A stretch of 44,612 nt of DNA, taken from the IMG/VR virus record IMGVR_UViG_3300024303_000028, positions 1 to 44,612 of that record. The stretch is one strand, 5' to 3'. A program made the translations under genes and the position numbers. This document shows positions 1 to 44,612 of the stretch, in pieces. The DNA is from a virus. Its lineage: Duplodnaviria; Heunggongvirae; Uroviricota; Caudoviricetes. The number at the start of each line of letters is the position of its first letter. Position 1 is the first letter of the stretch. The notes under the pieces were generated by a model. That model worked only from the letters and a program-made list of their open reading frames with translations. It searched no databases and was not told the origin of the DNA.

Positions 1-109
1 GGTGGGTTGCGCTGTCCGGCTGTGCCGTGTGGCGCGTCCGGGGCGGCGTGTCCGCTTCCCCTTCCGCCTGTATAGCGGCGGGGGTGGGGTGGGTTGCGCT
101 GTCCGGCTG
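1..109 (+). repeat. 22-bp exact direct repeat GGTGGGTTGCGCTGTCCGGCTG (1-22 and 88-109)
   Basis: Read directly; the core TGTCCGGCTG recurs at ~150-159 and ~1650-1659; may extend left of the window. Confidence 0.85.
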
Positions 110-120
110 GATATATGACC

Positions 121-154
121 AAACAGAAAAGGACAGCCCCGCGCGGGGCTGTCC
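121..154 (-). terminator. Rho-independent terminator of the minus-strand HTH gene
   Basis: Perfect 10-bp stem GGACAGCCCC-gcgc-GGGGCTGTCC (131-154) with an A-tract at 121-130 (U-tract on the minus strand), just past the TAA at 169. Confidence 0.8.
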
Positions 155-168
155 GGCTGATTATTAGG

Positions 169-1389
169 TTATGCATTCGCGGCGGCACGTTCCGCCTTCT
201 TGCGGGCGCGGTACTCGCGATAATATGCGGCGTTGTGCGCGGCCTTGTGCGCGGCCTTGCCCGCCTCTGTCCGGCGGCTGTCCGCGCCCCTATCGTGCGC
301 GGCGGCGGCTGTACGCTCATCGGCGGCGGCTGTGTACTTGTCAGCGTTGAACATAGGAAGCAGGGTTGGCGCGTGTTCGCGGATGTATTCCGCGCACGTC
401 CCGCGCATGATAGCAATATTCCGGCATACTGTGCGGCGGTCGCGTCCGGTTTTGCGGGCGATTGCGTCCACACTATACCCGGCGGCAAGCAAGCGGGCAA
501 TTTCACGTTGCACAGGGCGGCACAGGGCAAGGGCGCGGGGCAGGTGTTCGCGGATTGTCTCCACGTTGACGCGCACGGCGGGCGGGCAGTCGGTCAGCGT
601 CCAGCCGTCGCCGCCCTTGATAATGCGGGCAATAGCCGTGCCGATTGCTATCAAGTCGCCGCCGTCCTCCCGAATGTATTCCGTGGACATTTCGCGCACA
701 GTCGCGGCCCGCTGTGCATGTATGGACAGATTCGCGGACAGATAAGCGGCGCGGACGTGTTCGCGGGGCGTTCCTTCCGGGTCAGCCGTCCCGCGCAGGT
801 GTTCGCCCGCATGCTTGCCCTTTTCAAAGGTGTAACCGTTGACGATACCCGCCATGGCGGCGGCGTACATGTCTTGCGCGTCATGTCCGGCAGTTGCAAG
901 GGCGGCAAGGATAGCGGGGGCGGCGGCCTCCCATTCCATGCCCGCAACGTCATAACGCACAGCGGCGGCGTTCACCCGGTCAAGGTCGGCAAGGGCGGCG
1001 CGCTGTGTATCCGTCCCGCCGTGTTCGCATGCATGCACAAGCGTTTTCCGCGCAACCATGACGGCGGCGCGAATCATGCCGGGGGCATAGGGCAAGCCGT
1101 CCGGGGTCAGCGTTGCGGGGGCAACGCGCACAGCGGCGGCAAGGGCGGCACGTCCGGCGGCGTTGACACGTTCGCGGACATGGTCAGCGGGGGCGGCGGT
1201 CAGCGTGTCCAGCATGGCGGCGTGTACGTCACGCATAGCGGCGGGGTCAGCCTTGACGGCGGCGCGGATAGCGGCGCGGCGTACAGCCCGCATAGCGGCG
1301 GCGTGTCCCCCATTGGCAAGGGCGGCGGCGTACAGGTCAGCGGCGGGCAGGGTAACAGAGGCGCGGGCGGTGTTGGCATTGTACAGCAT
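169..1389 (-). CDS. Ala-rich putative sigma-70-like / LuxR-type HTH transcription factor (406 aa)
   Basis: SD GGAGGAA on the minus strand at ~1398-1404; C-terminal region-4-like HTH (PVQREIARLLAAGYSVDAIARKTGRDRRTVCRNI); DAQDMYAAAMAGI resembles sigma region 2; own terminator downstream. Confidence 0.6.
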   Translation of the reverse strand: MLYNANTARASVTLPAADLYAAALANGGHAAAMRAVRRAAIRAAVKADPAAMRDVHAAMLDTLTAAPADHVRERVNAAGRAALAAAVRVAPATLTPDGLPYAPGMIRAAVMVARKTLVHACEHGGTDTQRAALADLDRVNAAAVRYDVAGMEWEAAAPAILAALATAGHDAQDMYAAAMAGIVNGYTFEKGKHAGEHLRGTADPEGTPREHVRAAYLSANLSIHAQRAATVREMSTEYIREDGGDLIAIGTAIARIIKGGDGWTLTDCPPAVRVNVETIREHLPRALALCRPVQREIARLLAAGYSVDAIARKTGRDRRTVCRNIAIMRGTCAEYIREHAPTLLPMFNADKYTAAADERTAAAAHDRGADSRRTEAGKAAHKAAHNAAYYREYRARKKAERAAANA

Positions 1390-1419
1390 GGGTGTTCCTT
1401 CCTCCCCACATGGGCGGGG

Positions 1420-1480
1420 ATACCGGGTATTATGTCAGCCCCCGGCGGCTGTATTCATCCCCGGTTTGCATACCGGGTAT
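1420..1480. promoter_or_regulatory. Two identical palindromic boxes ATACCGGGTAT (1420-1430, 1470-1480), candidate operators
   Basis: ATACC-G-GGTAT palindrome present twice, 50 bp apart, directly upstream of the HTH gene start. Confidence 0.5.
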
Positions 1481-1522
1481 ACCCTGTATATTCGACATAC
1501 ACCCGCCGTTTTCCTGCTTGTC

Positions 1523-1704
1523 CCTGCAAAAATTTGTCTTAAATTTTCGCATAAAATGCAGGAATGCCCCTGCAATCCTGCAAAATCGCCAGGATGAACC
1601 ACAGCGGCCACAAATGCCCTAAAAAGCCCCCTGTAAGCTCTTGCAGGCATGTCCGGCTGTATCTGTCGGCCGTCCTGCAAAACGGCTGTAAAGGGCCTTG
1701 CAGG
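1523..1704. repeat. Cluster of CCTGCAA heptamers in both orientations
   Basis: Exact copies on + at 1523, 1569, 1577, 1674 and on - at 1641, 1698; near-copies at 1557(-) and 1630(+). Confidence 0.8.
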
Positions 1705-1970
1705 CCGTCCCAGGGTACAACATACGCGCCATTGTAACGACTTGCATTTTTCAATGAAGGGAAACGGTCTGCCGCATGTGTCCAGCGCGGAAATGGTGAA
1801 GGGACACGGATAACGCCTGTGCGGTTTTTCAATATCTGCTGTGATGGTTCGCAGCTGACAAGGTGAAAGGGAAGGAAAGAGGGGGAGAAGGGGGAAAAGA
1901 GGGGGAAAACGGCTGACAGGTTTTTGAATAACCGTTGATAGGGTGTATATATACGCATGGTTGCAGCCGT

Positions 1971-2075
1971 CGCCCCTGCCCACGTTCGCCCCTTGTCTAT
2001 GCCCCTGCCGCCGTCCGTCCGTCCATGTGTCCCCCTGCCGCCGTCCGTCTATGTGGTATTTTGCCCCTATGCCAC
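1971..2075 (+). repeat. Degenerate ~30-bp tandem repeat (GCCCCTGCCGCCGTCCGTCYATGTG-like), ~4 units
   Basis: CCCCTGCC at 1973, 2002, 2032 and a degenerate unit at ~2063; 18-bp exact copy at 2002-2019 and 2032-2049. Confidence 0.75.
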
Positions 2076-2365
2076 AAAGGGGGGTGTTTTCCATATTTTG
2101 ACGCCCCCTGCCACGCGCCACGAGCCGGGAGTTGTTCACTCTCCCACACCCACTTCCCTCACCTCCCTCCCTGGCGTTCTCTTCCATCTTCTCATATTTT
2201 GCTCATTATTTGTCTCAACAAATTTTGATTACTCCCCTTTAATTTGCAAGTTTGGTTATGAAGCTTGCATTTTCCGAATTAGCAAAATGCAGATTTATAC
2301 CCCATTTCATCCTGGCTATTATCCATTTTCTACATTAAGAGTGTAATAATTATTTAACTTTTACA

Positions 2366-2394
2366 TTGATTTACATGGTGTTTTGTGATATAAT
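2366..2394 (+). promoter_or_regulatory. Host sigmaA/sigma70-type promoter with extended -10
   Basis: TTGATT (2366-2371), 17-bp spacer, TG at 2386-2387, TATAAT (2389-2394); AT-rich upstream region. Confidence 0.8.
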
Positions 2395-2441
2395 TCATAG
2401 TGTCAAAACCAACCGTTTTCCCGATTGCCAAGGAGGTACTT

Positions 2442-3251
2442 ATGGCAGAGATCATCCAAGTAGACTTTACGACAGGCCGGCGGATGGCCACCACGGAAAC
2501 CCCCAGCATGGGTATGCCTATCAGGCGTACTCTCTCTGCTGAGCAGCTCTCTCCCGCAGAGTCCTGTGTCCAGAGCGAACTGGCTGAAGACCATGCTGCT
2601 GATCCCATCAAGAACGTAGAGGACATCGAACGCCTCTCTCAGCACCTGATTTCTCAGAACCGCTACCGCGACAACATGCTCTTCATCGTGGGCATTAACC
2701 TCGGCCTTCGCGTTTCCGATCTGGTCACTCTCCGGTTCTCAGATCTGATCGATGAGAGCTACGCCTTCAAGACTACCTTCCCGGTTCTGGAGAAGAAAAC
2801 GAAGAACACCCGTAAGGCAAAGCGTAACCGCTACCTGACGATCAATGAGGCAATTATGGATGCGGTAGAACTCTACCTGAGTCACCACCCGGCGAAACTC
2901 GATGACTATATGTTCAAGAGTGAGAGCAACCGAGGTGGTAACCAGAACAGGCCACTGGCGACCTACTCAGTGGAACGCATCCTGAAGAAGGCTGCCTCCG
3001 AGATCGGGCTCGAATGCCATGTGGCTACGCACACGCTCCGTAAGACCTTCGGCTATCACCAGATGGCGATGGGAGGGAACGACCCCCGCAGGCTTCTGCT
3101 CCTGCAAAAGATCTTCGGTCACTCTTCTGTAGCGCAGACTCTCGAATACATCGGAATCACCGATGAGGAAATCGAGGATGCGTACAGGGGATTGAACCTC
3201 GGTAGCAAGAAGTGCTACTCCAAGTTCTCCGCTATCCGAGAGATCGGTTAA
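2442..3251 (+). CDS. Tyrosine recombinase/integrase family protein (269 aa)
   Basis: SD AAGGAGG 2430-2436 favours ATG 2442 over the track start at 2400; catalytic motifs GLRVSDL, HTLRKTF, FGHSS, TLEYIG. Confidence 0.92.
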   Translation: MAEIIQVDFTTGRRMATTETPSMGMPIRRTLSAEQLSPAESCVQSELAEDHAADPIKNVEDIERLSQHLISQNRYRDNMLFIVGINLGLRVSDLVTLRFSDLIDESYAFKTTFPVLEKKTKNTRKAKRNRYLTINEAIMDAVELYLSHHPAKLDDYMFKSESNRGGNQNRPLATYSVERILKKAASEIGLECHVATHTLRKTFGYHQMAMGGNDPRRLLLLQKIFGHSSVAQTLEYIGITDEEIEDAYRGLNLGSKKCYSKFSAIREIG

Positions 3252-3597
3252 GAGAAGTATGCACCTTGAAAACTTCAGAGATATTATGGAAGGAAGTTAC
3301 CCCCAGAGCAACCAACGCGAGGACGCCTGACAGATGACCAGTAAGGTCAGGCCGAGCGTGGGCTATGCGAGTAGCGGAATTCCGAGAACGCGAAGCACCT
3401 TTTACTACACTGGTCACTTGGATAAAGCCAATCCGGTCTGGATGGTATGGATCTGTGGACGATCGGAGGGCTGTCAAGTAGCAACGGAGTTAGAGTGTTA
3501 GGTCTATTTTCACATTTGAAATAAAGGGTGTGTGTATTATAAGGCCCCTTTCCTACACCCCTTGATTTTACTGGGTTTGCAGACTTGAAAATCCAAT

Positions 3598-3630
3598 TTT
3601 AGCACCAAAAATATGCGACTTGGTGCTAAA
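3598..3630. promoter_or_regulatory. 11-11-11 inverted repeat TTTAGCACCAA-N11-TTGGTGCTAAA, candidate protein-binding or recombination site
   Basis: Perfect 11-bp arms, overlapped by the imperfect direct repeat AAATCCA(A/G)TTTTA at 3589-3601 and 3628-3640. Confidence 0.6.
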
Positions 3631-3695
3631 TCCAGTTTTACTAAACAGACTAACACTTATACTAAACTTTCAACTAGGTTTAAGGGGGTATCATT

Positions 3696-4967
3696 ATTAT
3701 CAGGGTTTGCGATGCCATTATGGGCACCGGCAAGAGTCAAAGCGCAATCGCTTATATGAATGCGCACCCCAATGATAGGTTTATCTATATTTCTCCTTTT
3801 CAATCTGAGGCGAACCGCATTGCGACTAACTGTCCAGAGCTGGACTTTGTGGAGCCGCTTGACCGCAAGCCTCAGTACCAGTATACGAAAACTGGCCATA
3901 CGAGACACTTGTTGCTGGAGGGGCGGAACATCGCCTCCACACATCAGTGCTTTAAGTTCTATACGCCCGATATGTTGGAGATGATTACCAAGCAAGGCTA
4001 CACGCTGATCATCGATGAGAACGTCACGACGATCGACAGCTTCGTGTATCATCCTGATGATTTGGAGATCGCTGTTCGTGGCGGTCTGCTTCGCGAGGAT
4101 GGCGACACCTATACTGTTACTGATGTAGAGTACGCCGGTGTCGCACTCGCACAGATGATGCGTTTATTCAAATCACGCAATCTATTCAAACACAAGGTGA
4201 AGGGTGGCAGAGAAGCCGTTTGGTTCTGGTCACTACCCGTCGACCTCCTGACTGCCTTTAAGGACGTCTTCATTCTAACGTATATGTTTGAGGGACAGGA
4301 TCTGCATCAACACCTGACGATGAACGGTCTCCACTATCAGAAGATAGGTGTGAGGCGCACGCAGGAGGGTGGATGGGAGTTCGCCGAGTCGGACTTCTAC
4401 ATCCCGGAGTATGTCGGTACGCTGTCCCAGCACATACATATTTGTGACCATAGTAAATTGAATAGCATTGGGGACGATGAATCGTCTCTCTCTATGAACT
4501 GGTTTAAGACCAGACCTGACCAAGTCGATAAGCTGGCTAATAACATCAGCAACTATTTCCGCAATCTGATGAGCGACTTTGAAAGTGACGTCCGGCTCTG
4601 GTCTACCTATAAGAATGAGATTGCAAAGCTAAGGCAGAAGGGCTTCTACAGATCACATCTGCCCTTTAACCACCGCGCATCGAACGAATACCGTAATCGA
4701 AGGGTACTGGTGTATGCTGTGAATGTCTACTACAATGTAGAGACCAAGCGATTCCTGAAGCATCATGGTGCCGAGGTTAACGAGGATCAATATGCACTCT
4801 CGACCATGTTACAGTGGATCTGGCGATCCGCGATCCGTGATGGCGAGGATATTTATATCTATATTCCCAGCAGCCGTATGCGCCGACTCCTGACTGAATG
4901 GATTAAAGACGTCGAGAAGCAGTACAAGGAGTACGCAGAACGAAACATTAGAAAGGAGGAACGCTGA
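3696..4967 (+). CDS. Compact SF2 (DEAD/DEAH-like) helicase/ATPase; probable non-AUG (ATT) start
   Basis: Walker A MGTGKS, Walker B LIIDE, C-terminal LQWIWRSAIR; in-frame IRVCDAI precedes ATG 3720, bounded by TAA at 3681; SD-like AAGGGGGT at 3682-3689. Confidence 0.75.
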   Translation: MIRVCDAIMGTGKSQSAIAYMNAHPNDRFIYISPFQSEANRIATNCPELDFVEPLDRKPQYQYTKTGHTRHLLLEGRNIASTHQCFKFYTPDMLEMITKQGYTLIIDENVTTIDSFVYHPDDLEIAVRGGLLREDGDTYTVTDVEYAGVALAQMMRLFKSRNLFKHKVKGGREAVWFWSLPVDLLTAFKDVFILTYMFEGQDLHQHLTMNGLHYQKIGVRRTQEGGWEFAESDFYIPEYVGTLSQHIHICDHSKLNSIGDDESSLSMNWFKTRPDQVDKLANNISNYFRNLMSDFESDVRLWSTYKNEIAKLRQKGFYRSHLPFNHRASNEYRNRRVLVYAVNVYYNVETKRFLKHHGAEVNEDQYALSTMLQWIWRSAIRDGEDIYIYIPSSRMRRLLTEWIKDVEKQYKEYAERNIRKEER

Positions 4968-5155
4968 TGCTAAATCCGCAATGTGCAACATGCATCTGGA
5001 GTGGTCAGTGCTTTTCAGCTTCTTGCTGTGACGACTACTATCCAACCACACCCGAGGCCGAGGAATCAGTCGACAGTGAGATGCTGGCACGACATCGCGC
5101 CGAGTATCATGAAGACTGGAATGAGGCGGTTGAGCGCCGTATATTTTTTGCCTAA
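4967..5155 (+). CDS. Small Cys-rich, acidic hypothetical protein (62 aa)
   Basis: SD AAAGGAGG upstream; start overlaps helicase stop (TGATG); CxxC-x5-C-x4-CC. Confidence 0.75.
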   Translation: MLNPQCATCIWSGQCFSASCCDDYYPTTPEAEESVDSEMLARHRAEYHEDWNEAVERRIFFA

Positions 5156-5191
5156 CCTAAACCAGCAGTTTTTCAGATTGGAGGTAGATTG

Positions 5192-7939
5192 ATGGCAAAA
5201 CAGCAAGCTCCCCACCGGTATATTTTTAAGATTCATAGCACCCGCCTCAGGAAGGCGAAGTGGAACCTGACACTAACGCTGCCAGATGCTCGCCGCAATG
5301 ACGAGATGATCGCACTGAATGAGAGCCAGATGATCCGATGGATCGATGAGCTCAACCAGTCTGGTAACTTGGTGGAAGAGGTTAACAAGCTAAAGCAGGA
5401 TATTCGTTTCCTGCGCAAACAGCCATCTACCCTGCAGAATCGCAAGGAGATCAAGCGGCTGTACGGTGAGCTGGACTCAAAGCAGTTCATCACCGACTAT
5501 ATACATATTATTATCGATAAGAACAGCGACTACATGCGAGCCTGTAAGGGATTCAGGGTCAATGGTGTTTCCTACGTCCGTTTGCTCGGCACGAGTGGCG
5601 GCGTTAAAATGTCGACCATTGTTTTTGTGAGCGAGAGGCTCGCGCCCGAGTTGCGTAAGCGTATTGACAATGGACGCGATATGAACCTGGAGCAGATCCC
5701 TGCCAAGTTCGAGGCATACAGAGCATTGACCTGCAGCGGATCTATCCCTGTGTCGATGCCGAATGGCGTTCTGATCGTCCAAGACTGTGAGACCACTTTC
5801 CATGAAGACGTCATCATGTTGAATGATGAGGGGCGTGTGGAGCCTCTGATGGAAGTGATAAAGAATCATGAGATCAAGATGAATGCGTCAGACGGCTTCG
5901 GTCTCATGCTCCCGTCCCTCGCTACTCGCTGGTCAGATGAGTTACATTTGGACTATGTAGTGAGTGGCGTTAATACTCGCTTCGCATGGGAGAAGGGTAT
6001 GGTATTCTGCTTCGACTTCTTAGCTTTTGCAGAGAAGATTGCCGGCGATTACATTGTGAAGGATGCCTGGGGCAACGATGTAGATATCCGTACTGTGGAG
6101 CTTATTCTGACGACATCGATGGTAAAGCTGTGGTCAAGCTATGAGAGTGCGGAACATTATTTCCGCTGTTGCGCCGAAAACCACTATACGTTCGGCATTG
6201 CTAAGACGAGTCCGCGGGTGCTAGACGATTACCGCGCACTCAATTATCAGTTTATCCAGAGCTATGACCTGACCGATGAACAGATCGATGAGCTGATCCA
6301 GCCTACCGTTGACGAGATTCGTGCTGTCGTTAATGGAGATTATCGACAGGCTATGCTGTTTCTGGGTGCAACAAATCTGACAGAAGAGACAGTTGAGCAG
6401 CAACTCGGCCGCACCCAGCTATTGGATACGCTGATGGTGAATCCGGAAGCGTTCAACGATCCGTATGTCAAAAAGACGCTCTATCAGTTGATCGAGTCCC
6501 GCATCGATCGTGCGAAGATTGGCGTGCTGGATGTTCATGGGAACTATTCCATTGTTAGTGGCGATCCGTATGCGTTATGCCAGAGTGTGTTTGGTTTGGA
6601 TGTTACGGGTCTGCTAAAGGCGGGACAGCTCTACAATCGTTATTGGGTTGATGATGGAGTTACTGAGGTGGCATGCTTCCGTGCGCCGATGTCTTGCCAC
6701 AATAATGTGCGCCGGCTTAGTGTATTTCATAATGAACAGATCGACTACTGGTATCAGTACATCCGCACCTGTTCGATTTTGAATGCGTGGGATACAACGA
6801 CCGCTGCTCTGAATGGCTGTGACTTCGACGGCGACTTGTTGTTTATCACAGACAACAAGGTCTTGGTAGAAAATATCCGGCCGACACTTACTGTTATGTG
6901 TGTCCAGCGAAAGGGTACGAAATGCGTGCCAACCGAAGATGATCTGGTGAAGGCTAATATCGCCAGCTTCGGAGACGATATTGGCCGGACGACGAACTGG
7001 GTTACTTCTATGTATGATGTTCAGTCGAGGTACTCGCGGGGCAGCGTGGCACATGATACGTTGCAGTATCGCATTATTAGTGGACAGCTTTATCAGCAGA
7101 ACGCGATCGATAAGGCTAAGGGTATTGTCTGTCAGCCCATGCCGCGGTCTTGGTACGACTATCACGGCAATGCGCTGCCCGAGAATTATAGCGACGAGGA
7201 TGTGGAGCAGCGTAATCTGTATCTGTCTATCCTTGCTGACAAGAAGCCGTATTTTATGCGCTACATCTACCCGGACCTGATGAAGCAGTACAATACATAT
7301 ATTACCAATACAAATGCGAAGTGCGGTATGCTTTTCAGAATGAATGTAGAGGATATGCAGGCATTGCCTGATGATCAGCTGACAGAGGAGCAACGACAAT
7401 TTCTTCATTATTACCGCACCCGTATGCCTGTGAGTCTTGAAGATAGCGTCATGAATCGCATCTGTAAGAAGATCGAGCGTACTCTTTCCGTAGACCTCAA
7501 GGCTTGCATGGGTAAGTCTCAGTTCGACAACAATCTGCTGAGCAGCAATAGCGAGTATGTACAAAGTCAGATGCTCCAAATCACACAGCTATATAAGCAG
7601 TATAAACAGGCCGTGAAAGAATTATTGTCGAAGCGAATCACTAGCAGTGACGATGAGGATCGCCGGCGTAATGCTCAGGAGTTACTGAAGCGCCAGTTCC
7701 GCATTGATGCCTTGTCTGTATGTAGTGATGCACAGCAACTGTGTAGCATTATTGTCGATATGTGTTATAAGCATGAATCCGCTAAACGCTTCGCGTGGGA
7801 TATCTGCGGATCTGAGATGCTGGATAATTTATTCCGCGCCGGTGGGTACAGGCTGACTTATCCTGCGAGTAGCCCCGATGGCGAGCTCAGCTTTCGCGGG
7901 CGAAACTACACTATGGTAACAAAGGAGTGTGCTGTATGA
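5192..7939 (+). CDS. yonO: YonO-like single-subunit DNA-dependent RNA polymerase (double-psi beta-barrel)
   Basis: Catalytic GCDFDGD (DFDGD at 6821-6835), upstream FRAP motif, downstream AIDKAKG; ~915 aa; position ahead of head genes as in SPbeta; SD GGAGG at 5180-5184. Confidence 0.92.
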   Translation: MAKQQAPHRYIFKIHSTRLRKAKWNLTLTLPDARRNDEMIALNESQMIRWIDELNQSGNLVEEVNKLKQDIRFLRKQPSTLQNRKEIKRLYGELDSKQFITDYIHIIIDKNSDYMRACKGFRVNGVSYVRLLGTSGGVKMSTIVFVSERLAPELRKRIDNGRDMNLEQIPAKFEAYRALTCSGSIPVSMPNGVLIVQDCETTFHEDVIMLNDEGRVEPLMEVIKNHEIKMNASDGFGLMLPSLATRWSDELHLDYVVSGVNTRFAWEKGMVFCFDFLAFAEKIAGDYIVKDAWGNDVDIRTVELILTTSMVKLWSSYESAEHYFRCCAENHYTFGIAKTSPRVLDDYRALNYQFIQSYDLTDEQIDELIQPTVDEIRAVVNGDYRQAMLFLGATNLTEETVEQQLGRTQLLDTLMVNPEAFNDPYVKKTLYQLIESRIDRAKIGVLDVHGNYSIVSGDPYALCQSVFGLDVTGLLKAGQLYNRYWVDDGVTEVACFRAPMSCHNNVRRLSVFHNEQIDYWYQYIRTCSILNAWDTTTAALNGCDFDGDLLFITDNKVLVENIRPTLTVMCVQRKGTKCVPTEDDLVKANIASFGDDIGRTTNWVTSMYDVQSRYSRGSVAHDTLQYRIISGQLYQQNAIDKAKGIVCQPMPRSWYDYHGNALPENYSDEDVEQRNLYLSILADKKPYFMRYIYPDLMKQYNTYITNTNAKCGMLFRMNVEDMQALPDDQLTEEQRQFLHYYRTRMPVSLEDSVMNRICKKIERTLSVDLKACMGKSQFDNNLLSSNSEYVQSQMLQITQLYKQYKQAVKELLSKRITSSDDEDRRRNAQELLKRQFRIDALSVCSDAQQLCSIIVDMCYKHESAKRFAWDICGSEMLDNLFRAGGYRLTYPASSPDGELSFRGRNYTMVTKECAV

Positions 7940-8679
7940 CGGAGATTATTCTTGATGAGCGGGCTTGGTGCGAAAACATCCTTAGCAAGTTTGATATGGG
8001 CACCTCGCCGGTGACAACACTCAATCGACTTGCAAAGTATTACCACTCCATCGGTTGTAAAAAGAGTGAGATCAGCCGCAAGCTGGAAGAGTTCATCCTG
8101 CGTTGCAATCCGTCCGCAAATATGATGCGCTGGCAAGAAGTAGTCGACACCTGCGTTAAGCATGCGGACAGACGACCATTGATACATATTGACTCCATCG
8201 ATATCAATAAATCCGAGCTCGATCAGATCTCTCTTCTCTCTGGGCAGATGGCTCAGAAGCTGGCATTTACTTTGCTCTGTATTGCTAAATACAGGAATGC
8301 GGTGAGTCCGAAGAATGACAGTTGGGTCAACATGGATAGTAGAGACGTTTTCAGAATGGCTAATGCTCAGACGACGCGTGTTCGTCAATACACGATGCTG
8401 AACGATCTGCTTTTAGCTGGGTATGTGAGCATGAATCATATTGTCGACAACGTCAGTATGCGCGTAACATTCATCGATAATTGCAGCGATGTGGCTATGC
8501 GTATCACAGATTTCCGCAACTTAGGCAATCAATATCTTAATTACTATCATGGCGGTTATGTTGAGTGTGCCCATTGTGGGCTAGTAATTAAGCGGAGTGG
8601 GCGCAACCAGAAATATTGTAAGGCATGTTCGGAGATGAAAAGGGCGACAAATACGCGCCGTTTGAATTGCGCCGCATGA
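7936..8679 (+). CDS. Hypothetical protein with C-terminal Zn ribbon, translationally coupled to the RNAP
   Basis: ATGA overlap with the yonO stop; SD AAAGGAG; CAHCG...KYCKAC followed by a basic tail. Confidence 0.8.
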   Translation: MTEIILDERAWCENILSKFDMGTSPVTTLNRLAKYYHSIGCKKSEISRKLEEFILRCNPSANMMRWQEVVDTCVKHADRRPLIHIDSIDINKSELDQISLLSGQMAQKLAFTLLCIAKYRNAVSPKNDSWVNMDSRDVFRMANAQTTRVRQYTMLNDLLLAGYVSMNHIVDNVSMRVTFIDNCSDVAMRITDFRNLGNQYLNYYHGGYVECAHCGLVIKRSGRNQKYCKACSEMKRATNTRRLNCAA

Positions 8680-8711
8680 GGTTGAGTGTTCGACTTTTCA
8701 TCATTTTTGAC

Positions 8712-8791
8712 CCCCTCAAAAGTTCGGTATATATCGGCTTTTGAGGGGTGCTGTCAATTACCTTATATATGGTATATAAACATAATATACC
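8712..8791 (+). promoter_or_regulatory. Candidate late-promoter region with two inverted repeats and an AT-rich core
   Basis: CCCCTCAAAAG-N15-CTTTTGAGGGG (8712-8748); GGTATAT-N7-ATATACC (8771-8791); the largest gap between the RNAP module and the late genes. Confidence 0.45.
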
Positions 8792-8811
8792 GAATAAAAG
8801 GAGGAATTGAC

Positions 8812-9207
8812 ATGACTGAACTAATGATTGAACTGGTATCCGTTGTGCTACAGATTGCGCTTGTCGCCATCGCCGGCCTGCTGACCAAGCACGCTCTGCC
8901 TTGGCTGAACGACGTTGTTGTGCCGTGGCTGCAGGAGCGTCATCTGTATAACACCATCTGTTACTTCGTGCAGGCCGCGGAGAAGCTAGCTACCACCGGT
9001 AAGATTGACAAGGAAACAAAGAAGAGCTATGTCGTCAAGTTGCTGGAGGGTAAGGGCGTTAAGGTTACGGATGCTGTTGACGCGATGATTGAGTCCGCGG
9101 TACTTGATCTGGACATTGCTTTTGATAGCGTTGTTGATATTGTAACCAAGCCTTTTGAGGGCGAACAGTCCGCAGATGGCGATGATGAGATCTCCGAGCA
9201 GGAGTAA
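8812..9207 (+). CDS. Putative phage holin, LL-H-like (131 aa)
   Basis: SD AGGAGG 8799-8804 supports ATG 8812; N-terminal TM helix, then VQAAEKL...KKSYVVKLL...IESAV typical of LL-H family holins. Confidence 0.7.
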   Translation: MTELMIELVSVVLQIALVAIAGLLTKHALPWLNDVVVPWLQERHLYNTICYFVQAAEKLATTGKIDKETKKSYVVKLLEGKGVKVTDAVDAMIESAVLDLDIAFDSVVDIVTKPFEGEQSADGDDEISEQE

Positions 9208-9231
9208 TCTTACGGAACGAAAGGAGATCGC

Positions 9232-9390
9232 ATGATTCAGATTTCTAAGATCGAAGCTGACTACTTGCGCACGAAGCTAAAGAATGTCCCCATTAAGCGT
9301 ACGACTCACAAGTATTATGTAGAAGATAATGCCGCTGTCCGTGCCGTACTGCGTCGAATGCCTGTGAAGGCGGTGGCTGTGTCATGCTGA
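9232..9390 (+). CDS. Small basic hypothetical protein (52 aa; MIQISKIEADYLRTKLKN...), absent from ORF track
   Basis: SD AAAGGAG; open frame 9232-9390 overlapping the next start. Confidence 0.7.
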   Translation: MIQISKIEADYLRTKLKNVPIKRTTHKYYVEDNAAVRAVLRRMPVKAVAVSC

Positions 9391-10616
9391 GCCGTCTTCC
9401 CGGAGAAAGCGATTACCAATACCACCGTCGTCTGATTATGGGTAAGTTGGTCGATCACACCCTTGCCGATGTAGACTATAGCGAATTGTCTGTCCCGTTA
9501 TATGGGAAGCCGCTTAGTTCCGATGCTACTCGGAAAGCGATGTACGGCAGTCGTGATACGATCGAACTAATGGAGAAGGAGCGCATCGCTTCTGCTGTGT
9601 CTTCCGGCGATGTTGTTATGTCGGAGATTGACGCGAAGATGCTTGACCTTCGCAAAGAACAACAGAAGATGTTCGACCAGCGTATGGCGCTAAACCAGGT
9701 TATTCGTGAACGAGCACGAGCCGAAGAGCTGAATGATATTATCAGGTCTGCCATTAGCGCTGGGCAACTACCTCCGTTGCCAGATCCCGACCTGAACCGC
9801 AGGCCGGTTCTCTTCAAGGATAACGATCTACTGATCAGCTTGAACGATATTCACTACGGTGCTGTCGTTGATAATTATTGGTGCAAGTATAACCCGGAGA
9901 TCTGTAAGCAGATGATGGAGAAATACTTGGGCGATATCGCCCGTATTGCTCAACATCATAATAGTGTTAACTGTTATGTATGGGCAAATGGCGACATGAT
10001 CTCCGGTAATATTCATTATGAAATTGCCGTCAGCAACCGGGAAAATCTGGTGAAGCAGGTCATGGGTGTCTCAGAATTGATTGCTTGGTTCTTGAATGAG
10101 TTAAGGCAGTATTTCAACCATGTTTACTTTGTGAGTGTTGCCGGCAATCATTCTCGTATTGGCCAGAAGGATAGGTCCATCATGAATGAACGCCTTGATG
10201 ATCTAGTTGAGTGGTATTTAACCGCTCGCCTTCAGCACTGCTCAGATGTAACAATCGGTTATGGTGACAAGATCGACACCACTATGTACATTATGAACGT
10301 GCGCGGCAAGAACTACATCGGTGTTCATGGCGACTACGACCCGACGCCGGCTAATATTCAAACGCTACAGACCATGGCTCAACGCCCAATTTTCGCTGTG
10401 CTTCTGGGACATAAGCATCATAATGAACAATCATATGTTCAGGGTATCCGTACGATGATGGCAGGTAGTTTTCAGGGCATGGATTCTTTCTGCGTCCAAC
10501 GCCGTATTTATGGCAAGCCGCAACAAATGGTATGCGTGTGCGATCAAGCTGGCATCGTATGTACTTATGACATTGATCTCGAGGTGAGAAGCAATGACGT
10601 ATATCTGGCAAGTTAA
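9384..10616 (+). CDS. Calcineurin-like metallophosphoesterase (SPbeta YonJ-like)
   Basis: Motifs NDIHYG, NGDMISG, AGNHSR, HGD, LGHKHH; N-terminal coiled coil. Confidence 0.85.
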   Translation: MLSRLPGESDYQYHRRLIMGKLVDHTLADVDYSELSVPLYGKPLSSDATRKAMYGSRDTIELMEKERIASAVSSGDVVMSEIDAKMLDLRKEQQKMFDQRMALNQVIRERARAEELNDIIRSAISAGQLPPLPDPDLNRRPVLFKDNDLLISLNDIHYGAVVDNYWCKYNPEICKQMMEKYLGDIARIAQHHNSVNCYVWANGDMISGNIHYEIAVSNRENLVKQVMGVSELIAWFLNELRQYFNHVYFVSVAGNHSRIGQKDRSIMNERLDDLVEWYLTARLQHCSDVTIGYGDKIDTTMYIMNVRGKNYIGVHGDYDPTPANIQTLQTMAQRPIFAVLLGHKHHNEQSYVQGIRTMMAGSFQGMDSFCVQRRIYGKPQQMVCVCDQAGIVCTYDIDLEVRSNDVYLAS

Positions 10617-10848
10617 GATCCTGTTGCACTGCGGCGTTGAATATTCGGGTGAGTTTGAATCCGAGTGCGGGTGCAGTAAAGATGTCTTCACTGAGCTAAT
10701 GTCAGATACTGATGGCGGCCCATGTGAATTTGTTTCATTTTATAATCGAACGGATCGACAATTGATTTATGTAGCTCGGGATCAGATCTCGGCGGTATGC
10801 TTGACGCCGCCTGCGATGCTTCGTGAGTATATTGGTATTGTGAATTAA
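10594..10848 (+). CDS. Small hypothetical protein (84 aa)
   Basis: SD GAGGTG; overlaps the upstream stop and fills the gap to the next gene. Confidence 0.6.
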   Translation: MTYIWQVKILLHCGVEYSGEFESECGCSKDVFTELMSDTDGGPCEFVSFYNRTDRQLIYVARDQISAVCLTPPAMLREYIGIVN

Positions 10849-10864
10849 ATTTGGAGGTGACCAT

Positions 10865-11890
10865 ATGGCGAGAAAGACCAGGGTCAACAAGATCACGGAC
10901 CCTGCAACGCTGGCCAGGGTCAACCCCGATAACCAACGCTTGCTTGATGACTTTATGGAATATCTGAAGTCAACACAGAAGAGTCCATCAACGATCGCGG
11001 TTTATAAGAATGATATTGAAATCGCGTGGGTATGGGGACTTCATCATAATCGTGACAAGGCGTTTGTTGATTGGAAGAAGCGTGACATTATGTCATTCCA
11101 GAATTACTTGGTGAACGAAAATGGGAATAGCCCTGCACGAGTACGTCGAATCAAGGCTACGCTCTCATCGCTTTCAAATTTTATCGAGAATATTCTGGAT
11201 GACGAATATCCCAATTTCCGTAATATCATCCATAAGGTGGAAAGTCCCGTCCTGCAACCTGTGCGAGAAAAGACCATCCTTTCTGATGAGCAGCTACAAG
11301 GATTGCTGGATCATTTGACGGAGAAGGGCGATTATGAAAAAGCGTGCATGGTTGCTCTGGCAATGTGCTCTGGTCGACGCAAGTCCGAGCTTGTGTTGTT
11401 CAAAGTCAACTACTTTGCAGACGAGCATATTGTGTCCGGTTCTCTTTATCGCACACCAGAGAAGATCAAAACAAAGGGACGCGGTAACGGGAAATACATA
11501 CATTGCTATACATTAGCACATCAGTTCAAACCTTATTTTGATATGTGGATGAAGTATCGTCGCGAGCACGGGGTCGAGAGCGAGTGGTTATTCCCAAGCC
11601 ATGACGATATGAGCCAGCATCTATCCGTTTCATCTATGAACAGCTGGGCTCAGTCTATCTCACGATATCTGGGTGTGAGTTTCTACTGGCACTCTCTACG
11701 ACATTATACAACAACATATTTAGCCAAGGCCGGGATCCCTGATAGCGTCATCGCGCAACTTTTCTCATGGGAGAGCGTGGATATGGTCTCTGTGTACAAT
11801 GATACCACGATTGACGAAAGCCTTGACAAATATTTTAATGCCAACGGTATTGTTGCCGGTGCAACCAAAAGTGTTGCAGATTTGGCATGA
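10865..11890 (+). CDS. Tyrosine recombinase, XerC/D-like architecture with N-terminal SAM-like domain (341 aa)
   Basis: SGRRKSEL, KTKG, HSLRHY, FSW..., VSVY; SD GGAGGTG. Confidence 0.9.
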   Translation: MARKTRVNKITDPATLARVNPDNQRLLDDFMEYLKSTQKSPSTIAVYKNDIEIAWVWGLHHNRDKAFVDWKKRDIMSFQNYLVNENGNSPARVRRIKATLSSLSNFIENILDDEYPNFRNIIHKVESPVLQPVREKTILSDEQLQGLLDHLTEKGDYEKACMVALAMCSGRRKSELVLFKVNYFADEHIVSGSLYRTPEKIKTKGRGNGKYIHCYTLAHQFKPYFDMWMKYRREHGVESEWLFPSHDDMSQHLSVSSMNSWAQSISRYLGVSFYWHSLRHYTTTYLAKAGIPDSVIAQLFSWESVDMVSVYNDTTIDESLDKYFNANGIVAGATKSVADLA

Positions 11891-11915
11891 CTGATCAGAA
11901 CGAAAGGAAGAAAAT

Positions 11916-12215
11916 ATGAATCAGAGTTTGAAGCATCGCGAGTTTGTTGAACTGCTCGCGAAGAAGGGGTATACCAAAAAGGACGCGAAGCAGATCGTTG
12001 ATGACTTCATCGCAACGTTAATGGAGTGTATGGCTGCCGGTGACGAAATTCATTTCCATGGATTTGGCACTTTCAGCGTTATCGAGGTCGATGATCGTGA
12101 GTCCGTTGATATGCAAACCCAGGAGCGCATTGTTATTCCCGGTCATAGTGTTCCTAAATTCTCTGCCGGCAAGAGCCTGCGTCGCGCTGTGCGAGACGGC
12201 TTTGTGCGTGAGTAA
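11916..12215 (+). CDS. hup: HU family DNA-binding protein (SPbeta YonN-like)
   Basis: IHFHGFGTFSV...IVIPGHSVPKFSAGKSLRRAV HU signature; 99 aa. Confidence 0.93.
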   Translation: MNQSLKHREFVELLAKKGYTKKDAKQIVDDFIATLMECMAAGDEIHFHGFGTFSVIEVDDRESVDMQTQERIVIPGHSVPKFSAGKSLRRAVRDGFVRE

Positions 12216-12229
12216 TCTGCACCCGGCTC

Positions 12230-13285
12230 ATGCCTAAGCAGAGTAAGATACGTTCTCCAGGCGCCAGATCGGGGACGCAGGAGACGAAGCCGGAAGCCAC
12301 GGGCGTTTTTACATGCACACGTTGCGGCGTCTCGTACAGGATACAGCGGCATAACTTCCCGTCGTCTCAAAGCCCGTTATTCGCAAAGAATAACGGGTTT
12401 TTGCCTATCTGCGGGAATTGTCTCGACACGCTGTTCTCCAAGTACCGAGATACCCTTGGCAGTGAGAGCGCGGCAGCAAAGCGTGTTTGCATGAAGATGG
12501 ATATTTACTGGAACGAGCGTTTGTTCGAATCAACTGTTAAGAGTATCAATAAGGAAAACTACTCTTCCCTGATTCGATGTTACATTAACAAAACAAATCT
12601 GATTCGTTTTGCCGGTAAAACCTATGATGATACGCTGATTGAAGAGTCTGCTGTGTGGGAGGCCGCAAAGGAAGCGAAGGAACGCGAGGCGGCGACTGGC
12701 GAACTTTCCGACAATACTCCCAAGTTGGAAGATGTTGAATTCTGGGGTGAAGGATATTCCACGCGCGAGTACGATCTGCTAAACAAGAAGTACGAGCAGT
12801 GGGTCGCAAATCACGCTAATGGTGACGAAGAAGCTGGAGAATTGCCCGTTGGCACTTCTACTTTATACCGTCAAATCTGTACGTTGGAGATGCAGATTAA
12901 CCGTAATATGATTGCCGGCAAGCCTACAGAATCTGCAATCAACCAGTTAAACAATTTGATTGGCAGCGTGAACGCCCGTCCCAATCAGACGAGTGGCGAT
13001 GGCGTAGGCGGCTCTTTTGATAGCATGCCATTTGGTATGGGTATTCGTATCTTCGAGAACACGAAACCAATACCGAAGCCTCTGCCACAGCTCGAAGATG
13101 TAGACGGCATTGTTCGCTACATCTCAATCTGGTTCCTTGGTCATCTCTGCAAGATGCTTCACATCAAGAACTGCTATTGCAAGATGTATGAGGAGGAAAT
13201 CGAACGTCTACGAGTAAGCAAGCCCGAGCTTGAGGGAGAAGACGACGAAACGGTTTTCAATAATATCTTTGGTGATGGTGACTAA
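12230..13285 (+). CDS. Zn-finger protein directly upstream of TerL (YonG-like; candidate terminase small subunit)
   Basis: CTRC...CGNC; stop overlaps the TerL start; synteny. Confidence 0.55.
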   Translation: MPKQSKIRSPGARSGTQETKPEATGVFTCTRCGVSYRIQRHNFPSSQSPLFAKNNGFLPICGNCLDTLFSKYRDTLGSESAAAKRVCMKMDIYWNERLFESTVKSINKENYSSLIRCYINKTNLIRFAGKTYDDTLIEESAVWEAAKEAKEREAATGELSDNTPKLEDVEFWGEGYSTREYDLLNKKYEQWVANHANGDEEAGELPVGTSTLYRQICTLEMQINRNMIAGKPTESAINQLNNLIGSVNARPNQTSGDGVGGSFDSMPFGMGIRIFENTKPIPKPLPQLEDVDGIVRYISIWFLGHLCKMLHIKNCYCKMYEEEIERLRVSKPELEGEDDETVFNNIFGDGD

Positions 13286-15087
13286 TGAGAAAGTCCAAGG
13301 AAGGCTACACCGCCCGAGGTCCAATAAATGAGCACCAAGAAAGAGTGCTCGAGGCCGTTGGCATTTGGGCGGCGTATTACCGAAGCAACATACATCGGTT
13401 TGTGGAAGATTATTTTCATGTCTCCCTGAAACTCTTCCAGATCATCCTTCTGGTGATGATGGATCGGTGTGCGACGTTTGTCTTTATCGCTTGCCGCGGT
13501 TTAGGTAAAACGTTTTTGAGCGCAGTGTTTATATGTGCTCGTGCCATTCTTTATCCGGGCAGTAAGATTTGTATTGCGTCTGGTACGCGAGGCCAGAGTG
13601 TCAACGTGATAGAAAAGATTCTACAAGAGCTTGTTCCAAATTCACCAGAATTGGCGAATGAAATTGATATGTCTAAAACACAGATCAATGGCACAAATGC
13701 AATATTGGTGTTTAAGAATTCTTCATATATCAAGGTTGTTACTGCCAGTGACTCTGGACGTGGTAATCGAGCTCACCTATTGTTATTGGACGAGTTCCGC
13801 ATGATCAAGAAGGATGTCATTGACACCATCTTAAAGAAGTTCCAGGCGAGTCCGCGTCACCCAGGTTATCTGGATCGTCCGGAGTACAAGGGACGTGCCG
13901 ATTTGTATGAGCGCAATAAGACGATGTACCTATCCAGCGCATACTATAAAGACCATTGGTCTTATATGCGTTGCAAGGATAGTTGTCGTTTTATGTTGGA
14001 TGAGGGGCGGTCAAACTTTGTTTGTGGACTTCCGTATCAGCTTGCGATTCAGGAAGGATTACTGATGGAGGAGGACGTGATCGAACAGATCTCTGAGACC
14101 GACTTCAACGAGATCCGCTGGCTCATGGAAATGTGCGCTGAGTTCTGGGGCGGAGCAGACGGGTCGTTCTTCAATTACGACGCTATTGCTAAAAATCGTC
14201 GTATTGAATACATCATGCTTCCTGACGCAATATCAATGAAGATCCCGTCATCAACGAAGTTCCGTATTCAGCCTAAGCAACCGGGCGAGCGAAGGTTGCT
14301 GTCTGTTGACGTTGCATTGATGGCGTCAACAAGATACAGAAACGACGCATCCGCCGTGTTTATCAATCAACTTATTCCAACAAAGACGGCTCGATATATG
14401 AACAATATCATATATACAGAATCGCACGAGGGTTTTCGAACTGAAGCAGAAGCATTGAGAATCCGTAAGCTATTTGAGGAGTATGATTGTGACTACATTA
14501 TTCTGGACGTAAAGAGCTTCGGCCTGAGTGTATACGATGCTCTGTCCAGCGAATTGATAGATCCGGATTCTGGAGAGGTATATCCTCCTCTATGTTGTTG
14601 CAATAATGATGAGTTGGCGTCTCGCTGCTCAGACCCAGACATTCCGGAAGAGCGTAAGGTTATATGGGCAGTCAATGGTAACGCAAAGTTTAATAGCGAT
14701 TGCGCGATCATGTTGCGTGAAGGCTTCAGATCCGGCTATATTCGTCTACCAATTGTAGAGGATGATGCCGAAACGCTGATGAACGCAATCAAGGGCTTTG
14801 GCAATTTACCACTGCAGGACCGACTTGAGTTTGTGCTTCCGTATGTCAATACCACGTTATTGATTAACGAGCTCGTGAACCTGCGTCATGAAGAATCGTC
14901 TGGCGTTGTGCGAATTCTTGAGAAGAGCACCATGCGCAAAGATAGATATTCCAGCCTTAGCTACAACTATTATGTTGCACTGCAGCTGGAAAAGAAAATG
15001 CGACGGGAGGAGACTCGCGCCGCATCTTACGATCAAGATATTTTTACATACCGCGCTCCTAGGCGGCATGATAAAGAAAGGTGGTGA
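13285..15087 (+). CDS. terL: Terminase large subunit (YonF-like)
   Basis: Walker A ACRGLGKT, Walker B LLLLDEF, motif C LSSA, nuclease VDVAL, C-terminal KDRYSSL. Confidence 0.92.
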   Translation: MRKSKEGYTARGPINEHQERVLEAVGIWAAYYRSNIHRFVEDYFHVSLKLFQIILLVMMDRCATFVFIACRGLGKTFLSAVFICARAILYPGSKICIASGTRGQSVNVIEKILQELVPNSPELANEIDMSKTQINGTNAILVFKNSSYIKVVTASDSGRGNRAHLLLLDEFRMIKKDVIDTILKKFQASPRHPGYLDRPEYKGRADLYERNKTMYLSSAYYKDHWSYMRCKDSCRFMLDEGRSNFVCGLPYQLAIQEGLLMEEDVIEQISETDFNEIRWLMEMCAEFWGGADGSFFNYDAIAKNRRIEYIMLPDAISMKIPSSTKFRIQPKQPGERRLLSVDVALMASTRYRNDASAVFINQLIPTKTARYMNNIIYTESHEGFRTEAEALRIRKLFEEYDCDYIILDVKSFGLSVYDALSSELIDPDSGEVYPPLCCCNNDELASRCSDPDIPEERKVIWAVNGNAKFNSDCAIMLREGFRSGYIRLPIVEDDAETLMNAIKGFGNLPLQDRLEFVLPYVNTTLLINELVNLRHEESSGVVRILEKSTMRKDRYSSLSYNYYVALQLEKKMRREETRAASYDQDIFTYRAPRRHDKERW

Positions 15088-15096
15088 TAGCAGACG

Positions 15097-16635
15097 ATGG
15101 CTAGTAAGAAATCCACTATGCGAGAAACCCCTGCTGATGTGAAGGCCGTCGAGCCGTCACCCGCAACAGCTATTGGCGGCGAGTCCGCTCCCCCTTGGGG
15201 CATCCATTTGCCAGAGCGTTTCGCCGCGATCAACCGTCTGGTAATGCGCGATCTGAACAAGAAGAACGCAAGCTCTCCTTTTGGTAAATATAAAAAGGAA
15301 GATATTCAGCGCTTCTTGAATAAGCCTCAGAACTACAGCAAGCAATTGCGACAGGTAGTGATCTACCTCACCGGCGCAAGTCCGCATTTCCATAGGCTAG
15401 TTCAGTATTTCACCGGCCTAAACGATCTGAACTATGTTATTTCTCCTCACCGATTGGATACGACGACAGCGAACACGAAAACTGTACGCAGGAATTATCA
15501 TCGTGTGTTGAATCTAGTGTCCAGTATGGATCTAAAGAATCAGGGTGAGAAGATAGTAGCGACATGCTTGCGTGAAGATGTGTTCTTTGGTACCATTCGC
15601 GAAAGCGGCGAAAGTACAATTATCCAACGACTGCCGTCCGATTATTGCGATATTGCTGTTATAGAGGACAATGTTCTGAATGTATCTTTTGACTTCTCGT
15701 ATTTTAACCGGTTCCCTGAAAACCTCCCGTTGTACCCGGAGGAGTTCCGGACTAAGTACGCGCTCTATCAGCGACATTCAAACACAATGAGATGGCAGGA
15801 GCTTGATGCCCCGAATTCATTTGCCATTAAGGCCAACAAGGATATTCTGGATTATGCGATCCCTCCATTTGCTGGTATTCTACGTGATATCTACGATGTC
15901 GAAGAATACAAGGAAATGAAGATGACGAAGACAGACATTGAAAATTATGCGCTTCTCGTCATGCAGCTAGGTGTATCCAGCGACGGTCATTGGACGATGG
16001 ATCTAAATAAGGCGCGTGATTTCTGGAGTAACCTAGATCACGTTCTGCCTGAGGAGATTGGTTCTGTACTATCTCCTATGCCTATCAACAAGATTAGCTT
16101 TGAAAGAACACGGTCGTCCGACTCTGATACGGTAGCTGAGGCCGAGCAGAATCTGTTCACAGCAGCCGGCGTTTCTAGCCTCTTGTTTAACAATGAGAAG
16201 GCTTCGTCAAATGCTTTGCTCTTGTCAATCAAGGCCGATCAAGCATTGACCTACTCGATCGTTAAGAGTCTCGAGTGTGTCCTGAATCGCTTCATCCGGC
16301 GTCATAGCTATGGCAAGTACTTCAAGATTACGTTTATCGATAGCAGCCCCTTTAATCGTAAAGAAGTGGGTGATGCGTATCTGAAGGCATGTCAGTATGG
16401 TTTGCCTATGGTAAGCTATTACTGTGCTTCGCAGGGGCTCTTGCAGGACGAGATGGATGGTATGAATTACTTGGAAGACACTGTACTCGGAATCAAGAAT
16501 CGTTTCTTACCGCTAAAGAGTTCTGCTACGCAGTCCAAGAATGATTCAGACAGCGATTCCGACGGTGAAGCTGGACGTCCGGAAAGTGACTTGGGCGAGC
16601 TAAGTGAAGCCGGCGAACAATCGAGGGAGGCGTAA
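15097..16635 (+). CDS. Portal protein (YonE-like)
   Basis: 512 aa directly after TerL; acidic C-terminal tail ending GRP...; synteny. Confidence 0.75.
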   Translation: MASKKSTMRETPADVKAVEPSPATAIGGESAPPWGIHLPERFAAINRLVMRDLNKKNASSPFGKYKKEDIQRFLNKPQNYSKQLRQVVIYLTGASPHFHRLVQYFTGLNDLNYVISPHRLDTTTANTKTVRRNYHRVLNLVSSMDLKNQGEKIVATCLREDVFFGTIRESGESTIIQRLPSDYCDIAVIEDNVLNVSFDFSYFNRFPENLPLYPEEFRTKYALYQRHSNTMRWQELDAPNSFAIKANKDILDYAIPPFAGILRDIYDVEEYKEMKMTKTDIENYALLVMQLGVSSDGHWTMDLNKARDFWSNLDHVLPEEIGSVLSPMPINKISFERTRSSDSDTVAEAEQNLFTAAGVSSLLFNNEKASSNALLLSIKADQALTYSIVKSLECVLNRFIRRHSYGKYFKITFIDSSPFNRKEVGDAYLKACQYGLPMVSYYCASQGLLQDEMDGMNYLEDTVLGIKNRFLPLKSSATQSKNDSDSDSDGEAGRPESDLGELSEAGEQSREA

Positions 16636-16638
16636 GAT

Positions 16639-16815
16639 ATGCCGTTCATTTATGTAATGGATGAAGAGTCCAAAGATAAACTACTTGCTCTTGGTTATCG
16701 ATTGATTAAGGGCAGCGAAGAGAAACAGGTTTGGGTTTTCGATACGCCTGAGAAGTTTACCTTTAGTTCTGCCCCCGATGTACCGCATGTTGTATCTAAT
16801 ATGTTGGTGTTCTGA
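16639..16815 (+). CDS. Small hypothetical protein (58 aa; MPFIYVMDEESKDKLLALGY...), absent from ORF track
   Basis: SD GGAGG at the end of portal; open frame followed by a terminator. Confidence 0.7.
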   Translation: MPFIYVMDEESKDKLLALGYRLIKGSEEKQVWVFDTPEKFTFSSAPDVPHVVSNMLVF

Positions 16816-16819
16816 CAAT

Positions 16820-16842
16820 GCCCAAGAGGGCTTTTTTATTTT
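16820..16842 (+). terminator. Short intrinsic terminator GCCC-aaga-GGGC-TTTTTT
   Basis: 4-bp GC stem followed by a long T-tract. Confidence 0.6.
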
Positions 16843-16863
16843 GCAGGAAAGGTGGTGAATGAA

Positions 16864-18423
16864 ATGCGTGAGAAGAAATCAATGGTTTATGCCGCGTCCG
16901 TAAGTGATCTCACCGATATGAATCAGTCTTTTTCTAAGGGCAAGATGAGTATTGCGTACCCAGGGCGTAATCCAAACGGCTCCCATATTTCCAAGGATGC
17001 GTTTTCCGCGAGTATCCCGACGATTTTTAATCGTCCGATTGTCGCCCATTACATCAGAGAGACCGACAGCATCGGCGGCCATGATATGGGGTTTGAGAAA
17101 ACTGATAATGGTTTGTTCATGTACAACGTGACAGAGCCTGTTGGCGTTGTCCCTGAAAGCGCGAATGTCTGGTGGGAATTGATCGAAGATCCCGATGGTG
17201 TTGAGCGCGAGTACCTGTGTTGCGACATTATTGTTTGGAAAAGACAACAAGCGTACGCACATCTTGCAGAAAATCATATCACAGACCAATCCATGGAGAT
17301 CGAGGTGTTGAGTCGTCATTACGATGAGAATGGCGAGATGCATATCGATCTTTTCGAATTCACCGCATTCTGCCTGCTTGAAAGAGACCGCCCTTGCTTT
17401 CCATCAGCTGGTATTGAACTGTTTGCTTCGGACAATTGTCGAGAGCAGTTCTCTCAAATGATGGAAGATTTCCGCAAGGAATTCTCTCTGGTCATGACTG
17501 CTTCGGCAGATGACATAGACAATCAACTTTTCTCGAAAGGAGGAAATCGCGAAATGAATATCGAGGAATTGATGACTCAGTATGGTTTGTCTGCCGAAGA
17601 CGTCACCTTCGATACTGAAGGTATGGAACAGGCTGAGATCGAGCTGCGTTTCGCAGAGTTGCGAGATGCGAAGCTGATTATTGAGCCTGAGGCAGAGCAG
17701 CCTTCCGAGCCCGAAACCGAGCCAGAAGCCCCTGAAGCTCCGCAAACCGAAGAGCCTGAGCAGCAGCAGTTTTCTTTGACTGTTGAACAGTTTATGTCCG
17801 AGCTCTACGGTGCGCTGGGTGCCGATCGCATGGATGACCCGTGGTTTGGTGGTACGATGCCGCGCTACTGGTATGTGGATTGCGATATGTCATCCAGCAT
17901 GGTCTATGCTTATGACGGTATGGATGACAAGTTGTATGGCTATCCCTATGCGATGAACGGTGACAATGTTGTTATTGACTTCGCCGCCGGCAAGCGTATG
18001 AAGTTCCAGTATGTCGAGTTTGACGAGGGCGCATCAGACACTATGGTGTTTGCGTGTATGCGCGATATGCGCGATGCGTGCAAGCAGAAGTTTGATGCTT
18101 TGTCTGCCGTCAACGCCGGTTTGGAACAGTTCAAGGCTACGGCCATGCGCGAAAAGCTGGAAGCGGAGCAGCAGCAGGTCTTTGCTGCTTTCACCGATCT
18201 AGCTGGCAACGAGCGCTTTGACGCTCTACGCTCTAACTGCGGTGATATGACCGCCGATGAGCTGGAGGAGAAGTGCTTCGCTATTCGTGGTCGCATGAAC
18301 ACTCAGAAGTTCTCAGCGGCCAACAGTCCCGAATCTATTCGGTTGCCTATCGAAGGATTGAAGGCACCGACCACCGATGAACCCTACGGCGGCATTTTTG
18401 CCGAGTACGGCATCGGACAGTAA
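16864..18423 (+). CDS. Prohead protease/scaffold fusion (YonD-like)
   Basis: Lies between portal and capsid genes; protease-like N-half (QSMEI, FTAFCLL) and acidic coiled-coil C-half; internal SD+ATG at 17554. Confidence 0.75.
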   Translation: MREKKSMVYAASVSDLTDMNQSFSKGKMSIAYPGRNPNGSHISKDAFSASIPTIFNRPIVAHYIRETDSIGGHDMGFEKTDNGLFMYNVTEPVGVVPESANVWWELIEDPDGVEREYLCCDIIVWKRQQAYAHLAENHITDQSMEIEVLSRHYDENGEMHIDLFEFTAFCLLERDRPCFPSAGIELFASDNCREQFSQMMEDFRKEFSLVMTASADDIDNQLFSKGGNREMNIEELMTQYGLSAEDVTFDTEGMEQAEIELRFAELRDAKLIIEPEAEQPSEPETEPEAPEAPQTEEPEQQQFSLTVEQFMSELYGALGADRMDDPWFGGTMPRYWYVDCDMSSSMVYAYDGMDDKLYGYPYAMNGDNVVIDFAAGKRMKFQYVEFDEGASDTMVFACMRDMRDACKQKFDALSAVNAGLEQFKATAMREKLEAEQQQVFAAFTDLAGNERFDALRSNCGDMTADELEEKCFAIRGRMNTQKFSAANSPESIRLPIEGLKAPTTDEPYGGIFAEYGIGQ

Positions 18424-18445
18424 CAACAAATGGAGGTAATTGATT

Positions 18446-18955
18446 ATGCCTAATACCAAGCATGCTGTGATCCGTACGGATCTGATGACCGGCACCGATG
18501 TGGCTGCCGACCTGCGCTCTGTTCGCTATCTGAAGGATGGCTCTACCCCTACCGAGATTGACAATGGTTGCATTGTTAAGCTGGAAGGTCTGTTGGAAGG
18601 TGAGCGCGAGATTTATAAGGGTGTGACCCCTGCTGCGTCTGACAAGAAGAAGGATCTGGTTGTAATTGCTACTCCCGAAGTGATGTATGACGAGCGCAAG
18701 AAGGGCCTGGTCAACTTCTACAATGAGGCTGGCCGTAATTGCCGTGGCTATATCATGCACGAGAATGACATCTTCTCCGTGACCGCTGAAGCCCTGACTG
18801 GCGATCCCAAGGTTGGCGCCATCGTTGAGGCCGCTGCGTCTGTGAAGATGAACGCCGTCTCCGTCGCTTCTGAAGATACTACCAAGATCGGTGAAATCAT
18901 CGCTGTTGAGGCCGCTGGTGCGCTGACCTACTACGTGATCCGCGTCTGCGACTAA
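18446..18955 (+). CDS. Putative capsid decoration protein (YonC-like)
   Basis: ~170 aa between scaffold and capsid genes; strongly biased codon usage; SD GGAGG. Confidence 0.6.
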   Translation: MPNTKHAVIRTDLMTGTDVAADLRSVRYLKDGSTPTEIDNGCIVKLEGLLEGEREIYKGVTPAASDKKKDLVVIATPEVMYDERKKGLVNFYNEAGRNCRGYIMHENDIFSVTAEALTGDPKVGAIVEAAASVKMNAVSVASEDTTKIGEIIAVEAAGALTYYVIRVCD

Positions 18956-18988
18956 TCACACAACGAGTAACTTAGGAGGTACATAACA

Positions 18989-20002
18989 ATGGCTGATATG
19001 AATCAGATCGTCCGGGTTGCCGTCGACGCCTTCCATGGCAAGGTAACCAAGTATTCCCACGATGACTCTATGGAACTGCTGCGCACTGCGCTGGTTGAGG
19101 CCAATGGCGGTTCTACCCGTATTGACTATAAGGCCGTCCGTGATGGCAAGTGCGGTGAGGTTTTTGCTCTGGTTGAGGAAATCCTGCAACGTACCGTTTA
19201 TGAGGGGCTGCGCGACAATGACTTCTTCATGCAGCTGGTCGATGAGCGTAATATTGCCGCCGGCGATCAGAACGTGTTCGAAATCGTGGACAGCAACTTG
19301 TTCACCGTGGCCGACGCCGCTGACGGTACTCAGGGCGTTCGTCGCCAGCGCCTGGATGGCTCTACCACTGTGACCATCAACACCAGCTTCAAGGTGGTTC
19401 GTATTTATGAGGAGCTGAACCGCGTCCTGTCTGGTCTGGTGGATTTCAACCACTTCATCAATAAGGTGGCTGAGTCCATGAAGGCTAAGTTGCTGAACGA
19501 CATCTACACTCTGTGGACCGGCGTGACCGCCGAGGACATCGGTGGCGCTGCTTACTTCCCCGCCGCTGGTGCTTACGACGAGAAGACCCTGCTGGAGACC
19601 ATTGAGCACGTCGAGGCTGCCGCTAACGGCAAGTCCGCTGTGATTCTGGGCACCAAGACCGCCCTGCGCAACCTGGTTCCCGCCGTGCAGAGCAACGGTT
19701 CTCGTGATGACCTGTACAACATGGGCTACTACGGCAAGTTCTATGGCACTAACGTGGTCGTACTGCCTCAGCGTCATAAGGTGAACTCCACTGAGTTCCA
19801 GTATGACAATGACACCCTGACCATTCTGGCTGGCGACAACAAGCCGATTAAGCTGGTTCGCGAGGGCGAGTCCATCATCATCCCCGGCAATCCCCTGGAC
19901 AACCGCGACATGACTCAGGAATACATGTACGGCGAGAAGTACGGCCTGGGTCTGGTCATGGCCAGCAACACCGGTATTGGTCGCTACAAGTTCGCGGCCT
20001 AA
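18989..20002 (+). CDS. Major capsid protein (YonB-like)
   Basis: 337 aa, strong codon bias, SD AGGAGG, synteny. Confidence 0.8.
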   Translation: MADMNQIVRVAVDAFHGKVTKYSHDDSMELLRTALVEANGGSTRIDYKAVRDGKCGEVFALVEEILQRTVYEGLRDNDFFMQLVDERNIAAGDQNVFEIVDSNLFTVADAADGTQGVRRQRLDGSTTVTINTSFKVVRIYEELNRVLSGLVDFNHFINKVAESMKAKLLNDIYTLWTGVTAEDIGGAAYFPAAGAYDEKTLLETIEHVEAAANGKSAVILGTKTALRNLVPAVQSNGSRDDLYNMGYYGKFYGTNVVVLPQRHKVNSTEFQYDNDTLTILAGDNKPIKLVREGESIIIPGNPLDNRDMTQEYMYGEKYGLGLVMASNTGIGRYKFAA

Positions 20003-20030
20003 TTGTCGGTAGAACGAAAGGAAGTACACT

Positions 20031-20651
20031 ATGACACAGATTAACGAAACTGCTGAAGTCGTGCAAAAGAAGACTTCTGGCAGGAAGAAGAATACGTCTG
20101 CTCAGAAGCAAGCAGGCACGCCGGGTGAGATCCCGGTCGTGCCTGCTGCCGAGGCGGTAGTTCAGAAAATTGACACAGTTCCCGCGATTCGCAAGGAGTT
20201 CAAGCCTGAGGACTACGTAACGGTACGAAACGGCTTCAATGGTAAGCTTGTTTATCGCAGCCGCAACACCAACGAAGTCTTTATTTGGGATGGTCTTGGT
20301 GCAGAGCAGGAGATGGAGTTGCGCGAGTTGAAGCATGCACGCAATGCTTCTCGAGCATATTTCGCGAACAACTGGTTCATGTTTGATGATCCGGCTGTCC
20401 CGGACTGGCTAGGCGTTGGCATGTATTATAAGACCGCTCTCGCCGTTGATGAGATCGATGCTCTGTTTGAGATGTCTCCCGTCGAGATCGAAAACACGTT
20501 GCGTACACTGCCAGCTGGGCAAAAGGAGACTATTGCGAATCGTGCAAAGGAACTGGTTCGTGCGGGCGAAAAGATTGACTCTGTGCGCGTGATTCATGCG
20601 CTCGAGCGCGGCCTTGGTATTACTTTGAGTATTGCGCCGTCCGGCCGATAA
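20031..20651 (+). CDS. Hypothetical virion protein (YonA-like position)
   Basis: SD AAAGGA; synteny after the capsid gene. Confidence 0.55.
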   Translation: MTQINETAEVVQKKTSGRKKNTSAQKQAGTPGEIPVVPAAEAVVQKIDTVPAIRKEFKPEDYVTVRNGFNGKLVYRSRNTNEVFIWDGLGAEQEMELRELKHARNASRAYFANNWFMFDDPAVPDWLGVGMYYKTALAVDEIDALFEMSPVEIENTLRTLPAGQKETIANRAKELVRAGEKIDSVRVIHALERGLGITLSIAPSGR

Positions 20652-20662
20652 GGAGGGATATC

Positions 20663-21124
20663 ATGGTTGTAACGTACGATGTTTTTACCAGTGTCTTTCT
20701 TGCAAAGCTTACTGAGTACGACTTCATTCGTATGAAGGAACCGATGCGTCAAGAGTTGGTTGATGGTTATATGAAACGAGCCTGTGCCAAGTTTAGCGAG
20801 GTATGCGAATACGACATCGCCAATGGAGACGACGATGCACGTGCGTTTATTCTCGAAAAGGACGGAGTAAGTATCACCCCGTCAGAATTGGATGAGATTG
20901 TTGATATCATCAGTCTTGGTATGCTTGTTCAATGGTTTACACAGCAGTATTACAATCAGGAGAATATGAAGAATATGTTGAACACAACGGACTTCAGTCA
21001 TTATTCGCCTTCTGAATTGCTGTATAGGATGACAAGTGCATTTGAAATGTGCAAGAGTGACTTCGAGCACGCCATTCGAGAATACTCGTATCGACATGGT
21101 GATCTGACGTCACTTCATATGTAA
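20663..21124 (+). CDS. Putative head-tail adaptor/neck protein
   Basis: 153-aa helical protein; SD AGGAGG; synteny. Confidence 0.55.
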   Translation: MVVTYDVFTSVFLAKLTEYDFIRMKEPMRQELVDGYMKRACAKFSEVCEYDIANGDDDARAFILEKDGVSITPSELDEIVDIISLGMLVQWFTQQYYNQENMKNMLNTTDFSHYSPSELLYRMTSAFEMCKSDFEHAIREYSYRHGDLTSLHM

Positions 21125-21132
21125 GGGTTGTT

Positions 21133-21444
21133 ATGGCAGAATCGATTTCAAGCACTGGCATGTATCAATATATACATAGTCTGGTAGGTCGTTTTTACAA
21201 GATACTCCCTTTATGTGAGAGTCGTTCCGATACCTTGGACAAGTATATGAAAAGTCTCCTGCGAGAAATGATTGGATGTGAATGTCTGTCTGATTCTTTG
21301 AAGAACGACGATAGGTTTGTTTCGCTTTTAGCGATTTTGCAATCACTCATTTCTGATCATAGCGATATTGGTGTAGTCAAGACCGATGTATTCCGTGCGA
21401 TTAACATTCTAACACAACTTGAGAGAAAGTATCTGGAGGTGTGA
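21133..21444 (+). CDS. Hypothetical neck-region protein (103 aa)
   Basis: Open frame coupled to its neighbours. Confidence 0.6.
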   Translation: MAESISSTGMYQYIHSLVGRFYKILPLCESRSDTLDKYMKSLLREMIGCECLSDSLKNDDRFVSLLAILQSLISDHSDIGVVKTDVFRAINILTQLERKYLEV

Positions 21445-21446
21445 GA

Positions 21447-22229
21447 ATGAATGGATGGGATATATATGAGTCAAGAATGGTAGAAAACCGCCAAGCGTGG
21501 TTAGACCATGCCAAAGGAACGATCCATCGAAAACTGCATTCTTCTTTATCGTGTAAGGATGTTAAGATCGACGGTGAAGATCGTACGGTCGCGATCATTC
21601 GGCGGTCTCAATATGACGAGCGGCGAATTTGCTCTTTGCCTGGAGAAACACTACATCATGGAGGCTTAGTCGAATACGCTGGGTGCGTATGGCTGATTAC
21701 CGAAATTGATGTTGATGATGAGGTATACCAGCGTGGTATTATGCGCCGCTGTAACCATCTGCTCAAGTGGATCGGTAAAGACGGTACTCTTCGTGAGAAG
21801 TGGTGTATTGTCGAGGATGGTACGAAATATTTGATTGGCGAAAAGGTTGTTTCTCTTATGAGTGTTGGCGATTCACGCATTGCTATCACTATTGGGAAAG
21901 ATCCTGAAACAATCGAACTTGGTCGTGGACATCGGTTCCTTATTGACGACAATATGGTCGGCGTCCCCTCTGCGTACCAGATCACAAAAGCCAATCGTTT
22001 TTTTGATACCACAAATAGCAACGGTGTTTTTAGATTTATTTTGACTGAAGTCGCATTGACTCATCACGATAATATCGAACAGCGTATTGCAGACTATACA
22101 GCATGGACGCCAGATAAAACGCTCGATAGTGATCATATTGACAGCGAATCCACCATTGTTGAGATTGTTCAGGCGGCACAAAACAATGCTGCTGTAGAAG
22201 ACGATGATAACAAAAAGGGGTGGTTGTAA
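21447..22229 (+). CDS. Putative head-closure/neck protein
   Basis: SD GGAGG 21435-21439; beta-rich sequence; synteny. Confidence 0.5.
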   Translation: MNGWDIYESRMVENRQAWLDHAKGTIHRKLHSSLSCKDVKIDGEDRTVAIIRRSQYDERRICSLPGETLHHGGLVEYAGCVWLITEIDVDDEVYQRGIMRRCNHLLKWIGKDGTLREKWCIVEDGTKYLIGEKVVSLMSVGDSRIAITIGKDPETIELGRGHRFLIDDNMVGVPSAYQITKANRFFDTTNSNGVFRFILTEVALTHHDNIEQRIADYTAWTPDKTLDSDHIDSESTIVEIVQAAQNNAAVEDDDNKKGWL

Positions 22230-22738
22230 TGCATCTTGAAGAGTTATACGACTATAAGAATCAGCTCGTTCGTGATCTTTGCAGCGACCCCGACGTCGTT
22301 CGCATTGTGACTGGCAACCTGAATGCTGATGTGCCAAACCACGATCTTCCGTATACACAAATATTTCCATATGAGTTTTTGCCAGAAACCGTTGATGATG
22401 GGCAAACGTATATCTGCCTTGAAGTTGATATTCCAAGCGTTCCTAATTTGACATACTATCTCCCGGTAGTATATGTTTGGATCTTTACACATAAGAGTCG
22501 GATGCGAATAGAAACAGACCGTGGCGGCGGTGTGCTGGTAGATGAATTGTCGGCGGCAGTTGATAAGAAATTAAATGGTAGCCGATATTATGGACTTGGC
22601 ACACTTGAACTTGACTCATCAATTCATTTCAAACCTGTGAATGATTATCTGGGGCGTGCATTGATTTATCGGGCTAAGGATTTCAACCGTCCGAAGGGTC
22701 GCATAAATGCACCATCTAACCGAAAGAATACTCGGTAA
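22229..22738 (+). CDS. Putative tail completion/terminator protein
   Basis: TAATG overlap; ~169 aa upstream of the tail tube gene. Confidence 0.5.
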   Translation: MHLEELYDYKNQLVRDLCSDPDVVRIVTGNLNADVPNHDLPYTQIFPYEFLPETVDDGQTYICLEVDIPSVPNLTYYLPVVYVWIFTHKSRMRIETDRGGGVLVDELSAAVDKKLNGSRYYGLGTLELDSSIHFKPVNDYLGRALIYRAKDFNRPKGRINAPSNRKNTR

Positions 22739-22740
22739 TC

Positions 22741-23448
22741 ATGGATAACATTCTGTATGCGCATAGCATAAAGATCAACGATTCGATTTGCTTACACGTT
22801 CCTACAGTTGGGGAAATTTATGATAACGAAGATCAGTATTATGCTGCTGTGTTTTCACTTATTGCTACCCCATATGACATGATGGTACAGCTGGAAGATG
22901 CTGGAATTGATTTTACAAAGATCAATGACTTTGAATTATTCATGATGTTATTTAAGCAATTTCAGCAAATGGACATCTCGTTGATTTTCGGAGAACTTGA
23001 CCTATCTGGATTTGTTATAGTTCAGAACGAGTCAAATGGCGAGTATCTCTTACGAGATCTTGAGACTGGTGTCCAGATCGATAGGTCTATTCATGCTTTG
23101 ATTTGTAAGCATATTCGAAAGTTTTTGAATCTTCCGCGCAATGATAAGCGCCCCGGAAATGATGAAGCGCGGCGCTATATGCTAGAACGCGCAAGACTCA
23201 AGCAGAAGAGACAGGCACGGAAAAAGCGTGAGTCTCAGCTTGAGAATTACATTATTGCTCTAGTTAATACAGAGCAGTTCCCCTACAACTACATGACCGT
23301 ACGAGACTTGACTATTTATCAGTTCTATGCCAGCCTGATGCAGATTTCTCACAAAATCAAATTTGATAATGTCATGATTGGCTACTACGCCGGAACTGTG
23401 AAGGATGATAGCTTGAAGGCTCAGGATAAGACATGGATCAAGACGTAA
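22741..23448 (+). CDS. Hypothetical protein, possible tail assembly chaperone
   Basis: C-terminal TVRDLTIYQFYASL resembles chaperone T-type segments; inference only. Confidence 0.45.
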   Translation: MDNILYAHSIKINDSICLHVPTVGEIYDNEDQYYAAVFSLIATPYDMMVQLEDAGIDFTKINDFELFMMLFKQFQQMDISLIFGELDLSGFVIVQNESNGEYLLRDLETGVQIDRSIHALICKHIRKFLNLPRNDKRPGNDEARRYMLERARLKQKRQARKKRESQLENYIIALVNTEQFPYNYMTVRDLTIYQFYASLMQISHKIKFDNVMIGYYAGTVKDDSLKAQDKTWIKT

Positions 23449-23492
23449 CGGCTGTATGAAACTACTTTTTTACATTACAGGAGGTATACATT

Positions 23493-24308
23493 ATGGTTAA
23501 TGTTGCTGATCTCGCGATTACTTCCCTTGATGTTATCAAGGTGTATGAACTGACCGGTAAGCCTTGGTTCGTTATGGACGAGCTGCAGGAGGCTACCATT
23601 GCTAATACCCAGGAGAAGGAAGATATCACCGGTAAGGGTGGCCGTAAGCTGGGTTCCCTGAAGAAGAACAAGGGCGTCACTGTTTCCGGTACTTCTGGTC
23701 TGATTTCTGCTGGTATGCTGGAAGCTCAGACTGGCAACAACTTCGTGCATCAGGAAGCTGCTCCTGTTGCGTGGACTGACTACCTGGTTGTCAACTCCAA
23801 TGCCGCCGAAACTGAGTTCAAGGCTGTCGGTACCGCCGGTGCCGAGATCGAGGGTCTGTACCTGCGCAACGCCGACGGTTCTGCTGGCCAGAAGCTGGAG
23901 CAGGCTGCTGAAGTTGGTGAGGGTAAGTTCACTTACAATCCCGAAGACAAGAAGCTGGCCTTCGCTGAGGGCGCTATTGCCGACGGCAACGAGATTGTTG
24001 TGTTCTACACCCGCAACGTCGAGGCTGATGTGCTGTCTAACGTCTCCGACACCTATTCTAAGACCGTTCGTATGTACATCGACGGCACCGCTGAGGATAA
24101 GTGCGGCAACGTGTTCCACGTGCAGTTCTACATTCCCAAGGCTGATCTGAATGGTGAGTTCGATATTCAGCTGGGCGACAGCCAGGCCACCCACGCTTTC
24201 GAGGCCGAGTCTGTGGCTGGCTCCGGTTGTGCTGGTGCTGGCACTAAGGGCGTGCTGTGGACTTACACCGTCTTTGGTGTGAACACTGAGGACGCTGCGG
24301 CTGCCTAA
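23493..24308 (+). CDS. Major tail (tube) protein
   Basis: 271 aa, capsid-like codon bias, SD AGGAGG, tube-like beta-rich sequence, synteny. Confidence 0.75.
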   Translation: MVNVADLAITSLDVIKVYELTGKPWFVMDELQEATIANTQEKEDITGKGGRKLGSLKKNKGVTVSGTSGLISAGMLEAQTGNNFVHQEAAPVAWTDYLVVNSNAAETEFKAVGTAGAEIEGLYLRNADGSAGQKLEQAAEVGEGKFTYNPEDKKLAFAEGAIADGNEIVVFYTRNVEADVLSNVSDTYSKTVRMYIDGTAEDKCGNVFHVQFYIPKADLNGEFDIQLGDSQATHAFEAESVAGSGCAGAGTKGVLWTYTVFGVNTEDAAAA

Positions 24309-24313
24309 TTCAT

Positions 24314-24484
24314 ATGGCAAAAGCGCAACTGATTTGTAAGGAGTGCGGCAAGAAGTATGAAGCTTGCCGCACTCCTAACCCTCGTGGCGTTTTCCGTTGG
24401 CAGGATGTGGCCTGCAGTATTGAATGTGGCGCAAAGTATCTTGAAAAGATTCAAGCGGCACGCACGAAAAATAACAATCAATAA
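24314..24484 (+). CDS. Small Zn-binding protein (56 aa; CKECG...CRTP...ACSIECG), absent from ORF track
   Basis: Open frame from ATG 24314 to TAA 24484, five Cys; more plausible than the track ORF 24357-24539. Confidence 0.7.
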   Translation: MAKAQLICKECGKKYEACRTPNPRGVFRWQDVACSIECGAKYLEKIQAARTKNNNQ

Positions 24485-24491
24485 CCGTAAG

Positions 24492-24537
24492 GGGAGAGGA
24501 GAATCAACGTTCGCGTTTCTCCCCTCCCTTTCTTTTT
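24492..24537 (+). terminator. Intrinsic terminator after the tail tube and Zn-protein genes
   Basis: GGGAGAGGAGAA ... TTCTCCCCTCCC stem (one mismatch) followed by TTTCTTTTT. Confidence 0.65.
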
Positions 24538-24578
24538 GAGGATGTGGTTTTATCTCGAAACTTACAGAGGAGATAACG

Positions 24579-25004
24579 TTGGTGTTTGACGCCGACACAA
24601 TCACGGCGTATGAGAAGTTTTATTTCTCGCTGCACCCAAGAGCGAAAAAGAAGCCAATTCCATTTCCATATCATGAGTCTATCAACACTTGGATGATTAT
24701 GAAGCGTCCGATGATGAACGCTCTAAAACAACGATGGAAAGATTTCATTGTTTGGTTCGTTTCAAGCCAAGGTTACGCTAACCTACACATTGACAAATGT
24801 GATATGTGCTTTGATACGTACTATAAAACAAACAGACCACACGACGTAGATAACGGGTGTCCAAAGTTCATAATTGATGGGCTCGTTGAAAGCGGGTTAC
24901 TTCTTGATGATAATAATCGTCATCTAAAGTCTTTAACCTTGCGTTGTTATGTTGATCCAGACAGACCAAGGACCGAAATCCATATTAACAATATTGAGTA
25001 TTAA
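24579..25004 (+). CDS. rusA: RusA family Holliday junction resolvase/endonuclease
   Basis: RPHDVDNGCPKFIIDGLVESGLLLDDN matches the RusA D-x-D-N...K...D...DD catalytic pattern; SD GAGGAG plus TTG. Confidence 0.8.
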   Translation: MVFDADTITAYEKFYFSLHPRAKKKPIPFPYHESINTWMIMKRPMMNALKQRWKDFIVWFVSSQGYANLHIDKCDMCFDTYYKTNRPHDVDNGCPKFIIDGLVESGLLLDDNNRHLKSLTLRCYVDPDRPRTEIHINNIEY

Positions 25005-25017
25005 AGGAGAAATGAAT

Positions 25018-25623
25018 ATGAGCAATACCAAGAAGATCAGCTATAAGACCGTTGCTTCTAAGTTGCCTGTCCACCCCGTGACCGCTGTTATGCTTGAGGG
25101 CGATATCTTTGATGGCGCGACGATCCAAGTTAAGTATCGCCTATCTCTCACGGAGATGAATTCATTGATCAGCGACATTGTAAATACGATTATCGACATG
25201 CAGACCGGTGAATACAATCCTGAGTACATGGTTCTGGTCGAACGCATGTTGTTGCTGAAGCATTATGCCGGTATTCAGATCGGTAAAACTGATTTGGGGG
25301 CTGCATATCGCGTATTATTCGAAACCGATCTTTATGCCCAAGCTATGCAGCATGCAGACAATTCACAGGTGGATGAAGTTTTGAATGCTGTATCTGTGCG
25401 AGTCAACTTCCTTAAGGAGATGATCATCGCAACTGCCGGTCATAAGGCGGTTGAATTACTGACTCAAATGGAGCAGCTAATGAACAATGTAGAAAATATG
25501 TCCTCCGACATGAGTGGTGAGCAGATCAGTCGTTTGATTTCTATGCTTGGTGATCTGACAGGTGCAGACGTTCCAGCTGGCGAGGTTGCAGCAGAGCCTG
25601 ACCAAATCATGTTGGCCGCGTAA
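25018..25623 (+). CDS. Hypothetical helical protein in the tail module (possible assembly chaperone)
   Basis: SD AAGGAG 25004-25009 supports ATG 25018 rather than the track start at 24949. Confidence 0.65.
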   Translation: MSNTKKISYKTVASKLPVHPVTAVMLEGDIFDGATIQVKYRLSLTEMNSLISDIVNTIIDMQTGEYNPEYMVLVERMLLLKHYAGIQIGKTDLGAAYRVLFETDLYAQAMQHADNSQVDEVLNAVSVRVNFLKEMIIATAGHKAVELLTQMEQLMNNVENMSSDMSGEQISRLISMLGDLTGADVPAGEVAAEPDQIMLAA

Positions 25624-25625
25624 TC

Positions 25626-26063
25626 ATGGCAAGATCATTTAACAGTTTAGATCAGGTATGCGATGCGGCAATTGATGCTGCCGCTGCCAAAATTATACTA
25701 ATGGATTACGTTGCTCCCGTTGTCGAGGATATTCTCCGCAAACATATTCAGGAAGATGTTTATGGGGCATATTCACCAACACAGTACGTACGCCGCGGTT
25801 CACTTACCGGCACTATTACGAGCAAGATGATCGCCGATAACGAATTGCTTGTTACTGCCACCTCTCAGCCCAATGCCCCTGCGCATGGGTGGGCATCATC
25901 CGGAGAAGGTGCGTTCCTATACATGTTGGAGGTCGGTGATCTTGGCTGGTGGAGAAAAGGGTTTCCAAGACCCGCGATCGCAAATGCGCAAAAGGAAGTT
26001 GATGAAAGTGCGGCCGTTGAACGAGCAAAGAAGGCTGGGATCAAACGAGTGATGAGTAATTGA
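25626..26063 (+). CDS. Putative HK97 gp10-like tail component
   Basis: Y.RRGSL and RP..AN.QKE patterns; position before the TMP. Confidence 0.55.
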   Translation: MARSFNSLDQVCDAAIDAAAAKIILMDYVAPVVEDILRKHIQEDVYGAYSPTQYVRRGSLTGTITSKMIADNELLVTATSQPNAPAHGWASSGEGAFLYMLEVGDLGWWRKGFPRPAIANAQKEVDESAAVERAKKAGIKRVMSN

Positions 26064-26076
26064 ATACTAACGATAT

Positions 26077-26110
26077 GGCGCGGGTCTAATGTGACACCGC
26101 GCCTTTTCTT
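26077..26110 (+). terminator. Terminator-like hairpin upstream of the TMP gene
   Basis: GGCGCGG...CCGCGCC stem followed by TTTTCTT. Confidence 0.55.
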
Positions 26111-26127
26111 ATAAGGACGGTGGATAC

Positions 26128-29100
26128 ATGGCAGATACTTATGGCGTAAAGGTTAAACTGCAATATCAGACTAACAAGTCGGATCTTCGTGGTCAATTGC
26201 AGAGCCTGCTGGATGGCGCTACTCAGAATAGCCCATTGACCATAAAAAACTTTAAGGTTTCCTCGCCAGGATTGCGTAAAGCGCTCAATGCTGGTTTCAA
26301 AGAGGCTAATACTCCCCTTACTTTATCGAACATCAAGTTGAATTTGTCTGCAAATGCATTATCAGATTTACAAACTCAACTTGATTCAAAAGGCTTAACT
26401 CTGACGATCAAGGAGATTAAAGCCGATCAAGCAGTTAACAACCTTCGGACGCAGCTTGTCCGAATGTTAAGTGGTCTGCAGATCTCGGGCGTAAAGGATT
26501 TCTTAGGAGGCGCAGAGATCGCGGAGCAAGGAAAGGCGCTTGAAAGTTATGTAGGTAATTTAGAGCGTCTGAAAACTATGCGTTCTGCCATATCAAAGAG
26601 CGGAGCGCAACTCATGGCCTTTGGCAACAGCAATACTACCGCGGAACTTCAGAGAGCTCTTGTACTATATAGAGAGCTGAATGATCAGGTCAGCCGCGGT
26701 ATTGAGGCAAAGGGCAATTGGGATAACATCGATGGGTTGCAGGAAGAATTAAGAACACTAACTACTTTGATTGCAACTCATAAATCATACCTCGACTCTC
26801 TAAAGCAAGAAGCTACCACCCGTGAGAAGAATGCGGCTGCAGCTAATTCTGCGAACTTACGTGAGTTGCAGAAAATGGAAGCGGCTCTTGAGAAGATCAA
26901 TACAAAGGGTTTCAATCTGGATGTTGATCAGTCTAAAATTGACGTTTTAACAGAGAAGTACAATCGCCTATATGAAGCAATTCAGAAGGCTATGAATACG
27001 CCGGAGATGCGTAACAACGGACATTCCGTGCAAGAACTAAACGCCGGCGTCCGTGCATTAGAGCAGTATGTTAGCGGATTACAGGCTGAGGCAAATGCTA
27101 ACGCGGTTTCCCTCGCGACTGGTAGGCAGTTGATTACACTTCGTACACAAATCAACAATTGGTTACAGAAAAATACGAAGGCAACGCAAACTAACCGGAA
27201 ACAACTTCAGGACTGGGCAACAGAACTTTCGCTTGGTAATGTGAGCACACAAAGATACCAAGAGATTGCAAATGGTGTCAGGGAGATCGATCTCCAGACT
27301 CGCAAAGCCGGCTTATCTGGCAAAACCTTTTTTGAAACATTTAAGAGCGGATTAGAAAAATTCGGTGGCTGGTCACTTGTGACCCGATCGTTGACTTCAG
27401 TGTACAGTACGCTTAAGAAGATGGCATCGGCTGTCATTGAATTAGATAGCGCAATGACTGAACTACGTCGTGTCACTGACTTGTCTGAAGCCGGGTATAG
27501 CAGGTTTATGCAGACCGCAGTGACAACCGCAAAGACGGTTGGTGCGTCTGTAAAGGACACTATTAACGCGACAGCCGACTTCGCACGTCTTGGATATACG
27601 ATCGACGAATCGACACAACTTGCTACAGCTGCACTGACATACAAGAACATTGGCGACGGTATTGAGGATATCTCTGCGGCAACTGAATCTTTGATTTCAA
27701 CAATGAAGGCGTTCGGCATTGAAGCTTCTAGTTCAATGTATGTTGTAGATATGTTCAATGAGGTCGGTAATAAATTCGCGATCTCTTCGAAGGGTATCGG
27801 CGACGCGCTTCAGCGTTCCGCTTCGGCGTTAGCTGAAGGCGGTAATACGATTCAAGAGAGTATTGGATTGATTACCGCCGCAAATGAGGTCATTCAGGAT
27901 CCGGATGTTATTGGTACCGCAATGAAGACGCTTACCATGTATCTACGTGCTGCGAAAACCGCAGCCGAGGATGCTGGGATGTCCACAGATGGTATGGCTT
28001 CTTCTGTTTCAGAGCTTCGTAGCGAATTGTTACAATTAACAGGACAGCGCGTTGATATCATGATTGATGATACCACTTTTAAGAGTACGTATCAGATCAT
28101 GGAAGATTTGGCTGGAATATGGAAACAGTTGGACGATATTACACGCTCGAATATTTTGAATCTGATCGGCGGTAAGCGTAATGCCAACACTTTCTCTGCA
28201 TTGCTAAATAACTTCGATACCGCTGCAGAAGCCATGAAGACGGCCATGGGGGCGGCTGGATCTGCAACACGTGAAAACGAGGAATATCTAAAAAGCATTG
28301 AAGGACGCATTGTCTTGCTTAAAGCATCGTTCGAAGAGCTTGCTAACAGTGTCGTTAATAGTTCGTTGATTAAATGGTTTGTTGACATCATTCGTTATGT
28401 AACAGAATTCGCTACACTCTTGTCAGATATCGGCGTCTTGATCCCAACGCTGTTCACAGGTTTTAGTCTCAAGGGTGTTATTCAGCAACTGTCAACCGTC
28501 AAGTCCCAATTTACTGGTACAATTCAAGATATATTCTCCATGGCAGAGAATAAGGATGGATCGTATAATCTGGATAAGGTTATTAAGACCCTCACGGATT
28601 CAACGTCTTCATATACAGATATTCAAAAAGTTCAATTGGCGCAACTTCTACAGAATTCTGAAGCGTTCCAACAATTAACGGCGGAACAACAAAAACATGT
28701 GCTACAGCAGGTTGGACTAACAAGAGCAGTTTCTGCGTCAACTCAAGGTTTCAGGGCATTCGGTGTTAGCATAAAGCAAGCCTGGGCCGCCATGTCTTTG
28801 TTTGAAAAGGCAACGCTAATTATGGCGGTTATTTCGACAGTATATAATATTATTGCGTCTGTAATAAATGCAGTTGCGGAGTCTGAAGAGGAGGCGCGCG
28901 AAAAGGCTAGAAGCGCTGCAGATGCTGCACAGGATACTGTTAACCACGTTTCAGAATCTGTATCTAAATATTTAGATCTGAACGAAGCGCTCGCAAATGG
29001 CGAAATTACCACAGATAGTTATCAAAAATCTGTTTATGATTTAATATCTGCGTTGCGTCAACAGGGTGACACTGTAGATGGACTTATCGAAAAATACGGT

Positions 29101-32100
29101 GATCTACATGGTGCGATGTTGCTAAGTGCAAGAGATGCAATTAAGGCGAAGCTCCCAGATCTTTCTGGCGGCTTAAGCGCATCCAAGGATAAGCTAATTG
29201 ATTCTGGCGGTCACATAAATTCCAATTGGGGAGATCATACTGCCAATGGTTCGTTAGTTATCAATATAACCCATGGCTCTGGTAGAGATTCAAAAAAGAA
29301 TGGGATTAGCTATCAGGAAGTTGTTAGGGTTATTCGCGAAGCAGGATTGTCTGTTGGTCAACAGGTCTATCTCAAAGACAACTGGTATTCTGTGGCTCTT
29401 GAAGAACTTGACAATATCGAAGATATTATCGCGCGTAGAGATAAGTTACAAAACGCCATCAACTCACTTAGTGCTATTCAGGGGGTCAGTGATCTAGAGT
29501 TTTATAAGCAACTTACTGCAGAATATTCAGGACTAAACAGCTTAATTGATCAGTATATTGCTGACGTAAATGCGTGGAATGAAGCACTTGCAGGCGTTGC
29601 GTTGTATGAGTCCCTTTATGAAAACGGAATCCCTCAAACCCAAGCAGAGTTTGATGCATTACGGCAAACGCTAACCGCAACCCTCGTGTCAACTGGTCAA
29701 ATTGCATCTGTGTCGGGCGATATAGAGGCATCTGCTCAAAGCGCCATAGATGCTGTTTTGATGCAGGAGACGTGGGCGCAAAGCTTCGTCTCTACTCTTC
29801 TTGGAATTCCACCGACTACAAAGAAAGTCGTTTCAGAGCTTTCAAACACAATTTCCGTTTTACAAAAAGCAGCAGACATACTTACTTCCGCAAAGAATGA
29901 CATGGAGCACTATGGAGCTTTGTCTTCTGAGACCATCAACGATATGGCTAGTCAGCTAAAAGCGGGAGAAGACATTCTTGATTATCTGATAACGGAGAAT
30001 GGTGTTCTAAAGCTAAATGAGCAGGCATGGAAGGAACGTTCAAATGCGATTGCTACTGAATCTATTGCCGCATGGACAGAAGAGAAAGACGCCTTACAGG
30101 CCATCCTAGACGCCGCTAAAGATGGCTCTGAGTTCTCTTTGCCTGATGGATTCTCAGACTTAGGAGCCGTTCAATCCAGAGTTGATTTACTCAATTCAGT
30201 AATCACCTTAATTACCGGAATTGGCACCGAGGCATCCACTGCGTCCGGTGAGGTACGTACATTTGCAGATGCAATAAGCGGAGTTTCTGCAGCAGCAGAC
30301 TTATTGACAGATATCAAAAATGGAGAGGATGTTCTTAATCTAATTCGTCAAGCGATGCAATTGGCGGAGACACTAAATAACGGTTCAGACTGGACACAGT
30401 TCATTTCGTCTTTCGACTCTCAGTCTGGAATTGTTTGGAATACAGAAGCAATTAAAAATGCATCAGACGAACTTGTTACGTTGATAACTGAGAATTCTGC
30501 ATTAGCTACTCAATATCCTGGGTTGATTGAGTATGTTCAGAGTTTTGCAAAAGCTGCAGAGAATAGCGGTAATGCATCTGGAGATGCATCAAAGAACGTT
30601 CGTACATTTGCCGGTGCTCTTGGAGCGATCCGTGATGCTGCTAATCTTCTGACTGATATTGAGAGTGGTGAGGGCGATGTCCTCAGTATGATCGAGCAGG
30701 CTGTAAAGATGGCAGAGGCTCTGAACAACGGTCAAGATTGGACGCAATTCATTTCTTCCTTCACAGCAGATGGTGGTATCGTATGGAATACTTCTGCTAT
30801 CGAAGGTTATTCTGACGCTCTCCTTGATGCCGCTCTGAACGGAACTCAACTTGAAGCAACTTTCCCTGGCATTACTCAATGGCTGAAGGACTTTGCCGAA
30901 GCCGCTGATGGTGGAAGTGATCAAGTCCATTCTTTTGCAGATGCTCTTGGAGCGATCCGTGATGCCGCTAATCTTCTGACTGATATTGAGAGTGGTGAGG
31001 GCGATGTCCTCAGTATGATCGAGCAGGCTGTAAAGATGGCAGAGGCTCTGAACAACGGTCAAGATTGGACGCAGTTCATTTCTTCCTTCACAGCAGATGG
31101 TGGTATCGTATGGAATACTTCTGCTATCGAAGGTTATTCTGACGCTCTCCTTGATGCCGCTCTGAACGGAACTCAACTTGAAGCAACTTTCCCTGGCATT
31201 ACTCAATGGCTGAAGGACTTTGCCGAAGCCGCTGATGGTGGAAGTGGTAAGGTTCTTTCGTTCGCGGATGCTCTTGGTTCACTTTCTTCTTTCAATACTT
31301 TTTTCAACAACATACGTGGATCGAAGTCGGATTTGTCTATGCTTCAATCTGTTGTTGAACTTGTTGATTACATCAATACGAATGGCGGGCATGCAAATCT
31401 TTTAGACTTGTACTCTATAGGGGCAAATAACCAAATTGTCTGGAATATGGCGGCTGTAAAGAGCCTCGGCGATGAGTTATATGATCTTACGATTAACACT
31501 TCTGCTTTCCAAAATGCTACGGATAAAGATAAAGCAGCATTACGTGCTTGGATTTTTGAGATAACAAATGCTTCGTCTGGAGCTGAAAATCTCACAGAGG
31601 ATGTAAAAACTCTAGTAGATATATATAATAATCTCTCTCATGTAATACAAAATGTACCTTCAAGCGGAGATTTGGTCGAACTAACATATGATGCTTATAA
31701 TGAGTTAATGCAGATTGATTCACGTTATGCATCAGCTGTTCATTACCAGAATGGTGTGCTTACGCTTAACCGTGATACTTATGCAGCGGTAACGCAGGAA
31801 ATAATCAAAGCGACACAAGCACAAGCTTTGGCTGAAATGCAAACTGTATTAACAAGTAGTGAGTATGTTGATTTGACCAGTCGCATTGGCGAGCTTAATG
31901 AATCAGAACAACAACAACTAGATTCGCTAAATGCAGAAATTATGGGCTACTCCGTTTTGATCTCTGAATTGGAGAATGCGACTAGCGCATATCAGCGGTT
32001 CATTAACGCTTCAACTCAAACAGACAGCAGCAGATATTCAGCCGCCGAGAATGCTCGTAAGGTTATCGAAGATACACTAAACAATGCCGAAAGCGAAATC

Positions 32101-34986
32101 TTCGGCAAGATTGGTCGAGAACAGTATATTGCCGCTATTGATTTCTTGATTGATCCAGATATTGAAGTTGGAACCGACGAGTTCGATGCAGCACTTGCAA
32201 CAATTGACAGATACCTCGAAGAGGGTACGGCAGGTGTGCGAAACTTCTATAACGACTTGGTGCAACACGGCTTTATTGATAGCAATGGAATTCTGAACGC
32301 CAGCATGACAGATATGGCTGCAACGCTTGGTGTCAGCATGGAATTCCTGCGCTCTATGTTTGATGAGCTGAATATGTATCAAGACGAGGATCACAAGGTT
32401 AAGATCGAATGTGACACAGGTGAAGTTGAGTCTGAAGCCTTGTCGGCCGAAGAACAGCTTGTTGCGTTACAGGCCGCTGCGTCTAGTCTTAATGAAACCC
32501 TTGATGTAGATCATACCGTTGCAATCAATACAGACCCAGCCAATACAAGTCTTGGGAAGGTTTCAAATACCCTAACCGGGATTATTAACAAGCTTAACAG
32601 CCTTAGCGGACGTCGCGTGACGACATATGTTCACACCGTAACGACATCGTCAACTGGTGATACTGGCGCGTCTTCAGCGAGCGGCACAAAGAGTGCGGCT
32701 GGCGGTCGTACCCTCGTCGGCGAGCTTGGAATGGAAACTGTTGTTGATCCGAATACTGGAAGCTGGTATACGGTTGGGCGTGGTGGTGCGGAGTTTGTAG
32801 ACTTGCCGCGTGGAGCGATTGTGTTTAACGCTGACCAGACAAAGCGCTTGTTCCAGATGGGGCGTATTGGTAGCCGCGGGGAAGAACGCGGAAGGGCAAT
32901 GGTCGCTGGTGGGCTCCACAACCCGCCAAATCCATTCTTTGCAATGGCTGCGTTTGGAGCAGAAGCGGTCATTCCGTCAATCGTCACAGGTGTTGTAGAC
33001 GGCCTCTATGACCAAGCGAATGGCGCACCTACATTACCTCCCGCAACACCAGATAATAACAATGATGACTCCGGAGACCGCCGTCCAAGTCCTCCAGACC
33101 CATCAAAGAAAATCGACGAGATCTCAAAAACATTTGAAGAATTCAATAAGTATATGGAGCATCTGATCAGGCATCAGGAGCACTTATATGAAGTTGCTGA
33201 GAATGGTCTTGATTTCCCTGGAATGGAAGATTCGTTAACGGAGCAGGCACGCATTTATCGTGAGATGATGGCTGAGGCTCAACAAACCGTTCAAAAGATG
33301 GTTGCTGCGGGCGCTAAGGATACAGATGAGGCTTTACAAAAGGTCGAAGAATCCTACTGGTCGGCTTATTCAAGCCTGCATGATATTCTTGATCAGATAA
33401 ACGCACTATATGTTGATGCTCTAAATGATAAGATAGACGGCGTCCAGTCTGGATACGAAACGTTCTCAACGATGCTCGATGAAATGAGCAAGGATGGTAA
33501 AATTTCCGTAGATACATTCCAGGAGCTTGTTGCAAATGGGTTGGAGTATCTGAACTATCTGGAGCTTGTTGACGGTCAGTATGTCATCAATCAAGAAGCG
33601 CTTGAGAAGATGATTGCGTCCGAGAAGGAACAACTCGCTATTGAACAGGCGCTTGCTTATATCGCACAGATTCGTCAGGCGCTTAGCGATGATGACCCTG
33701 AAAAGGTCGCTAATCTGGTCAATCTTACAAATCAAATCAGCAATAATACGTGGGACTTAGTGTATGCCAATGCTGCGCTTCTGAAGACCATGGGCTTGAC
33801 AGACGATGAATACGCATCTGTTATTCATAACATTGACATGATGAAGAGCCTCACCAGTCAAGTTAATACAAGTCTTGATGACGGTTCTGCGGCATATGAG
33901 AGTCAGCAAGATGCACTTGATAAAATCCTTGACTATACGAAACAGTTGATTCAGTACGAGACAGAGGAAAAGATCAAGGCTATTGAGGATGAGATTGATG
34001 CGTATGAAGAACTGGTCAATCTGCGTAAGGAAGCGTTAAAGACTGCAAAGGATGAAGCAGATTATTCAGACGATATCGCTAATCGTACAAAAGAGATCGC
34101 TGCTCTTGAAGCACGCATTGCCCAACTTTCTTTAGATGATAGCAGAGATGCCCAGGCAGAACGAGCCGCACTCGAGGAAGAGTTGGCAAAATTGCAGGGG
34201 GATCTCGCCGATGTTCAGGGAGACCATGCATACGACGCTCAGGTTGCGGCCTTGGATAAAGACGCCGAAACATATCGTGAGAGCAGAGAAAAGGAGATCG
34301 CAGAACTCGAGGCATCAATTAGTTCTGAAGAAAAGTTATATCAAGCTGCGCTACAACGAATTGATGCCGGATGGGATACGTTATACGGTGAGTTGATTGC
34401 TTGGAATACTGAGGCCGGTAATTCTTTGAATAGCGATATTACGTCAAATTGGGATCTTGCGTTGGAGGCAGCAAAGAGATACGGCTCTTATGTAGATGCC
34501 ATCGTTGCGCATACAGGCAATCCTATGACAGTATCCTCCCTTGGCGTTGGAACACTACCCATCTATCATGATGGTGGCGTCGTGTCTGTCAATGGTATAA
34601 AGCGCAATGAAGTTGTAGCTGTCCTCGAAGACGGCGAGGAGGTTCTGACGAAGAAGCAACGCACAGGTTTGTATCGAATCGTCGATTTCGCAAAGGAACT
34701 CTCAAATCGTCTGGGCACGGCGATCAAGGAGATTGCGCTTCCATTTAGTCCGATGACACCAGCCTTAGCCGGTGTCGATGGAGTCCATGGTACAGTTGTA
34801 TCAAACCAGAATTCTATGAACTTCTCACCCGAGATTACTGTGCAAATCACTCATAATGGCGATATGTCTGATAGCGACGCACGTTCTTATGGTCGCCAAA
34901 TCGGCAATATCGCTATGAAGGAGATGCAAAACGCCTTCGAGCGCCGTGGTATAAGCGGTGTATTTGGAGGAAACTTGAGGCAATAA
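26128..34986 (+). CDS. Tail tape measure protein, TP901-type core (2952 aa)
   Basis: ELDSAMTELRRVTD...DTINATADFARLG core; long helical/coiled-coil repeats; GRTLVGELGME and YHDGG C-terminal motifs. Confidence 0.93.
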   Translation: MADTYGVKVKLQYQTNKSDLRGQLQSLLDGATQNSPLTIKNFKVSSPGLRKALNAGFKEANTPLTLSNIKLNLSANALSDLQTQLDSKGLTLTIKEIKADQAVNNLRTQLVRMLSGLQISGVKDFLGGAEIAEQGKALESYVGNLERLKTMRSAISKSGAQLMAFGNSNTTAELQRALVLYRELNDQVSRGIEAKGNWDNIDGLQEELRTLTTLIATHKSYLDSLKQEATTREKNAAAANSANLRELQKMEAALEKINTKGFNLDVDQSKIDVLTEKYNRLYEAIQKAMNTPEMRNNGHSVQELNAGVRALEQYVSGLQAEANANAVSLATGRQLITLRTQINNWLQKNTKATQTNRKQLQDWATELSLGNVSTQRYQEIANGVREIDLQTRKAGLSGKTFFETFKSGLEKFGGWSLVTRSLTSVYSTLKKMASAVIELDSAMTELRRVTDLSEAGYSRFMQTAVTTAKTVGASVKDTINATADFARLGYTIDESTQLATAALTYKNIGDGIEDISAATESLISTMKAFGIEASSSMYVVDMFNEVGNKFAISSKGIGDALQRSASALAEGGNTIQESIGLITAANEVIQDPDVIGTAMKTLTMYLRAAKTAAEDAGMSTDGMASSVSELRSELLQLTGQRVDIMIDDTTFKSTYQIMEDLAGIWKQLDDITRSNILNLIGGKRNANTFSALLNNFDTAAEAMKTAMGAAGSATRENEEYLKSIEGRIVLLKASFEELANSVVNSSLIKWFVDIIRYVTEFATLLSDIGVLIPTLFTGFSLKGVIQQLSTVKSQFTGTIQDIFSMAENKDGSYNLDKVIKTLTDSTSSYTDIQKVQLAQLLQNSEAFQQLTAEQQKHVLQQVGLTRAVSASTQGFRAFGVSIKQAWAAMSLFEKATLIMAVISTVYNIIASVINAVAESEEEAREKARSAADAAQDTVNHVSESVSKYLDLNEALANGEITTDSYQKSVYDLISALRQQGDTVDGLIEKYGDLHGAMLLSARDAIKAKLPDLSGGLSASKDKLIDSGGHINSNWGDHTANGSLVINITHGSGRDSKKNGISYQEVVRVIREAGLSVGQQVYLKDNWYSVALEELDNIEDIIARRDKLQNAINSLSAIQGVSDLEFYKQLTAEYSGLNSLIDQYIADVNAWNEALAGVALYESLYENGIPQTQAEFDALRQTLTATLVSTGQIASVSGDIEASAQSAIDAVLMQETWAQSFVSTLLGIPPTTKKVVSELSNTISVLQKAADILTSAKNDMEHYGALSSETINDMASQLKAGEDILDYLITENGVLKLNEQAWKERSNAIATESIAAWTEEKDALQAILDAAKDGSEFSLPDGFSDLGAVQSRVDLLNSVITLITGIGTEASTASGEVRTFADAISGVSAAADLLTDIKNGEDVLNLIRQAMQLAETLNNGSDWTQFISSFDSQSGIVWNTEAIKNASDELVTLITENSALATQYPGLIEYVQSFAKAAENSGNASGDASKNVRTFAGALGAIRDAANLLTDIESGEGDVLSMIEQAVKMAEALNNGQDWTQFISSFTADGGIVWNTSAIEGYSDALLDAALNGTQLEATFPGITQWLKDFAEAADGGSDQVHSFADALGAIRDAANLLTDIESGEGDVLSMIEQAVKMAEALNNGQDWTQFISSFTADGGIVWNTSAIEGYSDALLDAALNGTQLEATFPGITQWLKDFAEAADGGSGKVLSFADALGSLSSFNTFFNNIRGSKSDLSMLQSVVELVDYINTNGGHANLLDLYSIGANNQIVWNMAAVKSLGDELYDLTINTSAFQNATDKDKAALRAWIFEITNASSGAENLTEDVKTLVDIYNNLSHVIQNVPSSGDLVELTYDAYNELMQIDSRYASAVHYQNGVLTLNRDTYAAVTQEIIKATQAQALAEMQTVLTSSEYVDLTSRIGELNESEQQQLDSLNAEIMGYSVLISELENATSAYQRFINASTQTDSSRYSAAENARKVIEDTLNNAESEIFGKIGREQYIAAIDFLIDPDIEVGTDEFDAALATIDRYLEEGTAGVRNFYNDLVQHGFIDSNGILNASMTDMAATLGVSMEFLRSMFDELNMYQDEDHKVKIECDTGEVESEALSAEEQLVALQAAASSLNETLDVDHTVAINTDPANTSLGKVSNTLTGIINKLNSLSGRRVTTYVHTVTTSSTGDTGASSASGTKSAAGGRTLVGELGMETVVDPNTGSWYTVGRGGAEFVDLPRGAIVFNADQTKRLFQMGRIGSRGEERGRAMVAGGLHNPPNPFFAMAAFGAEAVIPSIVTGVVDGLYDQANGAPTLPPATPDNNNDDSGDRRPSPPDPSKKIDEISKTFEEFNKYMEHLIRHQEHLYEVAENGLDFPGMEDSLTEQARIYREMMAEAQQTVQKMVAAGAKDTDEALQKVEESYWSAYSSLHDILDQINALYVDALNDKIDGVQSGYETFSTMLDEMSKDGKISVDTFQELVANGLEYLNYLELVDGQYVINQEALEKMIASEKEQLAIEQALAYIAQIRQALSDDDPEKVANLVNLTNQISNNTWDLVYANAALLKTMGLTDDEYASVIHNIDMMKSLTSQVNTSLDDGSAAYESQQDALDKILDYTKQLIQYETEEKIKAIEDEIDAYEELVNLRKEALKTAKDEADYSDDIANRTKEIAALEARIAQLSLDDSRDAQAERAALEEELAKLQGDLADVQGDHAYDAQVAALDKDAETYRESREKEIAELEASISSEEKLYQAALQRIDAGWDTLYGELIAWNTEAGNSLNSDITSNWDLALEAAKRYGSYVDAIVAHTGNPMTVSSLGVGTLPIYHDGGVVSVNGIKRNEVVAVLEDGEEVLTKKQRTGLYRIVDFAKELSNRLGTAIKEIALPFSPMTPALAGVDGVHGTVVSNQNSMNFSPEITVQITHNGDMSDSDARSYGRQIGNIAMKEMQNAFERRGISGVFGGNLRQ
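30615..31246 (+). repeat. Near-perfect in-frame tandem duplication inside the TMP, period 327 bp (109 aa)
   Basis: 30615-30919 vs 30942-31246 differ at only two synonymous positions that I could find (GCT/GCC, CAA/CAG). Confidence 0.92.
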
Positions 34987-34990
34987 CCTA

Positions 34991-35020
34991 AAGGCCGGGC
35001 GTGCCAATACGCCCGGCCTT
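34991..35020. terminator. 12-bp perfect hairpin between TMP and Tal-like gene (weak U-tract)
   Basis: AAGGCCGGGCGT-gccaat-ACGCCCGGCCTT. Confidence 0.5.
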
Positions 35021-35045
35021 ATTCAAGGAAGGAGGTGACGCACAT

Positions 35046-38000
35046 TTGATTATTGATTTTTCCTTGCTCGATCCGAACGAGCGTCCATTGCTAATTCTGA
35101 GAAACGCATCTGATGTTCCAATGGGAGTTCTTTCAAACGTGATGCAGGTCACGCCAAACATCATGTACAATGAAATCTCTGAGCTAGATTTCGATATTCC
35201 TGCATATGCAGATGGTGTTGAAACACCAATGTACGATGAACTGGTTGGTATGCGCATCATTGAACTTCAGGGCATCGGGCAGTTCGTCCTGATGAATCCC
35301 AAGGAGTCTGGTGACGGCGTCACCAGAAAGAAGCAGTGTACAGCATACTCCTTGGAGTACGAGTTTACACGAAAGAAGATAACCGTACCAAAGGGCACAT
35401 ATAAGTTCTACGACGAAGACGACGCCGAGAACTCATTGCTAGGTATGCTAATGAATGATATGCCGTCATGGAAGATCGGCACTGTGCCAGCTTCTATTCG
35501 AGGGAAGTACCGCACATTTGAGGTAAACAACGAAAACCGATATAACTTCATGAAAGGCACTGCTCAGAAAACGTACGGGTGTATTTTTAACTTTGATACA
35601 TATACCCGCACAGTCTATATTGATGACGCAAGTCGTGAGCCCGAGACCACAGCAATATATCTCTCTAACAATAATCTTGCTTCAGAGATTAACGTGGAGG
35701 AGCTTACCGAAGATATTGTTACAAGGCTTGATGTGAATGGAGCCGAAGGTGTGTCAATTCGAGATGTGAATCCAAACGGCACAAATAAGATCATCAATTT
35801 GGATCACTTCATGACGCTAAAGAACTTCCAGCAGGAGTTGATTGATAAATACTTTGCTTGGAAGCAGATCAATGCGGATAATCGTCAGGCATTTTACAGC
35901 TTGTCAATCCGACATACCCTTGCTCTTGAACAGCGTGTTGCCGCAGAAGCCAGACTAACAGATCTGCGCGGCGAAATGACAAGCCTTGAAAATCTGCAGG
36001 CCGTTGCGATCCAGGCGATTTCGCAAGGACTAAAGACCCAGTCAGATCTTGATGAGATCAATGTGCAGATTACCGCAAAGCAGGCTGAGATTTCAGCACA
36101 GGAACAGCATATTCAGCTACTGCGAGACAATGCCGACGCGTTGCTATCCGAGCTACAAATGATTCGTGACGCTTGTAGCTTCGCCAAGTATTTCACACTT
36201 GATGAGCAGATTATGCTCGACCGATACATCAAGGATGATGAGATTTCAGACAGCAGCTTTGTGACTACATCAACATCGTATGTCCCTACCGCCAACTCTT
36301 CAGTTGCTGAAGCCATTGATTTGTCTGTATCTGGAGACACTATCACCAAGATAGAGTCCGCCGGAGGAAGCACAATTCTTGAAATCAAGGATGGCAAGCT
36401 TCACATCGCAGATCTATTAGATGCTTCCATCATTTCAGCGACGGCAGAGCACTATCCATCCGACAATACTTTTGTTGCGTCGTTTTATTTGAAGGACGCT
36501 TCTTATCATAGTGAAACATATCCACAAGCATGTCTCACGATAACAGGCTCTGCGGAGCAGATAAATGTAAGTGAGTCAGAGAAAGTTGTCGGGTCGACAG
36601 TTGCTAACGCAATGATCTACTTCTCTCTGAATGTGAGTGAGTACGAAAAGCGTAGTGTCGCGTGGGATCTTTATGAGTACGGAGAGGCGATGTTGGACAA
36701 GCTGTCGCGACCAGCATACGCATTCAGCGTGAAGAGCACAAACTTCCTTGTAAATGAGGACTACGACGCATTTCGTAAGGCACTTCGTTTGGGTGAACGC
36801 ATCTATTTAGAGTTGAAGGAAGACCACGTTATCGAACCTGTTTGCATCGGCGTAAGCTTCTGCTACGACGATCCGGATAGCTTAGAGCTACTTTTCAGCG
36901 ATAAGTTCGTATCCGGTGAGCGAGGTAATGGTCTGATTGACCTGCTCGAACAAAGCGTGTCAATGGGTAAGACGCTTAATGCAAGCCAGTACACTTACTC
37001 CCAATTTGAGGATTCAGGAGCCAGTTCTACAATCGCGGAGTTTATGACGTCCGCACTCGACGTAGCCAAAAATGCACTGTTCTCTTCTTCTGGCAACGCT
37101 GTGTCTTGGGATGGGACGGGTCTACGTCTCCGGAGATGGGTAGATGGATCTCAAACCGCATACAGTCCTGAACAAATGTGGCTTGTGAACAACAGCCTGC
37201 TGCTAACGGCAGATAATTGGCATACGGCGCAGATGGGTATCGGCAAGTTCTCAGACCCGAATCTGGGAGAATGCTGGGGCATAGTTGCTCCAACCATTGT
37301 CGGTACGATGTTAGCAGGCTCTAAGCTTGTGATTGAAAGCGAGAAGAAGGATGGCGGCACAGCAGTATTCCGCGTTGATTCAGAAGGTGCGCGTCTGTTC
37401 AATAGCAACTTTGCGATTTCCGACGCGAAGCGTTGCATTCTTCTCGACCCCGGCGTCGGTATGTTAATCGGTCCTCCGAATTCATACAGCAAGAACGAAG
37501 AAGGCGTATATACCGTTGATGCAGATCTTGTGAATTTCCATGTAGATGACGACGGCAATGTTTTCCTTCGTGGTACCATTACTGCCACTGACCTGAAGAT
37601 CGGTGATCAGATTGGCACTGATTCACAGGCTGGTCTTGTTACGATCTCCGCGGGAAGTATTTTGAATCTTTCAGCCGGCGATGCTGTCAACATTCAGGGT
37701 GATGGCGGAATCACGATGTCTGCAAAGGGCGGTATCACCCTACTTGCAGGACAACTTGCACTTGGATCGGATGCGAATAAGCTCACTTCAGACGGCGTCC
37801 TGTCCCTTGCTTCTGGCAACATCCTGCTTGATGGTCCGAACAATGCAGTCACAATTGGTAATGCTAATGGCACGGTGAATATCGGTACAGACGGAACTGG
37901 CTTAATTAACCTTGCAACCTATCAGGTTAAGAGCAGCACTGTATCAACTTCGTACACTTCTAAGTACTCTACCGGCGGAACAAAAGCAGACGCGGATATC

Positions 38001-38888
38001 AGTGCTGAGTTCGAATATACTGCACTTGACGATGAAGGCAAAGAGTCAGATGCGAAGTTTACAATTGAGACAACATATACATCTGCCGTTGCATCAACCA
38101 ATGATCCTCCGTCTATTACCGACGGTAAGCTCTTGCAGTTGGTGTACCAGAATCGCGGCCTGAATATCTATGCTGATGCGTCTGAGGACGAAATGATTTT
38201 GACCCCAAGCGTTTCCAATGGTCATCTAATGGGCTGGAATCTGATCAATGCGGTAAGTATGGTTGCAACAAATCTAAGCGCAGCCACAATCGTTGCAAGT
38301 AGTATCTACTTGCCCGGTGAGGATGGCAAGCTAATAGCGGTTGCCGATCAGAAGTGGACTATTGAGAAAATTGCTGAGATTCTGAAGGATGATGATATTC
38401 TCCCCGCAATCAAATCAAAGCTGAATAGCGCTTACTGGCGGGCATACTCCCATAGTCATAAGTTAACCGTTGGCGAAGACGGAAGTGTTTCTTGCGGCGG
38501 TGTCACAAATGTTTCGGCGGCATCCTCAACTTTTAATATAGCCGACACAACGTTCTTCAAGGATGCTGTGTCGGCTGCCGCACCAGCTACAGTTTCAAGA
38601 GTAGCTACATATGACTCTTCCGCTATTGCTTATAACGTTACGGTTGTCGTTAAATCTGGCGATGATACCCGTTACCCCTTTGATCTTATACCCATTAGCG
38701 CAAGCAATGCATATAATGCAGGATGGAATGCTTGTAGAAACGCATGTTCACCAGCAAATGTGTATACGATTTCAGAGTATGCCCCGGGTACACTATATGT
38801 GTATACCAACGGCGTATACTCTTCTGCTGGCTCTAGCTGGGTAAAAGTAAAAGCAGCTACTGCCTATACTCTCCCAGCAGAAAAATAA
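35046..38888 (+). CDS. Tal-like tail tip/spike protein (YomG-like) with coiled coil and beta-helix-like C-half
   Basis: SD AGGAGGTG 35030-35037 plus TTG 35046; prophage-tail-like N-domain; Gly/Ser/Ile/Asn-rich repeats (ISAGSILNLSAGDAVNIQG). Confidence 0.72.
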   Translation: MIIDFSLLDPNERPLLILRNASDVPMGVLSNVMQVTPNIMYNEISELDFDIPAYADGVETPMYDELVGMRIIELQGIGQFVLMNPKESGDGVTRKKQCTAYSLEYEFTRKKITVPKGTYKFYDEDDAENSLLGMLMNDMPSWKIGTVPASIRGKYRTFEVNNENRYNFMKGTAQKTYGCIFNFDTYTRTVYIDDASREPETTAIYLSNNNLASEINVEELTEDIVTRLDVNGAEGVSIRDVNPNGTNKIINLDHFMTLKNFQQELIDKYFAWKQINADNRQAFYSLSIRHTLALEQRVAAEARLTDLRGEMTSLENLQAVAIQAISQGLKTQSDLDEINVQITAKQAEISAQEQHIQLLRDNADALLSELQMIRDACSFAKYFTLDEQIMLDRYIKDDEISDSSFVTTSTSYVPTANSSVAEAIDLSVSGDTITKIESAGGSTILEIKDGKLHIADLLDASIISATAEHYPSDNTFVASFYLKDASYHSETYPQACLTITGSAEQINVSESEKVVGSTVANAMIYFSLNVSEYEKRSVAWDLYEYGEAMLDKLSRPAYAFSVKSTNFLVNEDYDAFRKALRLGERIYLELKEDHVIEPVCIGVSFCYDDPDSLELLFSDKFVSGERGNGLIDLLEQSVSMGKTLNASQYTYSQFEDSGASSTIAEFMTSALDVAKNALFSSSGNAVSWDGTGLRLRRWVDGSQTAYSPEQMWLVNNSLLLTADNWHTAQMGIGKFSDPNLGECWGIVAPTIVGTMLAGSKLVIESEKKDGGTAVFRVDSEGARLFNSNFAISDAKRCILLDPGVGMLIGPPNSYSKNEEGVYTVDADLVNFHVDDDGNVFLRGTITATDLKIGDQIGTDSQAGLVTISAGSILNLSAGDAVNIQGDGGITMSAKGGITLLAGQLALGSDANKLTSDGVLSLASGNILLDGPNNAVTIGNANGTVNIGTDGTGLINLATYQVKSSTVSTSYTSKYSTGGTKADADISAEFEYTALDDEGKESDAKFTIETTYTSAVASTNDPPSITDGKLLQLVYQNRGLNIYADASEDEMILTPSVSNGHLMGWNLINAVSMVATNLSAATIVASSIYLPGEDGKLIAVADQKWTIEKIAEILKDDDILPAIKSKLNSAYWRAYSHSHKLTVGEDGSVSCGGVTNVSAASSTFNIADTTFFKDAVSAAAPATVSRVATYDSSAIAYNVTVVVKSGDDTRYPFDLIPISASNAYNAGWNACRNACSPANVYTISEYAPGTLYVYTNGVYSSAGSSWVKVKAATAYTLPAEK

Positions 38889-38909
38889 AATGAATGAAAG
38901 GATATTTTT

Positions 38910-39272
38910 ATGATTCAGAAACACATCATTAGTGCATACATTACACTCTCCCATCTTGGTGGTATCCAGATGCCGGTTCGTTGTGCATATCAGCTTTATC
39001 AGCTCCGCAAGAAGCTGGAGTCTTCATACCAATTCTGCGCAGAGCAGGAGCGTATGATTATTGAGAAGTATCATGGTTCTGTGAAGAATGGAGTAATCTC
39101 ATTTGCCGACGAAGACAACGCAACCAACGCACAGAACGCTTTACGCGAACTCAATGAGATGACCGTTGAAATCGAGTTCGACCCTGTAACTATCAACATG
39201 AACGATATTCAGAACGGATCTGTTTCAATGGATGATATCGCTAATCTGGATGGGTTTGTGGTTTTTGCGTAA
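38910..39272 (+). CDS. Small phage protein (DUF1617-like)
   Basis: AYQLYQLRKKLE...ERMIIEKY pattern; SD AAAGGA. Confidence 0.5.
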   Translation: MIQKHIISAYITLSHLGGIQMPVRCAYQLYQLRKKLESSYQFCAEQERMIIEKYHGSVKNGVISFADEDNATNAQNALRELNEMTVEIEFDPVTINMNDIQNGSVSMDDIANLDGFVVFA

Positions 39273-39284
39273 GAGGAGGGTAAT

Positions 39285-40088
39285 ATGGCATTTTACGGAA
39301 GCTCTTTCTCCTTTGACGGAGTATCGTGCAGAGACTTCAATTTGATGCTGTATGATCTCGGTAGTGATCAACAGGATAATGTTGATTTTGCAAGCCCTGT
39401 TTCCGTTGTGGAAGAGGCCGTCGGACAAAACTGGCGGCCTCACTTCCTCGGTGTAAAGTTCGATAAGAAGCTGACGTTCAAGTTAGTCTTTGGCGTGGAT
39501 GAATGCCGTATCGAACGTCGTGAATACCTGTCACGGCAGGAAATTGATGACATCGCATCTTGGTTGACCGGTCATCAAACATATAAGTATCTGGAGATTG
39601 AGCAGGAAGACTTGGATCATGTACGGTACAAATGCATGGTTTCTGAACTGACGCTGATTACTCATGGTCAGGAGCCATGGGCAATGAGTGCTACCATCAC
39701 ATGCGATGGCGCATATGCATATACCTACCCCAAGACATTCTCCTACACAATCAACGGAACTCGTGATATTTCGTTTTACAACGAGAGCAGCTACAACGGG
39801 TACTACCGTCCCATAGTGAGGATCGAGTCCAATACGGGCTCGTCCTTTTCTATTGCTAACATTTCGGATGGTGGCCGCATCACGGAGCTTACAGACATCC
39901 CGGAAGGATTGTCAGAGATCATCATCGATATGGAGCACGGCACTATTACAAGCAATAGTAACGCGAATCTATATAAGCATTTCAATTTCAGATATCTGAA
40001 ACTAAAGCGGGGGTATAACAAGTTGCATGTCTCTGGTAACTGTGTATTGAAGATTCAATGCGAATTCCCCGTAAACACTGGGGGTTGA
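39285..40088 (+). CDS. Distal tail protein (Dit, YomH-like)
   Basis: FSFDGVSCRDFNL N-terminus and YLKLKRGYNKLHV C-terminus typical of Dit; SD AGGAGG. Confidence 0.72.
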   Translation: MAFYGSSFSFDGVSCRDFNLMLYDLGSDQQDNVDFASPVSVVEEAVGQNWRPHFLGVKFDKKLTFKLVFGVDECRIERREYLSRQEIDDIASWLTGHQTYKYLEIEQEDLDHVRYKCMVSELTLITHGQEPWAMSATITCDGAYAYTYPKTFSYTINGTRDISFYNESSYNGYYRPIVRIESNTGSSFSIANISDGGRITELTDIPEGLSEIIIDMEHGTITSNSNANLYKHFNFRYLKLKRGYNKLHVSGNCVLKIQCEFPVNTGG

Positions 40089-40096
40089 TACTGTCA

Positions 40097-43000
40097 ATGA
40101 ATATTCTTGTTAACGTTGTCAATCAGAAAATGAAGGTTGTTAGCGGATTCAGGGATATTGTTGAGGGTTCTCAGGAGTTTGTCCGGTTTGAATTTAACCT
40201 TACCGACGAATGGAGCGGACTGATGACGTTCGCCCAATTTCGTCAGGGAGAGAACGCATACAACAAATATCTCGACGAAAACAACTGCGTGTGCTTGCCT
40301 CCTGAAATCAAGGCTGGCACATGTACGGTGATGCTATACGGAGCCGGCGGCACCGTAATTGGCACCACGAATTATGTCACTCTAAATATCAACGAGTATA
40401 ATCTGGTAACAGATTCTCAAAGTACAGAGATTTCTGAGTCTCTATATACGCAACTGGTGACCAAAGTTAATACTCTGCTAACTTGGAATGAACAGCAAAC
40501 TGCGGAGCTTACTGAGGCCGATCGTCAGTTGCAGATTCAGATCAATGAGAAGGCCGCAGCGAAGGATCTCGAAGCGGAGATTATTCGAGCGAAGTCTGCA
40601 GAGCAGGCCAACAGGGTTGCCATCGAACTGAAGGCAAGTCAAAAACAGGTTGACGATCTTGAGCTTAAAGTGACCGAGCTTCAGAATAACGAGTATGTTG
40701 CAGGACTGATCGAAGAGGCCGTTATTGCCGAAATGAACGAATACCTTGCGAGTGGTGCTTTGGCCAATATGACCATTGCAGACGCCAGCATTACTCGTGC
40801 CAAGGTGAATGCTGAGATTGAGGCTGCGCTGCAGGCTGGTGAAAATGCCATGCAACCGAGCGTCTACGATCCGCAAGGGCTAAAGGTTGATATTTATTCT
40901 TATGCACAAGGCCGTGCTGATACCGTGCAGCAGAATCTGAACAAGGTAAAGGAAGAGATCCAGGACGCCTACAGGCTTACTGATACGGTCGTCTATCAGA
41001 ATCTCGGAGATGCTGTTCGTGGAGCGGTAACGCTATCCAGAAACTATGCACAGGCGCTGCTTGCGGACTACAAGGCTTTTACAATCAAGGTGGTTGACGA
41101 GCTTCCTGTGGTTGGTGAAAATCAGACTTTCTACTTACTTCCAAACGAATCCGGTACCGGATATGACAAGTACTGGTGGATTACCGACAACGATGGCAAT
41201 AGCAAGTGGGACGTCTTTGGCAGCTCGTCTACGCTGGTTGTAGAAGAACTTCCGGAAGTTGGCGATTCCGATGTCGATTACATTCTGAAGTCCTCCGCTG
41301 GTTGTCTGTACTATAAGTATATCGACGGATACTGGGAGGTAGTCGCAGGCTCCCTCGCCTTTGTCGGAAGCGCGTTACCAGACGCTGGTAATGAGTTTAC
41401 TGATTACTATATTCTGAATGCATCTGGTTCATATGAGCACTACCGTTTCATTAACGGATCGTATCATGGTATCGGCGGAAATGCATACACCCGTGACGAA
41501 GTTGATGAAAAAATTGCAGCGGTCAACGAGTCTATCAAAACTGTTCAAAACGGCGTCGATGCTAATGCCGGTCAGATCACGGCGAACGCTTCCAACATTA
41601 CTGCGTTGAGTCGTTCTCTGGATCGCCTTGTTCAAGACTTTAACAACCTTGATACCGAAGGTTACACCTACTATGCTAACATCGACACCAGCGGCGACAA
41701 CGGCGCAATCTTTACCTTATACCAGGTAAAGGGCGATGTTGAGGAGATTGCGTCTCAGTTCGTGATTCCAGCAGGCGGTGGCGGCGGTGGTCAAACCTCT
41801 ACTACGAATCTGGTTGTTGATAAGATCACCGCGTCTCCTCTGGTTCTTACTCCTACCGATAAGGCAGAAATCGCTATCAACTATTCTTCTACCGACAGTG
41901 ACGGTGAAGAGGTAGACGGCACTTACACTTGGAAGATCGGCAGCGAAATTATCGCAAGCGGTCCGCTGGTGCAGGGTGTGAACACCTATGACCTGACCGA
42001 ACATGTTAAGGTTGGTACGCAAAAGCTGACTCTGACTGTAGTTGATGCCGGCGGCAGCATTGTCGTTAAGTCATGGACTGTGCAAGTAGTTGACGTTCGT
42101 CTTGCTTCTACTTTCAATGATCGTACGACCTTTACGGTGAATCAGAATGCCACTTTCAGTTTTACTCCATACGGTGCTGTATCTAAGACTGTCCATTTTA
42201 TTTTGGATGGCGAGGAACTCGAACCTATGGTAACAACCGCATCCGGCACACCTCAATCATATACAATTCCTGCGCAGACCCACGGCGCTCATCTGCTGGA
42301 GTGCTACATTACAGCTACGGTCAATAACAAGCCGATTGAGACTCAGCATATCTATAAGGATATTGTCTGGCTTGATCCCGCGTCCGATGTTCCGGTGATT
42401 CGTTGCATATACCGAAACGATTATTATGGCGACGTGAAGGTTCGTCAATACGATACTTTGCCGATCGAGTATAGCGTATTCGATCCAACAACCAACTACC
42501 CGGTTGTTCAGCGTTATGTTAACAGTACGCTATCCGGAACTGAGAATCACGAGACTCCGCATGGCACTTGGAACTTTAAGTCCGACACAGTTGAAAAATA
42601 CACGTTGACACTCGAGTGTCGCGGAACCTCTGTATCTATCGTAGTCGATGTTCAGGAACTTGGTATCGACGTCGCCCCTGTATCTGGCAATCTTGAGGTT
42701 GACTTTAACCCCTCCGGTATGACGAATACATCCGCGGATAGGGTGTGGTCAAATGGAACTTACGGCATGACCCTGTCAGATAATTTTGACTGGGCGAATG
42801 GCGGATATCAGGTTGACGAAAACGGCGACACCTATTTCTCCGTACGTGCCGGTACCCGTTGCACGCTTGATTATCACTTCTTCGGAAATGACATTCAGCG
42901 CAACCCCAGCACGCAGGGTGCAGAGATGAAGATCGTCTTTATGGTGGAAAATGTGCAAGACATTAACGCCGTGTGGATGACAAACTACGATCCCAGCTCC

Positions 43001-44612
43001 AAGGTGGGCATCCAGATGAACGCCCATAACGGCTGGCTGAAAACGAACAATGCATTGGAGTCTGACTCCGCAGATGTCGTTGCAACGAACACTTATCTGT
43101 ACATGCCATATTCCGAGGAAGATATCATCGAGATGGATATCAATATTGATGTACTGGATCAGGAAGATGATACAGCGCAGGCATTTGCGATGTCCTACGA
43201 AGACGGCGTCCCGAGTAAGGCATTTGTGTACGGAAAGACAGATAACTTCTTCCAGTACAATTCTCAGCCCATTGTGATTGGTTCAGACTACTGTGACGTC
43301 CGTATTTACCGTCTGAAGATCTATTCCGCTGCTCTTACTACTGAGGGCATCATGCGTAACTTCATCGCGGACTCTCGTGACTCCACAACCATGCTGGACC
43401 GCTATGATCGCAACTGCATCTACTTCAACCGCGATACCAACGAATACACCCCCTACAGCGGAGAAGGTGTACTGGATCCTGAAAAGCTCGCGCCAATGAT
43501 TCCCAATGTCAAGGTGCTGATGCTGGAAACGGATCATTTCACCACGAGCAAAAAGACATTCGTGAAGGCAAATCTGCGGTGTATCCACGCGCCTAACGGA
43601 ACGACTTATCCGGGTGACCCATACTACGACAACTGGTACTTTGAAAACGGCTGGCATTCTGGCCAGGGTACGACCTCAGATAACTACGGTAACAGTTCCC
43701 GTAATGTTGACTTCCTATTCAACTGTGACGGAACGCATAAGCCGTCAGACAAGGTTGATGCAGAGCCGGGGTATGTATCTAAGGTTACGCTTGGATATAA
43801 GACTGAGGACGCTTATACCGAAGCTGTCACAGATTGGAAGGGTGACGAGGGCAAGGTTGCGTTGACTCGCACCTCTATTCCCAACAACTTCTTCAATCTG
43901 AAGGTGAACGTTGCATCCAGCGAAAACGTGAATAACGCGTTGCTCGCGAAGCGATACAATGATTATCTTCCCTACATCTCTCCAGCCAAGAAGCGGAACG
44001 AGAATACGAAGAATACGATGGAATTCGTTCCTGCGGTATTGTTCCTGCGTGAAACGAATCCTGATATTTCTACTCATAATGAGTTCCTCGACACGGAATG
44101 GCACTTCTATTCTATCGGTAATATTGGCGACTCCAAGAAGACGGACTACACACGTGCATATGACCCGGAAGATATGAATGAGTTTGTTATCGAAATTTCC
44201 GATAACACGAAAAACAACGCCATCTTCCAGTCCGGCGTGTATCTGGACGAGCAGGGCAATCGTCAGATCGAAGACTTCACGATTACAGAATCTGAAGATG
44301 ATGGCGAGATTATCCAGACCCCTGTATCCATCGCTAAGCCTTCTTCTTTTGTTTATCCCATTACGATGGATGAGTGGAACAATGCGAAGAACATGCGTCG
44401 CTGGTGTCTGGATAACGAAGGATTCGATGGAGACCATTCTTTCGAGCCACGTTACGCATGCTGCGGCGACTATCGTGACGGCAAGCTGGTCAATGATACA
44501 ACCGGTCGAGGTAAGGCTCAAGTTGCGATCAACAACAACGTATGGCGCGCCTTCTATCGTTGGGTGGTTACATCAACCGACGAGGAGTTCGTGAATGAGC
44601 TTGACCAGTGGT
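40097..44612 (+). CDS. Very large tail/baseplate protein, partial (>1505 aa, runs off the window): BppU-like N-domain, coiled coil, ELP repeats, Ig-like/LamG-like domains, CotH-kinase-like domain
   Basis: Translated by hand from ATG 40097 (SD GGGGG) with no stop to the window end; GQGTTSDNYG at 43661-43690; LKIYSAALT LamG-like end. Confidence 0.82.
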   Translation, partial: MNILVNVVNQKMKVVSGFRDIVEGSQEFVRFEFNLTDEWSGLMTFAQFRQGENAYNKYLDENNCVCLPPEIKAGTCTVMLYGAGGTVIGTTNYVTLNINEYNLVTDSQSTEISESLYTQLVTKVNTLLTWNEQQTAELTEADRQLQIQINEKAAAKDLEAEIIRAKSAEQANRVAIELKASQKQVDDLELKVTELQNNEYVAGLIEEAVIAEMNEYLASGALANMTIADASITRAKVNAEIEAALQAGENAMQPSVYDPQGLKVDIYSYAQGRADTVQQNLNKVKEEIQDAYRLTDTVVYQNLGDAVRGAVTLSRNYAQALLADYKAFTIKVVDELPVVGENQTFYLLPNESGTGYDKYWWITDNDGNSKWDVFGSSSTLVVEELPEVGDSDVDYILKSSAGCLYYKYIDGYWEVVAGSLAFVGSALPDAGNEFTDYYILNASGSYEHYRFINGSYHGIGGNAYTRDEVDEKIAAVNESIKTVQNGVDANAGQITANASNITALSRSLDRLVQDFNNLDTEGYTYYANIDTSGDNGAIFTLYQVKGDVEEIASQFVIPAGGGGGGQTSTTNLVVDKITASPLVLTPTDKAEIAINYSSTDSDGEEVDGTYTWKIGSEIIASGPLVQGVNTYDLTEHVKVGTQKLTLTVVDAGGSIVVKSWTVQVVDVRLASTFNDRTTFTVNQNATFSFTPYGAVSKTVHFILDGEELEPMVTTASGTPQSYTIPAQTHGAHLLECYITATVNNKPIETQHIYKDIVWLDPASDVPVIRCIYRNDYYGDVKVRQYDTLPIEYSVFDPTTNYPVVQRYVNSTLSGTENHETPHGTWNFKSDTVEKYTLTLECRGTSVSIVVDVQELGIDVAPVSGNLEVDFNPSGMTNTSADRVWSNGTYGMTLSDNFDWANGGYQVDENGDTYFSVRAGTRCTLDYHFFGNDIQRNPSTQGAEMKIVFMVENVQDINAVWMTNYDPSSKVGIQMNAHNGWLKTNNALESDSADVVATNTYLYMPYSEEDIIEMDINIDVLDQEDDTAQAFAMSYEDGVPSKAFVYGKTDNFFQYNSQPIVIGSDYCDVRIYRLKIYSAALTTEGIMRNFIADSRDSTTMLDRYDRNCIYFNRDTNEYTPYSGEGVLDPEKLAPMIPNVKVLMLETDHFTTSKKTFVKANLRCIHAPNGTTYPGDPYYDNWYFENGWHSGQGTTSDNYGNSSRNVDFLFNCDGTHKPSDKVDAEPGYVSKVTLGYKTEDAYTEAVTDWKGDEGKVALTRTSIPNNFFNLKVNVASSENVNNALLAKRYNDYLPYISPAKKRNENTKNTMEFVPAVLFLRETNPDISTHNEFLDTEWHFYSIGNIGDSKKTDYTRAYDPEDMNEFVIEISDNTKNNAIFQSGVYLDEQGNRQIEDFTITESEDDGEIIQTPVSIAKPSSFVYPITMDEWNNAKNMRRWCLDNEGFDGDHSFEPRYACCGDYRDGKLVNDTTGRGKAQVAINNNVWRAFYRWVVTSTDEEFVNELDQW

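Follow-up and report, generated by a model that had tools for sequence, protein, structure and literature searches.

One segment of about 4 kb in this phage genome is nearly devoid of GATC and GGCC. Both words are plentiful elsewhere, with GATC at or above its expected number. The avoidance is kept in at least eight relatives, and its strongest signal lies in a gene for a putative sigma-like protein. Our best reading is that the segment is an early-control module of an SPbeta/Enterocloster-phage-like siphovirus. We favor, with a probability of about 0.45, the explanation that restriction sites have been purged from this module because it needs to remain uncut until protection extends to the other parts of the genome. 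The window, i.e. the whole stretch of 44,612 nucleotides analysed here, covers positions 1 to 44,612 of the IMG/VR record IMGVR_UViG_3300024303_000028, and the genome is the closed contig of 110,185 bp.

GATC and GGCC in the genome

A preliminary description of the window reported no GATC in 1-2449, a first one at 2450 and about 19 in the next 2.4 kb. Our recount agrees, with 20 in 2450-4850. To the left the depletion passes the contig junction and reaches 108290, giving a GATC-poor zone of about 4.2 kb (the island) with a single GATC at 109813, vs 686 in the genome outside it, where the observed/expected ratio (O/E) of GATC is 1.17-1.34. The arm was also described as GC-rich, which is right for 1-1500 (0.64-0.70 in 250-nt windows) but not for 1500-2250, where GC is only 0.52-0.54; the genome mean is 0.475. 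The composition-corrected expectation for the island is 6.5-10.9 GATC instead of 27. Hence the reported GATC contrast is real, but about half of its magnitude is accounted for by composition; the remainder is real and specific. A maximal-order Markov model of the arm expects 2.3 GATC, so that a single genome is modest evidence.

In 4-kb sliding windows over the closed genome, both words reach their lowest level in the island, with 1 GATC vs 9.8 expected (P=6e-4) and 12 GGCC vs 35.5 expected (P=5e-6). Among the 120 ORFs of the genome, the most extreme one for both GATC and GGCC is the sigma-like gene. Zero GATC is infrequent in its codon-shuffled controls: the synonymous-codon shuffle expects 3.0 with P(0)=0.018, and genome-wide codon usage expects 6.6 with P(0)<0.0002. 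GGCC, which had already looked scarce with a count of 4, is expected 16.7 times, and its O/E is 0.14-0.24 in this gene vs 0.67-0.68 elsewhere. The codon choices pointed out earlier, i.e. GAT-AGG (289-294), TTG-ATA (649-654) and ATG-ATT (1072-1077), are all correct; Ala-Ile pairs are written GCT/GCA-ATC without exception, and GAC is used in 8 of the 9 pairs in which Asp precedes L, P, H, Q or R. The proposal that the avoidance is limited to one genome segment holds under codon-shuffled and junction-preserving controls.

When composition is taken into account, neither the non-coding flanks nor the 308-aa gene show more than a weak depletion, which counts against our preferred reading. After composition correction the intergenic region is only modestly depleted, with 13 GATC vs 18.7-27.1 expected in nine lineages, and the depletion in the 308-aa gene is not significant by codon shuffle (7 vs 8.8), all of its GATC sites being within its last third.

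Conservation in relatives

The sigma-like genes of eight lineages together contain 1 GATC vs 20.8 expected (z -5.4) and 14 GGCC vs 100.7 expected (z -11.4) under plain synonymous shuffling. When the shuffle also preserves the codon-junction dinucleotides, the expectations become 16.3 (z -5.2) and 67.3 (z -9.4), respectively, and other palindromes are near neutral. The neighbouring genes of the same lineages (41 kb) have O/E of 1.34 for GATC and 0.67 for GGCC. At 4-fold sites the identity of third positions from one lineage cluster to another is 0.36-0.59, the random value being 0.33. With synonymous sites this close to saturation, the absence of the sites has been maintained and not inherited. 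One GATC occurs within the sigma-like gene of relative L011 and two in that of L014; sites in this gene are thus survivable in some cases, which also counts against our preferred reading.

The deeper relatives differ in the words that they avoid: L014 avoids GGCC and CCGG, L015 avoids GGCC and ACGT and has 2.1 kb without GATC, and no GGCC avoidance was seen in L016. Such differences are expected if host restriction systems drive the pattern. The virulent Enterocloster phages PMBT24 and CB473P1 have 0 GATC vs 180 and 109 expected in the 72 kb and 50 kb examined. Phages of this group are hence under strong pressure from GATC restriction, which makes restriction a credible cause of the avoidance. 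These two phages belong to the same supergroup and avoid the same word, but their purge spans all of the examined DNA, whereas here it covers ~4 kb of a genome otherwise rich in GATC.

All fetched family members share the same synteny, with the sigma-like gene beside the integrase-like gene, and also with the RNA polymerase genes where the contig extends so far. Their flanks carry GATC, densely in all close relatives and at 0.9 per kb in L016. A host/prophage junction or a chimeric assembly is ruled out, since no fewer than 12 independent contigs of different samples have this synteny and four of these span the island on both sides.

The contig ends

The contig end at window position 1 is the point where the assembly, which is circular or permuted, broke within an 87-bp tandem repeat. 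The two ends of the contig overlap by an exact 97 bp, which closes it circularly, and this overlap falls inside the repeat. The remaining 3.7 copies, as assembled, are at 109863-110185 of the genome. The relatives also carry the core motif of the repeat (CCGCTATACAGGCGGAAGGGGAA-like), with copy numbers from 1 to 3 or higher. The scaffolds of L007 and L008 have N gaps at the array, the contigs of nine relatives stop 77-466 nt past the sigma-like gene, and those of L003, L008 and L009 continue across the region. A genome end at the arm is thus not supported, and the contig has no terminal repeat other than this overlap. The minimum of the cumulative GC skew is at position 1.

Organization of the island and adjoining genes

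The island is located at the point from which the two genome arms, transcribed in opposite directions, diverge. Its minus-strand order is a 1-kb control region, the sigma-like gene with its terminator, the 87-bp array, a candidate structured RNA of ~520 nt and the start of the 308-aa gene. The features in the window are listed in Table 1.

Table 1. Coordinates of the features of the island and its right flank in the window.
Feature	Position	Strand	Remarks
87-bp GC-rich tandem repeat, right-hand 1.25 copies	1..109	.	copy count as assembled only
Predicted intrinsic terminator of sigma-like gene	131..154	-	10-bp stem, 8 GC pairs, then TTTTCTGTTT; conserved in relatives
Sigma-like gene; 406-aa protein, 25% Ala, putative C-terminal sigma-70 region-4-type HTH	169..1389	-	core of the GATC/GGCC-free GC-rich segment
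Divergent intergenic region, 1.05 kb, no GATC	1390..2441	.	positional match to SPbeta yonR/yonP intergenic region
Predicted strong extended -10 sigma-70-type promoter	2366-2394		facing the + strand operon
Tyrosine-recombinase-like gene	2442..3251	+	269 aa from ATG at 2442; 283-aa ORF from GTG at 2400
YonV_C-like protein, 62-aa peptide, predicted YonO-type single-chain RNA polymerase	3720..7939	+	GATC content normal to high

The 406-aa protein probably carries a sigma-70 region 4 HTH, the domain for -35 recognition, as profile matches and a predicted structure suggest. It matches HTH_23 at residues 296-325 with 26.4 bits (cut-off 24.6), Sigma70_r4_2 is above its cut-off of 25.7 in profile-linked family members (29.4 and 27.5), and the predicted fold matches the SigL region-4 domain (3hug) with probability 0.99 and a TM score of 0.77 by target. 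Its whole-chain Foldseek matches are mostly sigma factors but weak (E 0.3-1), with nothing in the PDB at E<=0.001. For region 2, the part for core binding and -10 recognition, neither this protein nor the profile-linked family members have a Pfam match, and the motif HDAQD-x-Y-xx-A-M is region-2-like by eye only.

The gene has a GC of 0.667 (GC1 0.725, GC2 0.558, GC3 0.72), and its GC3 is shared with the capsid-like gene. An Ala/Arg/Gly-rich protein with third-position GC like that of the most GC3-rich genes of the phage does not need a foreign origin to be GC-rich, and the Ala-richness of the family extends to distant lineages. A recent import from a high-GC donor is unsupported, the GC following from the 25% Ala and the high GC3 and being kept across synonymously saturated lineages. 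The possibility that the depletion matches an unrelated host or inserted segment, raised with the preliminary description, is disfavored by this retained composition and by the conserved synteny. No similarity to the arm, the sigma-like protein, the 308-aa protein or the RNA was found among GenBank phages, and searching IMG/VR, JGI metagenome contigs and GTDB genomes at the protein level gave no match either.

The RNA candidate of the island, about 520 nt long, is conserved and structured. It fits no Rfam family at the gathering score, the sole match being a partial one to RAGATH-16 of 20.7 bits, and its 22-nt motif was not found in IMG/VR or GTDB genomes. No tRNAs were found in the last 10 kb. 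The 308-aa protein has a poor predicted fold (pLDDT 59) and no usable match in the protein atlas, and the island proteins have no informative Pfam or PHROG match. Three CCCCTGCC(G/C)... repeats with 29-30 nt spacing are at 1973-2049 in the divergent intergenic region.

The tyrosine-recombinase-like gene is the first of the + strand operon and forms the right boundary of the island, having a GATC at its fourth to fifth codon. The RNA polymerase further along is 27-38% identical to the polymerases of SPbeta, c-st and the Enterocloster phages (tblastn). Based on this similarity, on PF05183 and PF27199 annotated on the products of relatives, and on PHROG matches for the context genes, it is predicted to be a YonO/RdRP-type single-chain polymerase with YonV-like and small-peptide neighbours, as in SPbeta-like phages. 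The + strand arm that begins with this operon extends for 54 kb, co-oriented away from the island.

Search for protection genes

A methyltransferase or anti-restriction gene, which might have been expected in or near the arm, was not detected there by profiles. No methyltransferase, ArdA or TGT/DpdA family was detected genome-wide by profile, and PF08684, PF07275, PF02086, PF01555, PF00145, PF05869, PF05063 and PF01702 have no match in the genome; the results for Ocr and MT-A70 are uninformative, their positive controls having failed as well. The proteins of unassigned function remain candidates for a protection role.

Comparison with known systems

The confinement of the avoidance to one segment has parallels in T5- and T7-type phages. 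Restriction sites matter only in the first-injected DNA both in T5/BF23 (PMC10644984) and in the Autographiviridae (PMC12455610). The first-step-transfer (FST) DNA of T5/BF23 (Tequintavirus) resembles our case in that sites are tolerated across the genome except in one small segment, and in having early genes in divergent units with a long repeat-rich non-coding border (PMC10644984). However, the T5 FST is part of a terminal direct repeat (~9.7-10 kb) whose physical end is fixed, and its two-step injection has been demonstrated in experiments, whereas the contig analysed here has no long terminal repeat, and this phage is of the SPbeta-like lineage and probably packages by headful. In the T7-like Autographiviridae the location of a motif, not the count, sets the restriction sensitivity (PMC12455610), and here, too, the site-free region has the gene for a phage RNA polymerase and an extended co-oriented arm as neighbours. 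The T7-like cases differ in having Type I motifs, fixed ends and transcription-driven entry, while the words here are 4-bp Type II-like palindromes and the polymerase appears to be of the YonO type.

The pac (genome opening) region of SPbeta, between yonR and yonP, is similar in position: a divergent intergenic region of ~1 kb lies directly upstream of the small-peptide/YonO operon, with minus-strand regulatory genes on the opposite side. But SPbeta has a small Xre-like yonR instead of the sigma-like gene, repeat array and large RNA, the sequences are dissimilar, and both GATC and GGCC are at expectation in the 15 kb of SPbeta examined.

Possible explanations

In our preferred explanation, continuing selection would strip the two 4-bp restriction sites from the island only, so that the module stays uncut and can be expressed from unmodified incoming DNA, and the remaining genome with its 686 GATC sites would be protected, or be inside the cell, only later. 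The time-window logic would be the one established for T5, with its first-step-transfer DNA, and for T7-like phages, with their leading region. The data show the depletion, its specificity and conservation, its limitation to this segment, and the strength of GATC restriction in the phage group; we infer the time window itself, the early expression and the later protecting function. The position of the island agrees with this reading: SPbeta-like phages begin packaging in the divergent intergenic region that immediately precedes yonP-yonO, the records of several isolates have their first base 0.2-3.3 kb ahead of the RNA polymerase gene, and the cumulative GC skew has its minimum at position 1. 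Against it, the contig end is an assembly break, the experimentally studied relatives package by headful from a pac site and have permuted ends, and no gene that could protect the rest of the genome was recognised by profiles. Furthermore, should packaging proceed from pac toward yonO, as we read the SPbeta paper, with the DNA packaged last being the first to leave, the GATC-rich side of pac would go in ahead of the island.

The preliminary description had instead proposed a physical terminal arm that is injected first, as in the staged entry of T5 and T7, and whose products protect or pull in the remainder. This is unlikely in our judgement. Such an arm would explain why the purge is local and specific, it would have a long repeat-rich non-coding stretch beside its genes as at the FST border of T5/BF23 (PMC10644984), the orientation of the 54-kb arm is the one required for T7-like transcription-driven entry, and the pac site of relatives is at the analogous place. 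Yet the apparent direct terminal repeat is merely an overlap within a tandem repeat, the sigma-like gene is transcribed toward the array and not away from it, and no anti-restriction or modification gene was recognised by profiles in the genome. Moreover, those SPbeta-type relatives that have been characterised use pac-type headful packaging, which leaves their ends permuted (PMC11035940; bioRxiv 10.1101/2021.11.22.469490), a poor fit to one fixed first-entering arm. We also consider doubtful a related scheme for the SPbeta-like lineage, in which entry would be staged or transcription-coupled with the island leading. In it the sigma-like factor, possibly together with the large RNA candidate, would activate the YonO operon, after which the co-oriented arm would be pulled in or protected. 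To our knowledge, staged or transcription-coupled entry has so far been shown only for T5- and T7-type phages.

Another hypothesis could be that the module is a cassette recombining among many phages, some of which have lost GATC and GGCC from their whole genomes, and that its composition reflects that pool and not selection within the genomes studied here. The identity matrices of the sigma-like, integrase-like and YonV-like proteins do conflict: between L011 and L008 the integrase-like protein is 100% identical and the sigma-like protein 62-64%, and between this phage and L011 the sigma-like protein is 85% identical and YonV 50%. Relatives that are GATC-free over all examined DNA also exist. 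We still regard this hypothesis as rather unlikely, given the constant synteny with GATC-bearing flanks in every fetched family member and the lack of a high-GC donor free of GATC genome-wide in phages, IMG/VR, JGI metagenome contigs and GTDB genomes; the GC is explained by the amino-acid content and a high GC3, as in the capsid-like gene. It is improbable that the avoidance serves to shield a switch, origin, pac site or RNA gene from methylation of the Dam type (GATC) or HaeIII type (GGCC), which varies from host to host. The segment does combine a structured RNA candidate with a repeat array and a divergent control region at the GC-skew minimum, but the avoidance is strongest at synonymous sites along 1.2 kb of coding sequence and the control region is only mildly depleted. 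We know of no precedent for a methylation effect spread across a whole coding region. That the pattern is only a by-product of an extreme Ala/Arg-rich, GC-rich gene and its codon-context habits, unrelated to restriction, is largely refuted and very improbable. The low Markov expectation for the arm, the Ala-rich distant family members and the biased junction dinucleotides would agree with it; however, the depletion survives shuffles that fix the protein, the codon usage and the junction dinucleotides, the palindromes of the same composition (GCGC, CGCG and CCGG; GTAC, CATG, ACGT and TGCA) are neutral or enriched, and deeper lineages avoid other words.

Implications

Site avoidance is usually scored genome-wide, whereas here a temperate-type gut phage with 689 GATC sites purges one 4-kb control module. 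This supports the recent view that restriction sensitivity is decided by the location of the sites, and it implies some protection mechanism for the rest of the genome. The pattern offers a sequence-only route to the first-needed or first-exposed DNA of uncultured phages, for which a localised restriction-site purge would be, if staged entry is true, a marker of the first-exposed part. The putative sigma-like factor, the repeat array and the large structured RNA candidate together are a likely candidate for the early switch of a widespread group of gut phages.

GATC and GGCC depletion in one genome and its relatives

We confirmed by direct count that positions 1-2449 of the window contain no GATC; the first site lies at 2450, and 20 sites occur in 2450-4850. 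The GC richness given for this arm in the preliminary description holds for 1-1500 (GC 0.64-0.70) but not for 1500-2250 (about 0.53; genome 0.475). The window is the beginning of one single 110,185-bp virus contig, and the GATC-poor zone continues past position 1, across the contig junction, to 108290, with a single site inside at 109813. In this island of 4.25 kb with one GATC lie the two longest stretches of the genome without GATC, and 686 sites are found elsewhere. Its core is a gene for a sigma-like protein, in which every codon example cited earlier as site-dodging is correct and GGCC is scarce as claimed, with 4 occurrences. This gene is as rich in GC at third positions as the capsid-like gene (GC3 0.72), and its high GC1 and GC2 are due to its Ala, Arg and Gly content; a foreign origin is unnecessary to account for its GC richness.

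A codon-shuffled control of the sigma-like gene alone supports avoidance in part, with 3.0 GATC expected and P(0)=0.018; encoding the protein with genome-wide codon usage raises the expectation to 6.6. The gene is the most extreme of the 120 ORFs of the genome for both GATC and GGCC. The best 4-kb window is the island (GATC 1 against 9.8 expected, P=6e-4; GGCC 12 against 35.5, P=5e-6), and all ORFs other than the sigma-like gene have observed/expected ratios of 1.17 for GATC and 0.68 for GGCC, so the avoidance is limited to one segment, as had been proposed.

The statistical strength of the depletion comes from the relatives. The sigma-like homologues (55-90% protein and 59-88% nucleotide identity, same synteny) are all GC-rich (0.60-0.67), and every one lacks GATC except L011, which has one, in backgrounds of 6-8.6 GATC per kb. 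Over eight of these genes a plain synonymous shuffle gives GATC 1 against 20.8 expected (z -5.4) and GGCC 14 against 100.7 (z -11.4); with junction dinucleotides kept, the expectations are 16.3 (z -5.2) and 67.3 (z -9.4). In 41 kb of neighbouring genes from these lineages the ratios are 1.34 for GATC and 0.67 for GGCC. By codon shuffle GATC is thus over-represented outside the island, both in this genome and in these neighbouring genes (z +8.3). Between lineage clusters only 0.36-0.59 of third positions at 4-fold sites are identical, against 0.33 at random, which indicates that the absence of GATC is being maintained. The non-coding flanks are weaker, with 13 GATC upstream (18.7-27.1 expected) and 2 downstream (7.7-8.8 expected; GGCC at about 0.3 of expectation), and the GATC depletion of the 308-aa gene is not significant by codon shuffle.

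Organization of the island

Features of the island and its neighbours (L numbers denote the stretches of DNA compared here; L001 is the end of this genome, L003, L007, L008 and L016 are relatives)
Feature	Position	Strand	Remarks
308-aa gene	108128-109054		beyond the non-coding block; function not assigned
Non-coding block, about 520-600 nt	about 109060-109680 (L001:9060-9680)	minus	between repeat array and 308-aa gene
Homologous RNA blocks	L003:11440-12075, L007:3320-3960, L008:11710-12345		start also in L016
87-bp GC-rich tandem repeat array	109863-110185 and 1-109		3.7 + 1.25 copies, at least 5 copies; end overlap
Intrinsic terminator (predicted)		minus	after sigma-like gene, before repeat array
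Sigma-like gene	169-1389	minus	406-aa protein, 25% Ala
Divergent control region	1390-2441 (1.05 kb)		three phased CCCCTGCC repeats
Strong sigma-70-type promoter (predicted)	in 1390-2441		faces + strand operon
CCCCTGCC(G/C)CCGT(C/T)CG.. repeats	1973-2049		3 copies, spacing 29-30 nt
Short tyrosine-recombinase-like gene	2442-3251		other side of island
YonV_C-like gene			other side of island
62-aa peptide			other side of island
YonO-type RNA polymerase	5189-7939		other side of island; 916 aa, intact
341-aa tyrosine-recombinase-like gene	10865-11890		conventional integrase

The contig ends overlap by exactly 97 bp within the 87-bp repeat, and the "direct terminal repeat" label of the contig is based solely on this overlap. 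The same 308-aa gene follows the sigma-like gene in L003 (which lies inside a 114-kb contig), L007, L008 and L009, which confirms continuity across the junction. Given this continuity, the ends of 9 other relatives' contigs 77-466 nt past the sigma-like gene and the N gaps at the repeat in 2 scaffolds, the contig end is a break made by the assembly where the repeat array exceeds the read length, rather than a demonstrated genome end. The core motif of the repeat occurs at the same place in the relatives in 1 to 3 or more copies, and most assemblies break there. The repeats may act as iterons or as tandem promoters driving the RNA, or they may belong to a pac or stop signal.

The 406-aa protein carries a region-4-type HTH, its profile-linked relatives match Sigma70_r4_2 above the cut-off, and its weak fold matches are mostly sigma factors; it is best called sigma-like. 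The CCCCTGCC repeats look like operators, and the divergent control region of the relatives carries comparable GC-rich repeats of 22-25 nt. The shorter of the two tyrosine-recombinase-like genes (269-283 aa, 70-100% identity in relatives) heads the polymerase operon at the island boundary and could encode a YopR-like regulator instead of an integrase. The polymerase gene is in two ORFs in L005, L006, L008, L010 and L016, and in L008, L010 and L016 the pieces are separated or flanked by a gene for a GIY-YIG or HNH endonuclease; some SPbeta-like records also annotate a split polymerase (yonO_1, yonO_2). Genes lie on the + strand from 2.4 to 56 kb and mostly on the minus strand from 56 to about 100 kb. 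Cumulative GC skew is lowest at position 1, in the island, and peaks at 55,467, where the two gene arms converge.

Averaged over four lineages, the non-coding block is 78% identical; it contains numerous invariant stretches and is conserved far above the flanking proteins. RNAalifold on the four sequences predicted 155 pairs, 38 of them kept through both-side (compensatory) changes, and the predicted fold includes GNRA-type loops and a terminal hairpin. An Rfam search gave no family match, the sole hit being RAGATH-16, matched in part at 20.7 bits with GAGAUAGUGAAAAUCCC in common. We consider the block a candidate new large structured RNA of gut phages.

Possible causes of the depletion

Two virulent Enterocloster phages, PMBT24 and CB473P1, have polymerase and structural modules in common with this phage. 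The 72 kb of PMBT24 and 50 kb of CB473P1 that were examined contain no GATC (180 and 109 expected), which points to GATC-cutting systems as a strong pressure in this group of phages; both are low in CTAG and CGCG as well. In deeper relatives the synteny is kept and the avoided words partly differ: L014 avoids GGCC and CCGG, L015 avoids GGCC together with ACGT and is free of GATC over 2.1 kb, and L016 has no GGCC avoidance. These differences fit host-specific restriction. A purge of one module, with hundreds of sites persisting elsewhere, calls for a difference in exposure. In both documented precedents, the first-step-transfer DNA of T5/BF23 (PMC10644984) and the leading region of Autographiviridae (PMC12455610), only sites in the first-injected DNA matter.

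The preliminary description took the arm for a first-entering segment. That proposal is supported in part: the local, conserved depletion behind it is real, but a terminal end and a recognisable protection gene found no support. That the segment is a physical end is unlikely, as PMBT24 and SPbeta-like phages package by headful from a pac site with permuted ends (PMC11035940; bioRxiv 10.1101/2021.11.22.469490). SPbeta opens at an analogous divergent intergenic region adjoining yonP-yonO, and the records of several isolates begin just upstream of the polymerase gene, so the island is probably next to pac. However, one uncertain reading of the SPbeta paper has packaging proceed towards the polymerase operon; were DNA to leave last-in first-out, it would then be the GATC-rich side that comes first. 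A profile search of the genome matched no methyltransferase, ArdA, Ocr or TGT family, the Ocr and MT-A70 controls being also unmatched, which makes those two negatives uninformative.

Because of these limits in ends, packaging, polarity and protection genes, we prefer a weaker statement, to which we give a probability of roughly 0.45: the module would need to stay intact and be expressed before the remaining genome is protected, the order of entry being left open. Exchange of the module with purged phages, which the mosaicism among the relatives favours, is about as doubtful as the terminal arm, and insulation of the module from methylation is less likely still. Composition accounts for part of the GATC depletion (10.9 expected in the island by dinucleotide-Markov and 6.5 by maximal-order Markov models, 2.3 by the latter in the arm alone), and we regard the depletion as a mere by-product of composition as very improbable; under the junction-preserving shuffle the remaining palindromes are near neutral, and those with matching base composition occur at or above expectation.

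The depletion of GATC and GGCC is real and conserved. Such localised restriction-site avoidance is a pattern undescribed for this phage lineage in the literature searched, and at its centre here is a so far uncharacterised module that combines a sigma-like gene with a repeat array and a large candidate RNA.

Follow-up and report, generated by a model that had tools for sequence, protein, structure and literature searches.

A predicted giant phage baseplate fibre with a divergent CotH-type kinase fold and a DGR-diversified tip: a further member of a known protein type

Introduction

[quoted passage not shown] One of the DGRs concerned, that of Hankyphage, has been shown experimentally to diversify its target gene (PMC12135933). 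Gut phages carry this giant-fibre family very commonly: it numbers 823 representatives at 50% identity and upward of 1500 clusters at 90%, and the Hankyphage found across the globe is among its members. Conservation in the family peaks in an enzyme fold. The absolute invariance of the active-site-like residues in this fold makes a working enzyme appear likely on sequence grounds and names the residues to mutate.

The fibre described here is a further member of this protein type, which is known so far from several surveys; it is not new, and it adds one member to the class while opening no new question. Our best explanation, which as a whole we hold to be highly probable, is that the protein is a baseplate fibre of BppU type that doubles as the variable protein of a DGR. 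Its gene, of ~2630 codons, belongs to the tail module of a phage with a complete genome of 110 kb, known from metagenomes of the human-gut type.

The fibre gene and its genomic setting

The window (the whole 44,612-nucleotide stretch of DNA analysed here) is the first 44612 bases of a virus record that is complete at 110185 bp and has terminal repeats. As the original prediction held, a frame of more than 1505 codons runs out of the window without a stop: positions 40058-44611 are open, which gives 1518 codons in all and 1505 when counted from the ATG at 40097, and the full ORF, read from the genome record, ends at genome position 47989 and encodes 2643 aa, or 2630 aa from Met14. Met14 (ATG 40097) is the likelier start codon because it lies just past the upstream stop, homologs begin there and a 99%-identical relative (P0003) is 2630 aa long. 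Two features define the setting:

39285..40088, + strand: Dit-like distal tail protein, directly upstream of the fibre gene (Pfam DUF6558 and DUF6558_C, weak SPP1_Dit; PHROG 33 'distal tail protein Dit', 7.5e-18)
40097..44612, + strand: giant fibre gene, 5' 57% (residues 14-1518, P0002 numbering), continuing outside the window to its end in the genome record

Upstream of the fibre gene come those for tape measure, Dit-like and minor tail proteins; the fibre gene itself sits between the Dit-like gene and the DGR, within the tail module and on the same strand. Contigs matching the phage occur in MAGs of several phyla, the nearest being Clostridia/Lachnospiraceae.

The N-terminal anchor and the modular build

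The N-terminal part of the fibre contains three features:

40097..40396, + strand: BppU-like N-terminal beta-sandwich, predicted baseplate anchor (residues 14-113; model and Foldseek)
40439..41062, + strand: long helical stalk (residues ~128-335; helices 115-323 in the predicted model, of low confidence as a monomer)
41090..41467, + strand: three tandem ~45-residue repeats, each with an L-P-x-x-G and aromatic-residue motif (read from the translation)

The BppU-like N-terminus that had been proposed from the sequence is borne out by fold. The predicted model of the N-domain (pLDDT ~73-91 per 10-residue block) matches in Foldseek the TP901-1 baseplate (4v96, E 4.6e-06) and the N-domain of TP901-1 ORF48 (3uh8, E 2.3e-03, TM 0.50 on target), as well as the NF5 and 80alpha baseplates, with 9m8o and 6v8i among the matched entries, although the PF10651 (BppU_N) HMM finds no match on residues 1-560 even at E<=10. 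The Atlas points to BppU_N only weakly: at a score of 0.92, the family is present on 10% of the members of a single cluster. The coiled coil of the same proposal appears in the model as the helical stalk, which presumably trimerizes as a coiled coil, and its three L-P-x-x-G repeats are present at 41096, 41243 and 41369, in a segment that phrog_24103 matches weakly (residues 331-378) and that 18 of 85 diverged full-length relatives have in common.

The Dit-like protein is the presumed docking partner of the N-domain, and the fibre, probably trimeric, would dock on the Dit ring. Complex prediction lends this weak support: the pair scored 0.42, with a best control of 0.01, a partner pLDDT of at least 64 and contact agreement between runs of at least 0%. 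Of 80 solved complexes, 58 reach the pass mark, as do 2 of 110 mismatched pairs, and passes scoring 0.60 or less, which comprise 7 of the 80 solved complexes and both passing mismatches, are more often wrong than right; the pass obtained here may stem from the predictor having learnt the TP901-1 baseplate structure.

Further along the chain, the lineage-specific and the conserved parts of the fibre meet at a run of glycines:

41768..41794, + strand: poly-glycine linker, seen in the sequence, at the junction of the lineage-specific N-terminal 560 residues with the conserved core
41795..42697, + strand: Ig-like region (residues ~580-880), with a sub-threshold Big_7 match and, in one relative, PKD matches; aligns with Hankyphage
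42698..43462, + strand: conserved module (residues ~881-1135), called LamG-like in the original prediction; conserved in 85/85 relatives and aligned with Hankyphage

Collinear homology to the Hankyphage target and to phrog_14959 starts at this linker. Modules upstream of it are common to only 1-3 of the 85 relatives (18 for the repeat segment) and those downstream to 84-85. Judged by this distribution, the first 560 residues are a lineage-specific anchor module. The core is kept across hundreds of diverged phages; it consists, in order, of the Ig-like region, the conserved module, the CotH fold, a CBM-like beta-sandwich (model residues 624-701) and leucine-rich repeats, and the chain ends in the DUF6273 C-terminus. 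The Ig-like segment is conserved in 84/85 relatives; in the fibre itself it gives no match above threshold, only the Big_7 one at residues 684-745. The LamG-like assignment gained no support from Pfam scans, in which Laminin_G had no match at E<=0.01 across 16 segments (the fibre and 15 relatives); weak Laminin_G_3 matches have been reported in the giant CotH-containing DGR-target family (Wu 2018; PMC5758913).

That the fibre is not in the virion at all and is instead a secreted or cell-surface product serving the lysogen or infected cell, for example an adhesin or effector, we regard as very improbable. Such a role would accord with the abundance of cellular CotH proteins of 500-1400 aa in Clostridia genomes and with the related Bacteroides DGR variable proteins that Macadangdang et al. 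list without assignment to virions, and incorporation of the fibre into the virion is a prediction from sequence and model. It is opposed by the same-strand position of the gene in the tail module between the Dit-like gene and the DGR, by an N-domain fold that is that of baseplate proteins from three solved siphophage baseplates, by the swapping of the N-terminal module between phage lineages, as happens with anchors, and by the lack of a signal peptide at the N-terminus, as judged by eye.

The CotH-type kinase fold

The part of the core that has the enzyme fold enters the window as follows:

43505..44612, + strand: CotH-fold kinase domain, N-lobe and start of the C-lobe (residues 1150-1518), running on to residue 1747 (genome position 45298)
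43661..43678, + strand: G-Q-G-T-x-S motif (residues 1202-1207), invariant in 115/115 relatives and by position the counterpart of CotH R-x-x-G-x-S-S
43901..43903, + strand: Lys1282 in an N-x-K-x-N strand, invariant in 119/119 relatives

The CotH-like domain of the original prediction is found in the model as a complete CotH-type atypical protein-kinase-like fold with both N- and C-lobes (pLDDT 91.8), its catalytic residues all conserved and its fold decorated with ~260 residues of insertions. The PF08757 HMM, named there as a check, gave no direct match to the fibre, whether searched against the whole protein, against the segment alone at E<=10 or against the six-frame translated genome. Among 68 relatives taken singly it matches 11 (E<=1; best 4.8e-06), with no other family recurring, and our own profile of 28 authentic CotH domains matches 8 of the 68 at E<1e-3. 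An hhalign comparison of the fibre family with the CotH profile gives E 7e-4 over the C-lobe, at a probability of only 26%, and an N-lobe alignment that is not significant (E 0.16); the fibre-family profile finds no CotH chain among PDB sequences. Since PF08757 misses the fibre, matches only this minority of relatives and the hhalign result is of this strength, the fibre kinase domain counts, on its fold and its motifs, as a divergent sister group of CotH and not as a Pfam-defined member.

Predicted active-site residues

The catalytic Asp motifs that were to be sought beyond position 44612 are present: D1538 and N1543 align with the CotH N-x-D-x4-N loop, and Y1601-D1602 with the invariant CotH W-D, so that D1538 and D1602 fall in the two Asp columns that are invariant in the 28 authentic CotH domains. 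In B. subtilis, CotH is inactivated by mutating D228 or D251 (PMC7821199). The spacing of the two Asp columns is 22 in the CotH profile and that of D228 and D251 is 23, and from this similarity and their invariance, the B. subtilis sequence itself being outside the comparison, we infer that they correspond to D228 and D251. Across 115-133 cluster representatives at <50% identity, K1165, G-Q-G-T-x-S, K1282, E1375, E1379, D1538, K1542, N1543, D1602 and D1604 are invariant, D1538 in 130 relatives and D1602 in 133. Residue invariance also fits obligate nucleotide binding without phosphotransfer.

Within the N-lobe, the motifs quoted in the original prediction lie at their given places (G-Q-G-T-T-S at nt 43661, F-N-L-K-V-N at 43892 and F-Y-S-I-G-N-I-G at 44105). 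Its interpretation is supported; as the profile alignment of the N-lobe falls short of significance, the roles of residues in this lobe are putative, and the residue-by-residue equivalence of G-Q-G-T-x-S with CotH R-x-x-G-x-S-S is drawn from motif likeness. Lys1282 is a candidate ATP-binding lysine.

The invariance of each active-site-like residue at <50% identity leads us to propose that the CotH domain still functions as an ATP-dependent phosphotransferase and has not decayed into a relic, and we hold catalytic activity to be somewhat more probable than not. Rather unlikely, though deserving of weight, is that the fold has been kept as a binding or scaffolding module, with a nucleotide, a phosphorylated glycan or a protein of the host surface as its possible ligand, and that the fibre is a pure adhesin with several binding modules. 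Fungal CotH invasins, for instance, bind GRP78. A binding role would suit a domain that is set among an Ig-like region, a CBM-like sandwich and leucine-rich repeats, that carries so many inserted residues, whose N-lobe has diverged past profile detection, and that is extracellular when the fibre meets its host, where ATP is scarce. It fits poorly with the invariance of the catalytic-loop Asp and Asn, the metal-binding Asp equivalents and several Lys and Glu residues across the 115-133 representatives, as pseudokinases usually lose some such residues.

The putative phosphotransferase would most likely act inside the infected cell during fibre production, because ATP is available there, and its substrate might be an envelope precursor or a part of the virion, the fibre included, in analogy to the patterning of the spore coat by CotH. 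After virion release a fibre kinase has no obvious ATP supply.

The diversified C-terminal tip

Both the diversified receptor-binding end and the downstream DGR that had been suggested for this protein have their counterparts in the genome record, in a VR/TR pair, a reverse transcriptase and adenine-confined natural variation. In the 128-nt VR/TR pair, the sole such pair in the genome, all 18 mismatches lie at adenines of the template, and 17 affect the first or second position of a codon. A 429-aa ORF ~300 nt downstream of the TR is the reverse transcriptase (RVT_1 2.5e-17), and an ORF of ~267 aa without a Pfam match lies between VR and TR. The fibre ends in DUF6273 (residues 2439-2643, E 1.3e-09), and this match, together with the position of the VR, suggests a C-type-lectin fold for the tip. 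The fibre and P0003 differ at 47 residues: the 20 codons templated by adenines account for 13 of these, the remaining 23 codons of the VR for none and the rest of the protein for 34. By this pattern, some 20 DUF6273 codons are rewritten from the TR by the adjacent reverse transcriptase, and such rewriting has occurred in nature. The hypervariable tip would be the receptor-binding site and would let the phage track changing host surfaces, as in BPP-1 Mtd.

Kinase and tip might also work together. It seems improbable that the virion carries an active kinase whose substrate is recruited by the hypervariable lectin tip and which controls adsorption by phosphorylating the fibre or a component of the host surface or envelope; were it so, the fibre would be an enzyme with DGR-programmable targeting. 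We give equally little credence to a kinase that works at the host surface or after delivery, with the diversified tip as a targeting module of hypermutable substrate recognition. The kinase core and a DUF6273-like tip do occur together in most full-length relatives (52/85 by sequence, 12/16 by Pfam), and the model of Roux et al. 2020 (bioRxiv 10.1101/2020.04.01.020958) places kinase and VR close to each other, with contact between both proposed. Such a partnership has to contend with the absence of an ATP source outside the cell, with the ~850 residues, including leucine-rich repeats and other domains, that part the kinase from the VR, and with family members that have BspA-type LRRs instead of a DGR-type tip.

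Comparison with known systems

BppU (ORF48) of TP901-1 and the upper baseplate proteins of 80alpha and NF5 resemble the fibre in having an N-terminal beta-sandwich ahead of a helical stalk and in the place of their gene after that of Dit. BppU, however, is only ~300 aa long and has its receptor-binding protein as a separate partner, whereas the anchor here, below PF10651 detection, is fused to ~2300 more residues that include an enzyme fold and the predicted receptor-binding tip. Mtd of Bordetella phage BPP-1 likewise has a C-terminal VR, within the receptor-binding domain of a tail fibre, that is mutagenized specifically at adenines, and TR and reverse transcriptase again lie downstream, but it has 381 aa and no enzyme domain, and its VR scaffold is the Mtd-type lectin fold in place of DUF6273 (CLec3-type in the Wu classification).

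Bacillus CotH (PDB 5JD9/5JDA) is a free 42-kDa coat protein, whereas the fibre domain lies mid-chain in a 2630-aa phage protein and below the Pfam threshold. The two are 12-13% identical, and in addition to its ~260 inserted residues, of which a beta-rich stretch separates the catalytic loop from the metal-binding Asp, the fibre domain has an extra invariant Lys in its catalytic loop (D-N-R-A-K-N).

The Hankyphage p00 target (BK010646, 31489-38226) is a homolog of the fibre by BLASTP (1e-20 over residues 563-1241, 2e-10 over 1795-1953), and the CotH-segment profile matches it at 3.8e-24 with the same motifs. The two proteins are collinear from the poly-Gly linker on and have Q-G-T-S-S, D-x-R-A-K-N and Y-D-x-D-T in common, although identity over the aligned parts is only 23%. 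They differ in the N-terminal 560 residues, which here form the BppU-like anchor, the stalk and the three repeats (1-18/85 relatives); in the genome, a 43-kb Mu-like prophage there and a 110-kb virus record with terminal repeats here; and in the DGR, which has a small Avd there and the ~267-aa accessory ORF here. Like the giant DGR targets of the surveys, the fibre exceeds 2000 aa and combines a CotH-like domain, carbohydrate-binding-type modules and leucine-rich repeats with a C-terminal VR of C-lectin type beside a DGR reverse transcriptase.

Extent and setting of the giant ORF

The frame that the original prediction described as stop-free and leaving the window is real, running from 40058 to the window end without a stop (1518 codons, or 1505 counted from the ATG at 40097), and all of the motifs quoted from it lie where they were placed. 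The virus record that holds the window, its first 44612 bases, is complete (110185 bp, with terminal repeats), and in this full record the ORF ends at 47989 and encodes a giant fiber protein of 2643 aa (P0002, whose numbering we use throughout), or 2630 aa counted from Met14. On sequence comparison Met14 (ATG 40097) is the likelier start, because the upstream gene stops just before it, relatives begin there too, and a natural relative that is 99% identical (P0003) is 2630 aa long. The structural module around the giant ORF lies entirely on one strand:

Terminase and portal genes, same strand
26128-34986, same strand: tape measure, 2952 aa, upstream of the giant ORF
35001-38888, same strand: minor tail protein, 1295 aa, between the tape measure and Dit-like genes; phrog_6211 over the N-terminal 420 residues only
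After the minor tail protein and before the Dit-like gene, same strand: ORF of 120 aa
39285-40088, same strand: Dit-like protein (DUF6558, SPP1_Dit-like, PHROG 33), directly before the giant ORF

The order of tape measure, 1295-aa minor tail protein and Dit-like gene is unusual. The tape measure gene also carries a tandem duplication of ~327 nt (30598-31277; identity 95% across 353 nt) and a weaker third copy at 30253-30443. G+C content is 62.6% in positions 1-2000 of the window and about 47% in the remainder. The record's 97-nt terminal repeat (window 1-109, genome 109855-110185) belongs to a right-end array of ~87-nt tandem repeats, and may thus mark an assembly break rather than a true end. 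A host look-up via matching contigs returned mixed MAG taxonomy.

The CotH fold

Direct searches return no CotH match: PF08757 matches neither the whole of P0002, nor the segment alone (residues 1150-1747) at E<=10, nor the phage genome in six frames, and Pfam, NCBIfam and PDB-sequence searches with either the whole protein or the segment as query are likewise negative. The family profile's matches among PDB sequences are antibody chains only, which arise by chance from a common G-Q-G-T motif. Among GenBank phages, tblastn with the segment finds one weak record (PV036416), Hankyphage falling below that threshold. The tests that are more sensitive than direct sequence search are unanimous for CotH. 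An exhaustive search for relatives gave 823 representatives, from which 68 diverged CotH segments were aligned; 11 of these match PF08757 individually (best 4.8e-06) and no second family recurs among the 68. AlphaFold, run from this alignment, gives a model with a pLDDT of 91.8 and a pTM of 0.91, which in Foldseek significantly matches nothing but two CotH kinase entries from B. cereus. On the strength of these family matches, the model and Foldseek, residues 1150-1747 of P0002 form a complete CotH fold with ~260 residues inserted, followed by a CBM-like beta-sandwich (model residues 624-701). The CotH-like domain read from the window is thereby borne out; as for the searches proposed for it, Foldseek did recover CotH kinases and PF08757 did not match P0002 itself.

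The active site

We compared the phage alignment with 28 authentic PF08757 domains drawn from genomes of the class Clostridia. In hhalign the C-lobes align (E 7e-4, probability 26%): D1538 and N1543 fall in the N-x-D-x4-N loop of CotH, and the Y-D-x-D motif pairs with the W-D motif of CotH. Transitive mapping, from the profile of the 28 domains through the relatives with the shortest inserts to the columns of the phage alignment, agrees on D1538 and Y1601-D1602. In the CotH profile a distance of 22 separates the two Asp columns, versus 23 for D228-D251 of B. subtilis CotH, an enzyme that loses activity when these residues are mutated (PMC7821199). In 115-133 cluster representatives there is no variation at K1165, G-Q-G-T-x-S, K1282, E1375, E1379, D1538, K1542, N1543, D1602 and D1604. 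The original prediction had left the catalytic Asp/Asn motifs to the sequence past 44612, and D1538 and N1543 are indeed found there, aligned to the CotH loop and invariant; the Asp codon begins 57 bases beyond the window and was therefore invisible to it. The N-lobes give no significant profile-profile alignment (E 0.16), so this lobe has no residue-level mapping and the roles of its invariant residues can only be inferred.

The phage-family catalytic loop reads D-N-R-A-K-N (residues 1538-1543, genome 44669-44686), and its Lys, invariant in 130 of 130 sequences, is absent from the consensus of the 28 cellular domains, a family-specific feature of the active site. With these residues in place the CotH domain would be an active phosphotransferase; the main rival reading is a non-catalytic module that binds nucleotide or ligand.

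N-terminal anchor and modular build

Residues 14-113 of P0002 are modeled as a beta-sandwich that matches by fold the baseplates of TP901-1 (4v96, E 4.6e-06), NF5 and 80alpha, and also the N-domain structure of BppU alone (TP901-1 ORF48; 3uh8). The BppU-like N-terminus originally proposed is thus supported by fold, though the PF10651 HMM finds no match in P0002. In a complex prediction the N-domain and the Dit-like protein scored 0.42 (best control 0.01), which is weak support. Of 80 solved complexes 58 pass the mark, as do 2 of 110 mismatched pairs, but passes at or below 0.60 are wrong more often than right. Contact agreement between runs was at least 0% and partner pLDDT at least 64, and the pair may have passed because the predictor had learned the solved TP901-1 baseplate.

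The beta-sandwich is followed in the model by long helices and then by three repeats. Of 85 diverged full-length relatives, only 1-3 carry the anchor and the two helical segments and 18 the repeat segment, whereas 84-85 have each of the modules that follow (Ig-like, unassigned, CotH, LRR). By this count the first 560 residues are lineage-specific, a distribution typical of an exchangeable anchor to the virion joined to a conserved functional core. Further along the chain, relatives repeatedly carry LRR families and DUF6273; Laminin_G has no match in P0002 or 15 relatives.

The diversified tip

The diversified C-terminal domain and the downstream reverse transcriptase and repeats foreseen for this protein were found, as a diversity-generating retroelement (DGR):

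Genome 47853-47980: variable repeat (VR), 128 nt at the 3' end of the giant ORF's coding sequence
Genome 48085-48888: ORF of ~267 aa between the repeats, in the Avd position and twice the usual size; no Pfam match
Genome 48915-49042: template repeat (TR), the second copy
After the TR: RVT_1 reverse transcriptase, 429 aa
Genome 50569-51315: DUF4376 protein, 248 aa, directly after the reverse transcriptase and overlapping it slightly

All 18 mismatches between VR and TR fall at adenines of the TR, 17 of them at codon positions 1 or 2, and a search of the genome in both orientations finds no other adenine-biased repeat pair. The 20 adenine-templated codons of the VR hold 13 of the 47 substitutions that separate P0003 from P0002, and its other 23 codons hold none; this restriction within the VR indicates that the DGR has been active. 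Site entropy in 119 relatives is 2.82 bits at templated and 1.74 at other VR sites, a comparison confounded by templates that differ.

Another reverse transcriptase in the genome (396 aa, RVT_1 3.7e-20; genome 99484-100071, minus strand, outside the window) was considered as the center of a second DGR and rejected: no repeat pair with adenine bias goes with it in the two orientations searched, and its BLASTP alignment with the DGR enzyme, to which it is unrelated, covers only 119 residues (17% identity, E 0.033).

Proposed mechanism

We propose that the fiber would dock on the Dit ring via its BppU-like domain and that the diversified tip would bind the receptor. If the CotH domain is a kinase, it would most plausibly act during fiber synthesis and virion assembly, since ATP is available only in the cytoplasm; on the model of spore-coat patterning by CotH, its candidate targets would be the fiber, other virion parts or an envelope precursor. 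An unlikely but more novel reading is a kinase directed by its own hypervariable tip.

Relation to reported systems

Proteins of this kind have been reported repeatedly. DGR target domains in human microbiomes include CotH (Ye 2014), and category f1 of Wu 2018 comprises ~2000-aa targets with weak CotH and Laminin_G_3 motifs, CLec3 VRs and phage neighbors (PMC5758913). Viral cluster PC_00012 carries a CotH-like kinase, for which Roux 2020 speculated on host signaling and proposed proximity of kinase and VR (bioRxiv 10.1101/2020.04.01.020958). The CotH-lectin fusion was called 'currently unstudied' (Benler 2021), and variable proteins of >2000 aa with CotH (5JDA), carbohydrate-binding and LRR motifs have since been described (Macadangdang 2024, bioRxiv 10.1101/2024.11.15.621889). 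The giant fiber is one more case of this reported class, and the original interpretation was largely right. The Hankyphage p00 target, the giant DGR variable protein of a Bacteroides phage (BK010646, 31489-38226; annotated hypothetical), is collinear with P0002 (BLASTP 1e-20 and 2e-10), and the CotH-segment profile also finds it (3.8e-24), with identical motifs; a similar minor tail protein directly precedes it, of 1338 aa versus 1295 aa here. Diversification of this p00 'tail fiber' gene by the Hankyphage DGR has been shown experimentally, the kinase domain going unmentioned (PMC12135933, PMC6199706).
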